Shown: in pieces, positions 1-64,000 of the stretch | How positions within the stretch are numbered: position 1 is the first letter of the stretch | Layout of the letters: every line of letters starts with the position of its first letter | NCBI GenBank assembly: GCA_020632035.1 | Contig: JACKGG010000001.1 | Location: 152,985 to 216,984, forward strand | Source of the DNA: Candidatus Nomurabacteria bacterium | Lineage (GTDB): Bacteria > Patescibacteriota > Minisyncoccia > Phycocordibacterales > UBA918 | Length of the DNA stretch: 64,000 bases | Reading direction: 5' to 3' | Program-made: the position numbers and the translations under genes | Notes under the pieces: model-generated | What the model was told of the DNA's origin: nothing | The model's input: only the letters and a program-made list of their open reading frames with translations | Databases searched by the model: none

Positions 1-471
1 CGGCAATAATTGCGGAAAATTATTTCCCATAAAAACATGGAAATGTTCTTTCAAAGAGTGAGTATGGAGAGCGTGTCCAAGATCATAGCGATGAACCATC
101 AATCCTCCCCTTCTCACATACTTAGCCGACAAAGAAATAAAAGACTGAAGATCCTTAACGTGCTCCAACACACTAAGCGAAAAAACTAAATCAAAAGAAT
201 TTTCTTTTTCTTCCGGCACAGAATCGTAGGCCAACTGAAAATGAACCTTGGCGTTTGGTACACCAGCCAGATTTTCCTTAGCTCTAGTATAAGAATCTTC
301 AATCGGCTCAACTCCAACGTATTCAAAATTTGGACACTGCTCAACTAGAGGCGGAACATAGCTAGCCGTACCACAACCTAGGTCCATGATCCTCGGCGGG
401 CGCCCTGCGGGCGCCCGTTTAATCGCTTCACCAACCACATGGCCAATAAACTGTTCTTTGAGCGATTTCAT
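1..471 (-). CDS. Class I SAM-dependent methyltransferase (5' part lies inside window, 3' truncated by window edge)
   Basis: Reverse-strand translation from ATG (rc of cat 469-471): MKSLKEQFIGHVVGEAIKRAPAGRPPRIMDLGCGTASY...; DLGCG motif I of Rossmann MTases; runs off window start. Confidence 0.6.
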   Translation of the reverse strand, partial: MKSLKEQFIGHVVGEAIKRAPAGRPPRIMDLGCGTASYVPPLVEQCPNFEYVGVEPIEDSYTRAKENLAGVPNAKVHFQLAYDSVPEEKENSFDLVFSLSVLEHVKDLQSFISLSAKYVRRGGLMVHRYDLGHALHTHSLKEHFHVFMGNNFPQLLP

Positions 472-631
472 ATAATCAATACTTTATCATAGTCCCACAG
501 TTCTGCAGGCGCCTATGAGATGTACTATTTTAAACATGACCCATAGTTACCCAAGTCAACTATTACGAAGTGTGGTTTCTCTGGGTGCGATCATAAATTA
601 ATTGTGCTATATTTCGACACATCTAACTAAC

Positions 632-1801
632 ATGAAAAATAAGGAGCTACAGCACCCTATAATAGTATTATTCTCACTCGTTTCTCTGTCTTCTTTCTTA
701 GGGAAAATGCTTATTTCATACTTGCCGCCGTTCCCGGTTATTTCAGACTCTTTAACATATATAGAAATCGCCAATGGTATTAGAGAAGGAGTCTACTTAT
801 CAATTGATGGAGTTTATTATAGCCCTGGTTATCCATTTTTCTTAAGCCAAATTTTCTCATACTTCGGCAGTGACCCATCCACTGTTTACCAGGTGCAGTT
901 CGCTGTGTTGGGCATAGTGGCTTTTATGGCTTTTCAAATAGCCAGGACTTATTTGAAGATTCCTTTCTATTTGTCACTGATGACAGCCCTGATAGTGATA
1001 CTGTGGCCGTACATGATTTTGTACTCTCTACTTATAATGAGTGCCGTTCCTTATACAGTAGTCTCCTTGATGGCGATATTCATTACCATGAAAGCCCTGT
1101 CGGAAAATAAGCTGAGGTGGTTTGCACTGTCAGGAATAGCTTTTGGTATCGCCGCACTGATGCGTCCGGTGGCATTACTACTACCATTCTGGCTCTTTGG
1201 CACAGGAGTGTTGAGCACTTGGTTCTTCAACTACCGTCTACCCCCAATAAAAAACTTAATCACGAGCTTACTTTTCTTCATTATCATCGTTGCTCCTTGG
1301 TTCACTTTTAAAACAATCCAAATGTATAAAGTGGAGAGTACCACGGCTCAATCGTCACATGTATTTGACAAAGCCTTCATCACGCTAGCATATGAAATTG
1401 ATCGTGACCCTGAAGCTTCAGTATATGCTTCAGATGTAGTGATTTCTAAATTCAAAAATATCTTCCGATTTTGGAACCCAGGAGCCGGTGGTTATCAAGC
1501 CGAACTACTGACTGAAAGTAAGCCGGAGGCCAAGTACTTAATCTCAATATATAAATTTGGTTTCTTTACTTTGTTGGCGTTAGCATTTATCTCTATTCTT
1601 ATAATTCCAAACTATATGTTAGTTGTATTATGGTCTTGTATACTATATGTCTGGATGTTGCACACTGTACTTTTCCCCTACCCACGCTACACTTTACCCA
1701 TAATCCCGCTCATGCTTATATCAGCTGGCTTTGCAGTAGCCAATTGGCGTACTATTATTGAAAATATTAAAAAAATGAAGCTACCAGCTAAACCTTCTTA
1801 A
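632..1801 (+). CDS. Integral membrane glycosyltransferase, PMT_2/ArnT-like (GT39/GT83-like)
   Basis: ORF 602..1801 with probable ATG at 632; about 10 predicted TM helices; PMT_2-like N-terminal region (YLPPFP...DSLTYIEIANGI...YYSPGYPFF); sits next to GtrB-like and GtrA-like genes. Confidence 0.5.
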   Translation: MKNKELQHPIIVLFSLVSLSSFLGKMLISYLPPFPVISDSLTYIEIANGIREGVYLSIDGVYYSPGYPFFLSQIFSYFGSDPSTVYQVQFAVLGIVAFMAFQIARTYLKIPFYLSLMTALIVILWPYMILYSLLIMSAVPYTVVSLMAIFITMKALSENKLRWFALSGIAFGIAALMRPVALLLPFWLFGTGVLSTWFFNYRLPPIKNLITSLLFFIIIVAPWFTFKTIQMYKVESTTAQSSHVFDKAFITLAYEIDRDPEASVYASDVVISKFKNIFRFWNPGAGGYQAELLTESKPEAKYLISIYKFGFFTLLALAFISILIIPNYMLVVLWSCILYVWMLHTVLFPYPRYTLPIIPLMLISAGFAVANWRTIIENIKKMKLPAKPS

Positions 1802-1805
1802 TACC

Positions 1806-2762
1806 ATGAACGATAAACTCACTATTCTAGTCTCAATCCCGGCTAAAAATGAAGCCCTAACAGTTTCTGAAGTAGTGAACGGTTGTCGTCAGGTAATTAG
1901 TGATAAATACCAACTAAAAGCTGACATCCTAGTTATAAGCGACGGTTCGACTGATGATACTGCCCACCGAGCAGAAGTAGCTGGGGCGACAGTCATTAGA
2001 CATGATGTCAGTCGTGGTTTGGGTACCATCTTCCAAGAAGCAGTAGATTACGCCATTGAAAAAAAATACGACCTTATGGTGACCATAGATGGAGACCGGC
2101 AATTCGACGAGACCGAGATACCACTTTTGTTGGACCCCATCATAGATGGTCAGGCTGATTTTTGTTCTGGAAATCGCTTCGCCTCCCAAGACGCTATTCC
2201 TAATATGTCTTCAACCAAACGGATTGGTAATAAAATTGTCGCTCGAATGGTCAACTACATTCTCAACGACAACTACACCGACGTCTCGTGTGGCTACCGA
2301 GCCTACAGCCGAGAAGCTCTCCTCCACTTGAATCTTTTTGGTGGTTTCACCTACACTCAAGAAGTATTTCTAAACCTTGGATTTAAAGGGATCAAAATTA
2401 AAGAAATCCCAATTTCTGTTACTTACTTCCCCGAACGAAAATCACGCATAGCCAGAAGTATTTTTAGATACGGCACACAAGTATTAAAGATAATTCTTAG
2501 TTCCCTCATTTTCTACAAGCCAATGAAGTTCTTCGGTACCCTGGCCATACTTTCTTGGATCTTCGCTATTCCTACGTCAATAATCCTCGGTTTGCGCTAT
2601 TTTGAAACTGGTCTCATTAGCCCATACAAAGCTCTTGGCATAAGTGCTTTAGCTGCTTTTGGTATTGGAGTTATCCTCTTAGCGGTCGGTGTTATACTGT
2701 ATTCACTTAGCAGACAACAACTCAGCATCGATAAGCTCCATTATTATGCAAAAAGACGATAG
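1806..2762 (+). CDS. GT2 polyprenyl-phosphate glycosyltransferase (GtrB/ArnC/DPM1-like)
   Basis: GT-A fold motifs ILVISDGSTDDT and TIDGDRQFD (DxD); two C-terminal TM helices typical of GtrB/ArnC. Confidence 0.7.
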   Translation: MNDKLTILVSIPAKNEALTVSEVVNGCRQVISDKYQLKADILVISDGSTDDTAHRAEVAGATVIRHDVSRGLGTIFQEAVDYAIEKKYDLMVTIDGDRQFDETEIPLLLDPIIDGQADFCSGNRFASQDAIPNMSSTKRIGNKIVARMVNYILNDNYTDVSCGYRAYSREALLHLNLFGGFTYTQEVFLNLGFKGIKIKEIPISVTYFPERKSRIARSIFRYGTQVLKIILSSLIFYKPMKFFGTLAILSWIFAIPTSIILGLRYFETGLISPYKALGISALAAFGIGVILLAVGVILYSLSRQQLSIDKLHYYAKRR

Positions 2763-3360
2763 GCCAGAACATGTGAAGGAATTTGTGGGCAAATACGAAG
2801 ACACCAATCCAATCAGTCGACACTTGGTAGATAATTTTTATAAAAGCATTCAAGATCTTTTACCGAAGGAGACTCTCAACATTCTTGAAGTGGGCTGCGG
2901 AGCGGGCTTTTCCGCCGAGCGTATAATCCCAATGTGTCATCAAGGCTCAACTTACGAAGGATCGGATCTTCTAAGCGACCTCACTAACTTAGCTTCTGAG
3001 CGTAACCCAGGTACTGTCTTCACTCCAGAATCAGTCTATGATTTAAGGAGAGATGATAATAGCTTTAATTTAATCATCGGACTTGAGATGCTAGAACACT
3101 TAGAAGACCCAGAAAAGGCCCTCATGGAAATGAGGAGAGTTTCTAGTCAATACCTATTACTTAGCGTACCGCGAGAACCAATTTGGAGAATTTTAAACAT
3201 GACTCGACTTAAATATTTATCTGATCTTGGTAATACCCCAGGACACCTTAACCACTGGTCAACCAGGACTTTCAAGAAATTTGTCTCTCAAGCTGGCAAA
3301 GTAACGGAAGTTCGAACGCCTCTCCCATGGACTATGGTTTTGGTCGAGCTAGAAAAATAA
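2746..3360 (+). CDS. Class I SAM-dependent methyltransferase
   Basis: ILEVGCGAGFSAE motif I; LIIGLEMLEHLEDP motif; ORF track 2689..3360, ATG at 2746 chosen. Confidence 0.6.
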   Translation: MQKDDRPEHVKEFVGKYEDTNPISRHLVDNFYKSIQDLLPKETLNILEVGCGAGFSAERIIPMCHQGSTYEGSDLLSDLTNLASERNPGTVFTPESVYDLRRDDNSFNLIIGLEMLEHLEDPEKALMEMRRVSSQYLLLSVPREPIWRILNMTRLKYLSDLGNTPGHLNHWSTRTFKKFVSQAGKVTEVRTPLPWTMVLVELEK

Positions 3361-3361
3361 T

Positions 3362-3745
3362 ATGATTATCAAACTATTGAGATATGGTACCGTCACTATT
3401 TTAAGTTACGTTATCTTGATCTTTCTCACCTACCTAGCGGTTGACCTACTACATTTCTCACCGACAATTGCCTACCCAATAGTGCTCACGCTTGTGTATG
3501 CTGGAGTGTACGTTGTTTCTTCCACCTTTGTCTTTAAATCTAACGACCACAAGAGGCAGTCTTACCGCTACGTACTTTCAGTAATAGCTTTTTGGTTACT
3601 CAATGTCGGCTTATATACAGCATTGGTAGAAAAACTTGAACTACAATACTTACTCTCAGTAGTCCTAAACATACTCATCTTCGGCCCACTGCGTTACTTT
3701 GTCTACAGTAAGTTTGTTTTCAATAATACAAAACGTGATTTATGA
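3362..3745 (+). CDS. GtrA-like small membrane protein (polysaccharide synthesis, flippase accessory)
   Basis: 127 aa, 4 TM helices, C-terminal RYFVYSKFVF motif typical of GtrA family; adjacent to GtrB-like GT2. Confidence 0.55.
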   Translation: MIIKLLRYGTVTILSYVILIFLTYLAVDLLHFSPTIAYPIVLTLVYAGVYVVSSTFVFKSNDHKRQSYRYVLSVIAFWLLNVGLYTALVEKLELQYLLSVVLNILIFGPLRYFVYSKFVFNNTKRDL

Positions 3746-5001
3746 ATGCCATTCTCAATACGCTAGAAAAATACCTCAAAACAGACCTTCGCTACATTAT
3801 CGGTGGTGGCTTTTGGCTGACAGCAGGTAAGGTTGTGGCCATGTCGATAGCCTTCATATCATCTGTCGCCTTTGCCAACCTACTACCAGAAGAGACCTAC
3901 GGAACATATCGCTACATAATTTCAATCTTAGTGATTTTGGCCCTGCCCACCTTATCAGGTATTGATACATCAGTGACCAGATCTATTGCACGTGGTTTCG
4001 ATGGTTCGTTTAAATCCGGATTAATAACTAAATCAAAATGGGGAGCACTGGGGGGACTTATGTCTGCCATTATTGCTATCTACTATTATTATCAAGGCAA
4101 TACCATCTTTGGCCACATATTTATTATAAGTACCGTACTGATGCCACTATTAAATGTAAGCTATTTATATCTATCAGTATTAAGTGGAAAGAAGGACTTC
4201 AGGTCCATGTCTCTCCATTTAACTGCATCGAGAATATTTGTGGTCATAGTGATGGTGACTACAATATTTAATACTTCAAATCTGTTTTTTATATTCATCG
4301 CCTACTTCTTCTCTTACTCAAGTACACAAATAATATCAAGTTTAATTGTCTGGCGAAACCAAATCAACAATGATAAGACAGAGCCAGGCGTGACATCGTA
4401 CGGCAAACACTTATCAGTGATGCAAGGAGCGACAGTAATAGCAAATAATATTGATAAAATATTATTATTCCAATTCACTGGCCCAGCCATATTAGCAGGA
4501 TATTACTTGGCGTTGGTACCGTTTAAACAAATAAAAAACTTTTTGTCTGCCTTGAATGTTCTGGCTCTACCCAAGCTATCAAGCCAAAAAGTCTCAGACA
4601 TCAAAGTCAATCTCCCGCCCAAACTAATCAAGTCGTACCTACTAATTGTACCGATTGTACTCTCCTACATTATCTTGGCGCCTTTTTTCTTTAAAATCTT
4701 ATTCCCTAATTACGTTGATTTCGTATTTATATCTCAATTATTTTCTCTGATGTTATTGTTTACTCCCACCACACTATTGAACACTGCCTTGACTGCTTTA
4801 GAGTTCAAAAAACAACTATATATAGTGTCTACTTCAACAGCTATTCTTCGGGTGCTTCTCTTATTAATAGCAGTTCCTTTATGGGGTTTAACGGGTGCAG
4901 TTAGTGTGGTCATTATTTCTCAGACTTATACCGCTATTTGTTTAGTATTCTTGTTCTGGAAAATAGAACCGCCTGAACCAACTGGAGCTGTATTACAGTA
5001 A
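3742..5001 (+). CDS. Polysaccharide/oligosaccharide flippase (MOP/Wzx-like)
   Basis: 419 aa polytopic membrane protein (about 12 TM), located in glycan locus; start overlaps GtrA-like stop by 4 nt. Confidence 0.5.
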   Translation: MNAILNTLEKYLKTDLRYIIGGGFWLTAGKVVAMSIAFISSVAFANLLPEETYGTYRYIISILVILALPTLSGIDTSVTRSIARGFDGSFKSGLITKSKWGALGGLMSAIIAIYYYYQGNTIFGHIFIISTVLMPLLNVSYLYLSVLSGKKDFRSMSLHLTASRIFVVIVMVTTIFNTSNLFFIFIAYFFSYSSTQIISSLIVWRNQINNDKTEPGVTSYGKHLSVMQGATVIANNIDKILLFQFTGPAILAGYYLALVPFKQIKNFLSALNVLALPKLSSQKVSDIKVNLPPKLIKSYLLIVPIVLSYIILAPFFFKILFPNYVDFVFISQLFSLMLLFTPTTLLNTALTALEFKKQLYIVSTSTAILRVLLLLIAVPLWGLTGAVSVVIISQTYTAICLVFLFWKIEPPEPTGAVLQ

Positions 5002-5177
5002 CGGACATCCACTTCAGTTAATAACAACGTATCTAAACAATCACTTTACCACAATAGACGACTTTTCCTGGCTCAATATAGTTTAATGATCAGACAGTCA
5101 ATCACATTAGTATTCCCCTTTATTTTATTACCTTTTCTAGTACAATACAGATTATAAACTGCAACTCTTGACTAAAT

Positions 5178-6167
5178 ATGCACCAAAAACAGAAACGAAT
5201 TTTAGTAGTAGACCCAATACATATAGATGCAGTTAACAAACTTGAGGAAAGTGGTTTTTTAGTAGACATAAACCTTTTTCCTAAATTAGAATCCTTACCG
5301 AAGCTGGTCTCTAACTATAACGCTCTGATATGTCGTACAAACACTAAACTCTCTGGTGATTTCTTTAAAAATGCAAATCATCTAGATTGTGTAGCCTTAG
5401 CGTCAACCGGTTATGACCAGATAGATATTGAGAGCGCTAAGAAATACAAAGTACCAATTCTGGGACTTCCGTCTACCAACAAAGATATAGATGTGTATAG
5501 ACACGGTAACTTCATATCAACCGCAGAACATACAATACTTTTGATTTTGGCAGCTCTTGGTAATTTCCATAGCGCCAGCGTTAGTATGAAAGCTGGTAAG
5601 TGGGATAAGCCAAATTTTATAGGCAGCGAAGCGTACGGAAAAACACTAGGCTTTATTGGTTTCGGGAGAATAGCTAAGCTGGTTGCAGTTAGAGCGAGGG
5701 CCTTTGGAATGCAAACAATCGCTTATGATCCCCATGTCTTTAGAGACGAGATGAGTGAACATAATACAGAGAAAATGACTCTGGAAGATTTGTGTAGGCA
5801 GTCAGATATAATTACCATACATGCACCAAAAACACCTGAGACCGTATCATTACTGGATAAGAAGTGCTTCGACTCAATGAAGAAAGGGGTTATATTAATA
5901 AATACAGCTAGAGCAGAGATTATTAACAAAGAAGCGCTAATTGAAGCTCTTGAAAATGAGAAAGTTGCTCGAGTAGCACTCGATGTGTTCGTGAACGAAC
6001 CCTATGACATAGAATGGGATTTGGTTAAGGATGATAGAATAATACCCACCCCTCATATTGGAGGTTCAACTACTGAAGCCATGAGAAGAATATCTTTGAG
6101 TACAGCCGAAAGTATCATTAATTTCTTACAGCACGGAAACGACGTTAATCTAATAAATAAATTCTAA
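5178..6167 (+). CDS. D-isomer-specific 2-hydroxyacid dehydrogenase (glycerate/phosphoglycerate dehydrogenase-like)
   Basis: NAD-binding GFIGFGRIAKLVAVRA, catalytic-domain motifs HAPKTPET...LINTARAEII...PHIGGST. Confidence 0.65.
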   Translation: MHQKQKRILVVDPIHIDAVNKLEESGFLVDINLFPKLESLPKLVSNYNALICRTNTKLSGDFFKNANHLDCVALASTGYDQIDIESAKKYKVPILGLPSTNKDIDVYRHGNFISTAEHTILLILAALGNFHSASVSMKAGKWDKPNFIGSEAYGKTLGFIGFGRIAKLVAVRARAFGMQTIAYDPHVFRDEMSEHNTEKMTLEDLCRQSDIITIHAPKTPETVSLLDKKCFDSMKKGVILINTARAEIINKEALIEALENEKVARVALDVFVNEPYDIEWDLVKDDRIIPTPHIGGSTTEAMRRISLSTAESIINFLQHGNDVNLINKF

Positions 6168-6168
6168 A

Positions 6169-6891
6169 ATGAAAGCAGTAATATTAGCTGGTGGACAAAG
6201 TAAACGTCTGCACCCAATGACAATTAATGAGCCCAAATGTTTACTTGAGTTTGAAGGAAGGACTATGCTTTCTAGATATTTGGACCTATTAGAAGCGGAA
6301 AAAATTGATACAACTTTTGTTGTCACCGGCTTCAATCATGAGGCTGTGAAGACTGAAATTAATTCAGTCAAGCGAGAAATGAATATTGAAACTATCCTTA
6401 ACACAGACTTTGAAAAAGAAGACAATCATCCTATACATGGCTTCTTTTTAACTAAGAATTATTTAGACGATGATTTCCTGCTACTAAACTCTGATATATA
6501 TTTCACCCAAGATACTTTAGATAAACTTATAAAAAATAAAAATAGTTGTGTGGCAGTTGATTCACAATCTTTATTTATACCGGGTGAGATGTTTGTAAAT
6601 TACGATTCCAATATGATTGTAAGCGATATATCCAAATCTCTACAACAGCGCTCTTCTGGACAAGGAAAGAGCGTCCAGGTTGTAAAGATTCTAAAAGAAG
6701 ATAGCGATGCCTTGTTTGAAAGAGTCGAAGAGTTATGTGGCCAGAAAAATGCTTTCTACCCAGCCCAAGCATATGACGTTCTTATTAAAAAAGATAAATT
6801 CTTTGCTTTTGATATAAATGGAGAATTTTCACACGAATTGGATACAGTAGAGGACTATCATTCTCTACGGGAACACTTAGACAATAAATAG
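6169..6891 (+). CDS. Sugar/alcohol-phosphate cytidylyl(nucleotidyl)transferase, LicC/IspD-like
   Basis: N-terminal MKAVILAGGQSKRLHPMT...PKCLL signature of NTP_transferase family (resembles LicC CTP:phosphocholine cytidylyltransferase N-terminus). Confidence 0.55.
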   Translation: MKAVILAGGQSKRLHPMTINEPKCLLEFEGRTMLSRYLDLLEAEKIDTTFVVTGFNHEAVKTEINSVKREMNIETILNTDFEKEDNHPIHGFFLTKNYLDDDFLLLNSDIYFTQDTLDKLIKNKNSCVAVDSQSLFIPGEMFVNYDSNMIVSDISKSLQQRSSGQGKSVQVVKILKEDSDALFERVEELCGQKNAFYPAQAYDVLIKKDKFFAFDINGEFSHELDTVEDYHSLREHLDNK

Positions 6892-6937
6892 GACAATATC
6901 TACCTATCTTAGTTAGTTTTGATAAAATTCAATACTT

Positions 6938-8068
6938 ATGTATAAACTAAGACTAATTTTATTACACACCTTACATAAACTACTATCTGTCTTCCCAAGA
7001 AGTAACAAAACCTGGGCATTTATTGGATGGAACCGCACTCCGGACGGTGAGATATTTACTGACAACACTAAATATCTCTACTTGTACGTTCTGGAACATC
7101 AACTAGAAATAAAGCCCGTATGGCTTGCCAAAAGTAGAGATGATGCTAAAAAAATGCGCTCTATGGGCATGAAATCCTACTACCAATTTTCATTAACAGG
7201 TATCTTCTACGCCTTACACGCAGGAGTAACGATCATAGATGCTAATCTCCATGATTGGAATTTTGTTTATGTTGGACGCAGTAAACTAGTACAATTACTA
7301 CACGGAAAAGGCATGAAGGCCCAAGGCTATAGTAAACCAGGATTGAGAGACCATGACTTGATTTGCTACCCTTCTGCTGGTGTTCAATCTATGATATCTG
7401 GAGCCTTTGCACAAAATGCAATAAAAAAAATAACTGGTTACCCTAGAAGCGATATAGTTATGGGCGAGGAATATCAGTATTCCTCATTTGGAGTTGATGA
7501 TAAAACAAAAGATTTAATCAGTGAACTTAAGCGAAAAGAAACCAAGATCATTTGGTATGCTCCTACTTTCCGTCGAGGTCAACAGTTTTTTGACGTAGAT
7601 AAAATATTGAATCTGTCAAAACTAACCCCTCAGTTAAAACAAAAAAACTATCATCTGCTTATTTCACTCCACCCAAAGTATAGTAGCCAAAATAGTACCA
7701 TTAGTAATTCCAATGTCAGTTTTTTGCCTGCTCAGGATTTCTTTCCACTTTATCAATACATTGATCTACTGATCACTGACTACTCTTCGAGTTTTACGGA
7801 TTTTCTTCTTCTAGACAGACCGATCATATTTTACCCATATGATCTTGATGAGTACTGTAAGAATGAAGGCATTCTGATTGATTACAACTCTGAAACTCCA
7901 GGACCTAAGGCTTATACTCCCGAAGAATTACATACTACTATATCTAACCAACTTACTGACGATACTCATAAAGAAGAAAGACTGTTGGCAAAAAATAAAT
8001 ATCACGACTTTACTGACACCGACAATGCTGAGAGAGTTTTTAATAGTATAACTAAAGAGCTGCTTTAG
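6938..8068 (+). CDS. CDP-alcohol (CDP-glycerol-type) phosphotransferase, TagB/TagF-like
   Basis: Glyphos_transf-like motifs IIWYAPTFR, HPKY, ITDYSS, IFYPYDLDEY. Confidence 0.6.
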   Translation: MYKLRLILLHTLHKLLSVFPRSNKTWAFIGWNRTPDGEIFTDNTKYLYLYVLEHQLEIKPVWLAKSRDDAKKMRSMGMKSYYQFSLTGIFYALHAGVTIIDANLHDWNFVYVGRSKLVQLLHGKGMKAQGYSKPGLRDHDLICYPSAGVQSMISGAFAQNAIKKITGYPRSDIVMGEEYQYSSFGVDDKTKDLISELKRKETKIIWYAPTFRRGQQFFDVDKILNLSKLTPQLKQKNYHLLISLHPKYSSQNSTISNSNVSFLPAQDFFPLYQYIDLLITDYSSSFTDFLLLDRPIIFYPYDLDEYCKNEGILIDYNSETPGPKAYTPEELHTTISNQLTDDTHKEERLLAKNKYHDFTDTDNAERVFNSITKELL

Positions 8069-8077
8069 ATTTATTGT

Positions 8078-9217
8078 CTACAACTCTGTTTTTGAAACAC
8101 TCCTCAAGACAAGATCGGTGAACTTCTCTCCGTATTTATCTACACTGTATTCAAGAGATGTTTTGACTGATGCCTGTTTAAACTTAAGTAATTCTTCTTC
8201 GGATAAACTGACAACCTCGCCCATCTTTTCAGCGAGACTTTCGGGAGTTTTATCAGCAAAATAACCATTTTCTCCATCTATCAAGTACTCAGACACCCCT
8301 GCTACTCGAGTAGATATTAGTGGCGCACCAAAAGCCAAACCTTCCATAGCGGCTATGCAAAAACCTTCATGATCAGATGACAGCAAAGTGAAGTCGCTCA
8401 TTAGGTAATATTTTTTAATGTCAGTGCGGGCAGATAAAAGAATGACTTTATCTTCAATCTTATTCTCAGTGATCACCTTTTCAATGTCAGGCTTAAGGAG
8501 GCCGTCACCAATTATTAATAGCTTGGAATCTGGGTGTTTTTTTAGAAATAGTGCAAAAGCTTTTACCATTCTTACATGGTTTTTTTGTTTTACTAGCCGA
8601 CCTACCGTAAAAAATAAGTTTTCATTTTCTTTTATTCCATATTCCCTTCGATATTTTTCCCTCTCACCGGCATGTGTAATTTTAAATGCCTCGATTGCCT
8701 TAACATCTACGCCGTTATGAATAACTGTAAATCTATCAATCGGAATATTTTCTGTTTTTGACAAATGCTCAGCCACCATATTGGAATCAACAATAGTTGT
8801 GTAAGAGAGTGTATTAAGTGACTTATTTATAAATCTCTGTAATTTACCTTTTCCGTCATTTGTGTTGTGCTCGGCTGTAATAACTTTGAAACCTAAAAAA
8901 GGTTTAAGAACCCTTACGATTGTGTTACTAAGAAACAAAGAAGATTTAACTATATCTGGCTTAAATTCTCTAATAATTGAAATTAGCTGGAGCCAACTCT
9001 TGAAATCTTTAAGACCGTGGAAATTTAATTTCTCCACCCTTACACCCTCTGGTAATAAATCGTAAAAATTATTCTGATCTGACTGAGTCAGCACTATAAG
9101 CAATATTTCGAATTTGTCTTTGTCCAAAGTTTGCACCTGGTCTAGAGCCAATTTCTGAACACCCCCTACGGCAAAGCTATTCTCTACAATGGCCAGTTTA
9201 ATTTTATTCTGGCTCAT
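8078..9217 (-). CDS. Glycosyltransferase family 4
   Basis: GT-B fold; C-terminal EX7E region EGFCIAAMEGLAFGAPLISTRVAGVSE. Confidence 0.7.
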   Translation of the reverse strand: MSQNKIKLAIVENSFAVGGVQKLALDQVQTLDKDKFEILLIVLTQSDQNNFYDLLPEGVRVEKLNFHGLKDFKSWLQLISIIREFKPDIVKSSLFLSNTIVRVLKPFLGFKVITAEHNTNDGKGKLQRFINKSLNTLSYTTIVDSNMVAEHLSKTENIPIDRFTVIHNGVDVKAIEAFKITHAGEREKYRREYGIKENENLFFTVGRLVKQKNHVRMVKAFALFLKKHPDSKLLIIGDGLLKPDIEKVITENKIEDKVILLSARTDIKKYYLMSDFTLLSSDHEGFCIAAMEGLAFGAPLISTRVAGVSEYLIDGENGYFADKTPESLAEKMGEVVSLSEEELLKFKQASVKTSLEYSVDKYGEKFTDLVLRSVSKTEL

Positions 9218-10160
9218 AGCTACTAATGGTATTTTCTAGACCTTCCTCAAAACTAACCTTAGGTGACCAATCCAGCTCATCTTTTATTTTTGAAGTATTC
9301 ATAGAGTATCTAAAATCATGTCCAAGCCTATCTTCGACGTATGATATGCTGGTTTCGTCTTTGTCAAAACTTTTTAGTAACTCTAAGGTTAATTCGTAAT
9401 TTGTCATCTCTAGTCCACCTCCCACATTGTATATTTCACCATTATGACCATTTTCAAACACAGCATTAATGCCACTAATACAGTCTTCCACGTATAACCA
9501 CTCTCTGATTTGCTCACCTTTCCCATACAAGTTAACCTTCTCTCCTTTTTGCAAAAGGCCGATAAATCTTGGAATCAACTTGGAAGCATCTTGATTTGGT
9601 CCAAATGTATTACTAGATCTTGTAATAACTGTGTTTAAGCCAAAAGTCTCATGGTAAGAATTAACCAACATTTCTGCTCCTGCTTTTGAGGCACTATATG
9701 GATTACGTGGATTTAATAAATCTTTTTCTGTAAATGATTCTCCTGTCTTATCTAATGACCCATAGACTTCATCAGTTGATATTTGATGGAATCTTTTCAA
9801 ATCATACTCAATAGAAAAGAACAATAAATTATTTGTACCTAAGATGTTTGTTTCGATGAAGATATTAGGATCTTTCAGACTAAGGTCTACATGACTCTCA
9901 GCAGCAAAATTTATTATTGCATCAGGTTTGAATTCTTCAAAAAGACTTTTGATTTTTGATTTATCTCTTATATCAACTTTACAAAAAAAATAATTGTCTT
10001 CATTAGAGACTCTTACATTATCCAGGTTTCCAGCATATGTCAGAGCATCAATATTCACAAAAAGTGTCTCGGGATTTAGTAAGACATATTTATTAAGATA
10101 ATTACTACCTATAAATCCTGCTCCACCCGTGACAAAGATTGTTTTTTTGTGGTCAATCAT
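9204..10160 (-). CDS. rfbB: dTDP-glucose 4,6-dehydratase
   Basis: FVTGGAGFIGSNY Rossmann motif, HQISTDEVYG and YSASKAGAEML (YxxxK) typical of RmlB. Confidence 0.7.
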   Translation of the reverse strand: MIDHKKTIFVTGGAGFIGSNYLNKYVLLNPETLFVNIDALTYAGNLDNVRVSNEDNYFFCKVDIRDKSKIKSLFEEFKPDAIINFAAESHVDLSLKDPNIFIETNILGTNNLLFFSIEYDLKRFHQISTDEVYGSLDKTGESFTEKDLLNPRNPYSASKAGAEMLVNSYHETFGLNTVITRSSNTFGPNQDASKLIPRFIGLLQKGEKVNLYGKGEQIREWLYVEDCISGINAVFENGHNGEIYNVGGGLEMTNYELTLELLKSFDKDETSISYVEDRLGHDFRYSMNTSKIKDELDWSPKVSFEEGLENTISSYEPE

Positions 10161-10163
10161 ACT

Positions 10164-10928
10164 TTATTTTTTATCTTTTGAATTTTTCAAATTTCGTATA
10201 AATATTGATGCGTCCAAAAGACTATCAAAAGTACCAGTATCAAACCATTCCTTTTCTAAGAAGACTCCTTCTAGAGTTCCTTCTTTAACATACAGGTTAT
10301 TTATTGAAGTTATTTCGTATTCACCTCTGTCAGATTTATGTTGACCGATTGTTTTTTGCACAACAGAGTTGTCATACATATATAAACCAGTGACCGCATA
10401 GTTTGTTTTAGGTTTTTTTGGCTTTTCTTCTATTGAAAGTATTTTCCCTGACTCATTTATTTCGGCTACACCAAAACGTTCTGGATCTTGAACTTCCTTT
10501 AGAAACACTCTCGCCCCACCATTAAATGTGTCGACATAAGGTTTTATATTGTCCATGAAAATATTATCTCCAAGATGAAATAGGCAGGAGTCATTACCAA
10601 TGAAACCTCTAGCCATAGCAAGATTATGTCCAATCCCTAGTGGTTCATTTTGTATCGCGTAGACTATTTGTATTTGATGTCCGGTATTGATAGATATAAA
10701 ATCTTTACCTGAGCCAAGTAGTTTGACGTAATCATTTATATGGTGAGGGTTTGTGACAATGAGTATTTCATCTATACCGGCTTCTACTAAAGTGTGAATT
10801 CCATAATATATAACTGGCTTATCATAAACTGATAAAAGATGCTTGTTCGTGGCTGTTGTTAGTGGAGCAAGTCGTGTCCCTTCCCCGCCGGCTGCTATTA
10901 TTCCTTTCATATAATTGTTTAAAACCAA
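10164..10928 (-). CDS. rfbA: Glucose-1-phosphate thymidylyltransferase-like sugar nucleotidyltransferase
   Basis: MKGIIAAGGEGTRLAPLTTATNKHLL N-terminal nucleotidyltransferase signature; adjacent to rfbB. Confidence 0.6.
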   Translation of the reverse strand: MVLNNYMKGIIAAGGEGTRLAPLTTATNKHLLSVYDKPVIYYGIHTLVEAGIDEILIVTNPHHINDYVKLLGSGKDFISINTGHQIQIVYAIQNEPLGIGHNLAMARGFIGNDSCLFHLGDNIFMDNIKPYVDTFNGGARVFLKEVQDPERFGVAEINESGKILSIEEKPKKPKTNYAVTGLYMYDNSVVQKTIGQHKSDRGEYEITSINNLYVKEGTLEGVFLEKEWFDTGTFDSLLDASIFIRNLKNSKDKK

Positions 10929-10952
10929 TTCTTTTTATAATAAGTTACCTTG

Positions 10953-11576
10953 CTATTTGTTTGCATACACCACATAACCTAGTGGATAAAAATCTTTGGT
11001 ATACATTTCCCCTTTAAAAAGATTTTCTAACAATTTATCCAATAAAAAACCCAGTTTGATTGAAATAAATCTTAAAATTGGAAAGTGTAGAGCGTTAAAT
11101 TTAAGCTGTGACACAGCACCATAGACACCGGTTCCAACTGCTTCCACCCTTACCTCTTCGAAGCCTGCGTCTTTAAAAAGCCTTTCGAGGGTATCTCCAG
11201 TAAACCGCCAGTGATCATTGGGGCTTGGGTGGACTTGTACTAAAAATGGTACGGCAAAAATAGCAGTTCCTCCTGTCTTCAGTATTCTTCTTGTCTCATT
11301 GATAACATTCCTATAATTATAGATGTGCTCAAGCACATTTATACATAACACTCCATCAAAAGTAGAATCTGCAATCGGAAATGGTTTTTCTAGATCAATC
11401 TTAATATCATTTTCATTATCAACTTCTAAGTTGGCCATAACCAAATCAAACTCCCCGACAAAATTTTTTGGGTAGTCAGATTTTCTTGAACCACCTAAGT
11501 CAAGAATCCTTCCATCCAGACTAATCCCAGACAACTCCTCATACAATAATTTTCTCCATGGTGATCTGACTGTCAT
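10953..11576 (-). CDS. Class I SAM-dependent methyltransferase
   Basis: ILDLGGSRKSD motif I, VLCINVLEHIYN, GGTAIF motifs. Confidence 0.55.
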   Translation of the reverse strand: MTVRSPWRKLLYEELSGISLDGRILDLGGSRKSDYPKNFVGEFDLVMANLEVDNENDIKIDLEKPFPIADSTFDGVLCINVLEHIYNYRNVINETRRILKTGGTAIFAVPFLVQVHPSPNDHWRFTGDTLERLFKDAGFEEVRVEAVGTGVYGAVSQLKFNALHFPILRFISIKLGFLLDKLLENLFKGEMYTKDFYPLGYVVYANK

Positions 11577-11580
11577 AATT

Positions 11581-12195
11581 TTATTTATTGATCAAGATAC
11601 TTTGAATATCTAAATCACTAGTCTTAAGGTAATCCACGTTGCTAGATTTTACCACGCCGACTACTCTGCTTAAATTATCGTGCATATTAGTCTTCCAAGA
11701 CTCAAACATGTCCTTTCCTGACTCCATTCTGACATGATCTGGGTTATATCTGTTTTTTAATACTTCAATGTGATCAACATGCACAAGAGCGCTTCCTACC
11801 GGACCCATAGTCAATAATTTTTTTATAGTTTGTTCAGAATGAACATCTGCAGAATATGAGAGAAATCTTTGAACCAGACCTTCGTCTACCACTACATACT
11901 TTTGGGTAGATTTTTTTGCATCATCTATCTTTTTTAGAGATGAAAAAAAGATAGACAGATCATATTTAAAAATTTTCCAATTTTTATTTTTTTGGTAGTT
12001 TTTGAAGATTAATAAAAACCAAGAATAAACCACAAATGGGTATTTTATTGTTAAAGGGAACAATTTGAACTTATTTTGGTCGTGAGGAATAATTTCGAAG
12101 TTGTATTCTTCTTTAAGTTTTTCAGAAAAGGTAGTCTTCCCTACTCCGGGAAGGCCATACAACTCGACGATAACCTTACTTTTTTCTGGCGACAT
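11581..12195 (-). CDS. P-loop NTPase, small-molecule/nucleoside kinase-like
   Basis: Walker A LYGLPGVGKTTFSEKL; ORF track 11581..12219, internal ATG (MSPEKSK) preferred. Confidence 0.4.
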   Translation of the reverse strand: MSPEKSKVIVELYGLPGVGKTTFSEKLKEEYNFEIIPHDQNKFKLFPLTIKYPFVVYSWFLLIFKNYQKNKNWKIFKYDLSIFFSSLKKIDDAKKSTQKYVVVDEGLVQRFLSYSADVHSEQTIKKLLTMGPVGSALVHVDHIEVLKNRYNPDHVRMESGKDMFESWKTNMHDNLSRVVGVVKSSNVDYLKTSDLDIQSILINK

Positions 12196-13579
12196 AGATG
12201 TAGCTTTCGGTAAAAGCATTATTAATAAACGGCAAAGTAATCACCCCATTAGTAGCTACGTGTATATTGTGTAGGAGTTTTGAAACCGTTCGGCCTAAGG
12301 CGTACTTGGTCTTGATTCTAGAGACAGCACTAAGATTAGTCTCTACTTTAAAACCTGTTTGTTTAAGCAGAGAAATCATTTCTTCCTTGCTTATTTGACC
12401 CTTATGCAGGTCTTTCTTCTGAGTTTCTTTGGTTCTAGAATGTTCGGGATTCTTGGTAACAATTACTAATTTACCTCCATCATTAAGTAAGTCATAAAAC
12501 TTTTTTACCACCGCTGGCTTATCCTCAAAGTATTCAAAACATCTGATACCACAAATCAAATCAAATTTTGCGTCACTTGAAAAGCGCTCTATATCGCTAT
12601 GGACATAAGAAATCTTATTGTTTTCTGGGAACCGCTTTTTTGCTCGTTTAAGCATTTCTTCAGATTGATCTAAAAGAGTAATCTTTTCAGTGTGAGGAAT
12701 AATCAAATCTGTCCATACCGCATCGCCAGGACCAATTTCTAGAGTCTGTCTAGCCTGCACCCCCCGCAAGGCTCTCTCAATCACCTTCTTTGTCTGATGA
12801 TAATCAAACTCTCTTGGTTTGCTAGAAAACCAACGTGCAGTCTTGTAGTCTTCTGGATTATTTCTTAGAAAATCATTGTAATACTCTTCAGCAAATTCAT
12901 TCTCCACGTTTGGTTTCTTTTCCAAATCGATAAAATACCGATAGGGATCAAACACGACATGTCGTCTTTTTGTAATGTTGAAAAATTTCGACACCACTCC
13001 CTCTACCACTTTCTTTGTAGTGACGGTATCAATTTCCCAGTAATGTTGCTGTGAAAACTCAAAGCCTAAAAACTTTATTGGTTTTTTAATTATAAAGTGA
13101 ATCCACGGTCTTTTAAGCAGGGTTCTAATATAAGGAAACTTTATTAAAACTTCAAAAGCTACATTTCTGTATGGCAGTGAGATAAACACCTTGCCCTTAC
13201 TAATCCTAGATAACTCTTTTAAAGCAACTGGGAAGTCTTCAAATGGTAGATGCTCCAAAACCTCAAACACTGCCACCGCATCGAAAGATTCGTCCTCACA
13301 GGGCATGTTCCTCACGTCAGCTACTATGTCAGGCTTTAAATCTGGATCAATGTCACAGATAGTCACGTTTATACCCAACACTTCTTTCAAGTAATAAGGG
13401 ACCAATCCGTCTCCAGGACCGACCAAAAGAATGTTTTTAACTCCAGCATCACGTAAAGTTACAATCTGATGTTGATAGGAAATAAAACGTTCTACGGTAG
13501 AATATTTTGGTTGTCGATAGTAATCATGCTTTACCTGAATCTTTGATCGTGTGTCATTTGCGTCTGTCATATCATTCAT
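12176..13579 (-). CDS. Tandem double SAM-dependent methyltransferase (two class I MTase domains)
   Basis: Two separate motif I regions: ILLVGPGDGLVPYYL (N-domain) and TLEIGPGDAVWTDLI (C-domain), each followed by acidic loop/motif II. Confidence 0.55.
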   Translation of the reverse strand: MNDMTDANDTRSKIQVKHDYYRQPKYSTVERFISYQHQIVTLRDAGVKNILLVGPGDGLVPYYLKEVLGINVTICDIDPDLKPDIVADVRNMPCEDESFDAVAVFEVLEHLPFEDFPVALKELSRISKGKVFISLPYRNVAFEVLIKFPYIRTLLKRPWIHFIIKKPIKFLGFEFSQQHYWEIDTVTTKKVVEGVVSKFFNITKRRHVVFDPYRYFIDLEKKPNVENEFAEEYYNDFLRNNPEDYKTARWFSSKPREFDYHQTKKVIERALRGVQARQTLEIGPGDAVWTDLIIPHTEKITLLDQSEEMLKRAKKRFPENNKISYVHSDIERFSSDAKFDLICGIRCFEYFEDKPAVVKKFYDLLNDGGKLVIVTKNPEHSRTKETQKKDLHKGQISKEEMISLLKQTGFKVETNLSAVSRIKTKYALGRTVSKLLHNIHVATNGVITLPFINNAFTESYIYVARKK

Positions 13580-13608
13580 TTATTACTCAAAAAGGCTATC
13601 GAAAGTTG

Positions 13609-14463
13609 TTATTTTTCATCCGGCATTACTTCTAGGCCGTACACCTCTCTGACCAAATCAATATTCTTCTTACTCGCTAATAACAACTCGATATTTTTTG
13701 CTTCTAGTGCTTTTAGTACCGCTAAACCTTCTTCATCCATCTCAAGCAAGGATTCATAATGATGACGAAAGGCTGCCATGTCTTTGATGAAGCAGTTTCC
13801 ACCAGCTCCCCTACCTCCCTTATGTACTGGGTCGTTATAATACGGAGACATCATTACATCACTATCCATCATGTTTTTTATTGGTTCCCAATCAGCTCCC
13901 ACGTGAGTGGCCATTTCGTATAATAAATTCGCTAAAATAATGCGAAAGTAACCTTGTATATTATGTGCGTACTTTTGAATCTCAGCTTGTTCTGCTGTCA
14001 CGACAAAATTATGTTCTGAGTGGGGCAAAACACCCATTACTTTTTCTGCGGCCTTCTTTTGCTCTTCTATATCTTGGGTATAGCCAACCACATTCATGAT
14101 TGGATTAGCAGCATCAAAGACGGCCGTTTTTTCAGCCAAGAATTCTGGAGAAAATAAGATTGTTTTAGTTGGAAATTTTTCTTGTAGTTGGCGGGTTGAG
14201 CCTGGCAAGATAGTGGACTTAATCACTACTACCGCCCTATCGGCTACTAAATCTATAACCGACTCAACTATGCCAATATTAGGCCCGGCTGGACCAGTAG
14301 GAGTTGGTACGGCAATAAAAACAATCTCACAATCAGCAATCTTGGTGGCATTATCTTTGTATTCTGGTTCGAGTGCATAACGTACTACTTCATAGCCACG
14401 ATTTTCAAAATCATCACTCATGTTTTTACCCACAAACCCTTGTCCGATATACCCGATTTTCAT
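13609..14463 (-). CDS. NAD-binding dehydrogenase, UDP-glucose/GDP-mannose dehydrogenase N-domain-like
   Basis: MKIGYIGQGFVGKNM Rossmann fold, EIVFIAVPTP motif; only 284 aa so assignment tentative. Confidence 0.35.
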   Translation of the reverse strand: MKIGYIGQGFVGKNMSDDFENRGYEVVRYALEPEYKDNATKIADCEIVFIAVPTPTGPAGPNIGIVESVIDLVADRAVVVIKSTILPGSTRQLQEKFPTKTILFSPEFLAEKTAVFDAANPIMNVVGYTQDIEEQKKAAEKVMGVLPHSEHNFVVTAEQAEIQKYAHNIQGYFRIILANLLYEMATHVGADWEPIKNMMDSDVMMSPYYNDPVHKGGRGAGGNCFIKDMAAFRHHYESLLEMDEEGLAVLKALEAKNIELLLASKKNIDLVREVYGLEVMPDEK

Positions 14464-14505
14464 AAATATATTGCCTATTACTTTACCATTTTTGCCCGGC
14501 TCTTC

Positions 14506-15525
14506 CTATATCTGCAGTACTTGCTTGACCAATGCACTCAGGGAATGTCTCTCCAGCACTTGGTTACGTAATTTTTCAATCGCTTCTGCTTCATACTTAA
14601 ATTGCTTGAAAAAATCAGTTAAGGTGGTGGTGTCTGCCACTGTGATTGACCTATTGCCCAACAAATCTTTTAAATCCATATTGGTAGTGACAATGTCACA
14701 TCCACACAAAATAGCTTCGCCAATGACTTTATCAAACATACCAGGTGGGCTCATATTAATACATAACTCGTGAGCACTATATATTTCTGGCAAGTCGGCC
14801 CAGGGGGTAGGCCCTGCGAATTTTACTGGCAAAGAATTTGCTGCGGCAAATTCTTTGAGCTCTTTAAGATAGGATTCATCTTCAATTGATGATGGGCCAC
14901 CAACTATGGTCAAAGCTGAAACATTAGCTGAACCTACAGCCTCTTTCAGGGCTGCCAAAATCATGTCGATTCTTTTTGAACGTGAAATCCTCCCTACATA
15001 CAATAAAGACCCAGACGCCCTTTCTGCCTCTTTTGGTTTAAAAAGTAATTCATCAAGACCGATTGGCATCCGCACAGAGTTGCTAAAACGCGCGGTATAG
15101 GAGGATTCTGAAGTGAAGTAGACCTGGTTACACAACCAAGCAGCAATATGAGTTAGGAAGCTGCCCGAATAGTGGTTCCGCCACATACCTAGCTTGATTC
15201 CTCGCAGTCGCCAATACAGCCCAGCCAGTAACACATACTCTTGATTCATATGTACAAAAACTTGATCGTAATCGTGTCGGTGCTGCCAGAGTATTTTATA
15301 AAAACGCCACAAGTAGGTAAGCCTACCCTTTCCTTCCTCCTTTCCGAGCGAAAAGACTCGGACATTATCCGGCAAATCACACTTGCCTTTTTGCAGGCAG
15401 ATCACCGTCACCTGTTCGCAGTGTTGGGAGAATTCTTCTACCGAGCGGTGAAAGAACCCTAGGATAGGGTGATTGCTATCTATGACTTGAGTGATAATTA
15501 GTAGTCTCATACTTAATAAAACCAA
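14506..15525 (-). CDS. Glycosyltransferase (GT4-like)
   Basis: GT-B fold glycosyltransferase features; located among GT4 genes in the glycan locus. Confidence 0.45.
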   Translation of the reverse strand: MVLLSMRLLIITQVIDSNHPILGFFHRSVEEFSQHCEQVTVICLQKGKCDLPDNVRVFSLGKEEGKGRLTYLWRFYKILWQHRHDYDQVFVHMNQEYVLLAGLYWRLRGIKLGMWRNHYSGSFLTHIAAWLCNQVYFTSESSYTARFSNSVRMPIGLDELLFKPKEAERASGSLLYVGRISRSKRIDMILAALKEAVGSANVSALTIVGGPSSIEDESYLKELKEFAAANSLPVKFAGPTPWADLPEIYSAHELCINMSPPGMFDKVIGEAILCGCDIVTTNMDLKDLLGNRSITVADTTTLTDFFKQFKYEAEAIEKLRNQVLERHSLSALVKQVLQI

Positions 15526-15543
15526 CTAGGCTGGTCTTTGGTT

Positions 15544-16416
15544 TTACTTTACTGCGATAACATCATAATGAACAGCAAAGTATGGTTTGAGGCGGGCCGG
15601 AGTGATTTTCTCTAATACTTTATTTATTGGTTTAGCTAGCCCTACTCGCCAGACAATTTCTAGAGGTTTGGGTATAAAAATGAGAGTTTTGGGTAATACG
15701 CTATAACCGACTGGTCGGAGCTCTACTTCTGTGAACCCTTCAAAAAGGCGCATGATTTCCTTACTGCGATAATACCTGACAGGACCATTTTTAAATGGTT
15801 TACCCATAAGATTCAGTAACATCTGGTAAGTATGTCCTTGAAGACCCATAAAGGTAGCCGATCGTGGAAAAGAAGAATACACCAGTACTCGCCCTCCTGG
15901 CTTCACCACGCGCTTTATTTCTAGCATGGCGTTCTCAACTACACTTTTGTGATTGTGAAGAAATACAGCGCAGACAATGGCTACGTCTATCGACGAGTCC
16001 TTGAGAGGAATCGTGTGTATATCAGCATTGAGTAGAAGCAGCGGGGTTTTTTGTTCAGCTTGATTATCTCTATAACGCTTCTTAAAAAGACCAAGCATTT
16101 CGTAAGAACTATCTACTCCAATGTAGCCAGCGAGGTTCATACTAGGAAGCAAATACTTTGCCACCCGACCATAACCAGCTCCACAATCCAAAAGAACGTC
16201 TTCTGGTTTAAGAAAATGTTTTAGGTCATTTATTTGCTCTGATGATTTCTTAAAGGCTTCTTCTTCATTACCAGCAGAAATAACCGCGTGGGTTGGGTTT
16301 TCTACTGCCAGCTTGTCCCAAACTGTCTTATCAGCAATTTCCTTAGCGACGTAAATATCATCTTTCTCGATTGTGCAATTTGGTTTTATTAGGTTAGATA
16401 AGGTTTCAAGACTCAT
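15544..16416 (-). CDS. Class I SAM-dependent methyltransferase
   Basis: VLLDCGAGYGRVAKYL motif I; VAIVCAVFLHN; PGGRVLV. Confidence 0.55.
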   Translation of the reverse strand: MSLETLSNLIKPNCTIEKDDIYVAKEIADKTVWDKLAVENPTHAVISAGNEEEAFKKSSEQINDLKHFLKPEDVLLDCGAGYGRVAKYLLPSMNLAGYIGVDSSYEMLGLFKKRYRDNQAEQKTPLLLLNADIHTIPLKDSSIDVAIVCAVFLHNHKSVVENAMLEIKRVVKPGGRVLVYSSFPRSATFMGLQGHTYQMLLNLMGKPFKNGPVRYYRSKEIMRLFEGFTEVELRPVGYSVLPKTLIFIPKPLEIVWRVGLAKPINKVLEKITPARLKPYFAVHYDVIAVK

Positions 16417-16461
16417 AGTTGCCGACCATCATAACATCCTAGATAATTGAGTGCCAGAATA

Positions 16462-17814
16462 CTATGCTTCCTCTGCTTTAAATTCTTCTTCAGATTCTTC
16501 TATATCGGTAAAGAATGCCTGTTCGATGCTTGTTCTGTAAGCAGACCGGTATTCACTCGGATCACTGTGGAATTTTTCTCGGATAATGTCTTGCGTGTTC
16601 AGGGTGAATTGCCTTCTTAGACCAACGTCGTTCAACAAGTCATTGATTCTCACGGTGAAAGAATCGGTATCAGTTTGCTCGCATAAAAATGCTGATTCGC
16701 CATCGACAAAAGTGTCCTCTCTTTTTTCGGTGCGAGACATTATCATCGGTATCCCAGCGGCTGCACCCTTAAGAACCAACTCTTCACTGTCAGGAGTGGT
16801 GTCACTAACCACCAAGATATTTGCTGACTTCAAATATGGTATCGGGTCCTTTGCTCTGGTCTCAAAAACTACTTGTTTTTCTATACCTAATAATTTTGAC
16901 CGCTCTACAAAGATACCCTTCCTAGGACCATCTCCAAGTACGATGAGTCCTACTCTGGGATTTCTAAGCAACCAATGAGAAGCGTCCATTACTCGGTTCA
17001 ATGAACTTTTATCATCTAACTTTCCAATATACAAAATAAAAAAGATAAGAGGCCTATACTTCTCTTTTAGATCCAGTTCTGTCTTAAGATCAATCAACCC
17101 TTCATAATCTTGATACCGGGGGAGTGTATCTACATCTTTTACAATAAACTTTTTCTGGATCACGGCTTGGATGGTTCCGGTCAAAGTTCTGACACTACTA
17201 AACCTCGGAAGAGTGAAGAAAGGTAGAAATAGACGCCAGAAATTATGCTTACTCCTTTGTACAAACTCAGACGTACTAAAATCCTCAAGTACGTGGAGCT
17301 GGGTTGGTTTTTTATATTTTTTGGCTAATTTTAGAGCCACTACAGCAGACTCAAAAGGGTCTCTCGCTACAATCAAATCTGGACGAAATCCGCTAGCGAA
17401 CTCCAATTGGTTTTTAGCCATTTGTATACCTGAGAATGGTGTTGCCCACCAAGCTTTGGCGGAAGCTGTATATATCCACACATTGTGTGACACTCGCAAG
17501 ACTGGGTTCTTAGGTGGAATACCTTGGCGCAAAATAAGAATGTGCACCTCATCAAATAATTCTGAGATGTCGATGTAGCCATCAAGCGTTTGCTGAGCTG
17601 GGTTAAGCAGCTCTGAGTTTCTAGATATAAAAAGTACCCTGGTCACGTCTCGGTTGGAGACAGTTTTAGCAATCCGTTCTTGCCGCATTGCTACACCAGC
17701 CGCAACAGAAGGAACCACGGGCTCAGCCACTCGTACTTGTCTACGAATAACGTACTCTAGTTCGGATGATGCATTATCAGATGCATCGACCTTAGAAAGA
17801 TCTCTTCTCGCCAT
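16462..17814 (-). CDS. Glycosyltransferase family 4 with acidic C-terminal tail
   Basis: GT4-like core (LIVLGDGPRKG...VVSDTTPDSEELVLKGAAAGIPMIMS), C-terminal EESEEEFKAEEA. Confidence 0.5.
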   Translation of the reverse strand: MARRDLSKVDASDNASSELEYVIRRQVRVAEPVVPSVAAGVAMRQERIAKTVSNRDVTRVLFISRNSELLNPAQQTLDGYIDISELFDEVHILILRQGIPPKNPVLRVSHNVWIYTASAKAWWATPFSGIQMAKNQLEFASGFRPDLIVARDPFESAVVALKLAKKYKKPTQLHVLEDFSTSEFVQRSKHNFWRLFLPFFTLPRFSSVRTLTGTIQAVIQKKFIVKDVDTLPRYQDYEGLIDLKTELDLKEKYRPLIFFILYIGKLDDKSSLNRVMDASHWLLRNPRVGLIVLGDGPRKGIFVERSKLLGIEKQVVFETRAKDPIPYLKSANILVVSDTTPDSEELVLKGAAAGIPMIMSRTEKREDTFVDGESAFLCEQTDTDSFTVRINDLLNDVGLRRQFTLNTQDIIREKFHSDPSEYRSAYRTSIEQAFFTDIEESEEEFKAEEA

Positions 17815-17835
17815 TGTCGTTAGTATAGCAGTCTT

Positions 17836-18975
17836 TTACTGCTCACATGAAGTCCAGGATTCCACTATTTTTTGTACGTACTCATCGTTTGATATAGATG
17901 CTGAAAGAGCCAGTTCGTACGCCTTTCGGCCATGTTGTTTTACTAAGTTTGGGTTCATTAGGTACTGATTCATATTTTTTGCAAAAGAAGATTGATCACT
18001 AGCTACTAAGCCGTGCACTTGATCAATAATAAACTCTCCAACACAACCAACGTCTGTTGTCACCGTGGGCATGCCAGTCGCAGCTGCCTCAAGCAGCACC
18101 ATAGCCCAACCCTCATGGTTTGAAGACAAACAAAAGACATCATGTATCATCATTTCGGCTCCCACATCGTTTAACCAAGGCTTCAACACAACTTTATTTT
18201 CGAGACCAAATTCCGAAATCTTTTTTAAGATAATTTCTTCTGAAGGCCCTTCGCCTACTAGGGTAAGAGATGAGTCTGGAAAATTTTTAACTACTTGTGA
18301 AAATGATTCAATTAATAACTCTAGATTTTTTTCTGGAGAAAACCTACCTACGTATAAAAATGAACAATTGTTTGGATTTTTTTTGTTGTAGACGCGATCC
18401 TTACCTAGGCGTAAAAAACTCTCCAGATCTGCCTGGATTGGGATTACATAAATACTATTGGGGTCGACTCCTAGTGTCACCAATGATCGACTTATTCTTT
18501 TTGAAACAACACGAATACACTTAGTCTTTCTGATAATACTTTTTGCATACAAAACTCTGACACTTTGGAACAATGATCCTTTTGTACTACTCATTCCAAA
18601 CACATCTCCATGAATTTGTATTTGGTGGACAGCCAGATTATTCTTAGTAATCGCTCTAGCCACCACCGCCGTCTCGAAAGGGTCCTGACTAGAGACAACC
18701 CAACCAGACTTTTTATTAGATTTCAATATTTTCTTACCGATATTGATTGCATTGAATATTTTTTGCCAATTGAATCTCGAATTTGTTGCGTACAGATAAA
18801 TATTTCCTTCTTGTTGAAAATCAGGGAAACCTTCATCTTTTTTTGTGAAAACAATAATGTGCAACTCTTTCACTGCAGTTGCATACAGCTTCATGCGCTC
18901 TCTATCTCTGGTGCCACTTTGAAGAGCCTTTTTTGCGTAACCAATCATTACCACGTGTAAGTCTTGCCCTATCAT
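17836..18975 (-). CDS. Glycosyltransferase family 4
   Basis: SLTLVGEGPSEE...EGWAMVLLEAAATGMPTVTTDVGCVGEF EX7E motif. Confidence 0.65.
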   Translation of the reverse strand: MIGQDLHVVMIGYAKKALQSGTRDRERMKLYATAVKELHIIVFTKKDEGFPDFQQEGNIYLYATNSRFNWQKIFNAINIGKKILKSNKKSGWVVSSQDPFETAVVARAITKNNLAVHQIQIHGDVFGMSSTKGSLFQSVRVLYAKSIIRKTKCIRVVSKRISRSLVTLGVDPNSIYVIPIQADLESFLRLGKDRVYNKKNPNNCSFLYVGRFSPEKNLELLIESFSQVVKNFPDSSLTLVGEGPSEEIILKKISEFGLENKVVLKPWLNDVGAEMMIHDVFCLSSNHEGWAMVLLEAAATGMPTVTTDVGCVGEFIIDQVHGLVASDQSSFAKNMNQYLMNPNLVKQHGRKAYELALSASISNDEYVQKIVESWTSCEQ

Positions 18976-20081
18976 TTTTTAGTCTTTGAAATTAGTTCAT
19001 CTAAAGCATCCATGGTTGACTGAATACTAAACTTTTCGGCTTTAGCCTTAGCTGCTTTTGTTCGTCTGGCCCATATATCTCTGTCCATCAGAACGCTTTT
19101 TACTGCACTCTCCATGCCTATTAAGTCGTCACATTCAAACAAGAGACCTTCCTCGCCAGACTGAATCAACTCGGGAATACTGCCAACGTTGGTAGTGATA
19201 ACTGGTTTACCAGAATACATAGCTTCAACAATCTGATAGGAGAAACTCTCAAAATGTGTGTTCAGAATGAACGCGTCACTAGTACGGCACCAGCCAAAAA
19301 CATCTTCTCTGGAGACACTACCCTTTAGATAAACCCTGTGATCAAGAGATAATTCTTTTACCAGATCTATTAGGTTTTGTTTTTCTGGACCATCACCAAG
19401 TATCACCAAGTTCCAGGTTGGCAGTCTTTCCATTAATTTAATCACTGAAGAAAAACCTTTCCAAGGGACAAGTCTACCCGCAGTTACTAAAGTCAAAGAG
19501 GATGGTTTCTCTACAGCAGACGGGCTCATAGACAAATCAACGCCGTTGTAGATTGTGTGTACTTTCCTCCCTGCCACCCCCCAGGTTGTTACCAGTCTAT
19601 TGAAGTAGTCACTAGGAGTCACTACTGCGTCAGCATGCTTGGTGACAAAGGTTTGGATCTTTCTTAAAAACTGCACCCTTAGACCATATTTCTTAGTTTG
19701 AAACTCATCTATGCTGTCGGTTACTCCATAGCGCTGACTGGCTTGTTCCCAGGCATAATCACCGGGCACACGGACAAAAAAAGTCGTACCCGTTAGCTTG
19801 GCTGCCAAAATAGTCGGCAAACCAACCGAGGCAACATCTTGTGCAAAAAAGAGGTCTGAATCCTTGGCCTGCTTTAATATTAAGAAAAAGAAGTGCAGGT
19901 GTCTGAGTATTTTTGGCAAATGTCTAGACCAACTAAACGGTACAACTTCTACCTCATATCCCTTTTTAGGCAACTCTTTTTCTAGTAATACTGTATAGGT
20001 TGCCGGACCACCAATCTCAGGTGGATATAAGCCAGTAGCAATCGTTATCTTCATCCCGTTAGAGACAGGAAGTATGAGCAC
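18972..20081 (-). CDS. Glycosyltransferase family 4
   Basis: LVILGDGPEKQ...ESFSYQIVEAMYSGKPVITTNVGSIPELIQ EX7E motif. Confidence 0.65.
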   Translation of the reverse strand: MLILPVSNGMKITIATGLYPPEIGGPATYTVLLEKELPKKGYEVEVVPFSWSRHLPKILRHLHFFFLILKQAKDSDLFFAQDVASVGLPTILAAKLTGTTFFVRVPGDYAWEQASQRYGVTDSIDEFQTKKYGLRVQFLRKIQTFVTKHADAVVTPSDYFNRLVTTWGVAGRKVHTIYNGVDLSMSPSAVEKPSSLTLVTAGRLVPWKGFSSVIKLMERLPTWNLVILGDGPEKQNLIDLVKELSLDHRVYLKGSVSREDVFGWCRTSDAFILNTHFESFSYQIVEAMYSGKPVITTNVGSIPELIQSGEEGLLFECDDLIGMESAVKSVLMDRDIWARRTKAAKAKAEKFSIQSTMDALDELISKTKK

Positions 20082-20177
20082 TTCCGTCGTTTATTTTTCT
20101 TATAATATTTCGACGCATAACAGAAGGTAAAAGTAGGTTAATTATACACGGTCTAATTCTTTGGTCTCTAACGAGAT

Positions 20178-20708
20178 TCATAATGCTTCTATAATAGCAT
20201 CTACTTCCTTGAGGGAATGAACGATAAAAACATCTTTTAATGGTTCAGCTTCTGGTCTAGCTGAAGAATCACGTACCATCAAACAACAAAAGACATTCGG
20301 GCAGGCTGATTTTACTGATAGGCATTGTTCTATTTTGTCATCTACAAATACTACAGTTTCGTCAGGCGAAAATTGTTGAACAGTCTCCGCCACGCTATTC
20401 CCCTTCAAGCCTTCCATGAAAATAATTTCATTTACAAGTTCATCGAATTTGCCGCTCTGTAACTTTGCTTTTTGATAATCTGAAGCTTGTGATCCGTATC
20501 TTGGCGTACTAGCCGTCAAGATAAATAGATCTTTAATATCCTTAGTATTGAGCCATGATAATACATCTTCATATAAAAAATCTCGAGAATTGTATTTTTC
20601 CCAAACTTCTGGAATAGTGGCAAAACCCCCTATCCTATCCTTATCGATAAATTCATAACAAGTCTTTGTATCAAGAAGTGTCCGGTCAAAATCTAAAATA
20701 TACTTCAT
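20178..20708 (-). CDS. HAD-superfamily hydrolase/phosphatase-like
   Basis: N-terminal DFDRTLLDT (DxD motif I of HAD fold); small 176 aa. Confidence 0.4.
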   Translation of the reverse strand: MKYILDFDRTLLDTKTCYEFIDKDRIGGFATIPEVWEKYNSRDFLYEDVLSWLNTKDIKDLFILTASTPRYGSQASDYQKAKLQSGKFDELVNEIIFMEGLKGNSVAETVQQFSPDETVVFVDDKIEQCLSVKSACPNVFCCLMVRDSSARPEAEPLKDVFIVHSLKEVDAIIEAL

Positions 20709-21700
20709 AAAATTTCCATAAGTTTTTTAGCCAACTTATCTGGATCGTGCCTAATTAGGCTTCTTTTAAGCAAATCTCCTTTTGTAGTTTGGACCGATTC
20801 GGTAGCCAGTAAATCTAGCTGGATCAGCTTACAATCTGCTTTATTTTCACCTAATTTAACAGGAAATTCACTATCTTCTCTATATTTTTTTAGCAAATCT
20901 TCAGGGAGTGCCGTGCAATTCACTAGTGTAAAATCTGGGCAACGTCCTATGTACTTAGATATTTCTACAACGTGATCATCCGCTGTCATTCTGTCGGTCT
21001 GACCCAACTTGGTCATCAAGTTACACACATAAACTACTTTGGCTTTTGCATCTCTGATTGCTTCACTGACTCCATCTACTACGCAGTTAGCTAAGACACT
21101 TGTGTATAAATCACCAGGACCCAACACAATCAAATCGGCTTTAGCTAAAGTCTGACTAGCTGAATCAGTGATCTTTGCTCTTGGAGATAGTGATAATTCA
21201 ATAATCCGACTTTCTGCCCGTGAAGCATCGGGTTCGTCGATGGCGTGTTCTCCGACCAGCTCAACTCCATCTTCGTACTTTGCTACCAAGTCGGCTTTAG
21301 CAATGGTAACCGGTTCCACTTTTCCTTCGATACGGAGAATTTTACCTGCGGCTTTGATGGCCAAGTCTTCAGAGCCAAGGATGTCGGTGAGAGCTACCAG
21401 CAGTAGGTTGCCAAAATTGTGCCCAGACAAACCTTCGCCTTTATTAAAACGATACAAAAATAATTCCCGCATCAGCTCTTCGTTTTTGTCGATATCGCTC
21501 GCTAGAGCAGTGAGAGCCATGCGCACATCCCCGACCGGCAAATAACCAAACTCATCACGGAGGCGACCAGTCGAGCCGCCTGAGTCGGCCATAGTAACGA
21601 CCGCTGAGATATCTATCTGTGCCTGATAGTGTTTGAGTCCCCGTAGTACCGTGTGGGTCCCAGTTCCACCTCCTATTACCACTACTTTCTTTTTATCCAT
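20705..21700 (-). CDS. YvcK/CofD-family protein (UPF0052, gluconeogenesis factor / 2-phospho-L-lactate transferase-like)
   Basis: VVVIGGGTGTHTVLRGLK...VVTMADSGGSTGRLRDEFGYLPVGDVR signature of CofD/YvcK family. Confidence 0.65.
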   Translation of the reverse strand: MDKKKVVVIGGGTGTHTVLRGLKHYQAQIDISAVVTMADSGGSTGRLRDEFGYLPVGDVRMALTALASDIDKNEELMRELFLYRFNKGEGLSGHNFGNLLLVALTDILGSEDLAIKAAGKILRIEGKVEPVTIAKADLVAKYEDGVELVGEHAIDEPDASRAESRIIELSLSPRAKITDSASQTLAKADLIVLGPGDLYTSVLANCVVDGVSEAIRDAKAKVVYVCNLMTKLGQTDRMTADDHVVEISKYIGRCPDFTLVNCTALPEDLLKKYREDSEFPVKLGENKADCKLIQLDLLATESVQTTKGDLLKRSLIRHDPDKLAKKLMEIL

Positions 21701-21733
21701 TATGTAAATATAACTTAAGCAAACAAGGCTTGG

Positions 21734-22921
21734 TTACTTAAATAAAGGCTTAAACACTTCATTATCCATCCTCTTGGCAATTAAGTTCCAGTCGTATTTT
21801 TCGATTGCCATGGCTTTGGCCCGAACTACTACTTCTGTTACTTTTTCTGGTCTATTTATTATATCTTCCACCGCTAATTTTATTTGTTCGGGACTATTGG
21901 CATCAACTGCCCAACCAGTAGTCCCTTTATTTGGATTCCTTTTTTCGTCAAAAAGAAAGTCAGCAATACCGCCCTCTTGAGTAGCGATGACTGGTAGACC
22001 TGCAGCCATAGCTTCAATAAAAGATATCCCCTGTCCCTCAGACCGACTTGGACGAATAAAAATATCAGCTCGATGAAGATATGGTGGTAACTTATCAACT
22101 CCTGGATGGGGAGCTAGTTCAACTCGATCAGAAACTTTTAGTGTTTCTGCCAGAGTATGTAGTTTTTCTTTATCGGGCCCAAAACCATAGTTCACAAACC
22201 TAACATTTTTGGGCAAAAGTGGTAGAGCCATTATAACATCATCTAAAGCGTTTTTATTAACTAACCTAGAAGTACTTACCAACACTACATCATGAGTATT
22301 CTTAATCGACTGCTCAGACAGAGACCTAGAAAAAAGAGTGGTGTCTGTCCCATTTGGAATCAATACTATATCTTTGTTGTATCCCATATTTCTAGCCCAT
22401 CTTGCTAAAAAATTTGATAAAACTTGAATCTTATCAGCTGTGGTAAAAGCTTTTTTAAACCAGTTACCAAAAACTCTCATTTTTTTTTCAATATATTCTG
22501 GAGGATCACCCTCTTGAAGATTGAGCACATATTGTACTGAAGGATAGGCTTGTTTAAATCTAGCTGCAGGTACTCCAGTTGAATGTGCCATCATCGCCCA
22601 AATACCATCGAATCTATAAATCTTATGAAGTTTTTTTGCCTTCCCGAAAGAGGTAAATTGATAAAATAATTTATTTAGATGAAGTGGCCACTTGCTTAAA
22701 TCTCCCATGTCCGGGCTCTTGGTAACCAGCCCTATTCTGTGTACAGTCACATTCCCAACCTTTTCCTCTTTTGGCAAAGTGGAATCAAATCTATTACAAA
22801 CTAAATGAAATTCATACTCTTCAGGAGACAACCTGTCCGTAATTTCTTTGATAGCCACCTCTGCCCCGCCAATATGTTTAGGATAATACGCTAAAGAAAA
22901 AATTAGAATTTTCTTTTTCAT
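21734..22921 (-). CDS. Glycosyltransferase family 4
   Basis: EGQGISFIEAMAAGLPVIATQEGGIADF EX7E motif. Confidence 0.65.
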   Translation of the reverse strand: MKKKILIFSLAYYPKHIGGAEVAIKEITDRLSPEEYEFHLVCNRFDSTLPKEEKVGNVTVHRIGLVTKSPDMGDLSKWPLHLNKLFYQFTSFGKAKKLHKIYRFDGIWAMMAHSTGVPAARFKQAYPSVQYVLNLQEGDPPEYIEKKMRVFGNWFKKAFTTADKIQVLSNFLARWARNMGYNKDIVLIPNGTDTTLFSRSLSEQSIKNTHDVVLVSTSRLVNKNALDDVIMALPLLPKNVRFVNYGFGPDKEKLHTLAETLKVSDRVELAPHPGVDKLPPYLHRADIFIRPSRSEGQGISFIEAMAAGLPVIATQEGGIADFLFDEKRNPNKGTTGWAVDANSPEQIKLAVEDIINRPEKVTEVVVRAKAMAIEKYDWNLIAKRMDNEVFKPLFK

Positions 22922-23778
22922 AAATTAAGCGAGTCAATATAATCTTTAAGTTCACGCTTGGGCTTCCAACCTAATTCCAGAGCGGCTCTACGTATATCGA
23001 CTTCAGAATTCATTCTATTACCAGGACGCTCTTCCAACATTTCTATGTTTCCACCAAACATTTCTGCCAACTCCAGAACTGAGTAGGCTTTAGGATTACC
23101 AAGTCCATACTCATCTCCATCACCTTTTTGCCCCGCCAGTAGCAAGCCTTCCACTATATCGTCGACGTGAGTGAAGTTTCTCTTTTGTGTGCCAGGCTTA
23201 CGCACAGTCAGTGCTTCACCATTTTTTACCTTATCGGCAAAGATAGCTATTACTGTACCTGTGTCTGTGTCACCTCTTTCACGCGGGCCATAGACATTAT
23301 AAAAATAAGTGATCGCATAATTTACTCCGTACCAATCGCCGTACCTCTGTACCAGGTTTGTGTTAGAGGATTTGGTCCAGGCATATGGACTCTGGTCCTT
23401 ACCCAGTCCACCATCGGCAAACTTAGTGGAAGACCCGGCGTAAACAAGTTTAGTCTTCATCTTACGAACAAACTCCAAAACAGCCATCGTACCTAGCACA
23501 TTTGAATCTAAAACTTGTTCTATATTATGGAAACTTTGCTCAGCTCTTGCATACTCTCCCAGGTGAAAAACGAGATCTGGTGTTTCGGTAATTAGCGATG
23601 CTATATCTTTTGTGTGGCCCTCTCGGTATTCTGCTCCTTCTACGTGATTTTCTTTTAACCCTGTTGAGTAATTATCTAGAGAAATAACCCTATAACCCTC
23701 TTTTACTAATCTTTCACACAGATGTGAACCAATAAATCCTGCTCCGCCTGTTACTACCGCTAATTTCTGATCTTGCAT
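22918..23778 (-). CDS. NAD-dependent sugar epimerase/dehydratase (SDR family)
   Basis: VVTGGAGFIGSHLCERL Rossmann motif; YAWTKSSNTNL region with YxxxK. Confidence 0.6.
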   Translation of the reverse strand: MQDQKLAVVTGGAGFIGSHLCERLVKEGYRVISLDNYSTGLKENHVEGAEYREGHTKDIASLITETPDLVFHLGEYARAEQSFHNIEQVLDSNVLGTMAVLEFVRKMKTKLVYAGSSTKFADGGLGKDQSPYAWTKSSNTNLVQRYGDWYGVNYAITYFYNVYGPRERGDTDTGTVIAIFADKVKNGEALTVRKPGTQKRNFTHVDDIVEGLLLAGQKGDGDEYGLGNPKAYSVLELAEMFGGNIEMLEERPGNRMNSEVDIRRAALELGWKPKRELKDYIDSLNL

Positions 23779-23801
23779 AATGTATCCAATAGTACCAAAG
23801 T

Positions 23802-25238
23802 TTATCTCTTTTCGTTACTTTTTGGCTTAACGTAGACAGAAACCGTGCCGAGCAGTAAGACTCCGGCCAAAGCTAGGTATGTCCATCTATCGTCTGTATT
23901 TGTTTTTGCAGAAGCGTTGTTGGCGAGCTGTCCAGCCGGACTTATTTCTTCTCTTACCACTTCGACAACATCATCAACTACTTCACTTCCAGCCACTTCT
24001 TTGGGGCCAAGAGATGCAAAACTAAAATTAGAGTCTGGCTGAATGGCTATAGGCCTAGAGACAGAAATAGCGCTTATCTGCGGGACAGGTTTGGAAGCGG
24101 TTGAAGCGACAGTTGGACTATAGGAAAAACTGGTTGGAGCAATTGAACTAAGTAATATGCCTTCGGTATCATAGAGTGTCACCATAGAATTGGGTTTTTT
24201 ATCTAGTCTTGCTTTGGCGATAGTTATGGTTTGGTTGGGTAATATAATTGAACGGGGTGGAAATTCAAAAACACTTCCTCCACGCAATCGATAGTTAGAA
24301 ATATCAATCTCATAAGGGGAATCATTGTTTACCTGCACGTCTCCATTTTTATTTGTTGTCAGTGAAATCGCTACCGGTAAAATGGTTATTTCGTGCCTGG
24401 TGACTTGTTCCTGGCGTTTAAAGCCTGCGTAAGCGGTAACAACGTAAGTACCTGGGTAACTAAAAATATGAGTTGGTTCTTTTTGGTCTGAGGTTAATCC
24501 GTCTCCAAAGTTCCATTCGTACTGGAGTGAATCGATGAGAGTGTCACCGATTCCACTTGGTTTTACTGAAAACGAAATCGGTTGATTTACATAACCCAAA
24601 CTTTGCGCATCGACCACTAATTTTAAGCTTACATCTGGCAGGATGAGTCTGACTGTTTCCGCTGAAGAAGACTTGGTTTTTCTTGTACTTACGGTTGAGG
24701 TTTTCTTAAGGTCTTCTTGGTTTAAGGTTTCAGTGTCATCATCTTCTGATGTATCTTCTTCGACAGTCCAGTTTAAGCCTGCCCCCGGAGTTGGAGCAGC
24801 CGTCACCCACCCACTGCTTGTGTACTGAGCAGTTTCCTTAGTCGCATTATCTCCACCAATACTTTCCCAATCAGTTCCCCCGCTCACTTGGTCCACCAAA
24901 GAGCCGTCGCTCCTTGTTAATCTCAAGGTTGCCCCGGTATTTACTAGAGCTCCGGTATAAACTAAAAAGGCTGTTCCGGGTGCTGAGTCTTCACTTGTGC
25001 GCTCTAGTACGGCGTATGAATTCTGAGAAATAGTTCCCGTTAGATCAATCGATAAATTTACGCCATCACTCAGAGTCCACCCAGAGACATCTTGTGCCGA
25101 TCCATCGTTGTGTAACTCGATCCATTCATGATTGGCAGAAGCGGAAGAACCCATCCAGGCAACCTCGCTGATCGATACCGCTGCTTGGGCAGAATAAGGT
25201 AATAATAAACTAATTAGACTAAGTAAACACCACTTCAT
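23802..25238 (-). CDS. Secreted, C-terminally membrane-anchored protein with lamin-tail (LTD) and PKD domains
   Basis: Signal peptide MKWCLLSLISLLLPYSAQA; LTD-like WIELHNDGSAQDVSGWTLSDG; PKD-like YEWNFGDGLTSDQKEPTHIFSYPGTYVVTAYA; C-terminal TM helix + KPKSNEKR. Confidence 0.6.
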   Translation of the reverse strand: MKWCLLSLISLLLPYSAQAAVSISEVAWMGSSASANHEWIELHNDGSAQDVSGWTLSDGVNLSIDLTGTISQNSYAVLERTSEDSAPGTAFLVYTGALVNTGATLRLTRSDGSLVDQVSGGTDWESIGGDNATKETAQYTSSGWVTAAPTPGAGLNWTVEEDTSEDDDTETLNQEDLKKTSTVSTRKTKSSSAETVRLILPDVSLKLVVDAQSLGYVNQPISFSVKPSGIGDTLIDSLQYEWNFGDGLTSDQKEPTHIFSYPGTYVVTAYAGFKRQEQVTRHEITILPVAISLTTNKNGDVQVNNDSPYEIDISNYRLRGGSVFEFPPRSIILPNQTITIAKARLDKKPNSMVTLYDTEGILLSSIAPTSFSYSPTVASTASKPVPQISAISVSRPIAIQPDSNFSFASLGPKEVAGSEVVDDVVEVVREEISPAGQLANNASAKTNTDDRWTYLALAGVLLLGTVSVYVKPKSNEKR

Positions 25239-25241
25239 AGA

Positions 25242-27425
25242 TCAATTAAACGGTGACCGGTCACTTTCATTTTGCTTAAGCATTCGCTTTATCTCGGCTG
25301 TATTAAAAGTACCTGAGTTACTACTAGAGTTTTGCTGGTTAGAAGCAGAATCAATTTCCGGAGCAGGATGTTTCTTGCGGTGCTCAATTATAATTTTCTT
25401 AATTTCTGATTTTGAATCAGAAATTTCTTGTGTCTGTTGTGTTAAAACTTCTACTGGTTTAACTGGTTGGTTAGCGGGTAGCTGAGATTCTTTTGGTGAT
25501 TCATTTACTGCTCCTGTAGTTGGAGCTGACTTAGAAGCAGACTCCGACACCGGAGGATTAGACTCTTCGACCTGCTTCAGCACATCTGCCAGAGCTTGCT
25601 TTAGGTCAACTGTCTTAGCCGGAACATCCGCTTCTTTTGGTGATTCATTTTGGGGCCTTGGTTTAAATTCCTGTTTTTCTCTTCTGCCAGGAAAAGTCCT
25701 TTCCCCGTCATTTCTCACTAGTCTATCGCTTTGCTTCTGATAATTTTTTCCTTCAGTTTTTAGACCCCTTTCTTCGAATTTGGGTCTATTTTTATTTTCA
25801 CTATTTTCGTTTTGTCTGTTGTTTGTATCAGAATTCGGGTTCGGGTTTCTTTCAACTGGCTTAGAATAATCTGCCACCGGAACTTTCTTGTTTTGGTTGG
25901 GCTCTGATATCTTCGACAAAATATTCCGGAGGTCCTCAGGGGTTTTTTCTACCGGTTTTGGGCGAGGTGTGGACTCTTTAGGCTGGTTACCCCCTTGCCT
26001 TTGCCTCTCCGAAGATGGCCGTGTGTCATTTTGACCCTGACTCCTAGCTCCATCATAATTATTATGTGGCCTTCTATCTCCTCCTTTATTATCAAAAGAT
26101 TTTTTAGAATTTTGTTTTGGTTCTGGGGGCTGTGGAGTATGAAGCTCATCTACGAGTTTGTTAACTTCTTCACGCCTACCAGCATATAACTTTCTACTAG
26201 ATTCAATCACCATATTCCTACAAGAGACAGACGGGGGTTGTACTGGCGGTAGTGTCTGCGCCGAAAAAGGTTGTGAGCCGATACCGTCAATCATTAGTGT
26301 TAGGTAGATCTGGGCAAAGCCGAGGTTTACTAAATCTGCCGCTAAGAATTTAGGTGTAAAAACTGTTTCCAACACTTCCGCATCAAACGGACCGACTCTA
26401 AATGCGACGGTGGTTCCTACGTTTCCAAACACAGCATCTCGTACTTCTTCTTCCATTTGAGCGATGTACTGGTGAGCAATGATTAGATTGAGGTGATACT
26501 TTCTCGCCTCTGACAAAATATTGGCAAAAGTAGCGTTGGCAAAAGACTGGAATTCATCCACATAAAAATAAAAGTTCGGCATTTGCTTCATCTGCTCGAC
26601 TGGCAAGTCGGCTCTGCTCATAGCTGCCAGATAAATACGAGTGGTAAGCATCGAACCAAGCAAGTTGGCGTTGGTTTCCCCGATCAACCCTTTCGACAGG
26701 TTCATGATAACAATCTTCTTATTGTCCATCAGTTCGCGAAAATCAAAACTAGAGTGCGGCTGGCCGATGATATTTCGAATTAGAGGGTTACCGGTGAACT
26801 GGCCAATCTTATTTTGAATAGCAGGCAAGGCATCGGCTGTAAAGCGGTCGGTGTAGTTGGCAAACTCATCAACCCAGAAAGATTTTACCGCTGGATCTTG
26901 GCAGGCTTCGACTACTTTTTTTCGATAAGCCTTATCTGAAAATAATCTATTAACTGAGAGTAAGGTGCTGTCGGGATATTCGATCAAGACCAAGAGGGCG
27001 TTGGTGAGAATATATTCCATTCTGGCACTCCAGGCATCTACCCAAATTTTCTTAAAGGTGGACATGAGACCAGAGACCACCAAGTGTCGCTTGTCTGGAC
27101 CAACATCTTCCATGACATTAAAAGAAATAGGATTCTCTAGATCAAACGGAGCAAAATAAACAACATCTTTGACCCGGTGCTCGGGAACGTAATCTAGTAG
27201 AGTCTCAGCGGCCGAGCCGTGCGGATCGATAAAGGCCACTCCTTCTCCGTTCATGATGTCCTGAGCGGCCATATTCTCAAGCAAAGTAGACTTACCCATA
27301 CCGGTTTTTCCCACAATATACATGTGGCGCTGTCGGTCTTTAGCCTTGATACCAAAAGAAACCCCCTGACCCCTGGCATCAGTTTTGGCAAAAAATGTGA
27401 TCTTTTCCGGATCGAATGCTGTCAT
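25242..27425 (-). CDS. VirD4/TraG/TrwB-like (FtsK-HerA superfamily) ATPase with long disordered C-terminal tail
   Basis: Walker A IVGKTGMGKST, Walker B FYFYVDEFQSF, IIAHQYIAQM motif; about 290-aa low-complexity tail rich in N/Q/P/K/E/R. Confidence 0.5.
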   Translation of the reverse strand: MTAFDPEKITFFAKTDARGQGVSFGIKAKDRQRHMYIVGKTGMGKSTLLENMAAQDIMNGEGVAFIDPHGSAAETLLDYVPEHRVKDVVYFAPFDLENPISFNVMEDVGPDKRHLVVSGLMSTFKKIWVDAWSARMEYILTNALLVLIEYPDSTLLSVNRLFSDKAYRKKVVEACQDPAVKSFWVDEFANYTDRFTADALPAIQNKIGQFTGNPLIRNIIGQPHSSFDFRELMDNKKIVIMNLSKGLIGETNANLLGSMLTTRIYLAAMSRADLPVEQMKQMPNFYFYVDEFQSFANATFANILSEARKYHLNLIIAHQYIAQMEEEVRDAVFGNVGTTVAFRVGPFDAEVLETVFTPKFLAADLVNLGFAQIYLTLMIDGIGSQPFSAQTLPPVQPPSVSCRNMVIESSRKLYAGRREEVNKLVDELHTPQPPEPKQNSKKSFDNKGGDRRPHNNYDGARSQGQNDTRPSSERQRQGGNQPKESTPRPKPVEKTPEDLRNILSKISEPNQNKKVPVADYSKPVERNPNPNSDTNNRQNENSENKNRPKFEERGLKTEGKNYQKQSDRLVRNDGERTFPGRREKQEFKPRPQNESPKEADVPAKTVDLKQALADVLKQVEESNPPVSESASKSAPTTGAVNESPKESQLPANQPVKPVEVLTQQTQEISDSKSEIKKIIIEHRKKHPAPEIDSASNQQNSSSNSGTFNTAEIKRMLKQNESDRSPFN

Positions 27426-27443
27426 GTATTTTTAGTATACCAC

Positions 27444-28949
27444 TTAGTGACTAAAACGATTTGCCACGTAGGATAGTAGTGTGCCTATGTCTTCAGTACG
27501 GTTTTCAGAACCAAGGAGGATAACTACTAGGGTGCGGTCTTTAGTTTGGAATTGTATTTTATGTAGCGAAATAGAAGTCTGGCCGGCAGCAATTGTCTCA
27601 CCGACCTTACCGCCAATAAAACTATCCATATCTTCTGCTCCGTTAAAATTGACCAAACCATCAAACTCTCCACCTACATATACATTAGAGAGAGTTTCAT
27701 TGGCGGTAATGTCAAAAATGAAACGTTTGTTTTTATAAATGTATTTTGTGAGGGTGTATAAATCTTCTATGGAAGAAACATTCTCAGAACTGAGACCAGA
27801 CGGATCAGCGAAATTAGTATTCATCATCCCTAGCTGCCTGGCTTTGGCGTTCATAGCTTCGAGAAATTCTGCTCGACCCACTTCCCCAGCTATGGTCTCG
27901 GCAGCTTCGTTTGAAGATTCGACCAGTAGAAGTTGAAGTAAGCTGTACACAGAAACACTACTTCGTTCAGCCAAACGAGGAATTAGCGACGTCACAAAGG
28001 TCGGTGAGATGACTCGAACTCGCCCGTCTAAGCTTAATTTCTCGGTGGCTACTACCGCTGTCATGAGTTTTACCAGTGAGGCGACCGGTAGCTGTTCTTC
28101 ATAGCCCTTTGAGGCCAAAACGGTTCCGTTGTCTATGTCGGCGACAAAATAGTGCTTAAGATCAAGCTCAGGGATTTGGGTTTCGTAGATAAATTGGTCT
28201 CGAGTTTCCTTGGTGTCTATATGGACCAATACTGGCATGTCTTTCTTCACGTGCTCAAAGAGTTTTTCAGCTGACTCGTCACTCAAGCGAATACCACCTC
28301 CAGCAAAATCTTCCGCGACCAATTCTCCTCCCGGGTAGGTTGGCCAGCCGTGTATTATATAATTTCCTTGAAAGGTGATCTGCCAAGGTAAGAAAACTTG
28401 CCCAGTAGTGGTAAATAATTTTTCGTCCTTCCTTTCTACTTTATAGAGCCCTGAAGGGACACCCCACCTAGAACCAGGGTCTCCGGTCCGCAGGATTTCT
28501 GCGCTCACCAGCAAAACGCCGTTCTCAAAAAATCGTAGTTGTTTTTTAGATATATCGGCCTCAATGAAAGTTAAACCTTCCTCAATAAAAGCGTCGCGCG
28601 TTTCTATGAACAAATTATTTTTTGATAACGAATCCTGGGGGCCGTACTCAAGTGTCGTAGCATTTTTGGTGTAGGGGTCGATTATGGTTACGGTCGGAGC
28701 TGAGGCCAGGTTGGCTTGCGAAACTACGCCGTACCCCGATGTACCAAGAATGATTAGTGCACACAACCCAAAGAAAGACAGGGCTACTCTCTTCGCGGAG
28801 CGAGTAGAGGAGCTTCGTGCATTCAATGGTGTGAAGGTATGTTTTGGGTGCCAATCTCCTTTTCGTGGAATCAAAATTCCTTTGCCATCGACTGGCTGAT
28901 CATCACTATAAGAAAAAAGCTTAACAGATGAATCTGATTTGTCTGACAT
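27444..28949 (-). CDS. Fusion: L,D-transpeptidase-like (YkuD) domain lacking catalytic Cys + D-Ala-D-Ala carboxypeptidase (peptidase S11/PBP5-like)
   Basis: N-terminal TM; YkuD-like IIHGWPT...FAGGGIRL (Gly where Cys is expected); S11 motifs ASLVKL (SxxK), ESSNEAA (SxN), GGKVGET. Confidence 0.5.
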   Translation of the reverse strand: MSDKSDSSVKLFSYSDDQPVDGKGILIPRKGDWHPKHTFTPLNARSSSTRSAKRVALSFFGLCALIILGTSGYGVVSQANLASAPTVTIIDPYTKNATTLEYGPQDSLSKNNLFIETRDAFIEEGLTFIEADISKKQLRFFENGVLLVSAEILRTGDPGSRWGVPSGLYKVERKDEKLFTTTGQVFLPWQITFQGNYIIHGWPTYPGGELVAEDFAGGGIRLSDESAEKLFEHVKKDMPVLVHIDTKETRDQFIYETQIPELDLKHYFVADIDNGTVLASKGYEEQLPVASLVKLMTAVVATEKLSLDGRVRVISPTFVTSLIPRLAERSSVSVYSLLQLLLVESSNEAAETIAGEVGRAEFLEAMNAKARQLGMMNTNFADPSGLSSENVSSIEDLYTLTKYIYKNKRFIFDITANETLSNVYVGGEFDGLVNFNGAEDMDSFIGGKVGETIAAGQTSISLHKIQFQTKDRTLVVILLGSENRTEDIGTLLSYVANRFSH

Positions 28950-29061
28950 ATTTCAATAATACCCTACATCTTAGACTAAAAAGCCATTAGCTCACACATT
29001 AGAAAAGCCCCAGGATAGGGGCTTTTGGTTTAAGTTGATAAACCTTAAACCGGATGGCTCA

Positions 29062-29289
29062 TCAACCATTTTCACGGATGATGACCTCACCTTTTTTTCT
29101 GCGTTCCAGCTCCTTTCTTGCCAGATTAAGGCGTTCCGCCTGACCAGAAATCGGGCCGTTTCGATTGAGCTGATCTATGAGCAGATTTAAGGCATAATTT
29201 GGTGCTTTTTCAATAGATGTACCCTCCTCAACACCAAAGACTGTCCCCGTTACAACTGAAATTTTAGGTTTGGTATCAATCATCTTCAT
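29062..29289 (-). CDS. Hypothetical small protein (75 aa)
   Basis: ORF with strong RBS aaggagg 6 nt upstream of ATG; followed by intrinsic terminator at 29006-29034. Confidence 0.35.
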   Translation of the reverse strand: MKMIDTKPKISVVTGTVFGVEEGTSIEKAPNYALNLLIDQLNRNGPISGQAERLNLARKELERRKKGEVIIRENG

Positions 29290-29494
29290 CCTCCTTCCTT
29301 TGAAATGAGGTATTATTTATACCATATTTAATCTTATTTGCCTAGACTTAACTCGTATCTATCAATATCTACTAGATCTCTTCATAGTTCCGAAGGTCGG
29401 TCCTTCGGAAAGCGAGAGGAGGTCCAACTTCATGAGAGAGTTTCTGTCCCGAGGTCTGACCTCGGGACATGAGGTGCATTCTTCAAGAAGTGGT

Positions 29495-30844
29495 TTATTG
29501 GACTTCTTGTGTTCCTGGTTCTTTTAGGGCGGCTTTGGTATAGATATTGGATGGTGCCCAAATCATCCAGCTCATTACTCCAGCGTCGTAACTAGCCTGT
29601 ATCTGAGCTCGAACATCTGCCGCGTCATAGTCACCTCCGTAGTCAAAATCTTGAATCCATGTCCGGAATTTATCAGCTGTGTATACCGGCTTGTTATACA
29701 TTCCGGTTTGCGTGACAGTACCACTAGCATTTGTAACGGTTTCTGGTATATGTAAAAATCCTTTCATTGGCGTGGTACTTGAAATCATCCGGTCTACTCC
29801 AGCTTGCATGGCATAATTCACTACCTTGTAGGGATAATCATTTGGATTACCAAGACCAAGGAAACTGTTTGGATAGTGCGACGGGTAAACCATCGGAGCA
29901 ATAAAATCAAAGTATGGGGCTGCTCTATCTTGCACCTGTCCAATAGAAAGATCATCAAAGTTGGTGGTGGTCATACCAAACAAGTCCGCTGAAGTATATG
30001 GTGTGCTCAATGCTCGGCCGGTATTTTCATGTCGGTATCGAGCAAAAAGAGTTTCGTCATCAAGTTTTTCATTTAGGTATTTAAAGAAAGCCTCGAGATT
30101 TGCCTGTTTGTCTTTTCCGTACTGTGAAGCTTCGGCATGAGTAAATGAAATATTATCCATCGGTCCGTCAGACGGATACCTTACATAGTCAAAGTTCAGT
30201 TCATCAAAGCCAATGTTGTATGAGTCGACGGCTAGTGTCACTAGGTGATCCCAATAGGGCGTTGCTCCCACATCGATAAATGATAGACCCTTATTATCCT
30301 TCCAGACTGTCTCTCTATCGGCTTTTTTAACCGCTAGTTCTGGATGGGCTGCAGTATAGAAAGGGTCCTGAAAAACGGTAATTCTACCTATAACAAATAC
30401 TCCCTTGTCGTGAAGCATGGTCACAAACTCTTTCATATCCCTGGCTCCACAGCGCGAATTTTCCCAAGCTGATTGCCATTCACTGCTTTCTGGTTTAAAC
30501 GAAATAGTGCCGGAAAAATCTTTTATATCAATGATAATTGAGTTAACCTCAGTTTCGTTAACCAACGTAACCAACTTATCACGAAAAGATGGCGTACCGA
30601 CAACACAAGAGGTCATGTAGATCGTCTTTACTTGTTCTGGCAATGGCACGTGTGGCACCACCGGCCGATTATCGACTACTGGTATTTCTTTTACTACTTC
30701 CTCACCTTCTTTCTTTACTGTTTCGGTATTATTTACAACTGAATCAACTGTAGTGGACTTAACATCAAAAAATGGCACCGGTGTCAAACTTAACGCCGCG
30801 AATGCTACGGCGGTAAAAACAAGTGGTGTACCTATTTTGTGCAT
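29495..30844 (-). CDS. Secreted putative glycoside hydrolase-like TIM-barrel protein (GHL/DUF4015-like)
   Basis: Signal peptide/TM MHKIGTPLVFTAVAFAALSL; GHL-family-like VFVIGRITVFQDPFYTAAHPE, FDELNFDYVRYP. Confidence 0.4.
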   Translation of the reverse strand: MHKIGTPLVFTAVAFAALSLTPVPFFDVKSTTVDSVVNNTETVKKEGEEVVKEIPVVDNRPVVPHVPLPEQVKTIYMTSCVVGTPSFRDKLVTLVNETEVNSIIIDIKDFSGTISFKPESSEWQSAWENSRCGARDMKEFVTMLHDKGVFVIGRITVFQDPFYTAAHPELAVKKADRETVWKDNKGLSFIDVGATPYWDHLVTLAVDSYNIGFDELNFDYVRYPSDGPMDNISFTHAEASQYGKDKQANLEAFFKYLNEKLDDETLFARYRHENTGRALSTPYTSADLFGMTTTNFDDLSIGQVQDRAAPYFDFIAPMVYPSHYPNSFLGLGNPNDYPYKVVNYAMQAGVDRMISSTTPMKGFLHIPETVTNASGTVTQTGMYNKPVYTADKFRTWIQDFDYGGDYDAADVRAQIQASYDAGVMSWMIWAPSNIYTKAALKEPGTQEVQ

Positions 30845-30940
30845 AAGTTTATTTTAACCTGTCCGTGCAGTAATAACCAAACATTTTTGCAGCTCGCTAC
30901 AGCCAGATTCAGCATAGTCGTAGCTACGCTAGTCGTTGCT

Positions 30941-31171
30941 TCATTCATCAAAAAGTACTTCCGTGGTTTCGACAAAAGTGTCACTACCCCTTTCTCCATT
31001 GCCTTTATCTAGCCTTCTTAAGTAAGCAGCCCGCCTCAACACATAACCGACTAAGATAAGGACGATACCTATAACCATAATAGAGAACTGTCGCCATTCT
31101 TCCGGCACACCGAGAAAAGGTACGATAGTGAGTAAAATTCCAAATACAAATACAATAGTTTCTTTAGACAT
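30941..31171 (-). CDS. Small two-TM membrane protein
   Basis: 76 aa, two hydrophobic helices, basic loop RRAAYLRRLDK. Confidence 0.35.
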   Translation of the reverse strand: MSKETIVFVFGILLTIVPFLGVPEEWRQFSIMVIGIVLILVGYVLRRAAYLRRLDKGNGERGSDTFVETTEVLFDE

Positions 31172-31230
31172 GAGTTGAGTTTCAGTAGTAATAACTCATT
31201 TTAACCTGTCACGATGATAACGCCAAATTA

Positions 31231-31267
31231 ACAAAAAATTAGAGGTCTACACTAACGCATAGACCTC
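31231..31267 (-). terminator. Rho-independent terminator after hypothetical gene 31318..32343
   Basis: Minus-strand hairpin gaggtcta-cactaacgca-tagacctc followed by T-run (taattttttgtt). Confidence 0.55.
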
Positions 31268-31317
31268 CAGTGCTCCTAAATAACGGATATTCTTATACCA
31301 CCACTTACATTGGATGG

Positions 31318-32343
31318 CTACTCCTTACGCCAACGAACAGGATTACGAGAAATGACAGAAGCTAAATTACGAGCCTTAAGTGCATTCAGTATGACCGAAG
31401 AAAGATCCCTTTGATGGTATTGTTCAGACCAGTAATCGATACTGTCCGAAGCTGCACCAGAATATTCAGCTGGTGCAAACATTCGTACGCTAAATTGCAC
31501 TTCTGGATCACAATTGGATTCACGTGAGAATTCCAAAGTAGTGCGACCATCGTACTTAAGTGCTCCTCTACGCCAGGTAACGTCGGTCTCCTTTTTACCG
31601 TCAATCACTTTCATATACACTGGAATATCATGATATAGACCCACCGGCCAACCCTGCCCACCTGTAACATAATCTTCATGCAAGCAAGCGGCTACATCAG
31701 AAGCAGTGCTGATATACCAATTAACATCAGGTATGTAACCGGCCATTATGGTGAGCTGTTCAGCTATATCATCCCTCCAACAGCTAGTAGTTATAAGACG
31801 CTCTTTCACGAATGGCCTCCAACCGTGAAGACCCTGGTCAGACAGCAATCTTTCCATGGTCTCTGTCGCTTTCCTGTGAACCTCTCCATTACTATCAGAG
31901 GTCCTGAAGGCAACAGCCTGGCCAAACTTCTTCAACCTCAAGCCGACATTGATCAGTGGCAACTGCAAACTGGCCTCTTCCCCATTTTGCAGCGTTTCAT
32001 CCAAACTAATTATTTCTTCCTTGAAATTGAATAGTTTTCCATAATCATTGACCATATTGCCCAGTAGAAATTCCAGCGGGTCTGAAAATTCTTTTTTCCC
32101 TCCTTTACAGTTGCGCACATAATCACTGATAAATCTTACGACAACTTTCCCTATATACCTTGTGTCGAGAGAATCATCGCGGAAGTCAATCCCATGCTCA
32201 TATAGAAAAGGATAAAGATGTCTTACTTCAACTAACTTTGGTTCGTTCATTTCGAAGATCTCCTGAGAGAACAATGAGTGCAGTCGCCTGCAAACCGTCC
32301 GATTGCTCGGCCGGATGAAACGAGGGGATCCCATTTCACCCAA
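31318..32343 (-). CDS. Hypothetical cytoplasmic protein (no recognisable family)
   Basis: 341-aa ORF (alternative ATG at 32250, MNEPKLVEV); followed by intrinsic terminator 31231-31267. Confidence 0.4.
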   Translation of the reverse strand: MGEMGSPRFIRPSNRTVCRRLHSLFSQEIFEMNEPKLVEVRHLYPFLYEHGIDFRDDSLDTRYIGKVVVRFISDYVRNCKGGKKEFSDPLEFLLGNMVNDYGKLFNFKEEIISLDETLQNGEEASLQLPLINVGLRLKKFGQAVAFRTSDSNGEVHRKATETMERLLSDQGLHGWRPFVKERLITTSCWRDDIAEQLTIMAGYIPDVNWYISTASDVAACLHEDYVTGGQGWPVGLYHDIPVYMKVIDGKKETDVTWRRGALKYDGRTTLEFSRESNCDPEVQFSVRMFAPAEYSGAASDSIDYWSEQYHQRDLSSVILNALKARNLASVISRNPVRWRKE

Positions 32344-32414
32344 AAAAAAACTTAATGTAAGCAGTATTTTGGGTGAATACGATTTCCGTATTAAATACTT
32401 TTATTTTTACTAAG

Positions 32415-33095
32415 TCAATGAATTTCAACAATAACGACAAACTCGCCTTTCTGTCTGACTGGCTCCCCTTCCAGCACCTTTAGGACTTCTTGAGGGGTTC
32501 CGATTATCATTTCTTCGAACATTTTTGTTAGCTCGCGACCAAGGTAGATTTGAGCATTTGGATAAATTTCCGCTAAACTGGTGAGAGTTTTTATTATTCG
32601 ATGAGTTGATTCGAAGAAGACTGCTGGCTCAGTCTTGGTCGCGAGAGTTTTGAAAAAAGTCTCACGACCTTTCTTGAGAGGAGCAAAACCAAGAAATGTG
32701 AACTTATTGCCAGCAATTCCAGCTAGTGAGACAGCGGTAGTAACAGCCGATGGGCCTGGAATAGCTTCTATGAGCGCGCCCGCTTTGCGGGCGCGCTGTA
32801 CCAAAATCACCCCAGGATCACTAATCCCCGGAGTACCGGCGTCACTTACTAAAGCAAAATGTTTACCTTCCATGAGCTCAGTAATAATACGCTCGTGATC
32901 ACCTTCACTAGCATGAGCATCGTAGCGACGTAAGGGCTTCTTGACTTCATAGTGAGCAAGCAACTTCCCTGTCACTCGAGTATCTTCACATAACACAACA
33001 TCGCACTCTTTAAGAGTCCGCAGAGCACGCAGGGTAATATCCTCCAGATTTCCGATAGGAGTGGCAACTATAGATAATTTTCCATTTTCAGACAT
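32415..33095 (-). CDS. rsmI: 16S rRNA (cytidine1402-2'-O)-methyltransferase
   Basis: LSIVATPIGNLEDITLRALRTLKECDVVLCEDTR N-terminal signature of RsmI tetrapyrrole-methylase fold. Confidence 0.85.
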   Translation of the reverse strand: MSENGKLSIVATPIGNLEDITLRALRTLKECDVVLCEDTRVTGKLLAHYEVKKPLRRYDAHASEGDHERIITELMEGKHFALVSDAGTPGISDPGVILVQRARKAGALIEAIPGPSAVTTAVSLAGIAGNKFTFLGFAPLKKGRETFFKTLATKTEPAVFFESTHRIIKTLTSLAEIYPNAQIYLGRELTKMFEEMIIGTPQEVLKVLEGEPVRQKGEFVVIVEIH

Positions 33096-33146
33096 AACAG
33101 TAAGCTACCATTATATCGATATTAAAAAAAGCCAGGTCAATCCCTT

Positions 33147-33167
33147 GACCTAGGGTAACCCTAGGTC
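33147..33167. repeat. REP-like palindrome (gacctagggtaaccctaggtc), left flank of Y1 transposase
   Basis: Perfect palindrome; second copy at 33864-33900 and third copy inside murD at 39061-39081. Confidence 0.7.
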
Positions 33168-33849
33168 AGCTTTGGTGACCTTTTAAAATATCGGTATTGT
33201 ATGCTAACCACTCAAACAATTCTTTTTTCATATCTATATGACTAGAAAAATAATCTGGGAATGGAGACGAATCTAAAACGGCTTTTTCTGGTCGATTTAA
33301 TCCTAAATGATCAGGCAAACTTGAATACTGATAAGTCGATACGAATTTATACGCAGTTTCTAAATTCTTTATCCCCCTCTCTACCCAATCTGATTGATAC
33401 AACTTAACAGGATTAAGGTGTATATAGGAATATAAATATTTTAAATATTCATCTTCTCCGGCGTGTTTAGCTTTATAATTTCCTTGGAACAAGGTGCCGG
33501 TACGCTCGTTTCTTTTATTAAAATACATTGAGTAACTTGTACATAATTTATTCATAAAAATACCTAGACCATCATCAGTATGTGGTGTGGCTATAATATG
33601 AAAATGATTAGGCATAAGACAGTATGCGCCGATAGAGACAAGTTGTTCCTTCCTATTAAATTCAAATATATTTTTACCCGACCTAGAAATATTACGATAG
33701 TTTACTGATACTGATGAATTACAAAGATATAAAAGATCAATAAATCTTTTATAATCTGCAGTATCAGTAAAGATAATTCTTCTGTCGGTACCTCTATTAT
33801 AAATATGATAAAACTCGCCAGTTGAAAAACTTATACTCCTGGTTGCCAT
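33166..33849 (-). mobile_element. HUH Y1 tyrosine transposase, IS200/RAYT-like (REP-associated)
   Basis: HuH motif CLMPNHFHIIAT and catalytic Tyr region YSYIHLNP; flanked on both sides by the same palindrome. Confidence 0.6.
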
Positions 33850-33863
33850 TTTTGTATACTAAC

Positions 33864-33900
33864 ACAACCTGACCTAGGGTAACCCTAGGTCAGGTTGTGT
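33864..33900. repeat. REP-like palindrome, right flank of Y1 transposase (extended 18-bp stem)
   Basis: acacaacctgacctagggt-a-accctaggtcaggttgtgt. Confidence 0.7.
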
Positions 33901-33922
33901 TATCTGCCGAAAATTTACAATA

Positions 33923-34870
33923 TTACTTCCAGTTAAATCCCCTACCAAAGTGTCCCCAAGCAGCAGTGTCTTTGTAGATCGGAGCTTCAAGTTGGAGGAA
34001 TGACTTTATGCCATTTGGAGTTAGGTCGTAACCTTCCACATCTTCTGGCACGCCATCGACTATCGCAACCGCCATTAGCGCTTCTGGGTGACCTATGGCG
34101 TAGGCTAGTTTTACCAATACCTTTTGTGCCTCTGGGTATTTTTCTAAGTAATCTACAGCGATTCTTCTCGCCATGTAGGCTGCACTTCTGTCCACCTTAC
34201 TTGGGTCTTTTCCAGAAAAAGCTCCCCCACCAACTGCAATCTCAGGACCGTAGTTATCGATAATTATCTTTCTGCCAGTGAGACCCGCGTCGGCATCGAA
34301 GCCTCCTTGATTCCAGTCTCCAGCTGGATTTACGTGGTACGCTCCAGCGCCAGAAATAATACTTTCTACTAATGGTAGCAATTCCGCAGTCGGTGCGTTT
34401 TGGAAACTACAAACTACTGAGTGAATAGTTCCATCTTCGTCTACCGTCACCTGAGTCTTACCATCGTATGGGTATTTTTCGTACACCGCTTGGCAGAGAC
34501 CTCGAGCTAGTTCGTATTCTTTTGGCATGAAGGTATCGGTTTCTCTGGTAGCATAGCCAGTCATGATTCCTTGGTCACCTGCTCCACCAGTATCTACACC
34601 TTGGGCAATTTCTCTACTCTGCTCAACAATATGAATTGTTACATCCTCTACATCTGGCGCAATTGCTTTTACAATTCCAAGCACATCTACATCTTTAGCG
34701 AGAGTGGTGACTTCACCAGTGACAAGTATCTTACCGTGCGAACCAACAGTCTCCACTGCTACTCGACTCTTTGGGTCTTGTTCTAAGTAGGCATCTAATA
34801 CGGCGTCGGATATTCGATCACACATTTTGTCTGGGTGTCCTGGTGATACACATTCGGCTGTCTTTAACAT
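33923..34870 (-). CDS. metK: S-adenosylmethionine synthetase (short form)
   Basis: SPGHPDKMCDRISDAVLDAYLEQDPKSRVAVET, GAGDQGIMTGYA, DxSxVDRSAAY motifs; ATG at 34868-34870 preferred over upstream TTG. Confidence 0.8.
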   Translation of the reverse strand: MLKTAECVSPGHPDKMCDRISDAVLDAYLEQDPKSRVAVETVGSHGKILVTGEVTTLAKDVDVLGIVKAIAPDVEDVTIHIVEQSREIAQGVDTGGAGDQGIMTGYATRETDTFMPKEYELARGLCQAVYEKYPYDGKTQVTVDEDGTIHSVVCSFQNAPTAELLPLVESIISGAGAYHVNPAGDWNQGGFDADAGLTGRKIIIDNYGPEIAVGGGAFSGKDPSKVDRSAAYMARRIAVDYLEKYPEAQKVLVKLAYAIGHPEALMAVAIVDGVPEDVEGYDLTPNGIKSFLQLEAPIYKDTAAWGHFGRGFNWK

Positions 34871-34892
34871 TGTTTTATTTCTTAATTTTATA

Positions 34893-34920
34893 AAACACAA
34901 AATGCGTCATAACATGACGC
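34893..34920 (-). promoter_or_regulatory. Terminator-like hairpin + U-run inside the metK 5' leader (possible attenuator/riboswitch expression platform)
   Basis: Minus strand gcgtcat-gtt-atgacgc followed by ttttgtgtttt, 30 nt upstream of metK ATG; additional perfect 17-bp hairpin at 35013-35056. Confidence 0.4.
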
Positions 34921-35370
34921 ACCAGAGGAGTTACGCATCTACCTCACTTTCGTGAGTTGAAGGTCGCACCGTTTTCTCAAAAAATCTGAAAAATGGTTGC
35001 GGACGGAGTTTCGGTCAGCCGGAGAGTTTCTCTTGAGAAAAACTCTCCGGCTGACCATCGGGTCAATTCCCTATTCCGTTCTCTGGATACTGGTATTTAA
35101 TTGTGTACGTACATTATAACTCAAATTTTATAAAAAAGTTACAAAATGATACTTAATTACTGCATGAATTATGTGCCATAATTCATTGACTATAAGGAGG
35201 TTTCGTGTTATTGTTGTTCCGAAAACAGTTCTGAACCTAATGTTCTGTACATCTAAAACTAACTACATACTACACCTGGAGGTGTTACATGTTTGAATGG
35301 TTGATATTGATAGTGCCAGCAGATACTATCTGGCTGGCAATTCATCACCGGAGCAATTATTTCAACTGGA

Positions 35371-36225
35371 ATGGTTACCCCTGATGCTTTCTTTTGGCAA
35401 TTGGGTGCAATCCCTCTTCTCATGATAATGGCGGGTAAGCGTAATATCCAATTCGGAATTCGTGAGATCGTGCTCCTAACCGGTATGATTGCCTTGTCCC
35501 ACGAAATATACGGCGTCATCGGATTAGGACTTCGTGCTGCCGGAATACTGCTTGGGGCCACTACCTTTGTTGGAATTCTTTCTGTCGTCTCCTACCTGGT
35601 ATTAGGTTTCATCGTCAACGGTAGTGCCGGCGCAGAAGAGGGTGATGTGGAGAGCCAAGTACTCAAACTTCTCTTACTCGGCATTGTCAGTGTCGCCGCT
35701 TTCTTTGGTGCCTACACCGGCATCTCGATTGATGAACTGTTCGCGGTTCTCGCTCGAGTCGAATGGATGACTAGCCAGGGTTGGAGCTACTGGGTCATGG
35801 CGGCCAATATTACCGTCGCGATGACGATATTGTGGGCGATTCTGCTGATCGAAGGCGTGATTATTTACCTCGTAGTTAAAAAAGCAGAAGATACTATGGC
35901 AATGGACTGGCTTGAGAAGCATGAGGGCTGGGTCATGTTCTTTGTCTTCAGTTTCCTGGCCTACTTCACAACTCGTGGTTGGTACCAGAACTACTATGGC
36001 TACAATCCGGTGGAATGGCACATCATGGGTCACAACACTGGTTTTGCCTACTACGTGTACATAGTCGGTGGATTTCTGCCTATGATCATCCTCCGCCTAC
36101 TACTGCTGGTCAAGCCAGTGCGTATACTCTTGCTCTGGCTCTGCAAGCCACAGCAAAAGATGCTTGATTGGCTTGAAGAATTGAGTCAACGTCGAGCAGA
36201 ACGCAAAATGGCAGCGATGAGCTGA
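35371..36225 (+). CDS. Hypothetical polytopic membrane protein
   Basis: 284 aa, about 8 TM helices; followed by two tandem hairpins (36245-36290, 36303-36333). Confidence 0.45.
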   Translation: MVTPDAFFWQLGAIPLLMIMAGKRNIQFGIREIVLLTGMIALSHEIYGVIGLGLRAAGILLGATTFVGILSVVSYLVLGFIVNGSAGAEEGDVESQVLKLLLLGIVSVAAFFGAYTGISIDELFAVLARVEWMTSQGWSYWVMAANITVAMTILWAILLIEGVIIYLVVKKAEDTMAMDWLEKHEGWVMFFVFSFLAYFTTRGWYQNYYGYNPVEWHIMGHNTGFAYYVYIVGGFLPMIILRLLLLVKPVRILLLWLCKPQQKMLDWLEELSQRRAERKMAAMS

Positions 36226-36341
36226 TACTGTTCTACGGAACGCCCAAGGGCGTCCACACAAAACATCGTGTTGGACGCCCTTTCTTATTATTTCTGTTTT
36301 ATTGGCCGGCGCGAAGCGCCGGCATTTTCATTTAAAAATTT

Positions 36342-37646
36342 CTACTTCACCAAACTCCCCGCCAACTCAGTCACATCCCCTGCTCCCATCACTACTACCA
36401 CATCTTCATCTGAGATTTTCTGTCTAAGGAGTTTTTCGGCTGACTCAAAGCTATCGGCATAGGATGAATTGGAAGTAAACTCTAGAGACTTCACCGATAG
36501 TTCCCTACTTGTCACTCCACTTACATTCTCCTCGCGCGCCGAGTAGATAGGTAAAAACAATACAGCATCGGCTAAGCCAACCGCTTTGGCAAATTCGTCA
36601 AACAGTTGCTTGGTGCGGGTGTAGGTGTGTGGCTGAAAGACAATGGTCAACTTTTTATCTGGATAGAGTTCGCGAGCAGCACTAATAGTAGCGCGGATCT
36701 CGGTCGGGTGATGTCCGTAGTCGTCGTAGACTGGAGCACCGTTTAATTCACCTTTGTATTCAAACCGGCGCCAAGTACCGGTAAAGTTCATTAAGGCAGC
36801 TTTGGCTTTTTCTAAATCTAATTTCTCATGCCGAGCGACTGCGCTTGCCGCAGCTGCGTTCAGCCGGTTATGGAAGCCTGGTTGCTTGAGCTCCAGGTCT
36901 AGATCTAAAATATCTAAATAATTAACCACCGGCACCGACAAGTCTTTTAATATCGGTGCTACGTTAGCATCGGAGGTATTGGCAATTACTACCCCACCTT
37001 CATTTACTTGTTCAGCCAATTGTCTAAAAGCAGACTGCACATCAGCCAAGTCTTTGTAGTAGTCGACGTGCTCGTACTCAACATTGGTAATCACCAAGAT
37101 GTCTGGCTTGAGGTGCAAGAAATCTCGTTTGTATTCACAAGCTTCTACAATCGCATACTTACTCTTCCCAGCTCGATAATTGCTCTTGGTCTTAGCTCGG
37201 AGCGAGCCAATGATAGCCGTCGGATCTTTATCTAGAGCTTCAAAAATATCGGTCAGCATGGCAGTAGTGGTGGTCTTGCCGTGAGTACCAGTGATAGCAA
37301 TCAGGTAGTAGGGATTGAAGGCTAAGCCTTCAGCTTCAAAAAGATTAACGGTGGGTATTTTTAGTTCCTTAGCTTTTTTTAGTTCCCGGTATCCTTCAGT
37401 TGTTTTGTTAACCGCTTCAGTGTAAATCACCAGCTCAATGTCCTTTGTTATATTCTCAGCTACTTGCTCGGCAAAAATTTGTACTCCTTCTTTAGCGAGT
37501 TCTTTGGTAATCAGGCTGAGAGTTCGATCCGATCCACTGACTTTTTTCTTTTCAGTTAAAAAATGCCGAGCGAGTGCTGACATTCCGATTCCGCCTATCC
37601 CGATGAAATGTATGCGGGATATCTTATCTATTTTAGGGGTTGACAT
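36342..37646 (-). CDS. murC: UDP-N-acetylmuramate--L-alanine ligase
   Basis: HFIGIGGIGMSALARHF N-terminal signature; Mur ligase central domain GTHGKTTTTAM; C-terminal DDYGHHPTEI. Confidence 0.85.
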   Translation of the reverse strand: MSTPKIDKISRIHFIGIGGIGMSALARHFLTEKKKVSGSDRTLSLITKELAKEGVQIFAEQVAENITKDIELVIYTEAVNKTTEGYRELKKAKELKIPTVNLFEAEGLAFNPYYLIAITGTHGKTTTTAMLTDIFEALDKDPTAIIGSLRAKTKSNYRAGKSKYAIVEACEYKRDFLHLKPDILVITNVEYEHVDYYKDLADVQSAFRQLAEQVNEGGVVIANTSDANVAPILKDLSVPVVNYLDILDLDLELKQPGFHNRLNAAAASAVARHEKLDLEKAKAALMNFTGTWRRFEYKGELNGAPVYDDYGHHPTEIRATISAARELYPDKKLTIVFQPHTYTRTKQLFDEFAKAVGLADAVLFLPIYSAREENVSGVTSRELSVKSLEFTSNSSYADSFESAEKLLRQKISDEDVVVVMGAGDVTELAGSLVK

Positions 37647-37700
37647 ATACTAAGATTATCATAATATCAGCCTCAGCACATCTTTACAGGAGTAAATAGA

Positions 37701-38417
37701 ATGACGAAATCATATGTTCTTCAGAAACCCGAATACACTGTAGCTCTATATGGACCTAGCAAAGAAAGAGTCAGGTCTATACCAGTTAAACATGGAGCAA
37801 ATAAAAATAAGATTTGCTTACTGAAAGCAGCTAGTAATGAAACCCATCGTGGTTTTACGGAAATGTCAGCACCAAAATTTGGTAATTGGTTCAGTAATGA
37901 CTTCGATTTGTTTGCTGACGGTACGACCCTGACTGAATCTCGTTCGTCGGTTGTCGTTCAAACTGCCGGTTGCAACCTGCTTTCACTATACGAACGTACG
38001 ACCCACAGTCTATCTGTAAGTCATGTCGGTAGGCCAGCCTTAACACCAAGGAATAAAATAGGTGAACCAATCATAAATATGGTCACTAAAGCTTACCAAC
38101 AATTGGTATTTGGTGTAAAAAACCCTGAGGTAGAAGCTTACATAACTGGAGGCGTTTGTAGCAAACATTTTCTTCACGATAGACCAGAAGCGAAGCATCT
38201 GATTGAACCCTTTGATCAGTTTGGTGAGCTTGCATTCACTGACCGTGAAACTGGAGCGCTTGATATACAACGCATCATCATTTATCAACTTCTGGAACTC
38301 GGGGTAAAAGAATACAAAATTGAAACCGATGGCTTGTGCACCAAGGAAGAACCTTGGCTAACCAACTATCGAGACGATACTGTATCTCGTAATGTGGTAG
38401 TTTTTGTTCTTCATTAA
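37701..38417 (+). CDS. PgeF/YfiH-like (DUF152, peptidoglycan editing factor/laccase-domain) protein, motifs degenerate
   Basis: VQTAGCNLL (cf TADC), SHVGRPAL (cf HAGWRG), CSKHFLHD; adjacent to murC and murD. Confidence 0.4.
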   Translation: MTKSYVLQKPEYTVALYGPSKERVRSIPVKHGANKNKICLLKAASNETHRGFTEMSAPKFGNWFSNDFDLFADGTTLTESRSSVVVQTAGCNLLSLYERTTHSLSVSHVGRPALTPRNKIGEPIINMVTKAYQQLVFGVKNPEVEAYITGGVCSKHFLHDRPEAKHLIEPFDQFGELAFTDRETGALDIQRIIIYQLLELGVKEYKIETDGLCTKEEPWLTNYRDDTVSRNVVVFVLH

Positions 38418-38438
38418 TTAATCTGAAATCCAGATTAC

Positions 38439-38472
38439 AAAAGGCGCGGTCCAGAGACCGCGCCTTTTTTAT
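38439..38472. terminator. Bidirectional rho-independent terminator between convergent PgeF-like and murD genes
   Basis: aaaaggcgcggtc-cagag-accgcgcctttttt. Confidence 0.7.
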
Positions 38473-39824
38473 TCTTTGATATCAATTTCATTTATACATC
38501 TAACAAACTCGTCGTTTCTCTCATATTCATTTTTGAACATTCCAAATGAGGCGAAACCTGGGCTAAAGAGGAGGACGTCTCCGGGTTGGCCGGAGGCCAA
38601 CCCGGCCGAAACAGCATCAGACAAACTCCCCACCACCTCAGACTCAACCATTTCTTTTAGAACATCTGTACCCGTGCCCTTTAATAAAACAATCTTCTTA
38701 CAGAACTTCTTTGTCTCTTCGGCCAAAGGAGATGGGTCAATATTTTTGTATGCGCCACCGGCAATTAGAATTACATTCTTATCATTAATATTTCCCACAG
38801 CTTGCAAACCTTTTACCGTTGCTTCAGGAATTGTAGAATTATTATCATTATAAATCTTTACCCCATTTTTTTCTCCTAGGTATTCGAGCCGACCAGGTAC
38901 GCCTGGAAAACTAGCCAATCCAGCGAAAATAGACTCTTCATCTAAACTAACTGCCTTCAAGGCTTCGCAAGCAATGGCGGCGTTTAGTCGATTATGTGCT
39001 CCAGGCATGGCCAATAGCGCGTCTTCGGGGATAACTGACTCATCTACCAACTTGACCTCTTGACCTAGGGTTACCCTAGGCAATTGTTTAGCTAGTTCAA
39101 AAACTTCTGGAGTGGTGACGAGGACTCCGCTTTCTTCTTGGTATTCAAATATATTGGCTTTGTCGGCAAAATATAATTTCAAAGCTTCTTCTTTAGTTCT
39201 ACCTCCAGCTTGATAGTAGTTGAGGTGATCTTCCATAAAGTTGGTAAATACAGCAACTTGTGGACTCATCTTTGACCATCCCCAGCCTTGTAACTGCCAA
39301 GAGTCTAACTCCATAACACAGAGTGAATCTTCATTTACTTCATCTAAAAGTTGTAGATTGGAAACACCACGGACATTCCCGCCGAGAAGGACTTTTTCAC
39401 CAGTTACTTCAGTCAAAACATGATGAATCATGTGTGTGACAGTAGACTTCCCCCTAGTACCAGTCACTCCAATAATCGGTACTTTAGAAATTTCGGCAAA
39501 CCAAGCTGCCGATTGTTTGAGTGGCACGCCCGCTTTGCGGGCGTGCTCAAAGACTTCCAAATCCATCGGAGCTCCAGCACCCACCAAGACAAAGTCACAT
39601 TCAGTGAAGTGTTCCTTTTGATATGGACCAAAAGAAAATCTGACATTTGGATAGTCTGCCAATGCATCGACGGATGGTTGCATTACTTCTTCTGAGGCAT
39701 CATCAACCACGTGTACTTCAGCTCCTGCATCAGCTAAAAATTTTGCGTCGCCGACACCTCTACCAAGTAGGCCAATTCTCATTACAGTTATTTTCTTTCC
39801 GTAAAAATATTCTTTAAAATTCAT
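38469..39824 (-). CDS. murD: UDP-N-acetylmuramoylalanine--D-glutamate ligase
   Basis: N-terminal MRIGLLGRGVGDAKFLADAGAEV, IIGVTGTRGKSTVTHMIHHVL P-loop, MPGAHNRLNAAIACEALKA; contains in-frame REP copy (39061-39081) and GC palindrome (39534-39556). Confidence 0.75.
   Translation of the reverse strand: MNFKEYFYGKKITVMRIGLLGRGVGDAKFLADAGAEVHVVDDASEEVMQPSVDALADYPNVRFSFGPYQKEHFTECDFVLVGAGAPMDLEVFEHARKAGVPLKQSAAWFAEISKVPIIGVTGTRGKSTVTHMIHHVLTEVTGEKVLLGGNVRGVSNLQLLDEVNEDSLCVMELDSWQLQGWGWSKMSPQVAVFTNFMEDHLNYYQAGGRTKEEALKLYFADKANIFEYQEESGVLVTTPEVFELAKQLPRVTLGQEVKLVDESVIPEDALLAMPGAHNRLNAAIACEALKAVSLDEESIFAGLASFPGVPGRLEYLGEKNGVKIYNDNNSTIPEATVKGLQAVGNINDKNVILIAGGAYKNIDPSPLAEETKKFCKKIVLLKGTGTDVLKEMVESEVVGSLSDAVSAGLASGQPGDVLLFSPGFASFGMFKNEYERNDEFVRCINEIDIKE
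39061..39081. repeat. REP-like palindrome copy (tgacctagggttaccctaggca) inserted in-frame inside murD
   Basis: Same cctagggt-N-accctagg palindrome as flanks of transposase at 33166-33849; encodes LPRVTLGQE in murD reading frame. Confidence 0.65.
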
Positions 39825-39926
39825 ACCACCATACTAGTAAAAATACCTATAAAAAGCCATAGATGAAGGACCTTTGTCTGATTTATTATACTGGAGTACT
39901 ATAGGTTTAAGATCTATTCATAATCA

Positions 39927-40958
39927 TTGTTATATATGAGAATCGAGGAAGATTTGAAGCTAGACTATAGTGATGTGCTCATTCGACCTAAAAGAAGTGC
40001 TCTATCCAGCCGAAAAGAAGTAAATCTTGAACGCGAATTTAAGTTTAGACATGGAGATAAAAACTGGAAAGGAATTCCTATCATTGCCTCAAACATGGAC
40101 GGAATCGGTACCATATCAATGATGAAATCTCTATCAAAGCAAAAAATGATGGTCGCTTTACATAAGCACTATGAATCAGAGAGATACTCGGAAATTATAG
40201 ATGAGTTTACTTTTCTCACCAGTGGAATAAAAGAAGAAGATTTGGAAAAATTAGAAGCTCTACAAAAAAATAAACCTATAAGATTTATCTGTCTAGACGT
40301 AGCAAATGGATACACTGAAAGATTTGTTTCAGTTGTCAGTCGAGTGAGAGAGATGTGTCCGGACAGTATTATCATGGCCGGAAACGTAGTAACTGGTGAA
40401 ATGACCGAGCAACTCATTCTTTCTGGTGCAGATATTATAAAAATAGGTATTGGACCAGGCTCTGTTTGCACAACTAGAGCCAAAGCTGGAGTCGGATATC
40501 CACAACTCTCTGCTGTAATTGAATGTGCAGATGCAGCTCACGGACTCAATGGTATGGTTTGTGCAGACGGCGGATGTACCAATCCTGGTGATATTGCCAA
40601 AGCTTTCGGAGCTGGTGCTGATTTTGTTATGTTGGGAGGAATGTTAGCTGGACACACTGAATCAGAGCTTGAGCTAATTGAAAAAGATGGACTACAATAT
40701 TGCGAATATTATGGCTCCAGTTCTCAAAAAGCGATGCAAAAACACTCTGGAGGAAAAGCTGAATATAGAGCATCGGAAGGAAAAGAAGTGCTTATTCCGT
40801 TCAAAGGAGATGTGTCTAAAACCCTAGAGGAAATTCTGGGTGGTGTTCGTTCGGCGTGTACATACGCAGGAGCGGAAACGTTAAAACAACTTTCTAAATG
40901 CACCACCTTCGTGAGGGTCAGTAACCAAACTAACAACATATTCGGACTTCCTCAATAA
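39927..40958 (+). CDS. guaC: GMP reductase (IMPDH/GuaC family)
   Basis: DYSDVLIRPKRS, IIASNMDGIGT, KIGIGPGSVCTTR (catalytic Cys loop), 343 aa matches GuaC length. Confidence 0.75.
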   Translation: MLYMRIEEDLKLDYSDVLIRPKRSALSSRKEVNLEREFKFRHGDKNWKGIPIIASNMDGIGTISMMKSLSKQKMMVALHKHYESERYSEIIDEFTFLTSGIKEEDLEKLEALQKNKPIRFICLDVANGYTERFVSVVSRVREMCPDSIIMAGNVVTGEMTEQLILSGADIIKIGIGPGSVCTTRAKAGVGYPQLSAVIECADAAHGLNGMVCADGGCTNPGDIAKAFGAGADFVMLGGMLAGHTESELELIEKDGLQYCEYYGSSSQKAMQKHSGGKAEYRASEGKEVLIPFKGDVSKTLEEILGGVRSACTYAGAETLKQLSKCTTFVRVSNQTNNIFGLPQ

Positions 40959-40978
40959 ATTAGTGCTATTATTCTGTT

Positions 40979-41167
40979 ATGAAAACTAATGGGAATGATA
41001 AATCGTTGGAAGCATACAAAATATTCCCGTACGTAGCCTGGATACTTACAGCATGCTTCGCTTTTTTTGTCTATAAAATCACTACCGACCTGAAGTCAGT
41101 AGTTGCTGACTTACAAGAACAAACCCAACGACTACAGGATAAAGTTGACACTCCATTGAAGACATAG
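40979..41167 (+). CDS. Hypothetical small membrane protein (62 aa)
   Basis: Single TM helix ORF followed by hairpin at 41180-41212. Confidence 0.3.
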   Translation: MKTNGNDKSLEAYKIFPYVAWILTACFAFFVYKITTDLKSVVADLQEQTQRLQDKVDTPLKT

Positions 41168-41470
41168 AAGATTTTGACGCATAATTAAAAACCGCCAGAC
41201 TACTTGGGTCCAGCGGTTTTAAAGCTATTCGCGCTCCAGGGTTCGAACTCTACGAGTTCAGTTCAGGTTGTTGCTATTTTGTAAAATCAAAATAGCTGGC
41301 AACCTCCTAAAACTTACTCCCAGAAAGTTTAGCCTAGGATCTTTTAAATTAAATAACGAGCGAAGCAACTATATCGAAGTATGTAAGAATTTTGCTGGAA
41401 AATAATGAGTTCACGAATATATTTTCTGTATGCAGGCTCAGCTCGCGTGGACACAAAAGTCCCGCTGTCT

Positions 41471-41772
41471 GTCCGCGCTCTAGGGTTCGAACCTAGGACC
41501 TTTCGAGTATCAGTCGAATGCTCTACCAACCCTATTGCCTCGTAAACATCGGCAATTCGCTCCGCGACCGGGAAAAATACTATACGTATTTTTCAGCTCG
41601 CGCGTACAAGTAAAAAACATCGTCCGCGCTCTAGGGTTCGAACCTAGGACCTTTCGAGTATCAGTCGAATGCTCTACCAACCCTATTGCCTCGTAAACAT
41701 CGGCAATTCGCTCCGCGACCGGGAAAAATACTATACGTATTTTTCAGCTCGCGCGTACAAGTAAAAAACATC
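41471..41772 (-). repeat. Perfect 2 x 151-bp tandem repeat, each unit = 3' ~60 nt of tRNA-Ile + 90-nt spacer
   Basis: Units 41471-41621 and 41622-41772 are identical by eye; each begins with tRNA-Ile 3' portion (T-arm, anticodon arm, part of D-arm) and diverges at the D-loop. Confidence 0.85.
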
Positions 41773-41773
41773 G

Positions 41774-41846
41774 TCCGCGCTCTAGGGTTCGAACCTAGGA
41801 CCTTTCGAGTATCAGTCGAATGCTCTACCAACTGAGCTAAGCGCGG
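41774..41846 (-). tRNA. tRNA-Ile (anticodon GAU)
   Basis: Minus-strand 73-nt cloverleaf: acceptor CCGCGCT/AGCGCGG, D-arm GCTC-AGTTGGTA-GAGC, anticodon loop CTGATAC, T-arm CTAGG-TTCGAAC-CCTAG, discriminator A; CCA not encoded. Confidence 0.85.
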
Positions 41847-41962
41847 ACGATGTTTTCTAACAACGTGGCCAAAACTATAGCAGATTTTAACAATATTTGA
41901 AAGGGTAAAAATGAAAACCGACAGGGTTTGGAACCTTGCCGGTTTAGTGTCGCCGCTAACAA

Positions 41963-42226
41963 CTACATATTGTGGATCGTGAGCAAATCCTCAAAAGTTG
42001 CTCTTGGGAAAGTTGTTTCTCTCCGGTACTTCTCTGGTGCATTTTCACACCGCACCAAGACTTCCTCTTGCTCGAAGGCAACGCACTCACCAGTCAGAGG
42101 ATCGTACCTCTCTACTGGTAGATTAACGGTGACTTCAGCTGCGGAAGGGCCTACGACATGAAACATAGACCATGAAGCGAAAGCTAGTACACCTAATGGT
42201 AACAATATTTTTTTCAACAAACTCAT
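41963..42226 (-). CDS. Small secreted protein (87 aa)
   Basis: Alternative start (TTG) with RBS aggggacaATG; signal peptide MSLLKKILLPLGVLAFASWS. Confidence 0.4.
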   Translation of the reverse strand: MSLLKKILLPLGVLAFASWSMFHVVGPSAAEVTVNLPVERYDPLTGECVAFEQEEVLVRCENAPEKYRRETTFPRATFEDLLTIHNM

Positions 42227-42367
42227 TGTCCCCTAACCTCTTTGTTAGAAATTGTTACAAATGAAAACCACGCCGGATGACGCGAGACAGCATTATATAC
42301 GTTTTTTTACAAAAGTCAAACTGTTAAATTCATCCATACTGACTTCGACCTGCGGTATAATATTTAT

Positions 42368-42808
42368 ATGAAAAAAACCACTGCTCTAGCCTCGCTTCTT
42401 CTGTTACCAGTAATAACTCATGCTGAATCACTTCAGACTTTTTTCACTAACTTCATACAATTTCTAAGTAACATAGTCATCCCCTTTTTACTTGGAATAG
42501 CCTTTCTTTTCTTCGTAATCAATGCCTTTAGATTCTTTATATATGGTGGTGACAACGAAGAAGATCAGACAAAGGCTAAAACTTTAGCCATCTATAGTAT
42601 TTCAGCCTTTATATTAATCATTACCTTTTGGGGAATAATTAATTTATTAGTCAGTAGCTTAGGTTTTGGTGGAGTAGATCAACCACCATCTGACTACGTG
42701 TGTCCAGATGGTTTATGTCCAGAAAATCAAGAGCCTGATTGGATTCCTCCAATAGACAACCCTTGTAATGACCCGACCAACCCAGCTTGTAATCCGGGCA
42801 GGGCTTAG
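42368..42808 (+). CDS. Secreted two-TM protein, TrbC/VirB2-like T4SS-pilin candidate with Cys/Pro-rich C-terminus
   Basis: Signal peptide MKKTTALASLLLLPVITHA, two hydrophobic helices, C-terminal CPDGLCPENQEPDWIPPIDNPCNDPTNPACNPG; followed by terminator 42820-42856. Confidence 0.3.
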   Translation: MKKTTALASLLLLPVITHAESLQTFFTNFIQFLSNIVIPFLLGIAFLFFVINAFRFFIYGGDNEEDQTKAKTLAIYSISAFILIITFWGIINLLVSSLGFGGVDQPPSDYVCPDGLCPENQEPDWIPPIDNPCNDPTNPACNPGRA

Positions 42809-42819
42809 ACTTAATAAAC

Positions 42820-42856
42820 AAAAGACGGTGGCCTTTGGGCCACCGTCTTTTGTTTA
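42820..42856 (+). terminator. Rho-independent terminator
   Basis: aaaagacggtggcc-tttg-ggccaccgtcttttgtttatt. Confidence 0.7.
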
Positions 42857-43087
42857 TTAAAACTCTACTTCTGTTCGTAAGGGTTTATTCATAATCATAA
42901 CTCACAGCAGACTTGGAGTGTCACGTACTCTTTTGTCTTATCCTTTAGGCTTGGTCTTTCCCAAGAGTCTAATACCATTTCAGAGAATTGAGTATCATTT
43001 CTCGTTATGTGCTCAATTGAGGCACATAACACCGACCAATTAGTTATCATTGTGCTTTGTTACCAAAACACGACAACGTATCCAATT

Positions 43088-44545
<1,458 letters not shown>

Positions 44546-45229
44546 ACAGGTTTCAAATACCGTAGTATTTTGAATCTGCGTCTTTGAACATAATGCGCGC
44601 ATGTACTTCATGTGCCGCGCGTTCAAAAACAATTTTCCTATAAGGATAAGACAAAAGAATGTATGACCTCGCGGATCGATCTTTTGTCTTGGTTGCTTAC
44701 ATATTCTTGTGGAAAGAATATGTATTATTGCTGTGATGCATGTTCATCATAATCATTAAAATGATTATTTAAAACATACTTCTCAATCACATTATGGGAA
44801 TGTGAAAGAGAGTTATGAAATTGGGCAAACTTAATCACCCAACCCTTACAAACAAATTTTTCCTTAAAATAAAAAATCTTCCGAAGAAAAATTTGTTTGT
44901 AAGAACTGTCAATTTACTCTGTTCCCTCTCGAATATTTACGTCGGAACTTACCCGCACATAAAGCGCCACAAGAGTACTTCCAAATTCATAGTCGTTTTC
45001 ACTCCTTGAATTTTAGGTCGCGCAAAACTGGCACTTTTCAACATCCGATGAACAGTGGCGCTATTATACAGATAAGCAAAAAAAGTGCAAGTACCCTAAC
45101 TGGATATTATTTCTTACAGAACACTAAAACGACATTATCGTCGTCATAAGCACATCTTCTGCTGTCTAAAATCCCGTTTGGGCCCGAAAAATTAAGGGCA
45201 CATAATATATTTAATCACTAAATCTTATC

Positions 45230-45266
45230 GGGCAAAAGAAAAGCCCGCTGTATAAAAATAACGGGC
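45230..45266 (-). terminator. Rho-independent terminator after coiled-coil surface protein gene
   Basis: Minus strand gcccgttatttttatacagcgggc followed by ttttcttttg. Confidence 0.5.
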
Positions 45267-45351
45267 CATCATATCCTCTCAAGATCTTAAGAACAAACTA
45301 AATACGAGAGGAAAATTGTGGCGGTCGAATTGCTCGGCGACCTATTGTGCG

Positions 45352-46629
45352 CTAGGCGGGCAACATTGCCTGCTCTGAACCAATTGTTTCGGACTGACGA
45401 TCTACATCATCCAATACGTTTGATCGTCGGCGCATGAAACGGTTAAGCTTCCATGCTACCCAACATGCAATGAGAATGAGAATGCCGCCTATGAGATATG
45501 TCACATTCACCTCTTCCCAGATCCAACCATAAGACTCCGCCGACGAGGTTTGCACCACTTCGGCCTGAGGTTGAGGTTGATCGAGCTTTTGCAAAGCTTG
45601 CCGTGCAGCCGCGACTTGGCTTTGACGCTGTTGCGTCTCTGCCAACTTTTCGGCCAAACGAGCACTCTCGGCTTCAGCCAAAATCGACTGCACCTCAAGC
45701 AAAATCTCATCCTTAAAGGCTTGACGCACTTCAGGAGAGAATTTGGGTGCCGCCTCAAGGGCAGCAATGGTTGTGTCATACTTCTCGAAACCATTGTCTA
45801 CCTTAGTCTGGAGCTCCGCCCACTTCTCGCCTTGCGCTTGAAGCTGAGCCTGGAAGTTTTTCAGCTGACCGAGTTGCTCGGCCAGCTTGGCGTTGTTCCC
45901 GGCAATTGCTGCCTTGACGGACGCCAAATCCTGGGATTGCTCGAGGATTATTAACTTCATAAACCCTGCTGTGCTGAGCAGTGTTGCCTGCGCAGCAGCA
46001 ACCGAGGCATCACCAGTGGCGTCGACTCCTTTTATAAAGCCTTCCAACTGGTCGAGCTCACCAGCCAGTGTTGCCCTTGCGACAGGATCGTCGCCCGCTG
46101 CTTCCGCTGCTTCGCGGATACTGGTAATACCGCGATCCGCTGAATTAAGCTGTTCAACAGCGCCCCCGACTGCTTTGGCCTTGTCAGCCGCGACTTCGGA
46201 AGATACTGCCAGCGCCGGCGACGTATTCTCCGCTGGTGCAATCGGTACCGGAAGAAGCCATTTGGTCGCGATAAACTCCTCTTTAGTTATAGTCAGTCGG
46301 AGTTCACCGTTTTCATCGAGCAAAGTCGGTGTCTCTCCCATAAATTGGGTTTCGACAAACTGTAGCATATACTTTTCCACTTCTTCAACCGACGCTGTCT
46401 GACTTAAATATCCGTTGTCCTTTGCCAGAGCGACGACCATATGACTGATTCCGTAAAAGGTCAAATTGCCATCACTGTCAATAAACCCTTCCTTTGTCTC
46501 CATGTAGGCAAACACTTCCGCTGGATCATTCCAAGTGGGTTCACCCGCGGGGTTGCCAGCTTGGGAATTGACAGTTGTCAAAAGCAACAGAACTGCCACC
46601 AGTGTACATGTGATACTTTTCATTTTCAT
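45352..46629 (-). CDS. Secreted Ala/Gln/Glu-rich coiled-coil protein with C-terminal TM anchor
   Basis: Signal peptide MKMKSITCTLVAVLLLLTTVNSQA; long alpha-helical heptad-like A/Q/E/L region; C-terminal TM LIGGILILIACWVAW + basic tail; GC-rich codon usage. Confidence 0.5.
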   Translation of the reverse strand: MKMKSITCTLVAVLLLLTTVNSQAGNPAGEPTWNDPAEVFAYMETKEGFIDSDGNLTFYGISHMVVALAKDNGYLSQTASVEEVEKYMLQFVETQFMGETPTLLDENGELRLTITKEEFIATKWLLPVPIAPAENTSPALAVSSEVAADKAKAVGGAVEQLNSADRGITSIREAAEAAGDDPVARATLAGELDQLEGFIKGVDATGDASVAAAQATLLSTAGFMKLIILEQSQDLASVKAAIAGNNAKLAEQLGQLKNFQAQLQAQGEKWAELQTKVDNGFEKYDTTIAALEAAPKFSPEVRQAFKDEILLEVQSILAEAESARLAEKLAETQQRQSQVAAARQALQKLDQPQPQAEVVQTSSAESYGWIWEEVNVTYLIGGILILIACWVAWKLNRFMRRRSNVLDDVDRQSETIGSEQAMLPA

Positions 46630-46707
46630 TGTACTCTCCTAATCTGATGTGGGTTTAAGTGGTTTACCGACGACAGCATAGCTGTCGTCGGTTCACCTCC
46701 GGCGACT

Positions 46708-47310
46708 CTAGTGCGGAACCGAGTTCGCTTCGATTGTGGATTCAGTCGCGACGTTTGTCACGATATGAGAAAAAACCGAAGTCCCTTGTCCACCACCGCA
46801 GTTTTTACACCGCGACAGGTAACCGTTACCAATCGGAGCGATCAGTCTGGTGAACTGGTCGATCAAAAAGCGAGCATCGCCAGCTTGATCCTGAGACTGG
46901 CCCACATAGGCTCTTTCTCCAATCACCATACCAACCTTATCAGTTGGCCTGATGACAACAGCGTTACTATTGAAGCCCATAAGGCCACCGTCGTGTTCCC
47001 ACCATACTGCAACTGACTGAATCGCTGGATTCCATTTGGCGCAGGTTTGGTTGGTCCAGCAAACCGCCTCTCCGGTGAGATAGACCATATAGTTCCAGGT
47101 ATTCACTGCCAAAACTTTCTTGATATGTTCTTCCTTTGCCGTCGCTTGATCAGCTGCTTTCTTGGCGTTGAACTCCTCGAAGTCCGCTTCGGTCAATTTG
47201 ACCTGTCTTGCCGGAGTTGAAGGAGAGGTTATTGAACACCCCGCCAAGATGGCGCAGGTGCAGATGAGCACGGCCAGAAGCCGCGATATTGAAGTTTTCA
47301 TGGTTTTCAC
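46708..47310 (-). CDS. Lipoprotein, hypothetical (200 aa)
   Basis: Lipobox-type signal MKTMKTSISRLLAVLICTCAILAGC; CKNCGGGQG motif; GC-rich. Confidence 0.45.
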   Translation of the reverse strand: MKTMKTSISRLLAVLICTCAILAGCSITSPSTPARQVKLTEADFEEFNAKKAADQATAKEEHIKKVLAVNTWNYMVYLTGEAVCWTNQTCAKWNPAIQSVAVWWEHDGGLMGFNSNAVVIRPTDKVGMVIGERAYVGQSQDQAGDARFLIDQFTRLIAPIGNGYLSRCKNCGGGQGTSVFSHIVTNVATESTIEANSVPH

Positions 47311-47316
47311 CCCTAG

Positions 47317-48054
47317 CTAGTTGAGTTTGACGTTGGTTGGTATGGTCCAGGAATTACTCTTTCCTTTCCCAAGAATATAATCATCGGCGTTGCCGCCGAT
47401 CGTTAATCCGAGCTTTGACTGTCCGTCACAATTACAACAACCGGGAACCCCGGCAATACGCAACGGCTTATTTTTTAACATCTCTTCTGACGAAGTCACC
47501 TGAGTATCCTCGGGTGGTTCGTCTAGAACTAGCACAGGCAGCGGAGGTTCTTTCGGTACTGGTAATACCGGTGTATGAACCGACCAGTTGCTACATGTAT
47601 CCAGGAACAGTACCGCCAATCCATCCTTGTTTCCAGTCGGGCAAGACCAACTTGCCCGCGCTGGGTCATCAGGAAGAATGTCAGTACCGAAATCGATGTA
47701 AAGGTTGGCCGCTTTGTGCGGTTGCCCTGGGCAAGACTGAGTGGTTGTTATCCTCTCACCCTCCTGAACAAAGTGACGAGTACACTGACCCGCTATTTTG
47801 CTGTAAACCCCTATCATCCATTCTGCAAAAGATAGGTTTGGCAGGCGGATTTTTTCTCTTTCCGCCATGATCAGCGGATAAGCTCCCTCGGAGGTCCCTT
47901 TGTATGGGCAAACTCCGACCTTTTTATAAGGTCGAAACTCATCTCCTTTTGGAGCATTATCGTCACCCGTCTCGGCCGAAGCAGAGACCGACAACAACAA
48001 CGCCACAGCTGTTGCCAAAAACAACTTCTGCGCTTTCGCGCTTGCTTTTTTCAT
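47317..48054 (-). CDS. Secreted Cys-containing hypothetical protein (245 aa)
   Basis: Signal peptide MKKASAKAQKLFLATAVALLLSVSASA; GVPGCCNCDGQS motif; GC-rich. Confidence 0.45.
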   Translation of the reverse strand: MKKASAKAQKLFLATAVALLLSVSASAETGDDNAPKGDEFRPYKKVGVCPYKGTSEGAYPLIMAEREKIRLPNLSFAEWMIGVYSKIAGQCTRHFVQEGERITTTQSCPGQPHKAANLYIDFGTDILPDDPARASWSCPTGNKDGLAVLFLDTCSNWSVHTPVLPVPKEPPLPVLVLDEPPEDTQVTSSEEMLKNKPLRIAGVPGCCNCDGQSKLGLTIGGNADDYILGKGKSNSWTIPTNVKLN

Positions 48055-48203
48055 GTTTACTTACCTCTCGTATTTAACTATCAAAATTCCAAGAACCCCT
48101 TACCAGTACACTTTTTATAAAGTGTCAAGGTATAGTCCATAAAAGGATTTATATCATACTTTTGTAAAAAAATCAACCCCGTCATGTTATGAAGATGAAT
48201 ATA

Positions 48204-48242
48204 AAAAACTCCGCGTACCCTTGATGAAGACGGGTAGCGGAG
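48204..48242 (-). terminator. Rho-independent terminator after secreted protein gene 48342..
   Basis: Minus strand ctccgctacccgtcttcatcaagggtacgcggag followed by tttttt. Confidence 0.6.
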
Positions 48243-48341
48243 CTGTATGGGCTCTGCCGCGAAGCAGAGCGATGAACTTAATGTGACAGTCTGACCACAA
48301 CGGCCTGAACTGTCACACGACCTTGGTTACCTGGCGATAGG

Positions 48342-48935
48342 TTAGTGCGACCCACTTCCCTTTTTGCCGCCAAAAGTGGTGACGAAGCCACCACCTTTTA
48401 TACCGGACCAAACACCGGTATTGCCATCCACCCAGAAAGTTTCTCCGGGTTTGAGATGGGCATCGGTTGTCAGAGACTCGATGCCGATGGCATGAGTCTC
48501 AGACCCCATCATCGATAACGATTTGACGTTATCTCCACAGCCCAGGCAACCTTCAGCCTGGTCTTTGGTGACCGTGAAGTCGCCAACCATCTGGCTCACA
48601 CTCTCGTCGAGAGTATAAGCATTGATGAGCGTATCATGGCTGGAAGTCAAATCCCCCCAGCTGCGACCCGAGCCATCGAGTTCCAGCTTCATTGCTCCGG
48701 CAATAGTGTCACCCAAGCTCGGGTGGCGGTCGGGATGATGCGGATTCTCGGGCGGTTGGTGACCACCACAATTTCCATTCTTGCATGGCGACTCGTACCA
48801 GTCATTTGGCGACTGGTTAGGACTGAGCACCAGACTATCCATGACCAGGTTGTCACCACCAGCGAATGCCGGCGGTGACAACCAGGCGGACAGTGCGAGT
48901 GTGATTGCGATTGTTCCGGCTATTTTGCAAATGCG
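48342..48935 (-). CDS. Secreted hypothetical protein
   Basis: ORF track 48342..49037; internal start MRICKIAGTIAITLALSAWLSPPAFA gives a signal peptide; PCKNGNCGGHQ and GCLGCGDN motifs; GC-rich. Confidence 0.4.
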   Translation of the reverse strand, partial: RICKIAGTIAITLALSAWLSPPAFAGGDNLVMDSLVLSPNQSPNDWYESPCKNGNCGGHQPPENPHHPDRHPSLGDTIAGAMKLELDGSGRSWGDLTSSHDTLINAYTLDESVSQMVGDFTVTKDQAEGCLGCGDNVKSLSMMGSETHAIGIESLTTDAHLKPGETFWVDGNTGVWSGIKGGGFVTTFGGKKGSGSH

Positions 48936-49316
48936 CATGCTTTTCTCCATCCTCACGTAGTGAGGTAAAAAGTTGGTATTGCTGCGACGTGCAGCGGCTT
49001 TTGTATCCCAAGAGCGAGATAACGATCTTTGTCTCAAGACGAGACAGATCGTGGATTGGGGACATTTTGATTGAGCCGAAGCTCATCTTTTGTCCCCTCT
49101 CCCGGGCCGGCACGTCTTAAGTAAAGACTTGAGTAAACTAGCACAATATAGAAATTTGTCAACAGCTAAATGTTTACACTTGCCCTTTCTTGCGGGGAAC
49201 TTTATTTAACTCAAAACACCCGAAAGTTCCTTGAAACAAGTTCGCCCAACAAGATTTAAAACTATTTAAACTTATTAGAAATAAAGCTATTTGCAGGTCT
49301 GTCTGATTGCAGTACA

Positions 49317-50021
49317 ATGCACAACAATATGCAAAAACAAGAAACCATTGTCATGTCGGTCGGAGGCTCATTGATTGTTCCCGATCAGATTGATACCGAC
49401 TTTCTGCGAACGTTGAAGAATTTTATAGATGGAGAGACGGCTAATGGCCGTCGTTTTATTATTATTGCTGGCGGGGGTAAGACAGCCCGTCGCTACCAAG
49501 ATGCAGCTGCTGACGTAACAGAACTAACTAGTGACGACCTTGACTGGATGGGCATCCATGCAACCAGGCTAAATGGCCACCTACTTCGGACTATCTTCCG
49601 AGATGTAGCTCACCCAGAGATGATTACCAATCCCGATGATATCCTAGACGTACCAAAAGAAGCCAAAGTTGTGATCGCCTCAGGCTACCGACCCGGCTGC
49701 TCAACTGACTTACGAGCCATCCAGATCGCCGAGCGAGTGGGAGCTAAAAAAATAATCAATCTATCTAATATTGATTATGTTTACACAGCAGACCCTCGGA
49801 CCAACCCTGAGGCTAAGATAATAGAAGATATTTCTTGGGCCGATTTTCGAGCTCTAATACCAAGCGAGTGGGACCCAGGACTCTCTTCCCCATTTGACCC
49901 GATTGCCGCTAAAGAAGCGGATGAAAAAAATATCGAAGTAGCGATAATTAATGGCGACAAACCAGAGGCTCTAGCTAGCTACCTACGTGACGAAGAATTT
50001 GTCGGGACCAAGATTTCTTAA
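49317..50021 (+). CDS. Amino-acid-kinase-family protein, UMP kinase (archaeal-type PyrH)-like
   Basis: VMSVGGSLIV... FIIIAGGGKTARRY; 234 aa; followed by terminator 50047-50076. Confidence 0.5.
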   Translation: MHNNMQKQETIVMSVGGSLIVPDQIDTDFLRTLKNFIDGETANGRRFIIIAGGGKTARRYQDAAADVTELTSDDLDWMGIHATRLNGHLLRTIFRDVAHPEMITNPDDILDVPKEAKVVIASGYRPGCSTDLRAIQIAERVGAKKIINLSNIDYVYTADPRTNPEAKIIEDISWADFRALIPSEWDPGLSSPFDPIAAKEADEKNIEVAIINGDKPEALASYLRDEEFVGTKIS

Positions 50022-50046
50022 AAAATAATTTGTTGATAAGAAAACT

Positions 50047-50076
50047 AAATGTGAGCCATAGGGCTCACATTTTTTA
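50047..50076. terminator. Bidirectional rho-independent terminator
   Basis: aatgtgagcc-atag-ggctcacatttttt between convergent genes. Confidence 0.65.
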
Positions 50077-50079
50077 AAC

Positions 50080-50478
50080 TTAAGTTTGATTGTCTGGCTG
50101 TTTATGCGGTGGTTGGGGCACTGAGACTTCCTGCTTCACTTCCATGTATGGACTTTCTCCATACTCGTTAGAATTTATGTCTCCCTTACGTATTAGTAGA
50201 CCAAGGAAAAGTGCTAAGTTCAAAAGAGGAATAAACATCATTAACATCCACAAGCCCGAACAATCTAAGTCGTGTAGACGGCGTACACCAATAGATAAAC
50301 TTGGTAATAAAATAGCCAACTGATATACCCACACGACTGATTCTTGTCCTACCGAAGCAACAGAAATAACAATCGCGACAATAATACTAATCAAAGTAAA
50401 CATGCCATATTGCCGACGTGTCGCTCTACCGTTAAAATCAGCGTAGTGTTGCGTAACGGGATCCAAAAACCAGTGCAT
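50080..50478 (-). CDS. DUF805-family inner membrane protein
   Basis: HYADFNGRATRRQYGMFTLISIIVAIV... typical DUF805 N-terminus, 3-4 TM helices. Confidence 0.55.
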   Translation of the reverse strand: MHWFLDPVTQHYADFNGRATRRQYGMFTLISIIVAIVISVASVGQESVVWVYQLAILLPSLSIGVRRLHDLDCSGLWMLMMFIPLLNLALFLGLLIRKGDINSNEYGESPYMEVKQEVSVPQPPHKQPDNQT

Positions 50479-50555
50479 AACAAAAATTAACTAATTGATT
50501 CAATCATAACATATGGTATTGATTCACAGCTATGAACTGGTCCAATACAACTGTT

Positions 50556-51284
50556 TTATTTGAGATTCTTAAAAACTTCTTGTTGAGATGAGTGAAACTT
50601 CTCAGCCGCCTCTTTGCAGTACGGGTTATATTTATACACGTCTTCAAAAAGTTTTTGGTCGTTTTTAACACTTTCAACTGCGTCCATCAGGAATTGAAAA
50701 GAAAGTGTGTCTAGTTCTGTCCGATCGAAGCCGGCTTTCATGATTGACTGCCCAATGTAGTGTGTAACAAAAAGAGTTTCAGCTAGGTTTTTGTCGTGCT
50801 CATCAGCGGTCATTTCTATAATATTGAATCCAAAGATAGAAAATTTATCTTTTAACATTTGGTAATCGTCGTTTTTGAGAGTGTAGTCGGTAACAACAAT
50901 TCTGAACCCTTCTACATTGCCTTTGTGCTTCTGGTAGCTGGTTGGGCCAAACATAGGATGAGTAGAAATAAACCGCCGGCCATCACAATATTTGTGACAT
51001 AGATCACTAGTATGCTTCTTTACCGTTGCTACGTCGATGAAGACAGTGTGTGGGAGGGCGTGCTCCAAAACCGCTTTCATTCTTTCTTCATATTCACGAA
51101 TACCAGCACAAAGAAAAACTACGTCAGATTGGGCGGCGGTCTTTAAATCAAAAAATTTTTCGTTGTCTGGTGCACACCGACGTGAGTGGATGCGGTACTC
51201 CAAACCAGGGAAAAACCGCTGCCCTAGCTCGTGGACAAAAGTCCCAAAGTTTCCATACCCAATTATTCCGATAGTGTTAATCAT
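50556..51284 (-). CDS. Prephenate/arogenate dehydrogenase-family protein (TyrA-like, short)
   Basis: Rossmann IGIIGYGNFGTFV; VFIDVATVKK resembling TyrA D-x-x-S/T-V-K motif. Confidence 0.4.
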   Translation of the reverse strand: MINTIGIIGYGNFGTFVHELGQRFFPGLEYRIHSRRCAPDNEKFFDLKTAAQSDVVFLCAGIREYEERMKAVLEHALPHTVFIDVATVKKHTSDLCHKYCDGRRFISTHPMFGPTSYQKHKGNVEGFRIVVTDYTLKNDDYQMLKDKFSIFGFNIIEMTADEHDKNLAETLFVTHYIGQSIMKAGFDRTELDTLSFQFLMDAVESVKNDQKLFEDVYKYNPYCKEAAEKFHSSQQEVFKNLK

Positions 51285-51834
51285 TATTTATAGTTTGCAA
51301 AAATTTATCTACTTCTTTCTTAAGTTCACCCATAGTACCATTATTCAAAATAGTGTAGTCAGCCATACTAATTACTTTGGCTTTTTGCATACCATTTGGG
51401 TCCGGATCGTTCATCTCAAGAGCTTCCTGAGCAATAAATTCTTCAAAAGAAACTTGGTCTGAACCTGATCTCCTGCCTTTAATACGTTTGTATCGAACCT
51501 TCTTATCAGCATCTACCGCCAAGAGAATACCCCCGTTTGCCTTTAGTGTATCTACTTCAGCTGTAGCACGAATTGACTCGATTATAGCCTTTTTGGTTGC
51601 ATCTTTAGACTTTTTTTTCAAAAAAAAGACAACAAGAAAATCATTGCCGTGGGTGGCCCTCAGTTCGTTTGCCACCAGTCTCATGTTAGCCCTATTATTA
51701 TCCATCCCTCTTTTTCGAAATTCTTCCTCCCAAATTGACCGTGCAGAATAATGCACAAAACCACCATGTTCAACCAAATATGAGACAACAGCACCCTTTC
51801 CAGCCCCATCTGTACCTGTGATACCTATTAGCAT
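51277..51834 (-). CDS. P-loop nucleotide/nucleoside kinase-like protein (dephospho-CoA kinase/adenylate kinase-like)
   Basis: MLIGITGTDGAGKGAVVSYL Walker A at N-terminus, 185 aa. Confidence 0.4.
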   Translation of the reverse strand: MLIGITGTDGAGKGAVVSYLVEHGGFVHYSARSIWEEEFRKRGMDNNRANMRLVANELRATHGNDFLVVFFLKKKSKDATKKAIIESIRATAEVDTLKANGGILLAVDADKKVRYKRIKGRRSGSDQVSFEEFIAQEALEMNDPDPNGMQKAKVISMADYTILNNGTMGELKKEVDKFLQTINND

Positions 51835-51842
51835 AGAAAGTA

Positions 51843-52814
51843 TTATACTTTCATTTTAGTAGCTTTCCATTTTGCGTAAGTGACCACCAGTGGACTAGCA
51901 ATACAAATAGAAGAATAGGTTCCAGCTAGAACTCCAGCAAACAGTACTAAAGCAAAGGTTTGAGTAACTGCACCACCAAGGAAATACAGGGCTAGCAAAG
52001 TAACCATAGTGGTAACTGAAGTATTAATAGAGCGAGCAAGTGTTTCTTGTACCGCTGAGCCAACGATTTCTTCATATGGCTTAGTGAGAGTATAAGTTAC
52101 CTCTTCTCTCACCATCCCAGCTTCTGTGTGCTTCTTGCGGTGTTCAGTACGGTTTTGTTTTAGGTTTTCTCGCACGCGATCGAAAACTACGATAGTGTCG
52201 TTAACCGAGTAACCAAGTACAGCCAAGAGAGCCATCACAAACAGCACATCAACTTCAAGCCCGAGGAAGTAGCCCAGTAAACTCATGGTAGCGGTTGGTA
52301 CCAACACATCGTGAATCAAAACCAAAATTGTTATCCCGCCGTAAGTCCAAGAACTGACAGGAGTACCGATGCCGGCAAAGGCAAAAGCGACGTACAAAAC
52401 AATAATAGATACTACACCGAAGATAGCCCAGCCGGCTTTATCTTTAAGTTCTTGTCCGATAACTGGACCGATGGATGTAAACCGAATTACTTCACCTCCT
52501 TCACCTAACTTAGTAACGTTTTCTTCTAAAGTTACTCTTTCACTTTCAGTTAAATCACGAGTTCGGATCAAGTAGGCATTTCGCCCTGCCTCATCGACAG
52601 ATTCACGGACAGAAAAATTACCAGTCATCTGTTCAGTTACCACTTTATCAACTTCTTCTTTAGAAGGAGCATTTACATACGCCACCTCTGTTAAAGATCC
52701 TCCACTGAAATCAATCCCCTCTTTTAAACCTAGAGTAGAAATAATAAACACACTCGACACCGCAATAACCGCAGCTATGATGAGAAGTATTTTTCTGTAA
52801 GTGATTGCAAACAT
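51843..52814 (-). CDS. secF: Protein translocase subunit SecF
   Basis: GIDFSGGSL motif, 6 TM, follows secD; ORF track 51843..52862, internal ATG (MFAITYRK) preferred. Confidence 0.8.
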   Translation of the reverse strand: MFAITYRKILLIIAAVIAVSSVFIISTLGLKEGIDFSGGSLTEVAYVNAPSKEEVDKVVTEQMTGNFSVRESVDEAGRNAYLIRTRDLTESERVTLEENVTKLGEGGEVIRFTSIGPVIGQELKDKAGWAIFGVVSIIVLYVAFAFAGIGTPVSSWTYGGITILVLIHDVLVPTATMSLLGYFLGLEVDVLFVMALLAVLGYSVNDTIVVFDRVRENLKQNRTEHRKKHTEAGMVREEVTYTLTKPYEEIVGSAVQETLARSINTSVTTMVTLLALYFLGGAVTQTFALVLFAGVLAGTYSSICIASPLVVTYAKWKATKMKV

Positions 52815-52827
52815 ATTAAAAGTGAAA

Positions 52828-54306
52828 CTATTCTTGTTTTGAGCGATTAAAATTAAGTCCACTTCCTAACAACTTAGACATGAGTCCATTGCTGGATTTG
52901 TTTACATCTGGCAAAGCAATCAAAAATGTCCGAGTTATTACTAGTGCTGAAAACATTGAAGCGATGATTCCAATTCCAAAAACTAGAGCAAACCCTTTTA
53001 CCATTGAAGTTCCAAACCAGAATAAAATAATCGCGGACAGAAGACTGGTTATGTTACCGTCTCTGATAGCACTCCAAGCTCGAGAAAAACCTACCTCGGC
53101 CGACTTCCGACTACCTGCTCCAGACCGGAACTCTTCTTTCATTCTTTCAAAAACTAGCACGTTGGCGTCTACTGCCATACCGAGAGAAAGAATAAACCCG
53201 GCGAGACCAGCAGCGGTTAAAGTGACCGGAATGAACAGGAATAGCGACAACATGATAGTTATATATGAGAGTAGGGCAACGCCTGCGATCAACCCTGGCA
53301 GTCGGTACCACAAAACCATAAACAACATCACTAGACTTAAACCTAGGAATCCAGCTTTGATACCGTGGTCTAGTACTTCAAAGCCAAGTGATGCACCGAT
53401 TGTTTGGGTGCTTTGTAGCTCGATCGGTAAAGGTAACGCCCCAAAACTTAAGTTCTTGTACAGTGAGCGAGCCTCTTCTAAATCAAAGTTACCAGAAATT
53501 ACGGCTGTCCCACCAGTGATCGGTTCATTAATAACAGGAGAAGAAAGTAATTCTCCGTCGAGGAATATTCCCAATTGTTCTCCTACATGGGCCTTAGTGA
53601 TTTCGCCAAACAAATCTGCTCCTTCTGGGGTAAAGGTTACAGTAACCATAGGTTCGTTTGAAAGTCGGCCACTATTTGCCCCAGCAAATTCTAGATTGGC
53701 AGTTTGTAGATAACGACCGGTTAAGCCAGTGTCTACAAAAGGCAGTTCATCTTCTCCGATAGTAACTTCTTCCCCATTTATTTTTACATTACCAATCACT
53801 ACTTCTGATGAACTGGAAGATTTGGTCAATGAATTTAGGCTCTCTAGAGCTGATTGTTGATCAGCCAGTTCTTGACTGAACAATTTAAATTCTAGAAGTG
53901 GAGTACGGCCAATCTCTGCCACAGCTTCGCTAACATCGGTTACGCCGGGAAGCTCTACTACCAGACGCTCAGTTGGATTGTCAGTTACAAAACTACTATG
54001 TTCTACTTGGACGATCGGTTCTGATACTCCAAAAACATTGACCCGACGCTCAATAACATCACGTAAAACGTTCATGAGTTCTGGGATTTCAGACTGATCC
54101 ACTCCCTTGGTGTCAGCCACATAGACTAAGTGAGAACCACCGGCCAAATCTAGCCCGAGCTTGAAAGGCTTAGTAGCCTCTGGAGATATACTATTTTGGT
54201 AAATCGAATTACCTAACCAAGCAATTAGAACAACTACAACGATAACTCTAAACCAACGTAAAAAAGCTTGAGACTGGTCGGACTGTTGTGACTCGAGTTT
54301 AGACAT
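52828..54306 (-). CDS. secD: Protein translocase subunit SecD
   Basis: GLDLAGGSHLVY motif, periplasmic domain + C-terminal 6-TM RND-like bundle, followed by secF. Confidence 0.85.
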   Translation of the reverse strand: MSKLESQQSDQSQAFLRWFRVIVVVVLIAWLGNSIYQNSISPEATKPFKLGLDLAGGSHLVYVADTKGVDQSEIPELMNVLRDVIERRVNVFGVSEPIVQVEHSSFVTDNPTERLVVELPGVTDVSEAVAEIGRTPLLEFKLFSQELADQQSALESLNSLTKSSSSSEVVIGNVKINGEEVTIGEDELPFVDTGLTGRYLQTANLEFAGANSGRLSNEPMVTVTFTPEGADLFGEITKAHVGEQLGIFLDGELLSSPVINEPITGGTAVISGNFDLEEARSLYKNLSFGALPLPIELQSTQTIGASLGFEVLDHGIKAGFLGLSLVMLFMVLWYRLPGLIAGVALLSYITIMLSLFLFIPVTLTAAGLAGFILSLGMAVDANVLVFERMKEEFRSGAGSRKSAEVGFSRAWSAIRDGNITSLLSAIILFWFGTSMVKGFALVFGIGIIASMFSALVITRTFLIALPDVNKSSNGLMSKLLGSGLNFNRSKQE

Positions 54307-54448
54307 ATGATTTAGGTGAAACTATGGCATCATTTATACCATACTGGAACCTATATTACACTCCACACAACACGTTTATGTTTTATACTTTTAGCCTATT
54401 CTAGCCAAAATATAATTATTTTGTAAGGTTTAAAACAAATTTGTAGTT

Positions 54449-55240
54449 TTACTGGCGGACCAGTAGCACTAAATTCTTTAATAAATAAGCAATGGTGATC
54501 GGACCGATACCGCCAGGAACAGGCGTCAAAAGCTTTGCTTTTGACGCCACTTGAGGAGCCACATCTCCAACCAAGACCCCCCCATCTTCTGAAGTCCCAG
54601 CATCAAAAATAATGACCCCGTCTTTGACCGAGTCAGCTTCAATAAAGTGCGGCTGACCGATACCAGTAATTATAATATCAGCTAACTTTAACACATCTGT
54701 TGAATAGGTTTCTTTGGTTAAAACCTTTACTACTCCACCCTTTTTTTGTGCGTAGTGAGCGGCTGGCATCCCGACCAATCTGCCCTCACCCATAACCACA
54801 ACTGACTTACCTTGCCACTCAATATTATGAAGCTTACTTATTTCATCAATGGCCCCAACTACAGGCGACAAACACGCATCGCTAATTTGGCCGTACTTAA
54901 ATCCATCTGGGTCTTTTCCAGACGGAATTCCTGCCAAGACTTTATCTCGATCGATTTGCACAGGCAGTGGTAACTGAACAATTATTCCGTCAGAGTCTCC
55001 TATCACTTGTTTGATGCAATTCAGAACTTCCTCAGTTGAAATATCAGCTGGTAATTCAATAATATTGAGACCAACTCCAACCGAAGAAGCTTTCTTCTTC
55101 TTCATATCTAAGTATTTTTGAGTCTCGAAATTTGGTGCACAAGTAATAATAGAAAGCCTAAGCGGGCGCCCAATTGAAGAAACATCCTCGGCCACTTGTT
55201 TCAACACTCCTGCAGCAATAGTTTTTCCGTCAACTAACAT
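54449..55240 (-). CDS. folD: Bifunctional methylenetetrahydrofolate dehydrogenase/cyclohydrolase
   Basis: LVDGKTIAAGVLKQVAEDV, YLDMKKKKA, GKSVVVMGEGRLVGMPAA, PVPGGIGPITIAYLL motifs. Confidence 0.75.
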   Translation of the reverse strand: MLVDGKTIAAGVLKQVAEDVSSIGRPLRLSIITCAPNFETQKYLDMKKKKASSVGVGLNIIELPADISTEEVLNCIKQVIGDSDGIIVQLPLPVQIDRDKVLAGIPSGKDPDGFKYGQISDACLSPVVGAIDEISKLHNIEWQGKSVVVMGEGRLVGMPAAHYAQKKGGVVKVLTKETYSTDVLKLADIIITGIGQPHFIEADSVKDGVIIFDAGTSEDGGVLVGDVAPQVASKAKLLTPVPGGIGPITIAYLLKNLVLLVRQ

Positions 55241-55282
55241 GGTTCCGGCAGTATAACAAAGTTTTTTGGGTAGAGTTATGTT

Positions 55283-56176
55283 TTATAAAAGTTCGGCGAT
55301 CCCTGCTTCAAGTGAAATCTCTGGTTCCCACTCTAGTTGTTCAATTGTTTTAGAAATATCAGCTAGTGTGTGGCGAGGTTCGTGTCTCGGCGCTACGTAC
55401 TCAATCTCTCCCCCAATCATTTTGGCAAGATTATTGACACTAGTCTGTTTACCACTACCGATATTGAACACTTCACCATGCCCGACATTTGGATTGACTG
55501 AAGATTTAAATATAGCATTAACAACATCATGTACGTGGATAAAATCTCTAGTCTGTTCACCGTCTCCAGTTATTGTTAGTGGTTCGCCACTTTCTTTCAA
55601 ATTTAAAAATCGTCCGATTACTAAAGCGTAGGGTCCATTAGGATCAAAATATGGACCATAAACATTGAAGAACCTGAGCGAAACAGTCTCTACGTTATAT
55701 AAATTACTCCAAAGTTTCATTAAGCCTTCTCCCATAAATTTTTGTAGGGCGTAAGGACTTTTGGGGTCAACTGGCAGATCAGTCGATAATGGTAAAGTTT
55801 CTTGATCACCGTAGGCTGCGCTCGAGGCAGCAAAAACTACTCTTTTGACTCCAGCGGTTTTTGCTGCCTCGAGTACTGATAGTGTTCCGTTCACATTCAC
55901 ATCATGTGATTCTGTCGGACAATCTATTGAATATTGTACCTTTGGCAAAGCCGCTAAATGAACAATTACGTCAACTCCTTCGGTTGCTTTTTCAAGTAAA
56001 TGCTGGTCTCTCACATCGATTTTGTGAAAAATGACTTCTTTAGGTAATCTGATTTGGTCTCCGGCACTTAGGTCGTCTACCACCACCACCTCTTGACCAC
56101 ACTCTACCAAAAAATTGGTGAGGTTAGTTCCAATGAACCCGGCTCCTCCAGTAATTAGAAATTTCTTTATTATCAT
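55283..56176 (-). CDS. NAD-dependent nucleotide-sugar epimerase (GalE/WbpP-like SDR)
   Basis: ITGGAGFIGTNL Rossmann motif; YALQKFMGE (YxxxK). Confidence 0.65.
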   Translation of the reverse strand: MIIKKFLITGGAGFIGTNLTNFLVECGQEVVVVDDLSAGDQIRLPKEVIFHKIDVRDQHLLEKATEGVDVIVHLAALPKVQYSIDCPTESHDVNVNGTLSVLEAAKTAGVKRVVFAASSAAYGDQETLPLSTDLPVDPKSPYALQKFMGEGLMKLWSNLYNVETVSLRFFNVYGPYFDPNGPYALVIGRFLNLKESGEPLTITGDGEQTRDFIHVHDVVNAIFKSSVNPNVGHGEVFNIGSGKQTSVNNLAKMIGGEIEYVAPRHEPRHTLADISKTIEQLEWEPEISLEAGIAELL

Positions 56177-56346
56177 AATATTTAAGTATAACTTAACTTA
56201 GTATATTTGGGTTACTAATTAAGTCATTTATTACTCCATATAGTCTACTGAAAATATAGTCGACTATGTGTTGTTTTCTAGCAATATGCTAGAGCCTATA
56301 TAAATTATGAATAGTCGCACACTTTCTGCGCTCACTACTCCATTTA

Positions 56347-57699
56347 TTAAGTTCCAGTTCGCATCAATATAGTCGCAATTGTTTTAAAGGCGATCTGCAG
56401 ATCTAGCAATAACGAACGACGTTCTAGGTAAAACAAATCGTATGAAAGTTTGGCGACCGTCCGCTCTACATCAACTCCCCCTCGTGGGACGTCGTAATTA
56501 TTAATCTGAGCCCAACCAGACAAACCTGGCTTTAAAAAGTGTCTGGTGTTGTAATAAGGAATTTCTTTAGCGTAGACTTCTGCCAAGGCGGGCATTTCTG
56601 GCCTAGGTCCAATAAACGAAAGGTCTCCTCTTAAGACATTATATAGTTGTGGCAACTCGTCTATTCTGGTTTTGCGCAAAAACAAACCAACTCTTGTATC
56701 TTTCAACTCGCTACTAAGCGCAGCCTTACCAGCATCAGCGCCATTTTTGGTCCGAAACTTAAAAATCGTAATGAGTTTATTGAACTGCCCCACCCTGGTG
56801 GTGGTGTAAAAAAGAGCACCTCTATCTTCAATTTTAATTGCCAAGGCAACAAAGGGAAAAATTAGGCAAGCAGGTATTATCAAAGCCAGCGATCCAAAAA
56901 TATCAATTGATCTTTTTATGACGTCATAAATAGCGGTTTTTGATTGGGAAATATTAGTAATAAACCATTCATACTGCAACATAGAAACTGGCACTCGATC
57001 AAAAGTGTCTTCATAAAGGCGATTAAAATCTAAAAAGGTGAAAGCAAAGTGTAAGAAAGATAAATTAAACAAAACAGGCAAAAAAGATTTGATTGCTTCT
57101 CCCCGAGGATCAACAACAACTAGTTCAATACCATCGCGTTCCATTAGGGCCAAAATCTTTCTCTCAAAATCTTCTGTACCGGTGAGGGTTTGCTCGTCAA
57201 TAATTCGACTGAAGTAATAATTGTAACGGTCATTATTATTGATTTCGTCTGCCAGCTCAACGGCTTCTTTACCGTCTGCAATCAAAACAGCCTTATGTCG
57301 CTGCTTGGGTGAAAGAAGTGGTATCAAGCGAAGTCTCCAAACGCTCAAGAGTACGGTAGAGATAACCAAATACAAAATTAGATTTGTTTTCGGTGTAATA
57401 CCAAAAGGAATGATAAAAAAAAGTATACCGGCGACAAATACATTTATAGCTTGGGCATACAAGATACGATTAACCAACAATTTCTTAAGTAAAGTTGTAT
57501 GTTTGTCGTAAAGACCGAGAATAAAAAAAATAAAAAGCCAAACGCCAGTGAATACAAAAAAAGGTGGTAGGTGTGTTGCTAACCGATCCATGCTTGGCAA
57601 CTCAAAATATCGCACCAGCAGAGTCAGCCAAAGTGATAGGTTGAAAACTATTATGTCTCCAACTACTAATATAAATAATTCTCTAGTACGTTCTCCCAT
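56347..57699 (-). CDS. Undecaprenyl-phosphate sugar phosphotransferase (WbaP/bacterial sugar transferase family), priming enzyme
   Basis: N-terminal 4-5 TM; C-terminal KRSIDIFGSLALI...KFRT...DELPQLYNVLRGDLSFIGPRP (PF02397 signature). Confidence 0.8.
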   Translation of the reverse strand: MGERTRELFILVVGDIIVFNLSLWLTLLVRYFELPSMDRLATHLPPFFVFTGVWLFIFFILGLYDKHTTLLKKLLVNRILYAQAINVFVAGILFFIIPFGITPKTNLILYLVISTVLLSVWRLRLIPLLSPKQRHKAVLIADGKEAVELADEINNNDRYNYYFSRIIDEQTLTGTEDFERKILALMERDGIELVVVDPRGEAIKSFLPVLFNLSFLHFAFTFLDFNRLYEDTFDRVPVSMLQYEWFITNISQSKTAIYDVIKRSIDIFGSLALIIPACLIFPFVALAIKIEDRGALFYTTTRVGQFNKLITIFKFRTKNGADAGKAALSSELKDTRVGLFLRKTRIDELPQLYNVLRGDLSFIGPRPEMPALAEVYAKEIPYYNTRHFLKPGLSGWAQINNYDVPRGGVDVERTVAKLSYDLFYLERRSLLLDLQIAFKTIATILMRTGT

Positions 57700-57902
57700 A
57701 TCAGATAATAGTGCCTAAATCCTACCTAAGTTTCATGGAATAGCAAGCAAACTGTTTTGCTTTTGCTCCGGTTCTGACGAAAGTCAGAAATCGACGAAGG
57801 ATACGAGTCGACAGGTGTGGCCCGACCCTCCTATGGCACTTCTGCCTCTAGTAGAAACCACCATAATAACCATCAAGCCTGATACTTTGTTACAATAGCC
57901 AC

Positions 57903-59057
57903 ATGCCCATAAATCAAAAAATACTCTATCTGGTCACCAAAAGTAATTATGGAGGCGGGCAAAAATATGTCCTCGAGTTAGCGGAAGCTGCGAAAAAATC
58001 TGGGTATTTTGTGACGGTTGCTTGTGGTGGCACCGGCAAAGCCGGTGCCGGGACAGGCGTCTTGGTAGAAAAATTAAATAAAAAAAGTATACCAGTTGTA
58101 AAAGTAGAAAATTTCATGAGGGACATGTCTTTTCTAAGTGACCTGCTCGCCTTTTTTGAAGTCTGGAAAATAATTAGAAACCAAAAGCCAGACATCCTCC
58201 ACGTAAACAGCTCCAAAGCCGGGGGTATTGGAGCTTTGGCCGGACGCTTGGCTGGAACAAAAAATATCATCTTCACTTCTCACGGCCTCACTATCGATGA
58301 AGTCTGGCGACCACGTTGGCAGAGAATCCTAATCTACATCGGAACCTGGCTGACCATAAAACTGGCTCATAAAAGCATCATGATTTCGATCGAAACTTAT
58401 GAAAGAGCTAAAAATATGCCAGGACTTGCTGATAAGATTTTCTTAGTGAAAAACGGCATCGCTCCAATAGATTTTTTAGACAAACCTAAAGCAAGAAAAA
58501 GTTTATCTGAAGCTATACCACCAAAAGGGTTCTGGGTCGGAGGGATTGGTGAACTCCACCCTAATAAAAATTGGTCTGCTGCGATTGAAGCCATGGCTAC
58601 CCTTCCCGTAAAAATCCACTTGATTATTATTGGCGAAGGTGAAGAAAGGGCTAATCTGGAAAAACTTATTCAATCAAAAAACCTGCAAAATAGGGTTCAT
58701 TTACTGGGTTTTATTGACAATGCATCCAGTTATCTAAGAGCCTTTGATGCCTTCATTTTAGTATCAAAAAAAGAGGGTCTCCCCTACGTGTTACTAGAAG
58801 CTGGGCTAGCTTCCCTCCCGACCATCGCTAGTGACCTACCCGGCAACCACGACATTATTGAAACCGGGAAAAATGGTTTCTTGATTGAACCTACTCCTAA
58901 GATGATTTCTACCACTGTCGAAATGCTTTTCCGAGATGAGGGTATGCGCCGAACTTTGGGCCAAAGTTTACATGAAACTATCCAAAAAGATTTCTCGATA
59001 GACAACATGTCTTCACAGACATTCTCTGTCTATGATTCTAGTAGATCTGAAGCCTGA
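57903..59057 (+). CDS. Glycosyltransferase family 4
   Basis: LIIIGEGEERANL...EGLPYVLLEAGLASLPTIASDLPGNHDIIE EX7E motif. Confidence 0.65.
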   Translation: MPINQKILYLVTKSNYGGGQKYVLELAEAAKKSGYFVTVACGGTGKAGAGTGVLVEKLNKKSIPVVKVENFMRDMSFLSDLLAFFEVWKIIRNQKPDILHVNSSKAGGIGALAGRLAGTKNIIFTSHGLTIDEVWRPRWQRILIYIGTWLTIKLAHKSIMISIETYERAKNMPGLADKIFLVKNGIAPIDFLDKPKARKSLSEAIPPKGFWVGGIGELHPNKNWSAAIEAMATLPVKIHLIIIGEGEERANLEKLIQSKNLQNRVHLLGFIDNASSYLRAFDAFILVSKKEGLPYVLLEAGLASLPTIASDLPGNHDIIETGKNGFLIEPTPKMISTTVEMLFRDEGMRRTLGQSLHETIQKDFSIDNMSSQTFSVYDSSRSEA

Positions 59058-60148
59058 TAACGTACCGGTGCGTAGCGACGCATACCCATCACCATACCAA
59101 CCGCTAAAAACTCTGTCATTAAATGAGAACCACCATAACTCAAAAAAGGAATGGTCGTACCAGTCACGGGAAGCAAACCAATATTCATTCCAATGTGAAC
59201 AAAAAAGTGTGCTACTAAAAGCATACAAACTCCGGACGCAAATAATCTTTCGAAGTTGGTATCGCCAACAACAGCGTGTCTCAAAAGTCTCCACACCACA
59301 ATAAAGAATAAAGTGAACATAAGCCCCACCCCGACTAGTCCCCATTCTTCTGCAAAGGCTGCAAAAATGAAGTCGGTTTCATACTCGGGAAGGAAAAGCA
59401 GTTTGGACTGAGTACCATAGCCAATCCCTTTTCCAAATAATTCACCCGACCCAATTGCGACGGTAGACTGGTAAGCGTTGTAGCCAGCACCCTGAATGTC
59501 TGACAAAGGATCTAAGAAAGTCATAATTCTTTCCTTCTGATAATCCTGAAAAGCAAATTGCCACATCAACCCAAGGGCAACAACGCCTAGCAAAAATACC
59601 GATAGTAAATGCCGAACCTTGATACCAGACACTAAGACCATACCCAACCAGACAAAAAACAAAATTATAGCGGAACCAAAATCGGGTTGAATAAAAACTA
59701 ACCCAAAAATCGACACGGCGTAAAAGCCCGAGACAAGAATGTGCTTGAAGTCGCCAATCATTTCGTGTCGTTTAGCAAAATACTTAGCGAGCACTATAAT
59801 CAAAACTAACTTGGCTGGGTCAGAAGGTTGTAATGAAAAAAAGCCAAGGTCGAACCGGCTTTGTGCACCAAGGGTAATTTCACCAATAAATAAAACCAAG
59901 ATCAATAGTGAGACAGTCGCCACATAGAGATAAAAAGCCATATTACCACTTCTTAGAAAGCGGTAATCAGGAATAATCGCCAAAAACATCACAACTGAAG
60001 CTATGCCGATCCATAAAATCTGCCGATTAAAAAAAGAATTATCTCCCACGTGCGAGTACATAGTGACCAAACCCATAAGCGTCAGGCCAAGCATGCTAAA
60101 AAAAAGCACTGCATCAAAACCACCAAATAATATCCGGAGCTGTCCCAT
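59030..60148 (-). CDS. SEDS-family peptidoglycan glycosyltransferase (RodA/FtsW)
   Basis: 10-TM protein; conserved C-terminal PFLSYGGSHLMT (SYGGSS motif); GIGYGTQSK. Confidence 0.8.
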   Translation of the reverse strand: MGQLRILFGGFDAVLFFSMLGLTLMGLVTMYSHVGDNSFFNRQILWIGIASVVMFLAIIPDYRFLRSGNMAFYLYVATVSLLILVLFIGEITLGAQSRFDLGFFSLQPSDPAKLVLIIVLAKYFAKRHEMIGDFKHILVSGFYAVSIFGLVFIQPDFGSAIILFFVWLGMVLVSGIKVRHLLSVFLLGVVALGLMWQFAFQDYQKERIMTFLDPLSDIQGAGYNAYQSTVAIGSGELFGKGIGYGTQSKLLFLPEYETDFIFAAFAEEWGLVGVGLMFTLFFIVVWRLLRHAVVGDTNFERLFASGVCMLLVAHFFVHIGMNIGLLPVTGTTIPFLSYGGSHLMTEFLAVGMVMGMRRYAPVRYQASDLLES

Positions 60149-60192
60149 ATCGTTATTGTACGCTAATTAAAATCCTACGTAACTTGTCGATA

Positions 60193-61611
60193 CTATTGAA
60201 GTGGCGCAAAATTAGTCTTAGTTTTAGCTATTATGTCTATCTTGGTTGGCCCCACTTCGCAAAGTGAAGAAGTTATTTGGGTATAGATACGGCTTAACTC
60301 AGTCCCGGTCGGAGCGAAGTAGGCGTTGTCAGTGTACGATGCGATATTTCTGATGAACTGTTGATCAACATTATTCCCCAATCCGATGGAATAAATTTCA
60401 ATTCCACTTTCGTTTAGTGATTTGGATAATTCTTCGGCTTCTTTAACTACATCTGCATTTCCGGAAATTGTCGGTAGTCCGTCAGTCAATAGTACTAATA
60501 CTCGCCTGGCATTCTCGTTGTGCCGGTCGGATCCAAGTTCTGCTTGAGCTAATTTAAGAGCATCTACTGTATTGGTGAAGCCAGTTTCTTCGCCTGGATC
60601 GATTTTTAACTTTCTTGTAGTGTCGGCTATTGTATTATGCTGGTTGGTTAAGCCGGTGACTAAGTTTGCTTTAGAATCAAAGGTAACAACAGAAACTTGA
60701 TCATTATTCCGTAAATTATCAATAAATGTGCCGGCTGCTTCAAGGGCTTTGGTGATTGGTTGCGGAGGATTAGATCCATCGTTATTCATACTCCCAGATA
60801 AGTCAATCGCAACTGTAACATCAGTTGGTATGACACAATTCTTGATAGTTTTAGCAATTGGATTCGGCCAGGTAAAGACAATTCCTTCAGTTGACCTCGG
60901 TTCGATGTTGTCTATAAAGGTCTGTGAGGCAGTGACCGGGTCGCCTTTTTCGTTAAAGACTGTGGCCACTACTTCGATGTTATCAGCTGGAAGTAGGGTG
61001 GTGTTCTCTATATCTACATATAATTGAGGCCGACTGTCAGCACTGATCAGGTTGATATCAGTTGAGCGGAACTGGTCTCGGCCGACGGTTGACGGTAGCC
61101 AGAGTTCGGATTGTTCTAATATAACTTTAGTTTCAGTAACCGGCTCTGCGCCATCGACAAATACTCTCCCCTCAAAGATTGGGTAGATACTGTCGGGAGG
61201 AAGCACGGTTTGACCCTCCCTTTCTCCTACCATCTCTCCATTACTAAATAACTGGAAGGTGTAGTTTAGAACTGGAGCGCCAGCCTCTTTATTGGCATTC
61301 TCTACATAAGCAACGACGTTGTATTGACCTTTGGTTATTTCAAAACTTTCTGTCCAGACTACTCTTGGTGGTACTACGTCGGCCTGACAAATCTGAACAC
61401 AACCTCCCCCACAATCAACCCCAGTCTCATCACCATTGGCTGTCCGATCAAAACAATTCGGTGGTACGTAGAAATTAGTAAAAAATATCAAAACACCCAC
61501 TACTCCAAGTGACAGAAAAAGCCCAACTAGGTATTGAACACGTCGCCAAATTGCCCACGGACGAATAAAGCTCATGTAATTATTGTACCAGATTGAGTCA
61601 CCAAAATTCAT
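60193..61611 (-). CDS. Membrane-anchored von Willebrand factor type A (vWA) domain protein
   Basis: N-terminal TM; MIDAS motif VAIDLSGSMNNDGS... VLLTDGLPT. Confidence 0.65.
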   Translation of the reverse strand: MNFGDSIWYNNYMSFIRPWAIWRRVQYLVGLFLSLGVVGVLIFFTNFYVPPNCFDRTANGDETGVDCGGGCVQICQADVVPPRVVWTESFEITKGQYNVVAYVENANKEAGAPVLNYTFQLFSNGEMVGEREGQTVLPPDSIYPIFEGRVFVDGAEPVTETKVILEQSELWLPSTVGRDQFRSTDINLISADSRPQLYVDIENTTLLPADNIEVVATVFNEKGDPVTASQTFIDNIEPRSTEGIVFTWPNPIAKTIKNCVIPTDVTVAIDLSGSMNNDGSNPPQPITKALEAAGTFIDNLRNNDQVSVVTFDSKANLVTGLTNQHNTIADTTRKLKIDPGEETGFTNTVDALKLAQAELGSDRHNENARRVLVLLTDGLPTISGNADVVKEAEELSKSLNESGIEIYSIGLGNNVDQQFIRNIASYTDNAYFAPTGTELSRIYTQITSSLCEVGPTKIDIIAKTKTNFAPLQ

Positions 61612-61661
61612 CCAGGTTTTAACTTCTATTGTTCAACAAATAATTTATAAATACCCCCTAT

Positions 61662-61684
61662 TGTCCAGCACCGAGTGCTGGACA
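61662..61684. repeat. REP-like palindrome 2 (tgtccagcaccgagtgctggaca), left flank of second Y1 transposase
   Basis: Identical 23-mer also at 62393-62415. Confidence 0.7.
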
Positions 61685-61714
61685 GATTGTTTGGTAATAG
61701 TTAAAAACCACATT

Positions 61715-62386
61715 CTATATCTCAAAATCTTCTTTTGCGCCTGAATTTTCAACAAACTCCTGGTATTCTTCAAAAGACCCAAAAGTGCTAGTAATAACCT
61801 CCCCTACTAACAATTTTTTCCATCTGTTGCTGAGATAATCTTGGTAACTAGACCACGGATAAGAAATTGTATTATTTTTCCACCGTCTCAGTTCATTAGG
61901 ATTGCGATGTATATACGCTGACAGATAGGTCAATTGTTCATCACTTTCCACTAACTTTACTTTATAAGCACCTTGAAACACATGTCCTGACTTCTCATAC
62001 CGCTTATTGAAATATTGGGAATAGGCGTTGCTTAGTTTATGCATATACCTAGACAAGCCATCATCACTTAAAGTCCTCACTGTTAAATGAAAGTGGTTTG
62101 GCATTATGCAAAAATTTATTATCTCGACAAACCTCTCACTTACAATATTATCTAGATCTTTATTTTTAACCAAAAAGTCCTCTTTCTTTAGGTAATTTTT
62201 AACAAAACGATTTGTTTGAGGTAGGGAAACGGGAGACTGCATATGCATAGCAAGGAATAGAAAACGAACATAATCAGAACGGTCATAAAAAAGCGTCTGC
62301 TTTAAATTTCCTCTATTGTATACGTGGTAATAATTATCCTCAATAATTTTCAAAGATCTCATATCAACAGCATACCAGTATAGCAA
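61715..62386 (-). mobile_element. HUH Y1 tyrosine transposase, IS200/RAYT-like (paralog of 33166-33849)
   Basis: HuH motif CIMPNHFHLTVRT, Tyr region SAYIHRNP; YYHVYNRGN N-terminus like the other copy; flanked by identical 23-bp palindromes. Confidence 0.6.
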
Positions 62387-62392
62387 ACACAG

Positions 62393-62415
62393 TGTCCAGC
62401 ACCGAGTGCTGGACA
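62393..62415. repeat. REP-like palindrome 2, right flank
   Basis: tgtccagcaccgagtgctggaca. Confidence 0.7.
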
Positions 62416-62583
62416 GTACGGGTGCTTCTTACAGAAGATGTGCACCTTTTGGATAGTTTGGTTCACTAGTTCCTAAAATATTTCAAAAGGTCTTGCGCGA
62501 CATTATTTGATTTATCAAATAAGAAGTGCCCTTGTGGTGAAAATCTCCCAGACTCCCTTACCCCTTACCCCTTACCCCAAAGT

Positions 62584-62611
62584 AAAAAACCACTCGAAAT
62601 GAGTGGTTTTT
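62584..62611. terminator. Bidirectional rho-independent terminator downstream of 5S rRNA cluster
   Basis: aaaaaccactc-gaaa-tgagtggttttt. Confidence 0.65.
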
Positions 62612-62633
62612 ATATGGAGTATTTAAAAGCTCT

Positions 62634-62791
62634 AAGTTGGCGCCTACCTACTCTTCCCCTTGCGGAGTACCATCGGTGGTAGAAGACTTTGGCTTTCAAA
62701 CGAGCGAGAGAAACGAAAGTGGACCGCAGTCAATTTTCATTTACGAGCAAGTAAAAAAGTGACCGTGCCGTGTTCGGAATGAGAACGGGTG
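62634..62791 (-). pseudogene. Interrupted/variant 5S rRNA copy (3' half + about 75-nt insertion + 5S core motif, divergent 5' end)
   Basis: Shares aagttggcgcctacctactcttccccttgcggagtaccatcggtggtagaagacttt with the intact 5S, then unrelated insert, then ccgtgttcggaatgagaacgggtg. Confidence 0.5.
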
Positions 62792-62916
62792 AGCTAGTCT
62801 GGGAGACTAGCGCAAGACTCGCCCAGCAATTTTGTGAGTTTCGAGACAAAATAGCGAGCGAGTGGACAGCCGCTGTAAGAGGGACCCCTTTCGCAAATCA
62901 CCCAAAGCAAAACAAA

Positions 62917-62938
62917 AAGTCACCTTGCGGTGACTTTT
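62917..62938. terminator. Rho-independent terminator hairpin between 5S copies
   Basis: aaagtcacc-ttgc-ggtgacttt with flanking A/T runs. Confidence 0.5.
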
Positions 62939-62957
62939 CAGGAGAATTAAATGCTTA

Positions 62958-63032
62958 AAGTTGGCGCCTACCTACTCTTCCCCTTGCGGAGTACCATCGG
63001 TGGTAGAAGACTTTACTGCCGTGTTCGGAATG
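62958..63032 (-). pseudogene. Truncated 5S rRNA copy (3' about 75 nt)
   Basis: Identical to 3' two-thirds of intact 5S through ccgtgttcggaatg, then diverges. Confidence 0.55.
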
Positions 63033-63121
63033 CTCAATGTTTGTTCAAGAGCTTGCGATTGAACACAAACATTAGTCCTTTAGGGCGAACGGTCTAAAAG
63101 TTTTTAAAAATCAAGCTCTTC

Positions 63122-63233
63122 AAGTTGGCGCCTACCTACTCTTCCCCTTGCGGAGTACCATCGGTGGTAGAAGACTTTACTGCCGTGTTCGGAATGAGAA
63201 CGGGTGTACCCCTTCCCCCAAAGCACCAACTTG
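63122..63233 (-). rRNA. rrf: 5S ribosomal RNA
   Basis: Minus strand AAGTTGGTGC...CACCCGTTCTCATTCCGAACACGGCAG...GATGGTACTCC...GAGTAGGTAGGCGCCAACTT; helix I pairing of ends; matches bacterial 5S consensus (CCGAACACGG, GATGGTA). Confidence 0.8.
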
Positions 63234-63415
63234 AAAGGCTCGATTTTGATTTTAAAAAACTTTTAGTTGTGTACCCTTGAAATTGTCTCCCAGACAATTT
63301 CAATCCCTCAGCACCAACTTTAAGAATTTAATTCGTTATTTAACTTGCTTCAATCGCGTGAAATGGTGATATGTTGTCGTGAGTCCTTATACTCTGATTA
63401 GTAACATCTCGTAAA

Positions 63416-63524
63416 TGGTAGGGGTAGCAGGAATTGAACCCACCGCCTTTGCTTGATCGCACTCGTAGCGAGCTCAGGCCCTTCGCGAGAACCAGTATTC
63501 TTTGTCCATCCAAGTGGTACCCCT
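63416..63524 (-). ncRNA. tRNA-like structured element (acceptor-like stem + T-arm-like GGTTCAATTCC + encoded CCA) in 23S-5S spacer, flanked by 17-bp inverted repeats
   Basis: Minus strand AGGGGTA...GTGGGTTCAATTCCTGCTACCCCTACCA; inverted repeats caatcgcgtgaaatggt at 63351-63368 and 63562-63578; could not be folded into a canonical cloverleaf. Confidence 0.25.
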
Positions 63525-63789
63525 TGAATAAACTACTGACACTCTATACCCCCGTGAAATTACCATTTCACGCGATTGAAAATTCACATATTCAAGAGAC
63601 TCTTCGAACTCGACCTTTCAGCCGAGCATTAGGTAACACTTCACTCATCAAATTACACAGTTCAAAATCTTACAAATTGCCTGCATTTCTAGGCGCGCCA
63701 GAAAGATTTTTGGAACGGGGCTTGTGCCCAGTGACAAAAATCTTTTGCCAGCGCAACACCGAAATGCTGCAATTTTAAGGTTTTGATGT

Positions 63790-64000
<211 letters not shown>

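Follow-up and report, generated by a model that had tools for sequence, protein, structure and literature searches.

Three consecutive genes in a cell-surface glycan locus of Candidatus Nomurabacteria (Patescibacteria) encode a D-2-hydroxyacid dehydrogenase (ORF1), a cytidylyltransferase (ORF2) and a TagF-family phosphotransferase (ORF3), and together they probably form a real, conserved functional module. This module is a variant of the known design of reductase, cytidylyltransferase and TagF-like transferase, and what is new in it is the first enzyme, which derives from phosphoglycerate dehydrogenase (PGDH). Judged from sequence, the most likely role of the module is to activate a small phospho-alcohol as a CDP derivative and to link that unit to a sugar polymer of the cell surface. 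The window, that is, the whole 64,000-nucleotide stretch of DNA analyzed here, carries the triad and its neighbors as follows:

602-1801, + strand: PMT_2-type GT-C (Pfam/NCBIfam matches)
1806-2762, + strand: GT2, polyprenyl-phosphate-sugar synthase-like (best NCBIfam models: AglJ, PpgS, dolichyl-phosphate hexose transferase)
about 2689-3360, + strand: methyltransferase (Pfam/NCBIfam matches)
3362-3745, + strand: GtrA-like protein (Pfam/NCBIfam matches)
3742-5001, + strand: Wzx-type flippase (Polysacc_synt, PF01943, 2.7e-12), immediately upstream of the triad
5178-6167, + strand: ORF1, D-2-hydroxyacid dehydrogenase, 329 aa, with the 2HADH Pfam domains
6169-6891, + strand: ORF2, cytidylyltransferase of the LicC/PntC/IPCT type, 240 aa
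6938-8068, + strand: ORF3, TagF-family phosphotransferase, 376 aa (PF04464)
8078-10928, - strand: region after the triad (Pfam and NCBIfam matches)

The three open reading frames of the original prediction were found in the ORF list with exactly the same coordinates, all on the + strand. ORF1 and ORF2 are separated by 1 nt and ORF2 and ORF3 by 46 nt, and no promoter or terminator above background supporting or delimiting an operon was detected. Every related locus read keeps the order dehydrogenase, cytidylyltransferase, TagF-like gene; in L003-L006, L089/L090 and L091 the dehydrogenases are 45-61% identical to ORF1, and over all the related loci examined 45-67%. In locus L088, the dehydrogenase and the cytidylyltransferase are one fused protein, directly followed by the TagF-like gene; such fusions, 564-574 aa in length, were represented by P0055, P0057, P0060 and P0061. 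Because the gene order recurs in all related loci read and the first two genes are fused in L088, the adjacency of the three genes is not by chance. For seven dehydrogenase homologues, the longest contigs listed were equal in size to those of cytidylyltransferase homologues.

The surroundings proposed originally, a GtrA/GtrB/flippase glycan locus, were borne out by the GtrA-like, GT2 and flippase genes at 3362-3745, 1806-2762 and 3742-5001. In L003, L006, L088, L089 and L091 a flippase was likewise encoded only a few genes away from the triad, and that of the window probably exports the lipid-linked unit once it is decorated. The genes between 602 and 3745 (+ strand) form a three-component set for extracytoplasmic glycosylation; the PMT_2 and GT2 pair also adjoins the triad in L088 and L089, accompanied by GtrA in L088. 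A convergent GT4 gene follows the TagF-like gene in L006 (past a NUDIX gene), L088 and L091. RmlB scored 382.6 bits on TIGR01181, over the cut-off of 365.

ORF1 belongs to the D-isomer-specific 2-hydroxyacid dehydrogenase (2HADH) family, in line with the original assignment, as both Pfam domains were recovered above their gathering thresholds (2-Hacid_dh_C, PF02826, 2e-54, 184.1 bits vs. 25.1; 2-Hacid_dh, PF00389, 3e-20, 72.7 bits vs. 24.6). It has neither an ACT nor an ASB domain. Its best PDB sequence matches were PGDHs, with identities of approximately 34% to the human PHGDH structure and 40% to type I PGDHs, and its AF2 model (pLDDT 93.8) superimposed on human PHGDH (2g76) with TM scores of 0.88/0.96 and an rmsd of 1.6 A. 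Searched exhaustively with HMMER, a set of 1.84e9 representative proteins yielded a dehydrogenase clade of only six representative clusters scoring 266-348 bits, whose named members are all Patescibacteria; below it, a score gap led to ordinary phosphoglycerate dehydrogenases at 226 bits or less. On these scores, the ORF1 clade, which derives from PGDH, is rare and distinct.

The identity to type I PGDHs, together with the label "D-3-phosphoglycerate dehydrogenase" given to ORF1 homologues by JGI, could also indicate that ORF1 is the housekeeping SerA of the serine pathway, lying beside glycan genes by chance. We regard this as highly improbable, since the dehydrogenase gene stands beside the cytidylyltransferase and TagF-like genes in every locus read, in some as a fusion with the former, and ORF1 scored 289.8 bits against the PGDH model TIGR01327, under the equivalog cut-off of 454 bits. 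The substrate pocket argues against SerA as well. Eight residues contact the substrate analogue in human PHGDH (R53, S54, R74, T77, Q291, R235, H282 and A285). R53, T77, R235 and H282 are kept in the clade, while the other four are changed: R74 to L, I or V, S54 to T and A285 to G in 23 of the 23 members, and Q291 to W, L or M in 20. According to published work, phosphate binding in PGDHs requires at least two cationic residues and a stabilizing Gln; neither this rule and the contact set nor the equivalog score placed ORF1 among bona fide SerA enzymes.

The catalytic residues are conserved: the triad R245/E274/H293 and the NAD-type D184 were found in 21-23 of the 23 clade members, the roles of the Arg-Glu-His triad and of the Asp in NAD(H) preference being taken from the literature. 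In its own numbering, ORF1 keeps R53, T77, K144, D184, R245, E274 and H293, and differs from PGDH by S54T, R74L, G76S, G246A, Ala to G296 and Gln to M302, with R303 and R304 new and R304 an invariant gain of the clade. The beta5-alphaA loop, a specificity loop, is longer by a conserved insert of 10 residues (99-108). Compared with the short-form (type III) SerA, ORF1 thus shares the fold, the triad, the Asp of NAD-type enzymes, the beta3-alpha3 loop Arg that binds phosphate and the partner-subunit Lys, but it lacks the Arg at beta4-alpha4 and the Gln at alpha5, has the Gly after the catalytic Arg replaced, carries the insert and the invariant Arg304, scores under the TIGR01327 cut-off, and belongs to a clade whose context is always glycan biosynthesis. 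The pocket is strongly cationic (R53, K144', R303 and R304) and retains the carboxylate-binding Arg245. By these features, ORF1 is an NAD-type enzyme of the 2HADH family with a remodeled substrate pocket.

In PGDH, the free phosphate is clamped by the two residues that ORF1 has lost, the Arg at beta4-alpha4 and the Gln at alpha5. Their loss, the 10-residue loop and the two new Arg could fit or bind a CMP-diphosphate, which would suit a reverse order of reactions: ORF2 would first activate a phospho-keto compound and the dehydrogenase would then reduce the CDP-linked intermediate. A model for this order exists in the pneumococcal CDP-arabinitol pathway, where AbpA acts before AbpB, and the fusion of dehydrogenase and cytidylyltransferase fits either order. 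We nevertheless consider it unlikely, given that in the characterized PntC-AEPT fusion the fused partner supplies the substrate of the cytidylyltransferase, and that the whole case for reversal is a reading of substitutions.

With regard to ORF2, Pfam matches were obtained for NTP_transf_3 (1.5e-13) and NTP_transferase (6.4e-12). The protein has 100% identity with one that NCBI lists under Candidatus Nomurabacteria bacterium. Its family profile (A1) aligned with PntC (6pd1, 1.4e-31, profile positions 2-236), LicC (1jyk, 1.5e-29, positions 2-238) and IPCT (2xme, 1e-15, positions 1-233), while sugar-1-P enzymes aligned only to the N-terminal, NTP-binding part, up to approximately position 150. 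PntC, IPCT and LicC were also the top Foldseek matches of the AF2 model (pLDDT 94.4). The profile searches thus sorted ORF2 into the LicC/PntC/IPCT type, and the LicC-like assignment made originally held over the full length, including the C-terminal substrate lobe. Classification as a hexose-1-P nucleotidyltransferase, which would have spoken against the original prediction, was not observed, and hexose-1-P is disfavored as substrate by the partial alignment of the sugar-1-P enzymes. ORF2 is predicted to be a CTP:phospho-alcohol cytidylyltransferase.

ORF2 shares with LicC and PntC G9, R13, P22, K23 and the metal-binding D109, all invariant in the family alignment; its nucleotide-binding signature reads G-x-S-K-R instead of G-x-G-T-R and ends in P-K. 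It differs from both where their acidic residues bind the amine: PntC E104 and LicC D105 align with the invariant N107, and PntC E196 and LicC D192 with A199, where the alignment is less certain. These replacements set ORF2 apart from LicC and PntC orthologues and, because of them, the cationic substrates choline-P and aminoethylphosphonate are disfavored.

Since the top PDB match of the ORF2 family is the phosphonate-specific PntC, a phosphonate route was also weighed, in which the dehydrogenase would convert phosphonopyruvate to phosphonolactate, ORF2 would form the CMP-phosphonate and the phosphonate would be transferred to the glycan. PGDH homologues do reduce phosphonopyruvate to phosphonolactate in valinophos biosynthesis. 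However, the PEP-mutase signature (EDKx5NS) was absent from the 64-kb window and from the eight triad loci scanned, which disfavors phosphonate substrates, and the amine ligands of PntC are not conserved in ORF2; we therefore give this route very little credence. The same scan was positive beside distant PntC-type relatives (L030, L042, L043, L072 and L078). Unlike LicC and PntC systems, the window locus has no PEP mutase or lic genes near the triad.

ORF2 is 28% identical to the cytidylyltransferase part of the fused protein. The cytidylyltransferases tied to the dehydrogenase clade are very divergent and did not group together in a rough NJ tree, and therefore they may not all act on one substrate.

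The original assignment of ORF3 as TagF-like was confirmed by Glyphos_transf (PF04464, 1.3e-50, 172.9 bits vs. a cut-off of 22.1). Its family profile (A3) matched TarL (5e-36), TagF (1.5e-24), Bcs3 and Cps3D in the PDB, with TarL and Bcs3 among the best. H122 (QLLHGKGMK) aligns to H444 and H245 (LISLHPKY) to H584 of Staphylococcus epidermidis TagF, both being invariant in A3; the H584 column holds Ala in the H584A mutant entry 3l7m. ORF3 is hence a TagF-family protein by both domain score and catalytic His, the absence of which had been named at the outset as grounds for doubt. It scored 89, 64 and 51 bits against the NCBIfam models TarF, TarL and TarB, all below the respective cut-offs of 550, 1000 and 500. 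The closest relative found outside the CPR was the TagF-like protein of L037 (30% identity, 152 bits), the module of which also carries a GpsA-like enzyme.

As TarL and TagF, its best structural-sequence matches, are polymerases, ORF3 might build a teichoic-acid-like poly(X-phosphate) chain instead of adding a single substituent. The neighboring PMT_2, GT2 and GtrA set would agree with this, as Firmicutes use machinery of this kind to add sugars to teichoic acids on the outer side of the membrane. We hold polymerization to be doubtful, because the single-domain ORF3, at 376 aa, is about as large as TagB and TarF, which act as primases or add a single unit, TarF was its best NCBIfam model, and the locus has many GT4 glycosyltransferases along with a Wzx-type flippase. 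In the annotated part of the window, no ABC exporter of the TagGH type was seen.

Taking the three enzymes in gene order, the PGDH-derived, NAD-type dehydrogenase would reduce a phosphorylated C3 keto compound to a phospho-alcohol, from which, with CTP, the LicC/PntC/IPCT-type ORF2 would produce CDP-X. At the cytoplasmic face, ORF3, whose family and catalytic residues are recognizable, would move X-phosphate from this putative donor to a hydroxyl of a presumed lipid-linked oligosaccharide. The oligosaccharide would then bear one anionic substituent, or several in a short chain, joined through a phosphodiester, and the neighboring Wzx-type flippase would export the decorated unit. A teichoic-acid-like or phospho-substituted glycan, the product envisaged originally, is what we infer from this series.

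The original prediction held that the substrate is not readable from sequence. This stands, but the candidates were narrowed: choline-P became disfavored on account of N107/A199, glycerol-P became the leading guess, and a phosphoglycerate-like acid came second. Glycerol phosphate made from DHAP leads tentatively, at somewhat less than even chances. In its favor, distant ORF2 relatives adjoin TagF-like genes and non-homologous triose dehydrogenases: Fe-ADH_2 and HAD genes lie beside the cytidylyltransferase and TagF-like genes in L065 and L054, and a GpsA-like enzyme in L037, L021 and L040. Because such analogous modules pair TagF-like genes with triose-acting dehydrogenases, a C3 glycerol-type unit would be expected here by analogy. 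No GpsA, TagD, Fe-ADH_2 or HAD homologue was found within the 64-kb window. Against DHAP, the D-2-hydroxyacid dehydrogenase family normally requires the carboxylate of a 2-oxo acid, we know of no member that reduces DHAP, and Arg245 and the cationic pocket of ORF1 would accommodate an acid or a diphosphate no less well.

It is possible, albeit less likely, that the unit is a phosphorylated hydroxy acid and not a polyol, namely a C3 acid of the phosphoglycerate or hydroxypyruvate type or a phospho-2-hydroxy acid with a somewhat longer chain. The dehydrogenase would then interconvert the oxo and hydroxy forms, ORF2 would make a CDP-acid (e.g., CDP-glycerate), and the TagF-like enzyme would add a doubly anionic substituent. 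This would be consistent with the nearest relatives of ORF1, genuine PGDHs in both sequence and fold, with its highly cationic pocket, where the triad, the phosphate-binding Arg of the Arg-Ser/Thr pair and the partner-subunit Lys are kept and R303/R304 gained, and with the disappearance from ORF2 of the acidic residues for cationic head groups. However, four of the eight PGDH contacts are changed and the PGDH score is low; 3-PG and 2-PG are central metabolites, which would make a strictly conserved, in some cases fused, dehydrogenase unnecessary, and plain 3-phosphoglycerate leaves its constant presence unexplained; and 3-phosphohydroxypyruvate would be an odd, labile substituent. Further, to our knowledge no TagF-family enzyme uses a CDP-acid donor, and the analogous modules of other phyla use triose or glycerol dehydrogenases. 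If true, CDP-glycerate or a related C3/C4 acid would be a new donor class for any TagF-family enzyme, and Patescibacteria would have a doubly anionic, teichoic-acid-like decoration drawn from a glycolytic intermediate via a repurposed serine-pathway enzyme.

Patescibacteria (CPR) are abundant, mostly uncultured episymbionts whose surface chemistry is little known. A recent genomic description suggests that CPR have rhamnose polysaccharides instead of teichoic acids. From the module, for whose unit glycerol phosphate is still the leading guess, one CPR lineage is predicted to carry an anionic substituent, linked by a phosphodiester, on a heavily methylated, rhamnose-related glycan, which bears on the charge of the envelope, on attachment to the host and on recognition by phages. 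The module is also a compact example of how an enzyme of central metabolism, PGDH, can be recruited to glycan precursor supply through defined changes, namely the alteration of four contacts, an insert in one loop and a fusion with the enzyme of the following step.

Among known systems, TarI/TarJ/TarL (CDP-ribitol) and Haemophilus influenzae Bcs1/Bcs3 share with the module a common logic of reduction of a phospho-keto compound, activation with CTP and transfer by a TagF-family enzyme. Bcs1 is a fusion of reductase and cytidylyltransferase, comparable to the fusion in L088. In the Tar pathway the reductase, TarJ, is a medium-chain alcohol dehydrogenase and the cytidylyltransferase, TarI, resembles IspD, whereas the window has a PGDH-derived 2HADH and a LicC/PntC/IPCT-like cytidylyltransferase. 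In pneumococcal CDP-2-glycerol synthesis (serotypes 15 and 23), a flippase, the TagF-like WchX, a dehydrogenase and a LicC-like nucleotidyltransferase are encoded in one capsule block beside rml genes, and the window shares all of these, including adjoining rml genes. The wchX-gtp1-gtp2-gtp3 layout is matched by L065 and L054, which contain distant ORF2 relatives, a link made by gene order and annotation only; the Gtp1 and Gtp3 slots were assigned from the synteny of these two loci and the published gene order. The window differs from this system, to which it does not belong, in having no homologue of the L065 Fe-ADH_2 (Gtp1 slot) or HAD-type (Gtp3 slot) proteins, but a 2HADH instead. By analogy, the design of the module appears to match those of TarI/TarJ/TarL, TagD/TagF and pneumococcal Gtp1-3/WchX with another protein fold in the reductase slot, a position in CDP-alcohol pathways that is open to non-homologous replacement, as 2HADH, GpsA-like and Fe-ADH_2 enzymes all occur in it.

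The locus was originally predicted to be a GtrA/GtrB/flippase glycan locus in which three collinear genes would reduce or oxidise a 2-hydroxy/2-keto acid, activate a phospho-alcohol as a CDP derivative and transfer it to an acceptor. The ORF table returned the three named reading frames with identical coordinates on the + strand, and Pfam agreed with the family proposed for each product:

5178-6167 (+), dehydrogenase (ORF1), 329 aa; Pfam 2-Hacid_dh/2-Hacid_dh_C, 2e-54
6169-6891 (+), cytidylyltransferase (ORF2), 240 aa; Pfam NTP_transf_3, 1.5e-13, and NTP_transferase, 6.4e-12
6938-8068 (+), TagF-like enzyme (ORF3), 376 aa; Pfam Glyphos_transf (PF04464), 1.3e-50

ORF1 and ORF2 are separated by 1 nt, and ORF3 begins 46 nt past ORF2; a scan for promoters and terminators gave no signal exceeding the shuffled background. 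Upstream, genes for a PMT_2-type GT-C, a GT2, a methyltransferase, a GtrA-like protein and a Polysacc_synt flippase lie on the same strand, and the best NCBIfam matches of the GT2 were polyprenyl-phosphate sugar synthases (AglJ, PpgS), so that the predicted glycan setting was also recovered. Downstream, on the opposite strand, a GT4, RmlB and an RmlA-like enzyme are followed by a long run of methyltransferases and GT4s. Rfam matches show the window to be bacterial, and ORF2 is 100% identical to an NCBI protein of 'Candidatus Nomurabacteria bacterium', which places the organism in the CPR/Patescibacteria.

The dehydrogenase, the cytidylyltransferase and the TagF-like enzyme form a unit. DNA was fetched from the surroundings of cytidylyltransferase and dehydrogenase homologues. 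All dehydrogenase-clade loci that were read have their genes in this order, with dehydrogenases 61% (L003-L005), 57-58% (L006), 45-46% (L089/L090) and 47% (L091) identical to that of the window. For seven of the dehydrogenase homologues, the length given for the longest contig equals that given for homologues of the cytidylyltransferase. In another lineage, the dehydrogenase and the cytidylyltransferase are fused into proteins of 564-574 aa (P0055, P0057, P0060 and P0061), and at one such locus (L088) a TagF-like gene follows the fusion immediately. As a rule, the flanking genes of the module include a Wzx-type flippase and a convergent GT4, in many cases joined by a PMT_2/GT2(/GtrA) set. When 1.84 billion representative proteins were scanned exhaustively with HMMER, only 6 clusters fell in the dehydrogenase clade (266-348 bits), below which scores stepped down to ordinary type I D-3-phosphoglycerate dehydrogenases (PGDHs; <=226 bits); all named members of the clade are from Patescibacteria. 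When contigs were scanned with the cytidylyltransferase profile, all relatives retrieved had <=36% identity, and the dehydrogenase was near none of them. In L004, which belongs to a metagenome assembly, the triad's TagF-like gene (8736-9886) is broken into ORFs of 292 and 53 aa, while it is intact (8736-9938, 400 aa) in the otherwise near-identical contig of L003; strain variation or an error of assembly could account for the split, as could a frameshift or a pseudogene.

The ORF2 product, CYTIDYLYLTRANSFERASE, was compared with known enzymes by means of a family profile built from 22 members. This matched PntC (1.4e-31), LicC (1.5e-29) and inositol-1-phosphate cytidylyltransferases (IPCT; ~1e-15), all over the full length, and the match to sugar-1-phosphate enzymes was confined to the N-terminal nucleotide-binding part. 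Further, the top Foldseek matches of the AF2 model (pLDDT 94.4) were PntC, IPCT and LicC. ORF2 is therefore not robustly a hexose-1-phosphate nucleotidyltransferase, the assignment that would be at odds with the predicted activation of a phospho-alcohol. PntC is phosphonate-specific. Choline-P or aminoethylphosphonate is disfavoured as the ORF2 substrate, given that the columns of the published amine ligands (E104 and E196 in PntC, D105 and D192 in LicC) hold an invariant Asn107 and Ala199. A phosphonate route was rejected as unlikely after a motif scan, since the PEP-mutase signature was absent from both the window and the eight scanned triad loci, yet the same scan found it beside distant PntC-type relatives. 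A charge switch at K167 of the 'QGKS' motif was dropped as a substrate marker, LicC having Arg and the fused cytidylyltransferases Glu at this position. Resolution in a neighbour-joining tree of the cytidylyltransferase domains was too low for a sister group to be assigned. The cytidylyltransferases of the window (6169-6891) and of L088 (9000-9722) were not grouped in this rough tree and share 28% identity, against 53-54% for the corresponding dehydrogenases; either this component evolves much faster or it was exchanged.

The ORF3 family profile matched TarL (5e-36) and TagF (1.5e-24), as well as Bcs3 and Cps3D. H122 of ORF3 ('QLLHGKGMK') aligned with H444 of TagF ('QTWHGTPLK'), and H245 ('LISLHPKY') with H584, in which column the H584A mutant entry has Ala; both residues are invariant in the six-member ORF3 alignment. 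The two catalytic His of TagF are thus present, and ORF3 has not suffered the loss of these residues that had been raised as an objection to a TagF-type transfer. At 376 aa, ORF3 has the size of TagB and TarF, which are single-addition enzymes, and it falls far short of the curated TarF, TarL and TarB models.

The nearest relatives of ORF1 are genuine PGDHs (approximately 40% identity), also among sequence matches in the PDB, and its AF2 model (pLDDT 93.8) superposed on human PHGDH with TM-scores of 0.88/0.96 and an rmsd of 1.6 Å. ORF1 has neither an ACT nor an ASB domain and, at 289.8 bits, did not reach the cut-off of the PGDH equivalog (454). We compared columns between 23 members of the dehydrogenase clade and 9 canonical PGDHs, judging them against the published substrate contacts of human PHGDH (R53, S54, R74, T77, Q291, R235, H282 and A285) and published general rules for SerA. 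The clade retains the catalytic triad R245/E274/H293, the NAD-type D184, the phosphate-binding Arg of the β3-α3 loop (R53) and T77, and the partner-subunit Lys K144 is present in 23/23 members. Replacements comprise S54 to T, A285 to G and the β4-α4 Arg to L/I/V (each in 23/23), as well as the α5 Gln propping R53 to W/L/M and the conserved Gly following the catalytic Arg to A/S (each in 20/23). Gains include R303 (19/23), R304 (23/23) and a 10-residue insert at ORF1 positions 99-108, in the β5-αA specificity loop, in which N101, I104 and D105 are conserved and which is predicted to be an ordered loop (pLDDT >90). On account of the residues kept, changed and gained, and of the missed equivalog cut-off, ORF1 is a D-2-hydroxyacid dehydrogenase (2HADH) and a derivative of PGDH rather than a true SerA. 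Because the pocket has stayed cationic, an anionic, phosphorylated substrate remains likely. Within the glycan locus of L003, a 708-aa GFO_IDH_MocA oxidoreductase fused to a second, unrelated 2-hydroxyacid dehydrogenase domain (3897-6023, -) adjoins a CMP-sugar synthetase-like gene (CTP_transf_3).

With regard to the transferred unit, the fusion of the two genes in one lineage argues that the dehydrogenase would supply the substrate of the cytidylyltransferase, as in PntC-AEPT, where the fused partner produces the substrate of PntC; plain 3-PG or 2-PG would need no dehydrogenase. Distant ORF2 relatives located beside TagF-like genes are accompanied by non-homologous, triose-acting dehydrogenases: Fe-ADH_2 together with a HAD protein in Fusobacterium (L065) and Sarcina (L054), and a GpsA-like glycerol-3-phosphate dehydrogenase in a Gastranaerophilales MAG (L037) and two Planctomycetes (L021 and L040). 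The TagF-like protein of L037 is the closest relative of ORF3 found outside the CPR (30% identity, 152 bits). This variety suggests that enzymes have replaced one another in a single functional slot, a pattern that would favour a glycerol-type C3 unit derived from DHAP. Such a unit would be plausible if GpsA and TagD are lacking from these reduced genomes; neither was found within the 64-kb window. However, we know of no 2HADH that reduces DHAP, and an acid or a diphosphate-linked substrate would match the retained and added Arg residues no less well. Weighing the comparative pattern against the missing precedent and these residues, we tentatively put glycerol-P at somewhat below an even chance and a phosphoglycerate-like acid somewhat lower, the remaining probability falling to other units. 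The dehydrogenase may act before or after the cytidylyltransferase.

Several other features of the window were also noted:

23802-25238 (-), Lamin-tail and PKD domain protein, directly past the glycan genes
25242-27425 (-), TrwB/VirD4-like coupling ATPase
27444-28949 (-), YkuD L,D-transpeptidase fused to D-Ala-D-Ala carboxypeptidase
41773-41846 (-), tRNA-Ile(GAT), after the 16S rRNA gene
43085-44544 (-), 16S rRNA gene
63123-63230 (-), 5S rRNA gene
63800-64000 (-), 3' end of the 23S rRNA gene

The rRNA genes are unlinked: protein-coding ORFs separate the 23S and 5S genes from those for 16S rRNA and tRNA-Ile, which lie approximately 18.5 kb away on the same strand. Flanked by methyltransferase genes of the glycan locus, a 212-aa ORF (11581-12219, -) with only weak P-loop/kinase-like matches (AAA_17, dNK, 'putative kinase') may encode a small-molecule or sugar kinase; an unannotated ORF of like size occupies the equivalent place in L001, L003 and L006. 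A nucleotide-sugar dehydrogenase homologue of only 284 aa (13609-14463, -), likewise called in L001, matched part of the N-terminal domain and the central domain, with no C-terminal domain detected, and may be truncated or degenerate. The CofD-family gene within the glycosyltransferase run (20705-21700, -) was rejected as a user of a nucleotide-activated hydroxy acid: its product is an ordinary YvcK, a UDP-GlcNAc-binding protein (TIGR01826, 295 bits vs. a cut-off of 196), not an F420 enzyme.

A recent genomic description of Patescibacteria suggested rhamnose polysaccharides instead of teichoic acids. Our literature searches found nothing on this gene combination, and nothing specific on teichoic acids or GpsA in CPR. 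In L037, a LicC-like nucleotidyltransferase fused to a HAD domain (6001-7509) is followed by the GpsA-like dehydrogenase (7521-8549), and in L065 (Fusobacterium sp. SB021) Fe-ADH_2, nucleotidyltransferase and HAD genes form a block (4967-7522). Both blocks adjoin TagF-like and flippase genes and probably represent non-streptococcal modules for CDP-glycerol-type supply. The Fe-ADH_2 and HAD loci L065 and L054 share the layout and annotation of pneumococcal wchX-gtp1-gtp2-gtp3, Gtp1-3 being compared through their published gene order and annotations. The idea that Gtp1 might be a 2HADH was unsupported, loci with a Gtp-like layout having Fe-ADH_2 instead. The module, apparently restricted to Patescibacteria, shares its design with TarI/TarJ/TarL, Bcs1/Bcs3 and Gtp1-3/WchX. 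It differs from all of these in its PGDH-derived reductase and, in one lineage, in the fusion of this reductase to a LicC-type cytidylyltransferase; a donor in the form of a CDP-activated acid would make the module more interesting.

Follow-up and report, generated by a model that had tools for sequence, protein, structure and literature searches.

A soluble coupling-protein-type ATPase paired with a surface-anchored lamin-tail protein in ultra-small Parcubacteria, and its possible role in DNA passage

The window, meaning the whole 64-kb stretch of Candidatus Nomurabacteria DNA analyzed here, carries a conserved gene pair of ultra-small Parcubacteria, consisting of a VirD4/TrwB-type coupling-protein (T4CP) ATPase without a membrane anchor and a surface protein whose outer lamin-tail domain (LTD) has been swapped in several lineages for a ComEA-type helix-hairpin-helix (HhH) DNA-binding domain. 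Our preferred explanation, advanced tentatively, is that the two genes form a module, fixed in the Paceibacteria (Parcubacteria) chromosome, for DNA passage across the envelope, most likely uptake; it would then be an undescribed DNA-handling module rather than a classical secretion system. That Patescibacteria hold many orphan T4CP homologues is already published, and what appear to be new are the architecture of this ATPase, the motifs in its tail, and its surface partner.

An earlier sequence-only reading had singled out three open reading frames (ORFs), as a coupling-type ATPase, an LTD plus PKD protein, and a VirB2-like pilin. All three exist on the strands and at the positions given below, and since the ATPase has >8000 strong database homologues and the LTD surface protein 629, they are not chance ORFs. 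Of the profiles suggested by that reading, TraG-D_C and T4SS_pilin matched above their cutoffs, and LTD matched as well.

The ATPase core and its C-terminal tail

The ATPase gene (positions 25242–27425, minus strand, as are all features of the gene pair) encodes a soluble T4CP-like protein of VirD4/TrwB fold, 727 aa long and here termed type A. Its core (aa 1–437; 26115–27425) comprises a nucleotide-binding domain (NBD) with an inserted all-alpha domain and lacks an N-terminal transmembrane segment. As the sequence-only reading had stated, the translation contains a Walker A motif, GKTGMGKS (aa 39–46; 27288–27311), a Walker B motif, FYFYVDEF (aa 285–292; 26550–26573), and an AHQ motif (aa 317–319; 26469–26477), the conserved Q of which aligns with the LQSTSQ motif of TrwB. 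The predicted, AAD-like all-alpha insertion lies at aa ~113–234 (26724–27089). Residues G39, G42, G44, K45, D290, Q319, and Q323 are invariant, and E291 nearly so, in an alignment (A3) of 89 diverse homologues. Membership of the T4SS coupling family, also proposed from the sequence, was borne out by Pfam matches above curated cutoffs to TrwB_AAD_bind (34.5 bits), DUF87 (30.2 bits), and TraG-D_C (25.3 bits), and the NCBIfam VirD4-like CD1115 model covers aa 28–343. A profile search against PDB sequences returned TrwB (9.6e-8) and DotL (8.7e-6), and an AF2 model of the core (pLDDT 93.5) aligned with Cag-beta and TrwB at TM 0.60–0.62. Hydropathy analysis found no transmembrane segment in the ATPase, the peak Kyte-Doolittle value over 19 residues being 1.55 across the whole protein.

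T4CPs such as VirD4, TrwB of R388, TraD of F, Cag-beta, and DotL are thus the best sequence and fold match, sharing with the window ATPase a RecA-like NBD, Walker A and B motifs, an RK...Q...Q motif, and the all-alpha insertion. Unlike them, it lacks an N-terminal transmembrane domain and has a long tail that is basic where theirs is acidic; no relaxase or VirB4 gene is adjacent, and its partner is an extracellular LTD or HhH protein. It is also not element-borne but a chromosomal core gene of Paceibacteria, with 70–90% identity across the class; core identity was 71–90% in 80 Paceibacteria loci, similar to that of MetK in the same loci (80–86%). As one part of the tentative explanation above, we regard the protein as a T4CP paralogue that may have lost its N-terminal membrane anchor and gained a long, basic, disordered tail.

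T4CP homologues have been reported in 2,918 of 3,035 Patescibacteria genomes (96%), and just 148 of the 5,713 VirD4-type homologues lie near virB4, leading the authors to raise possible exaptation (Quinonero-Coronel et al. 2025, PMC12102498). The window ATPase is evidently one of these 5,713 orphan homologues. That study does not describe the two architectures distinguished here (soluble with a tail versus transmembrane plus DUF8128), the tail motifs, the cell-wall-cluster context, or the LTD/ComEA-HhH partner, and "lamin" appears nowhere in its text. The second architecture is that of the type B paralogues, which resemble type A in their core (45–55% identity), in being chromosomal, and in having disordered tails. 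Only type B carries an N-terminal transmembrane helix and a DUF8128 domain of ~400 aa, either fused or encoded by a separate upstream gene; its tail ends in ...PGEKxEL, a Sigma70_r4 protein is encoded nearby, and there is no LTD partner.

The low-complexity tail noted from the sequence (aa ~438–727; 25245–26114) is indeed 290 aa long and disordered. It is also basic, and low complexity does not describe all of it, as it contains three conserved islands and a conserved C-terminus. It is rich in S, K, N, P, E, and Q (pI 9.5, net charge +9), with pLDDT <50 apart from three short helices, and ranges from 57 to 415 aa among homologues. Column counts over 121 sequences defined the islands. M1, K-T/S-P-D/E-D-L-R-x-I/V-L-x-K-M/I/L (aa 494–506; 25908–25946; predicted helix aa 496–506), is most conserved at D498 (113), L499 (120), R500 (106), and L503 (121). 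M2, D-L-K-x-A-L-A-x-V/A-L (aa 606–619; 25569–25610; predicted helix aa 608–619), is conserved at L608 (114), K609 (102), A611 (111), L612 (120), and L616 (104). M3, (L/I)-D-x3-(I/V)-(K/R)-(K/R)-M-L-R-x4-E-R-(S/T)-P-F-x-COOH (aa 707–726; 25248–25307; predicted helix aa 709–716), is conserved at L716 (113), R723 (109), P725 (120), and F726 (119). The three islands and the C-terminal ERSPF coincide with the sole predicted helices of the tail, and as a further tentative part of our explanation they may represent three short amphipathic-helix motifs plus a conserved C-terminal peptide. More distant type A homologues end instead in ...E-V-P-E-D-x-L-K/R-x-h-L. A C-terminal extension that ends in a conserved short peptide is reminiscent of TraD, which interacts with TraM.

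The surface partner and conservation of the gene pair

The partner gene (23802–25238) starts 3 nt past the ATPase stop codon and encodes a surface-anchored protein of 478 aa, ordered as signal peptide, LTD, PKD, LTD, and C-terminal anchor. Pfam LTD scored 62.4 bits over two stretches and PKD 35–41 bits. A signal-like segment at the N-terminus precedes the distal domain, LTD1 (aa 20–155; 24774–25181; Pfam LTD at aa 16–119), which the conservation profile showed to be the best-conserved part of the protein. The PKD domain (aa ~205–287; 24378–24626; Pfam PKD and PKD_4) carries a WNFGDG...YPGTY motif that is invariant or nearly invariant. The second Pfam LTD stretch (aa ~288–366; 24141–24377) is a weaker, LTD-like domain, also scored as "LTD (weak)" on homologues and matched across loci by a local HMM. 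Hydropathy placed the transmembrane anchor at aa 452–470 (23829–23885), followed by a basic cytoplasmic stub of 8 aa. The anchor is conserved and the stub is variable; being short and not conserved, the stub leaves no room for a direct conserved contact between surface protein and ATPase, a point against the DNA-module reading.

The junction of the two genes here reads TGA tct ATG, a 3-nt gap, and in most loci the spacing is 1–9 nt or an overlap. The surface gene is probably translationally coupled to the ATPase gene. The slot downstream of the ATPase was filled in 93 of 133 assessable loci, or 93 of 125 once eight loci without a partner whose tails end in ...PGEKxEL (paralogue-type) were removed, the upstream DUF8128 gene having been verified for L145 only among these eight. 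The pair was kept in all three orthologues (3/3) of about 45% identity, and in reciprocal sampling of the LTD family the ATPase lay directly upstream in 4/4 independent members. The adjacency pointed out in the sequence-only reading therefore proved to be a deeply conserved, tightly spaced gene pair. However, the partner is missing in about a quarter of type A loci, while the ATPase is near-universal, which counts against the DNA-module reading.

Upstream of the ATPase, separated by 18 nt and codirectional, is a gene for a YkuD (L,D-transpeptidase) and Peptidase_S11 fusion (27444–28949, minus strand), which is found at this position in 37 of the 80 close loci. This gene probably shares a transcription unit with the ATPase and is itself preceded at a short distance by a terminator-like hairpin (29003–29026). 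The neighbors of the ATPase are always housekeeping genes (MurD, MurC, RsmI, DUF4015, epimerase, and GT4), and the whole block of 15–20 kb, a cell-wall and surface-glycan cluster, is syntenic. Adjacency of the ATPase and LTD genes alone is consequently weak evidence.

Exchange of the distal domain and a possible role in DNA passage

In 12 loci the partner slot is filled by a protein of HhH-PKD-LTD2-TM architecture. The three variants that were scanned (L061, L063, and L066) pass Pfam HHH_3 with 66–71 bits and NCBIfam TIGR00426, "ComEA HhH repeat region," with 58–75 bits (cutoff 53.1); the remaining nine were picked up solely by a local HMM derived from these three. HhH variants are spread over at least five distinct positions in the ATPase tree. 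Given this swap of LTD for a ComEA-type HhH, the surface protein most likely acts as a receptor for extracellular DNA, and the most likely role of the pair is in envelope DNA passage. The swap also lends real support to the earlier suggestion that the LTD is tied to extracellular nucleic-acid handling. In secreted DNases, likewise, LTD and duplicate-HhH domains are mutually exclusive alternative accessory domains, described as "analogous in function" (PMC4486849), and the nuclease ExeM degrades DNA more slowly in vitro once its LTD is deleted (PMC6085458). The window protein shares with ExeM, Xds, and halophile DNases a distal LTD on an extracellular protein, with DNA handling proposed for it here; unlike them, it consists only of LTD, PKD, and LTD and has no nuclease domain.

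According to the preferred reading, the surface protein would be exported by its signal peptide, anchored on the cell surface by its C-terminal helix, and would display the distal LTD on a PKD-LTD stalk as an extracellular receptor capturing DNA. The DNA would then pass through a channel whose gene lies elsewhere (ComEC, together with type IV pili), and a hexameric ATPase, docked via its tail motifs, would pull or hand over the strand in the cytoplasm, uptake being the most probable direction of transport. The analysis itself establishes the family and fold of the ATPase, its missing anchor, its tail motifs, the pairing of the genes, and the LTD/HhH exchange; we infer that the LTD binds DNA, that the ATPase forms hexamers, that its tail has a docking partner, that transport runs inward, and that ComEC is involved. 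The comE/comF systems follow a matching logic, in that a surface DNA binder is combined with a cytoplasmic ATPase. Besides the HhH of the 12 loci (three ComEA-type by Pfam/NCBIfam, nine by local HMM), the comparison with ComEA and ComFA of Firmicutes reveals differences: the window protein carries an LTD in place of the HhH, together with a C-terminal helix anchor and a PKD-LTD stalk, and the window motor belongs to the T4CP family rather than the DEAD-box helicases, with no comEC nearby.

Several observations weigh against this reading. With a pI of about 4.05 and a net charge of about −11, LTD1 is strongly acidic, unlike a simple DNA-binding surface. Three loci carry other Ig-like tips in place of LTD or HhH, and the tip may accordingly be no more than an adhesin module that varies between lineages. 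The transport known for T4CPs is export rather than import. None of the loci examined had comEC, dprA, comF, or pilus genes next to the pair, and the large multi-TM neighbors, few in number, are Wzy, PMT, or flippase-type proteins. Finally, the role of the LTD in ExeM is itself ambiguous (PMC6085458).

The pilin gene and alternative explanations

The pilin ORF (42368–42808, plus strand, 146 aa) is, judged by sequence, a true member of the T4SS_pilin family (VirB2-like), with 40.0 bits against a cutoff of 26.6 for PF18895 and 26.3 bits, under its cutoff, for the NCBIfam Mbov_0395 pilin-like model. Its signal sequence is followed by two hydrophobic helices, in agreement with the TrbC/VirB2-like assignment made from the sequence, and its core is conserved while its tail is hypervariable. 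In these features it resembles the VirB2/TrbC-like T4SS_pilin arrays of Patescibacteria, pilins of this type having been reported in 1,948 assemblies (PMC12102498). In contrast to those arrays, it is a single gene, not near virB4, and lies antisense between the 16S rRNA and tRNA-Ile genes. A distance of 14.9 kb, which contains genes for Mur ligases, MetK, RsmI, and further housekeeping proteins, separates it from the ATPase start, and its recurrence near the ATPase in relatives reflects general synteny. Nothing beyond shared synteny links the pilin gene to the ATPase-surface module, of which it is probably not a part, and the proposal that both serve one apparatus was not upheld.

The wider proposal of a minimal T4SS fared no better, the ATPase being an anchorless chromosomal core gene. 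Neither VirB4, VirB6, nor a relaxase was found among the 47 Pfam-scanned ORFs of the window (about eleven ORFs of at least 120 aa, mostly at 9.2–19 kb, fell outside the scan), no ORF in the 64-kb window exceeds 727 aa, and none of the three lay beside the ATPase gene in the loci examined. Since the checked parts of the window yielded no further T4SS component, "minimal T4SS" is the wrong frame.

Alternatively, the ATPase could be a coupling protein acting in trans for a Patescibacteria-type T4SS encoded elsewhere, with VirB4, TrsD, VirB3, VirB6, and pilins usually near dnaA. Its tail would recruit protein or DNA substrates and dock on VirB4 or VirB6. The LTD protein would act as an accessory adhesin on the cell surface, and the pilus of this T4SS would be built from the window pilin. 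Consistent with this are the T4CP fold and sequence family, the presence of a real T4SS_pilin in the window, the existence of T4CPs without a transmembrane domain and of C-terminal extensions that act as docking devices, such as TraD-TraM (PMC7434980), and the finding that VirB4 occurs in 2,417 of 3,035 Patescibacteria genomes, with t4cp often far from virB4 (PMC12102498). However, in addition to the missing VirB4, VirB6, and relaxase genes, genomes with T4CP homologues outnumber those with VirB4 by about 500, and in S. epibionticum the T4CP homologue is dispensable whereas the T4SS is essential (PMC12102498); Wang et al. recognized no coupling protein in that T4SS. The described T4CPs have acidic C-terminal domains, in contrast to the basic tail here (PMC7434980), the extreme conservation of the ATPase is atypical for T4CPs, and this reading gives no account of the replacement of LTD by ComEA-HhH in the partner. 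We consider this explanation rather unlikely.

Somewhat less probable still is a housekeeping DNA translocase for segregation or septum clearance, analogous to the soluble FtsK-like SftA, with tail motifs that recruit the ATPase to the divisome and the LTD gene a neighbor only through the shared conserved division and cell-wall block. The dcw-like composition of that block (MurD, MurC, RsmI, a PG transpeptidase/carboxypeptidase, and DUF4015), the location of FtsW three genes from the paralogous type B locus L145, and the solubility, high conservation, and near-universality of the ATPase would all fit, as would non-essentiality in S. epibionticum (PMC12102498).

To the same degree, we doubt that the genes have no functional link and that the pair owes its conservation solely to general synteny and to the operon packing of streamlined genomes. 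The ATPase would then energize a different envelope process, for instance the export or assembly of a surface polymer or protein, and the surface protein would be a modular adhesin with exchangeable tips. Collinearity of the whole block across large evolutionary distances is in line with this, as are the non-DNA-binding Ig-like tips, the acidity of LTD1, and the absence of the partner in about 25% of loci, where the ATPase is followed directly by glycan-synthesis genes. Yet the ATPase-LTD junction, with its gaps of 1–9 nt or overlaps maintained, is far more stable than the presence of the YkuD/S11, epimerase, and CofD genes, and the LTD family was never found away from the ATPase in reciprocal sampling (n=4). 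Moreover, to our knowledge, no T4CP-family ATPase acts on glycans.

A HerA/mad8-like role in anti-phage defence is highly improbable, as partner defence genes are absent and the ATPase, near-universal at 70–90% identity, sits in a fixed housekeeping block rather than a variable island.

The anchor-less ATPase and its tail

The 727-amino-acid (aa) product of the minus-strand ORF at 25242–27425, the longest in the window, is a member of the VirD4/VirB4 lineage that is closest by sequence to T4SS coupling proteins (T4CPs) and is without their usual membrane anchor, an assignment that follows from its motifs, Pfam matches, PDB profile comparison and Foldseek ranking. The three ORFs named in the sequence-only reading were present as described, and the ATPase carries the Walker A (GKTGMGKS, aa 39–46), Walker B (FYFYVDEF, aa 285–292) and AHQ (aa 317–319) motifs recorded there. 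It thus has the NBD, with Walker A, Walker B and the downstream RK...Q motif, that is the defining feature of the T4CP family (PMC7434980), and these motifs were invariant in an alignment of 89 sequences. Pfam matches to TrwB_AAD_bind (PF10412, 34.5 bits), DUF87 (30.2 bits) and TraG-D_C (PF12696, 25.3 bits) all exceeded the curated cutoffs, and a family profile searched against PDB sequences scored TrwB (9.6e-8) and DotL (8.7e-6) best. An AlphaFold model of the core (aa 1–437), built from 89 diverse sequences, reached a pLDDT of 93.5 and a pTM of 0.91; Foldseek comparison of this model with the PDB placed Cag-beta and TrwB at the top (TM 0.60–0.62 over approximately 420 columns) and HerA and DotL lower (TM 0.50–0.53). 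In a separate superposition, 346 residues fit onto TrwB. The all-alpha insertion of the T4CP NBD has a counterpart, in the predicted model only, in a helical insertion at aa ~113–234.

Most T4CPs, although not all, have an N-terminal transmembrane domain. None was found in the ATPase, whose hydropathy over 19 residues peaks at 1.55 and whose Walker A motif begins at aa 39, and its start cannot be extended upstream because the preceding gene ends just 18 nt away and homologues share the same first residue. Other families fit less well. The HAS-barrel that precedes the RecA-like domain of HerA is absent, just ~30 residues (one beta-hairpin) lying ahead of Walker A; the DUF87 match is marginal at 30 bits, and HerA ranks below T4SS ATPases in both the sequence and the fold comparisons. 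Nor does the ATPase have the VirB4 architecture of a ~400-aa N-terminal domain followed by a C-terminal ATPase, ~800 aa in all. A septal FtsK paralogue, the example that the sequence-only reading gave of a family assignment that would count against it, was not borne out at the family level by Pfam or by structure comparison: neither the FtsK alpha/beta motor domain (PF01580) nor the gamma (KOPS-reading) domain was found in the ATPase, and FtsK is retained as a functional analogy only.

The family is large, with more than 8000 strongly scoring proteins in a word-indexed search and 21,697 cluster representatives at E ≤ 1e-3. An identical ATPase sequence occurs in the MAG GCA_020428885.1, and the nearest relatives come from Kaiserbacteria and Nomurabacteria MAGs. 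Core identity over 80 Paceibacteria genomes is 71–90%, comparable to MetK in the same loci (80–86%), and the neighbouring genes are far less conserved. Judged by sequence conservation, the ATPase behaves as a core cellular gene and not as a mobile-element gene.

The last 290 residues form a tail (aa 438–727) that is rich in S, K, N, P, E, and Q, with a pI of 9.5 and a net charge of +9, and that ranges from 57 to 415 aa in homologues. Its initial description as a disordered, low-complexity extension held for the disorder, which AlphaFold predicted, but not for the low complexity, since three islands are conserved over 121 sequences. These are M1 (aa 494–506, K-T/S-P-D/E-D-L-R-x-I/V-L-x-K-M), M2 (aa 606–619, D-L-K-x-A-L-A-x-V-L) and M3 at the very C-terminus (L/I-D-x3-I/V-K/R-K/R-M-L-R-x4-E-R-S/T-P-F-x). 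In the full-length AlphaFold model (67 close homologues, pLDDT 53.9), which was left out of the fold search, the tail is disordered save for three helices, and M1 to M3 coincide exactly with them. More distant orthologues end in ...E-V-P-E-D-x-L-K/R-x-h-L. The tail motif, considered as a docking motif that other proteins might share, was found in the ATPase alone among all six-frame ORFs of the window. Conserved helical islands in a disordered tail suggest a flexible tether that bears docking peptides, in the manner of the TraD C-terminal extension, which binds TraM (PMC7434980); T4CP C-terminal domains as described are acidic, however, whereas this tail is basic.

Two architectures occur among the 150 best representatives of the family. 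In type A, as in the window, the core is N-terminal and the tail follows, whereas type B has an N-terminal transmembrane helix and a ~400-aa DUF8128 domain (Pfam PF26449) ahead of the core, a tail ending in ...GTLKPGEKLEL and an adjoining Sigma70_r4/HARE-HTH protein. Across type B, DUF8128 is either fused to the ATPase or, in some genomes, encoded by a separate gene that overlaps the ATPase gene start. Examples are the type B ATPase at 6697–9734 of locus L145 and the homologue P0179 at 1761–4631 of locus L166; the split DUF8128 protein of L145 is 29% identical to P0179 over 414 aa (E 2e-56). Two paralogues per genome fits the 5,713 T4CP homologues counted in 2,918 Patescibacteria genomes (Quinonero-Coronel et al., PMC12102498).

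A surface partner with alternative tips

Directly downstream of the ATPase gene, the LTD gene (23802–25238, minus strand) starts 3 nt past the ATPase stop codon (TGA-tct-ATG). The lamin-tail (LTD) and PKD protein that had been proposed here was confirmed: its 478 aa comprise a signal-like N-terminus, an LTD, a PKD domain, a second, weaker LTD and a C-terminal transmembrane helix, and two stretches of it match Pfam LTD (PF00932), at 62.4 bits (cutoff 34.3). In 80 genome loci picked by ATPase similarity, tblastn found an LTD_PKD homologue directly downstream of the ATPase in 51, the gap being typically 1–9 nt or an overlap, and the same pairing pattern was seen in a second set of 80 metagenome loci retrieved with a 50%-identical homologue as the query. 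Domain HMMs were then scored on the 160 loci and the window; the downstream slot held an LTD-PKD-LTD protein in 78 loci, an HhH-PKD-LTD protein (HhH, helix-hairpin-helix) in 12, another Ig-like tip on PKD-LTD in 3 and no partner in 40, and a further 28 loci were too short to judge. The partner is thus present in 93 of 133 assessable loci, or in 93 of 125 when eight partnerless loci with type-B-style tails, of which L145 alone was verified to have the upstream DUF8128 gene, are set aside. The divergent loci L134–L158, which have no LTD partner, were considered as a counter-example to the pairing and dropped, since their tails are of the paralogue type; in the one locus of this group that was checked, L145, the upstream gene is the split DUF8128.

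The association also holds from the side of the partner. The LTD protein family comprises 629 matches, uniformly 440–510 aa long and all from Parcubacteria, and four of four members that were picked without recourse to the ATPase search had the ATPase directly upstream. Three of three orthologues examined at only ~45% identity to the window core retain the order MurD-MurC-RsmI-x-DUF4015-ATPase-LTD/PKD-epimerase-GT4, two of them with overlapping ATPase and LTD genes.

The 12 HhH-type partners (loci L041, L061, L063, L064, L066, L068, L072, L099, L108, L114, L120 and L128) align with the window protein over the PKD domain, second LTD and anchor, and carry an HhH module as the N-terminal domain. 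In L061, L063 and L066 this module matched Pfam HHH_3 (PF12836) at 66–71 bits (cutoff 27) and NCBIfam TIGR00426, the competence protein ComEA HhH repeat region, at 58–75 bits (cutoff 53.1); the other nine were detected only by a local HMM built from these three. No further HhH was found in the first 80 loci or the window. On a neighbour-joining tree of ATPase cores the HhH variants are scattered among LTD variants, at five or more separate positions, and therefore the swap was either repeated or spread by recombination. The three loci with other Ig-like tips (L125:9658–11013, L131:9646–11202 and L136:3771–5123) encode beta-rich tips with no Pfam match and keep the PKD-LTD-anchor stalk.

The suggestion that LTDs are tied to extracellular nucleic-acid handling was strengthened. 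The exchange of LTD and ComEA-type HhH at 12 loci speaks for it, and LTD and duplicated HhH also alternate in secreted DNases, where they were called "analogous in function" (PMC4486849); in addition, the ExeM nuclease without its LTD degraded DNA more slowly in vitro (PMC6085458). However, LTD1, the distal LTD of the window protein, is very acidic (pI ~4.05), which counts against a DNA-handling reading; a low pI (4.2–4.4) was also calculated for three HhH variants. The window surface protein matched neither PF12836 nor TIGR00426 and is not a ComEA family member, but it may work like ComEA.

Possible functions of the pair

We tentatively favour a two-gene module for DNA handling, at somewhat less than an even chance of being right, in which a surface DNA receptor would share its substrate, DNA crossing the envelope, with a cytoplasmic coupling-type ATPase. 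We infer, for this module, that the LTD binds DNA and that the ATPase forms hexamers, and likewise a partner for the tail, a membrane channel and a direction of transport, of which uptake is the most probable. Several observations count against the module and set our confidence in it: the whole block, a cell-wall and glycan cluster, is syntenic; the partner is absent from about a quarter of type A loci; a few loci have other Ig-like tips; the cytoplasmic stub of the surface protein is short and unconserved; and neither comEC nor another competence gene adjoins the pair. A search of all 161 flanks for ComEC-like large polytopic proteins yielded six candidates, all of Wzy, PMT, GtrA or flippase type, or FtsW.

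Alternatively, the ATPase may serve in trans as the coupling protein of a T4SS. VirD4-type homologues occur in almost every Patescibacteria genome, rarely near virB4 and possibly exapted, and VirB2-like pilins are also known in this group (PMC12102498, PMC12857230, PMC10633639). This role is nevertheless unlikely, as neither virB4 nor a relaxase gene was found in the 64-kb window or in the annotated neighbourhoods of homologues, and none of the 47 window ORFs covered by the Pfam scan, which left out about eleven ORFs of at least 120 aa, mostly at 9.2–19 kb, was a VirB4, VirB6, VirB8 or relaxase homologue. A division or segregation translocase, to which the FtsK analogy would apply, is less likely still. 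We would give the same low weight to mere synteny, in which the two genes would be neighbours of unrelated function; the block-wide gene order agrees with this, and the tight ATPase–LTD junction, together with the ATPase upstream of all four sampled LTD proteins, speaks against it. A defence role was rejected as highly improbable, since PADLOC matches were weak, at the family level only, and had no partner genes.

Patescibacteria are unable to make nucleotides and presumably live on DNA that they scavenge. In CPR genomes, ComEC is found in 86% and ComEA in only 31%, and an alternative DNA-binding mechanism has been proposed (Meheust et al. 2019, PMC6744442); nearly all Patescibacteria also have VirD4-like ATPases without T4SS linkage or a known role (PMC12102498). 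Because its surface protein bears either a lamin-tail domain or a ComEA HhH at the tip, the ATPase–surface-protein pair allows the missing ComEA and the orphan ATPases to be linked in a single testable hypothesis. In its most specific form, which we consider doubtful, the DNA-handling module would be an unrecognised CPR import device, with LTD-PKD-LTD as the alternative binder that Meheust et al. postulated for the ~70% of CPR genomes with ComEC but without ComEA, and the anchor-less T4CP paralogue as the import motor. The motor would dock through its tail motifs on an uptake channel, and import would serve nucleotide scavenging, these organisms being unable to make nucleotides. If so, a conjugation motor would have been recruited for a core cellular function and bacterial lamin-tail domains would gain a biochemical role. 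The searchable literature contained, for these homologues, no distinction between an anchor-less type with a tail and a type with DUF8128, no conserved ATPase tail motifs, no fixed place in a cell-wall gene block and no conserved partner with an LTD/ComEA-HhH swap. The three tail motifs and C-terminal peptide, the LTD, and the DUF8128 paralogue as a contrast provide handles for experiments.

The pilin ORF and other features of the window

The plus-strand ORF at 42368–42808 (146 aa) was correctly recognised as a member of the pilin family, matching T4SS_pilin (PF18895) at 40.0 bits (cutoff 26.6), with hydrophobic segments at aa 26–61 and 70–103 after a signal-like N-terminus. Eight related loci retain its two-helix core; the tail that follows the second helix is hypervariable, with a length of ~15 to more than 300 aa, and often opens with CPDY. 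Among the scanned ORFs of the window, no virB4 or other gene of a T4SS cluster was found. Instead, the pilin gene sits, in antisense orientation, in the spacer that separates the 16S rRNA gene (43085–44544) from tRNA-Ile (41773–41846), both on the minus strand, an order shared by at least the loci L020, L023, L028 and L041. Between it and the ATPase are ~15 kb of housekeeping genes, and it lies near the ATPase in relatives because the position of the rRNA locus is conserved. The proposal that the pilin belongs to the same apparatus therefore found no backing, as no functional tie to the ATPase–LTD pair emerged. The adjacent 87-aa ORF at 41963–42226 had no homologue in any locus and no family match, and is doubtful.

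The window DNA is chromosomal and from a Paceibacteria/Parcubacteria-type organism; it contains the 16S rRNA gene, tRNA-Ile, the 5S rRNA gene and the end of the 23S gene, and encodes Mur ligases, FtsW, SecDF, MetK, RsmI, CofD, and many glycosyltransferase and polysaccharide proteins. The rRNA genes (43085–44544 and 63123–64000) are not linked, and their order on the minus strand is unusual: after the 23S 3' end and 5S come ~18.6 kb of protein-coding genes and then 16S and tRNA-Ile. Two genes for IS200-like Y1 transposases (PF01797) lie at 33166–33849 (227 aa) and 61715–62386 (223 aa); one interrupts the otherwise conserved block between MetK and RsmI, and the first has a homologue in only a few related loci. 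A 472-aa protein with a C-terminal von Willebrand factor A domain (60193–61611) adjoins FtsW and an IS200-like gene. The segment at 45352–49037 has a G+C content of 0.46–0.50, against ~0.41 elsewhere, and encodes four secreted or lipoprotein-like proteins, three Cys-rich and one coiled-coil with a C-terminal anchor, none with a significant Pfam match; the segment is possibly an island of surface proteins that evolves fast or is of foreign origin.

Directly upstream of the ATPase, 27444–28949 encodes a fusion of a YkuD L,D-transpeptidase and a Peptidase_S11 D,D-carboxypeptidase in one membrane-anchored protein of 501 aa, found at the same place in about half of the close relatives. A promoter and terminator scan gave counts near those of shuffled sequence, and only two strong terminator-like hairpins were suggestive of operon boundaries. 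One, at 29003–29026 (AAAAGCCCC-loop-GGGGCTTTT), lies between a 75-aa ORF and the YkuD/S11 gene, and the other, at 31240–31269, has a 13-bp stem and a T-run upstream of a small membrane protein gene; the two may delimit transcription units of the block.

Follow-up and report, generated by a model that had tools for sequence, protein, structure and literature searches.

The two GC-rich palindromes that lie in frame inside rsmI and murD are, by alignment with orthologues, conserved A-R-x-A-G codons recoded into perfect inverted repeats and not inserted elements. We favor, with a probability of roughly 0.55, the reading that such coding palindromes are kept perfect by arm-to-arm copying at a hairpin (template switching). 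The window, by which we mean the whole 64,000-nt stretch of DNA analyzed, carries the first of them, S1, at 32773-32797. It is a perfect palindrome (AGCGCGCCCGC-TTT-GCGGGCGCGCT) with an 11-bp stem and a 3-nt loop, and its coordinates and sequence are exactly those given by an earlier sequence-only reading of this DNA. Its host, which also harbors site S4, is a minus-strand open reading frame (ORF; 32415-33095) matching RsmI, the 16S rRNA (cytidine1402-2'-O)-methyltransferase (TIGR00096; 220 bits, cut-off 167.9). On the minus strand S1 reads (C)AG CGC GCC CGC AAA GCG GGC GCG CT(C), that is, Q R A R K A G A L, with the lysine codon AAA as its loop. The predicted DNA hairpin has a dG of -17.1 kcal/mol (z = -6.3).

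The second palindrome, S2 (GCACGCCCGC-TTT-GCGGGCGTGC, 10-bp stem), is also perfect and lies in the minus-strand ORF 38469-39824, which hosts S3 and S5 as well and matches MurD, the UDP-N-acetylmuramoyl-L-alanine--D-glutamate ligase (TIGR01087; 266 bits, cut-off 212). The earlier reading had its sequence right but placed it at 39534-39556, while it is found 10 bases lower, at 39524-39546. The minus strand reads CAC GCC CGC AAA GCG GGC GTG (H A R K A G V), again with AAA (Lys) as the loop, and the predicted hairpin dG is -14.9 kcal/mol. A-R-K-A-G is thus encoded in frame on the minus strand at both sites, as had been noticed. The description of the hairpins as GC-only is nearly accurate, since they are 78 to 80% GC overall, but each stem of S1 and S2 contains one A-T pair. 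The murD stretch is 100% identical to that of GCA_020428885.1 (JAGQMB010000075.1), the one other contig with the exact MurD protein.

Given the encoded peptide and the codon usage of the window, all six stem codons would pair as mutual reverse complements with a probability of 1.5e-5 for S1 and 9.6e-5 for S2, and both palindromes therefore lie well beyond chance. The same probability is 1.6e-4 for S3. The stem codons are rare ones, CGC making up 13% of Arg, GCG 13% of Ala, and GGC 20% of Gly codons. Under synonymous shuffling of the window genes, 0.28 intragenic stems of at least 9 bp with a 3-nt loop were expected and 6 were observed; for stems of at least 10 bp, the figures were 0.08 and 5. 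The excess is genome-wide, and it persisted when murD and rsmI were left out (25 observed versus 4.0 expected). Among 12-bp arms, 50 were perfect, 45 had one mismatch, and 99 had two (0.2, 3.7, and 45 expected, respectively); the mismatch spectrum is not strictly binary, having a tail of forms with one or two mismatches. In 1.2 Mb of Paceibacteria DNA we counted 0.22 perfect palindromes per kb of ORF versus 0.009 per kb in E. coli, a density about 25 times higher, where the control was a 150-kb E. coli sample and genes were crude longest-ORF calls. Outside ORFs, stems of at least 18 bp numbered 66 in the 1.2 Mb and 0 in the 150 kb. The Fisher tests used here ignore phylogenetic relatedness.

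The sequence-only reading had proposed a second family of intragenic palindromic elements and had suggested an alignment of orthologues to see whether ARKAG is an insertion. The alignments speak against insertion and give the very outcome that the earlier reading had named as refuting it, since unrelated taxa, E. coli among them, have the motif at the same positions. E. coli RsmI (...TCREAGIRV...) aligns without gaps over ARKAG (CREAG), MurD sequences (...AIAKGISV and AAAKGVRI...) do so over A(I/A)AKG, and the same holds for other RsmI and MurD proteins with solved structures. In 80 related loci, there was no length change at S1 or S2, palindromic and nonpalindromic sequences being equally long in 15-residue windows around the sites. 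The motif A-R/K-x-A/G-G is ancestral at both positions. These gapless alignments and equal lengths rule out an inserted element that adds residues in the manner of the Rickettsia palindromic elements (RPEs).

Motif counts likewise rule out a dispersed repeat family. The exact 15-mer common to S1 and S2 occurs twice in the 64-kb window, with no further match at up to 3 mismatches in the whole window among the matches listed (four, i.e., the two sites on both strands), and none of 100 shuffled sequences reached four matches. The core GCCCGC-NNN-GCGGGC had 17 matches when 1.2 Mb of related DNA was searched, of which 16 fell at the two orthologous sites and one was an intergenic, terminator-like spacer copy; because the core is nearly confined to these sites, it does not define a dispersed family. 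What stands of the family once proposed is its non-randomness and its place in a wider intragenic set in this genome and its relatives, while its dispersal or mobility does not. The identity of S1 and S2 at the nucleotide level is forced, since both combine the peptide A-R-K-A-G with perfect palindromy in codon register. A DNA uptake or other overrepresented signal was also rejected, there being two copies per 64 kb and, elsewhere in related loci, essentially only orthologous sites.

Further palindromes were found in the window. S3 (38581-38605; CCGGGTTGGCC-GGA-GGCCAACCCGG) is a GC-rich, in-frame palindrome in the C-terminal part of murD (G L A S G Q P), whose loop on the plus strand is C[GGA]G. 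In rsmI, S4 (32637-32669; K G R E T F F K T L A T) is a quasi-palindrome that has decayed, 13 of its 15 positions being complementary. S5 (39064-39080; CCTAGGGTTACCCTAGG) lies in murD (L P R V T L G Q) and has 20 nt in common with two intergenic palindromes, one at 33146-33168 and the other at 33860-33902. Another in-frame palindrome, at 397-417 (CGGGCGCCC-TGC-GGGCGCCCG; K R A P A G R P, sense loop C[GCA]G), belongs to a minus-strand SAM-methyltransferase-like ORF that runs off the window start. A perfect 12-bp palindrome in folD (54522-54548; GGCGTCAAAAGC-TTT-GCTTTTGACGCC) has its loop out of codon register, and a perfect 9-bp one in a GT4 glycosyltransferase gene (58029-58049; GGCACCGGC-AAA-GCCGGTGCC; G T G K A G A) has a Lys codon as its loop. 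The predicted stabilities of the window hairpins range from -12.5 to -17.1 kcal/mol (z, -4.3 to -6.8).

Across 80 Paceibacteria loci, rsmI and murD repeatedly have perfect in-frame palindromes of 9 to 19 bp at four or more orthologous sites (S1 to S4 among them), in states that are patchy, largely all-or-none, and variously combined in each genome. At S1, 8 of 63 relatives have a palindrome with the same center and 3 more have one with a shifted center. The S2 site is palindromic in 11 of 81 sequences (stems of 10 to 19 bp), the S3 site in 17 of 81 (12 bp), and the S4 site perfectly so in 17 of 61 (10 to 19 bp). S3 is perfect or nearly so in most members that have the motif AGLAxG[EQ]PG. Besides the window, only L037 has this palindrome at S5 (2 of about 80 sequences), and both have Arg in place of the usual Gly. 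Palindromic states are scattered over an NJ tree of MurD, a rough tree in which the window does not group with L001, its most similar sequence, and which we read for scatter only, gains not being counted.

Identical codons were found at frequencies of 0.79 to 0.91 between palindromic orthologues in the stems of S1 to S3, compared to 0.40 to 0.45 in the flanks, which shows that mere inheritance is not the cause; the same stem codons in nonpalindromic orthologues reached 0.28 to 0.30. Changes in one arm are compensated for in the other. Indeed, S2 exists as CCCGC/GCGGG, CCAGC/GCTGG, and CCATC/GATGG, and S3 covaries across sequences as L-Q/L-E/V-D/H-V and G-P/A-R. In the 19-bp stem of L018, the conserved VPLKQ has become VPQKQ. 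Covariation in the S2 family was 0.192 versus 0.136 in shuffles, 0 of 500 shuffles being as high, and this value is diluted by the presence of the stem in only 11 of the 81 sequences counted. The arms are asymmetric, one being conserved and the other variable and mirroring it; at S4, the left arm (KKGR.TF) hardly varies, with an entropy of at most 0.2 bit, and the variable right arm mirrors it. AR.AG peptides elsewhere were palindromic in 0 of 9 cases, a small sample. Palindromes can also be identical at unrelated loci of one genome, as in rsmI and murD of L070, murD and a spacer of L082, and S5 and two spacers of the window; a k-mer clustering of all palindromes chained through low-complexity words and was read by eye. 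A protein search for close MurD relatives found none between 86% and 100% identity, the nearest being at about 86%, and a metagenome scan gave 7 loci, all at 84% identity or less. In the near-identical pair L082/L083 (99.87%), none of the 15 differences falls inside a palindrome, and no single template-switch event was seen directly among these relatives, a point against the copying model.

Pairing in the stems is of the Watson-Crick type only. Single mismatches are of the G-T type in 6 cases and of the A-C type in 5, with no G·U preference. Loops are biased toward a stable form: 51 of 84 intragenic triloop hairpins have 5'-C[GNA]G-3' on one strand, compared to a background of 16%, and 40 of these 51 have a C-G closing pair. 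This is a very stable DNA triloop configuration (PMC13037366, PMC3201870). The choice among synonymous loop codons follows the same bias in palindromic orthologues (GAA 9:0 over GAG, GTA 6:0, and GCA 6:0) and not in nonpalindromic ones (GAA/GAG 30:20, GTA 2:8, and GCA 10:35). Two palindromes of the window fit C[GNA]G, namely, S3 (GGA on the plus strand) and that at 397-417 (GCA in the sense direction), and the loops of S1 and S2 are C[AAA]G. RNA-level structure is disfavored by the lack of G-U tolerance among mismatches and by a loop preference of the DNA GNA type. Of the alternative once offered, a recombination or RNA-structure signal, a signal at the DNA level may hold and one at the RNA level is less likely. 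An intrinsic terminator was rejected as well, S1 and S2 being mid-gene with no T-run in their flanks on either strand; a scan of 31000-41000 for terminators listed 15 candidates, of which none coincides with S1, S2, or S3. An Rfam search of the window matched rRNAs and one tRNA and nothing at the hairpins.

Several other explanations have to be set against these observations. That two Rossmann-type helix-Gly-strand motifs are merely coded alike has in its favor that A-R/K-x-A-G is a common helix C-cap motif conserved in both RsmI and MurD; we nevertheless regard such a coincidence as extremely improbable given per-site probabilities of 1e-5 to 1e-4, the 0.28 sites expected from synonymous shuffles against 6 seen, a stem-codon identity of up to 0.91 between palindromic orthologues against 0.45 in the flanks, and the fact that relatives with the same HAR.AGV peptide are either fully palindromic or random in their codons. 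A mobile, dispersed family of intragenic palindromes, like the RPEs, that entered rsmI and murD and contributed ARKAG would account for the 17-mer common to the two genes and for the Lys at the S1 loop, where RsmI orthologues mostly have E, A, or Q. Relatives do contain genuine inserted palindromes, at S1 itself in L046, L045, and L050, and related zero-loop palindromes common to rsmI, murD, and spacers, and S5 shares its 20 nt with two intergenic copies. However, S1 and S2 are as long as their orthologues in 80 relatives and in E. coli, the motif is ancestral at both positions, all of the 17 identical nucleotides but the loop are forced by peptide and palindromy, and the core is restricted to two copies in the window and, save for the spacer copy, to two orthologous sites in 1.2 Mb, making this origin very unlikely. 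The common AAA loop could also stem from ectopic copying, one hairpin (probably S2) having templated S1 over a distance of 6.7 kb. AAA is common at the S2 site of MurD orthologues, and among cleanly aligning RsmI orthologues it occurs in the window only (the divergent L021 stretch also has AAA); the identical palindromes at unrelated loci mentioned above (L070, L082, and S5) show that such sharing occurs in the clade. Yet the loop codon is the sole informative part, and the outer stems differ (GCG/CGC in S1 versus GCA/TGC in S2). Since the loop codons of S1 palindromes vary freely (AAA, GAA, GCA, GTA, ATA, AGA, and ACC), AAA would match by chance with a probability of roughly 0.05 to 0.15, and we consider ectopic copying improbable here.

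The hairpins might instead be functional elements whose perfection is maintained by natural selection rather than by copying. As DNA, they might serve as primase or single-strand initiation signals, as pause sites of replication or recombination, or as targets of a hairpin-binding protein; as RNA, they might act in mRNA stability, RNase III processing, or ribosome pausing. Selection would fit the palindromy of the same sites across lineages with saturated synonymous sites, the perfect or nearly perfect state of S3 in most AGLAxG[EQ]PG members, the high predicted stability of the hairpins, and the bias of their loops toward d(C-GNA-G). GCGAAGC-type mini-hairpins are reported at single-stranded DNA (ssDNA) priming sites of phages and plasmids (PMC13037366). 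However, the presence of palindromes is patchy by site (S5 in 2 of about 80, S2 in 11 of 81, and S1 in 8 to 11 of 63), and a pattern that comes and goes in this way is unlike that of a required signal. Moreover, no sequence is common to the sites beyond codon-forced bases, the hairpins have neither the U/T tract of a terminator nor an Rfam match nor the G-U tolerance that an RNA helix would allow, they come at the cost of amino acid changes in essential enzymes, and the surplus of perfect palindromes extends to spacers and to many other genes. We therefore hold selected function to be rather unlikely.

In the copying model that we favor, a palindrome would start from a seed, namely, a conserved peptide with mutually reverse-complementary codons around one loop codon (Ala GCC/Gly GGC, Arg CGC/Ala GCG, and His CAC/Val GTG), which would form a short quasi-palindrome. 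A DNA-level process would then copy one arm onto the other, most likely intrastrand template switching by a nascent or single strand that folds during replication or repair (quasipalindrome correction); template switching is probably the homogenizing step. Copying would perfect the repeat, extend it outward, and erase later mismatches. The constrained arm would serve as template and the tolerant arm would be overwritten, which would fix rare GC-rich synonymous codons and at times replace amino acids, and extension would halt wherever a mirrored codon is more than the protein can bear. That rsmI and murD are identical over 17 nt would then be a by-product of their common A-R-K-A-G and perfect palindromy in codon register. 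On this reading the palindromes would themselves have no function, and the probability of about 0.55 applies to this whole reading. Counted against it are the persistence at the same sites (S3 in most of a large clade) and the stable-loop bias, both of which fit selection too, as well as the 0 of 9 AR.AG peptides elsewhere and the nonbinary mismatch spectrum. Sequence common to unrelated loci (S5 and the intergenic copies; rsmI and murD of L070) needs ectopic copying or mobility beyond arm-to-arm copying. A possible but more doubtful proposal is that an unusually active hairpin-dependent DNA process of the Paceibacteria, either a self-perpetuating drive or a hairpin-recognizing machinery, writes and maintains perfect C[GNA]G-looped palindromes and, in some lineages, spreads in-frame insertions of 22 to 48 nt. 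Within that proposal, up to about 13 residues would be recoded in essential genes, and the 22- to 48-nt insertions would be common to unrelated genes and spacers.

If arm copying is at work, then in a major bacterial lineage that is uncultivated the sequences of core enzymes are partly set by a DNA-structure process and not by protein function. Residue pairs (L-Q, G-P, R-A, and H-V) covary because their codons must be reverse complements, and some of the amino acid covariation and of the "conserved" rare codons seen here would not be protein-level signals. The palindromes would offer a natural system, with hundreds of independent replicates, in which to measure template-switch mutagenesis against purifying selection, and a tie suggests itself to the small set of DNA-repair enzymes and nucleases in CPR bacteria. 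Identical oligonucleotides in unrelated genes can, moreover, arise convergently, without mobility. Should a drive exist, it would be a bacterial counterpart of the coding palindromes of Nematomorpha, and such selfish or structural DNA, which shapes proteins in reduced genomes, would be of a new kind.

A search of one literature collection for coding palindromes in Patescibacteria found no paper, and the comparison below is with systems known from other organisms. RPEs are multicopy insertions of 100 to 150 bp that add residues to proteins. S1 and S2 resemble them in being palindromic DNA translated within functional proteins, but they add no residues and are not multicopy; RPE-like behavior is confined to the short inserted palindromes of some relatives. 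Rho-independent terminators share the GC-rich stem and short loop, whereas S1 and S2 lack a T-run and lie mid-gene. REPs are extragenic, of high copy number, and defined by sequence (PMC3733652). S1 and S2, although GC-rich and hairpin-forming like REP/BIME elements, are both intragenic, present in two copies, and defined by codons, and this assignment was rejected. The d(GNA) mini-hairpin is a structural motif and not a genetic element, known at ssDNA replication origins and promoters (PMC13037366, PMC3201870). Relatives have exactly this motif, d(GCGAAGC) within ...CGC-GAA-GCG..., at S1 and S2, while the window loops there are AAA.

Closer parallels are found among processes that copy one arm onto the other. 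Quasipalindrome correction is said to have been described in bacteria by Ripley in 1982 and at the thyA hotspot studied by the Lovett laboratory. For Proteobacteria, Lavi et al. (2018, PMC5941160) proposed template switching as the source of perfect inverted repeats. As in that work, short perfect repeats are in excess here over a composition- or codon-preserving null, their perfection is conserved beyond that of the surroundings, and arm copying at a hairpin would explain them; unlike the noncoding regions studied there, the repeats described here lie in essential coding sequence and override amino acids. The closest likeness is to the mitochondria of Nematomorpha, in which coding palindromes were described in 2019 and attributed to template switching, the authors proposing active arm-to-arm conversion and possibly a parasitic, nonfunctional nature (PMC6649704). 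Both systems have perfect inverted repeats in conserved coding sequence, without insertion and with both arms translated. In both, repeats are mostly perfect, are gained and lost between species, use degenerate codon positions, and have a non-random codon register. However, the host here is a bacterial chromosome (Patescibacteria, class Paceibacteria) instead of an organelle, and stems are 9 to 24 bp long instead of up to 284 bp. Phase 2, in which a codon faces a reverse-complement codon, accounts for 42 of 54 GC-rich cases here, while phase 1 dominates in Nematomorpha. Finally, loops are here almost always one codon long, sites recur across many genera, and the hairpins bear the d(C-GNA-G) signature.

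We analyzed two GC-rich palindromes, each an inverted repeat able to fold as a hairpin, that lie within genes of the window (GC content 41.5%; DNA identical to a contig of GCA_020428885.1; its RsmI bears the name Candidatus Nomurabacteria, which belongs to class Paceibacteria of the Patescibacteria). The first (S1, 32773-32797) was found exactly where the sequence-only reading had placed it and consists of AGCGCGCCCGC-TTT-GCGGGCGCGCT, with a perfect 11-bp stem and a 3-nt loop. The second (S2), GCACGCCCGC-TTT-GCGGGCGTGC with a 10-bp stem, has the sequence reported there but is located at 39524-39546, ten bases lower than claimed. With genes called as longest ORFs, the hosts were confirmed as rsmI (ORF 32415-33095(-), 220 bits against RsmI TIGR00096, cut-off 168) and murD (ORF 38469-39824(-), 266 bits against MurD TIGR01087, cut-off 212). 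Both hairpins indeed encode A-R-K-A-G on the minus strand, the loop AAA being the Lys codon.

The palindromy is real and calls for an explanation. The codons that it forces are rare in this genome (CGC, 13% of Arg; GCG, 13% of Ala; GGC, 20% of Gly), and, given the peptide and the window codon usage, pairing of all six stem codons would arise by chance with P = 1.5e-5 in S1 and P = 9.6e-5 in S2. When synonymous codons were shuffled within each of the 54 called window genes, keeping proteins and codon usage, 0.28 stems of at least 9 bp with a 3-nt loop were expected against 6 observed, and 0.08 against 5 for at least 10 bp; coincidence is thus extremely improbable. Further intragenic palindromes were found in murD (S3, 38581-38605, GLASGQP), a methyltransferase-like ORF (397-417, RAPAGRP), a GT4 glycosyltransferase gene (58029-58049, GTGKAGA), and folD (54522-54548). 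The intragenic hairpins of the window fold as single-stranded DNA at -12.5 to -17.1 kcal/mol (z -4.3 to -6.8), with no T-run after any of them and no match among Rfam families. When the defining features of terminators, Rfam families, and RPE-like and REP-like elements were each tested, S1 and S2 did not show them.

The proposal that ARKAG is an inserted element belonging to a dispersed family was contradicted by both tests suggested for it, alignment and motif count. Alignments to solved structures show no gap over ARKAG between window RsmI and E. coli RsmI (...LVRTCREAGIRVVPLPGP...), nor between window MurD and two MurD proteins (...QAAIAKGISV... and ...QAAAKGVRIS...). Likewise, in 80 related loci retrieved with MurD, 64 of which also have rsmI in synteny, the 15-residue windows at S1 and S2 are equal in length, palindromic or not. 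The core GCCCGC-NNN-GCGGGC occurred 17 times in 1.2 Mb (window and loci), 16 times at S1 or S2 orthologous sites, which are over-sampled because loci were picked via murD, and once in a terminator-like spacer hairpin; the window holds only two ARKAG hairpin copies. An A-R-x-A-G peptide combined with a perfect palindrome in codon register dictates GCC for the first Ala, CGC for Arg, GCG for the second Ala, and GGC for Gly, and the next outward codon pair is likewise set by R/A (CGC/GCG) or H/V (CAC/GTG). This leaves the loop codon as the sole free one, and the nucleotide identity between rsmI and murD requires no common origin. We consider it very unlikely that S1 and S2 are a mobile element, and about equally unlikely that one was copied ectopically from the other.

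In-frame inserted palindromes without a loop (22 to 48 nt) were seen in relatives, and none in the window. They lie near residue 181 of rsmI (L064 4530-4569, L076 14336-14357; L numbers denote related Paceibacteria loci) and near residue 395 of murD (L082 4121-4146, L043 3946-3973, L020 11187-11208, L061 11148-11187, L067 4598-4631, L075 4751-4786, L045 1980-2001, L016 11181-11202), where they lengthen MurD by 4 to 13 residues relative to the window; others lie in spacers (L082 100-121, L068 13880-13927, L023 894-931). Related copies (ATAGTACNGTTAACNGTACTAT; CACTATTCCAGTTAACTGGAATAGTG; ATACTCCA-ATCGAT/GTTAAC-TGGAGTAT) occur across genes, genomes, and intergenic DNA, and L070 carries near-identical 26-mers in rsmI (13971-13996) and murD (11155-11180). 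Together they resemble a family of tiny mobile or dispersed palindromic elements. At the S1 site, L046 (14834-14877) has a palindromic insertion with a stem of about 20 bp that lengthens the protein by 9 residues, and an insert of 9 residues in L045 and in L050 contains GC-rich hairpins. In L071 (4390-4422), a 16-bp palindrome of 100% GC stands in place of the local protein sequence.

Perfect palindromes with a one-codon loop were found at four orthologous sites in many, although not all, relatives. Counting stems of at least 9 bp with the same centre, window included, S1 (rsmI RAR.AGAR) is palindromic in 8/63 (3 more have a shifted centre), S2 (murD RHAR.AGVP) in 11/81 with stems of 10 to 19 bp, S3 (murD AGLA.G[QE]PG) in 17/81, and S4 (rsmI KGR.TFF..L...) in 17/61 with stems up to 19 bp, the window copy of S4 (32637-32669) being decayed (13/15). 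Palindrome states are mostly all-or-none, differ in combination from genome to genome, and are dispersed over a quick, rough NJ tree of MurD. Stems of palindromic orthologues share identical codons at identical residues at fractions of 0.91 (S1), 0.91 (S2), and 0.79 (S3), compared to 0.40 to 0.45 for codons 7 to 40 positions away and 0.28 to 0.30 at the same stem codons of non-palindromic orthologues, indicating that the recurrence does not reflect shared DNA ancestry.

Between genomes, the two arms change together through compensating double substitutions. At S2 we found CCCGC/GCGGG, CCAGC/GCTGG, and CCATC/GATGG, and whole-alignment covariation was 0.192 versus 0.136 when shuffled (0/500 shuffles as high). 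At S3, the pairs CTG/CAG, CTC/GAG, TTG/CAA, GTC/GAC, and CAC/GTG, as well as GGG/CCC versus GCG/CGC, result in residue covariation (L-Q, L-E, V-D, H-V and G-P, A-R). Within a 19-bp stem, MurD of L018 has VPQKQ in place of the otherwise conserved VPLKQ. Each of these stems pairs an arm that encodes a conserved peptide (AGVP, KKGR.TF, VTLGQ) with a mirroring arm from a variable stretch.

Further genes harbor recurrent sites, such as NAAAAxAAAA of a MurC-like Mur ligase. There, a GC-rich palindrome with a 4-nt loop (GCGGCGGC...GCCGCCGC) occurs in 9 related loci at about residue 268 of orthologues of window gene 36342-37646(-), which itself has no perfect palindrome at this site. Counting perfect palindromes with stems of at least 9 bp and loops of 0 to 6 nt, window and loci have 0.22 per kb within ORFs and 1.23 outside, compared to 0.009 and 0.55 in a small control, 150 kb of E. 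coli K-12; stems of at least 18 bp outside ORFs number 66, and none in the control. With murD and rsmI left out, coding arms of 9 bp still number 25 versus 4.0 expected, and those of 12 bp number 9 versus 0. For 12-bp arms with 0, 1, and 2 mismatches, 50, 45, and 99 were observed versus 0.2, 3.7, and 45 expected; the mismatch spectrum thus shows a large surplus of perfect repeats and a tail of decaying ones.

Some long perfect spacer palindromes in window and loci have no loop at all. The window has three copies of CCTAGGGTWACCCTAGG, two just 3' of genes (33146-33168, 33860-33902; one within a 21-bp-stem palindrome) and one inside murD (S5, 39064-39080, LPRVTLGQ), which shares 20 nt with the spacer copies. 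L037, a sequence only 62% identical, carries the same palindrome at this murD site (5864-5882), and in both genomes Arg replaces the usual Gly. Related GACCTCGGG / GACCTAGGG palindromes lie in spacers of the window (29445-29469, 29388-29410) and L058 (8302-8326), and a 48-nt perfect palindrome related to them is inserted in L045 rsmI (5114-5161). Identical hairpin pairs occupy window spacers at 41572-41594 and 41723-41745 (GAAAAATACTATACGTATTTTTC, near a tRNA gene) and at 61662-61684 and 62393-62415 (TGTCCAGCACCGAGTGCTGGACA); similar GAAAA(A/T)TGC...GCA(T/A)TTTTC hairpins in spacers of relatives may be operator or terminator motifs. The 16S rRNA gene lies about 18.6 kb from 5S and 23S (43085-44544 and 63123-64000), the rRNA operon being unlinked.

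Mismatch types, loop sequence, and loop codon choice all argue for a hairpin at the DNA level. Stems with one mismatch comprise 6 of G-T type (G·U in mRNA), 5 of A-C type, and 34 non-wobble, mostly terminal; since a selected RNA helix should allow G·U, this favours DNA. Among triloop hairpins of window and loci, 51/84 intragenic and 45/114 intergenic ones read 5'-GNA-3' on one strand (background 16%), closed by a C-G pair in 40/51 and 33/45. Palindromic loop codons were GAA over GAG 9:0, GTA over other Val 6:0, GCA over other Ala 6:0, and TTC (GAA on the opposite strand) over TTT 12:3, compared to 30:20, 2:8, 10:35, and 18:25 in non-palindromic orthologues, in Fisher tests that treat orthologues as independent and ignore kinship. 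The d(C-GNA-G) mini-hairpin, for example GCGAAGC, is very stable in DNA, a stability that rests on the C-G closing pair (PMC13037366, PMC3201870); intrastrand folding therefore matters beyond the inverted repeat alone.

We favour, with a probability of roughly 0.55, that coding palindromes of the S1 to S4 type are maintained through template switching, in which one hairpin arm is copied onto the other. The arm encoding the conserved peptide would serve as template, copying would depend on hairpin stability, and it would override amino acids via compensatory changes. Perfect Watson-Crick repeats, gain and loss by lineage, compensatory changes, and the genome-wide excess support this reading; no single copying event was seen, the closest available relative being at about 86% protein identity. 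A selected function of the hairpin, most plausibly at the DNA level, is a possible but doubtful alternative: it would account for the long persistence of S3 and for the loop bias but fits poorly with a patchy distribution that varies by site and with the amino-acid cost.

Arm-to-arm copying has also been inferred for perfect inverted repeats of Proteobacteria (PMC5941160) and for Nematomorpha mitochondrial genes (PMC6649704), template switching at quasipalindromes being proposed in both. We found no description of coding palindromes in Patescibacteria in the literature searched. Among known systems, the coding palindromes of Nematomorpha come closest. However, unlike in that organelle, the palindromes described here reside on a bacterial chromosome, have much shorter stems and one-codon loops, and reappear in many genera at identical sites. 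Moreover, the register pairing codon with reverse-complement codon (Nematomorpha phase 2) is dominant here (42/54), and the loops carry the GNA signature.
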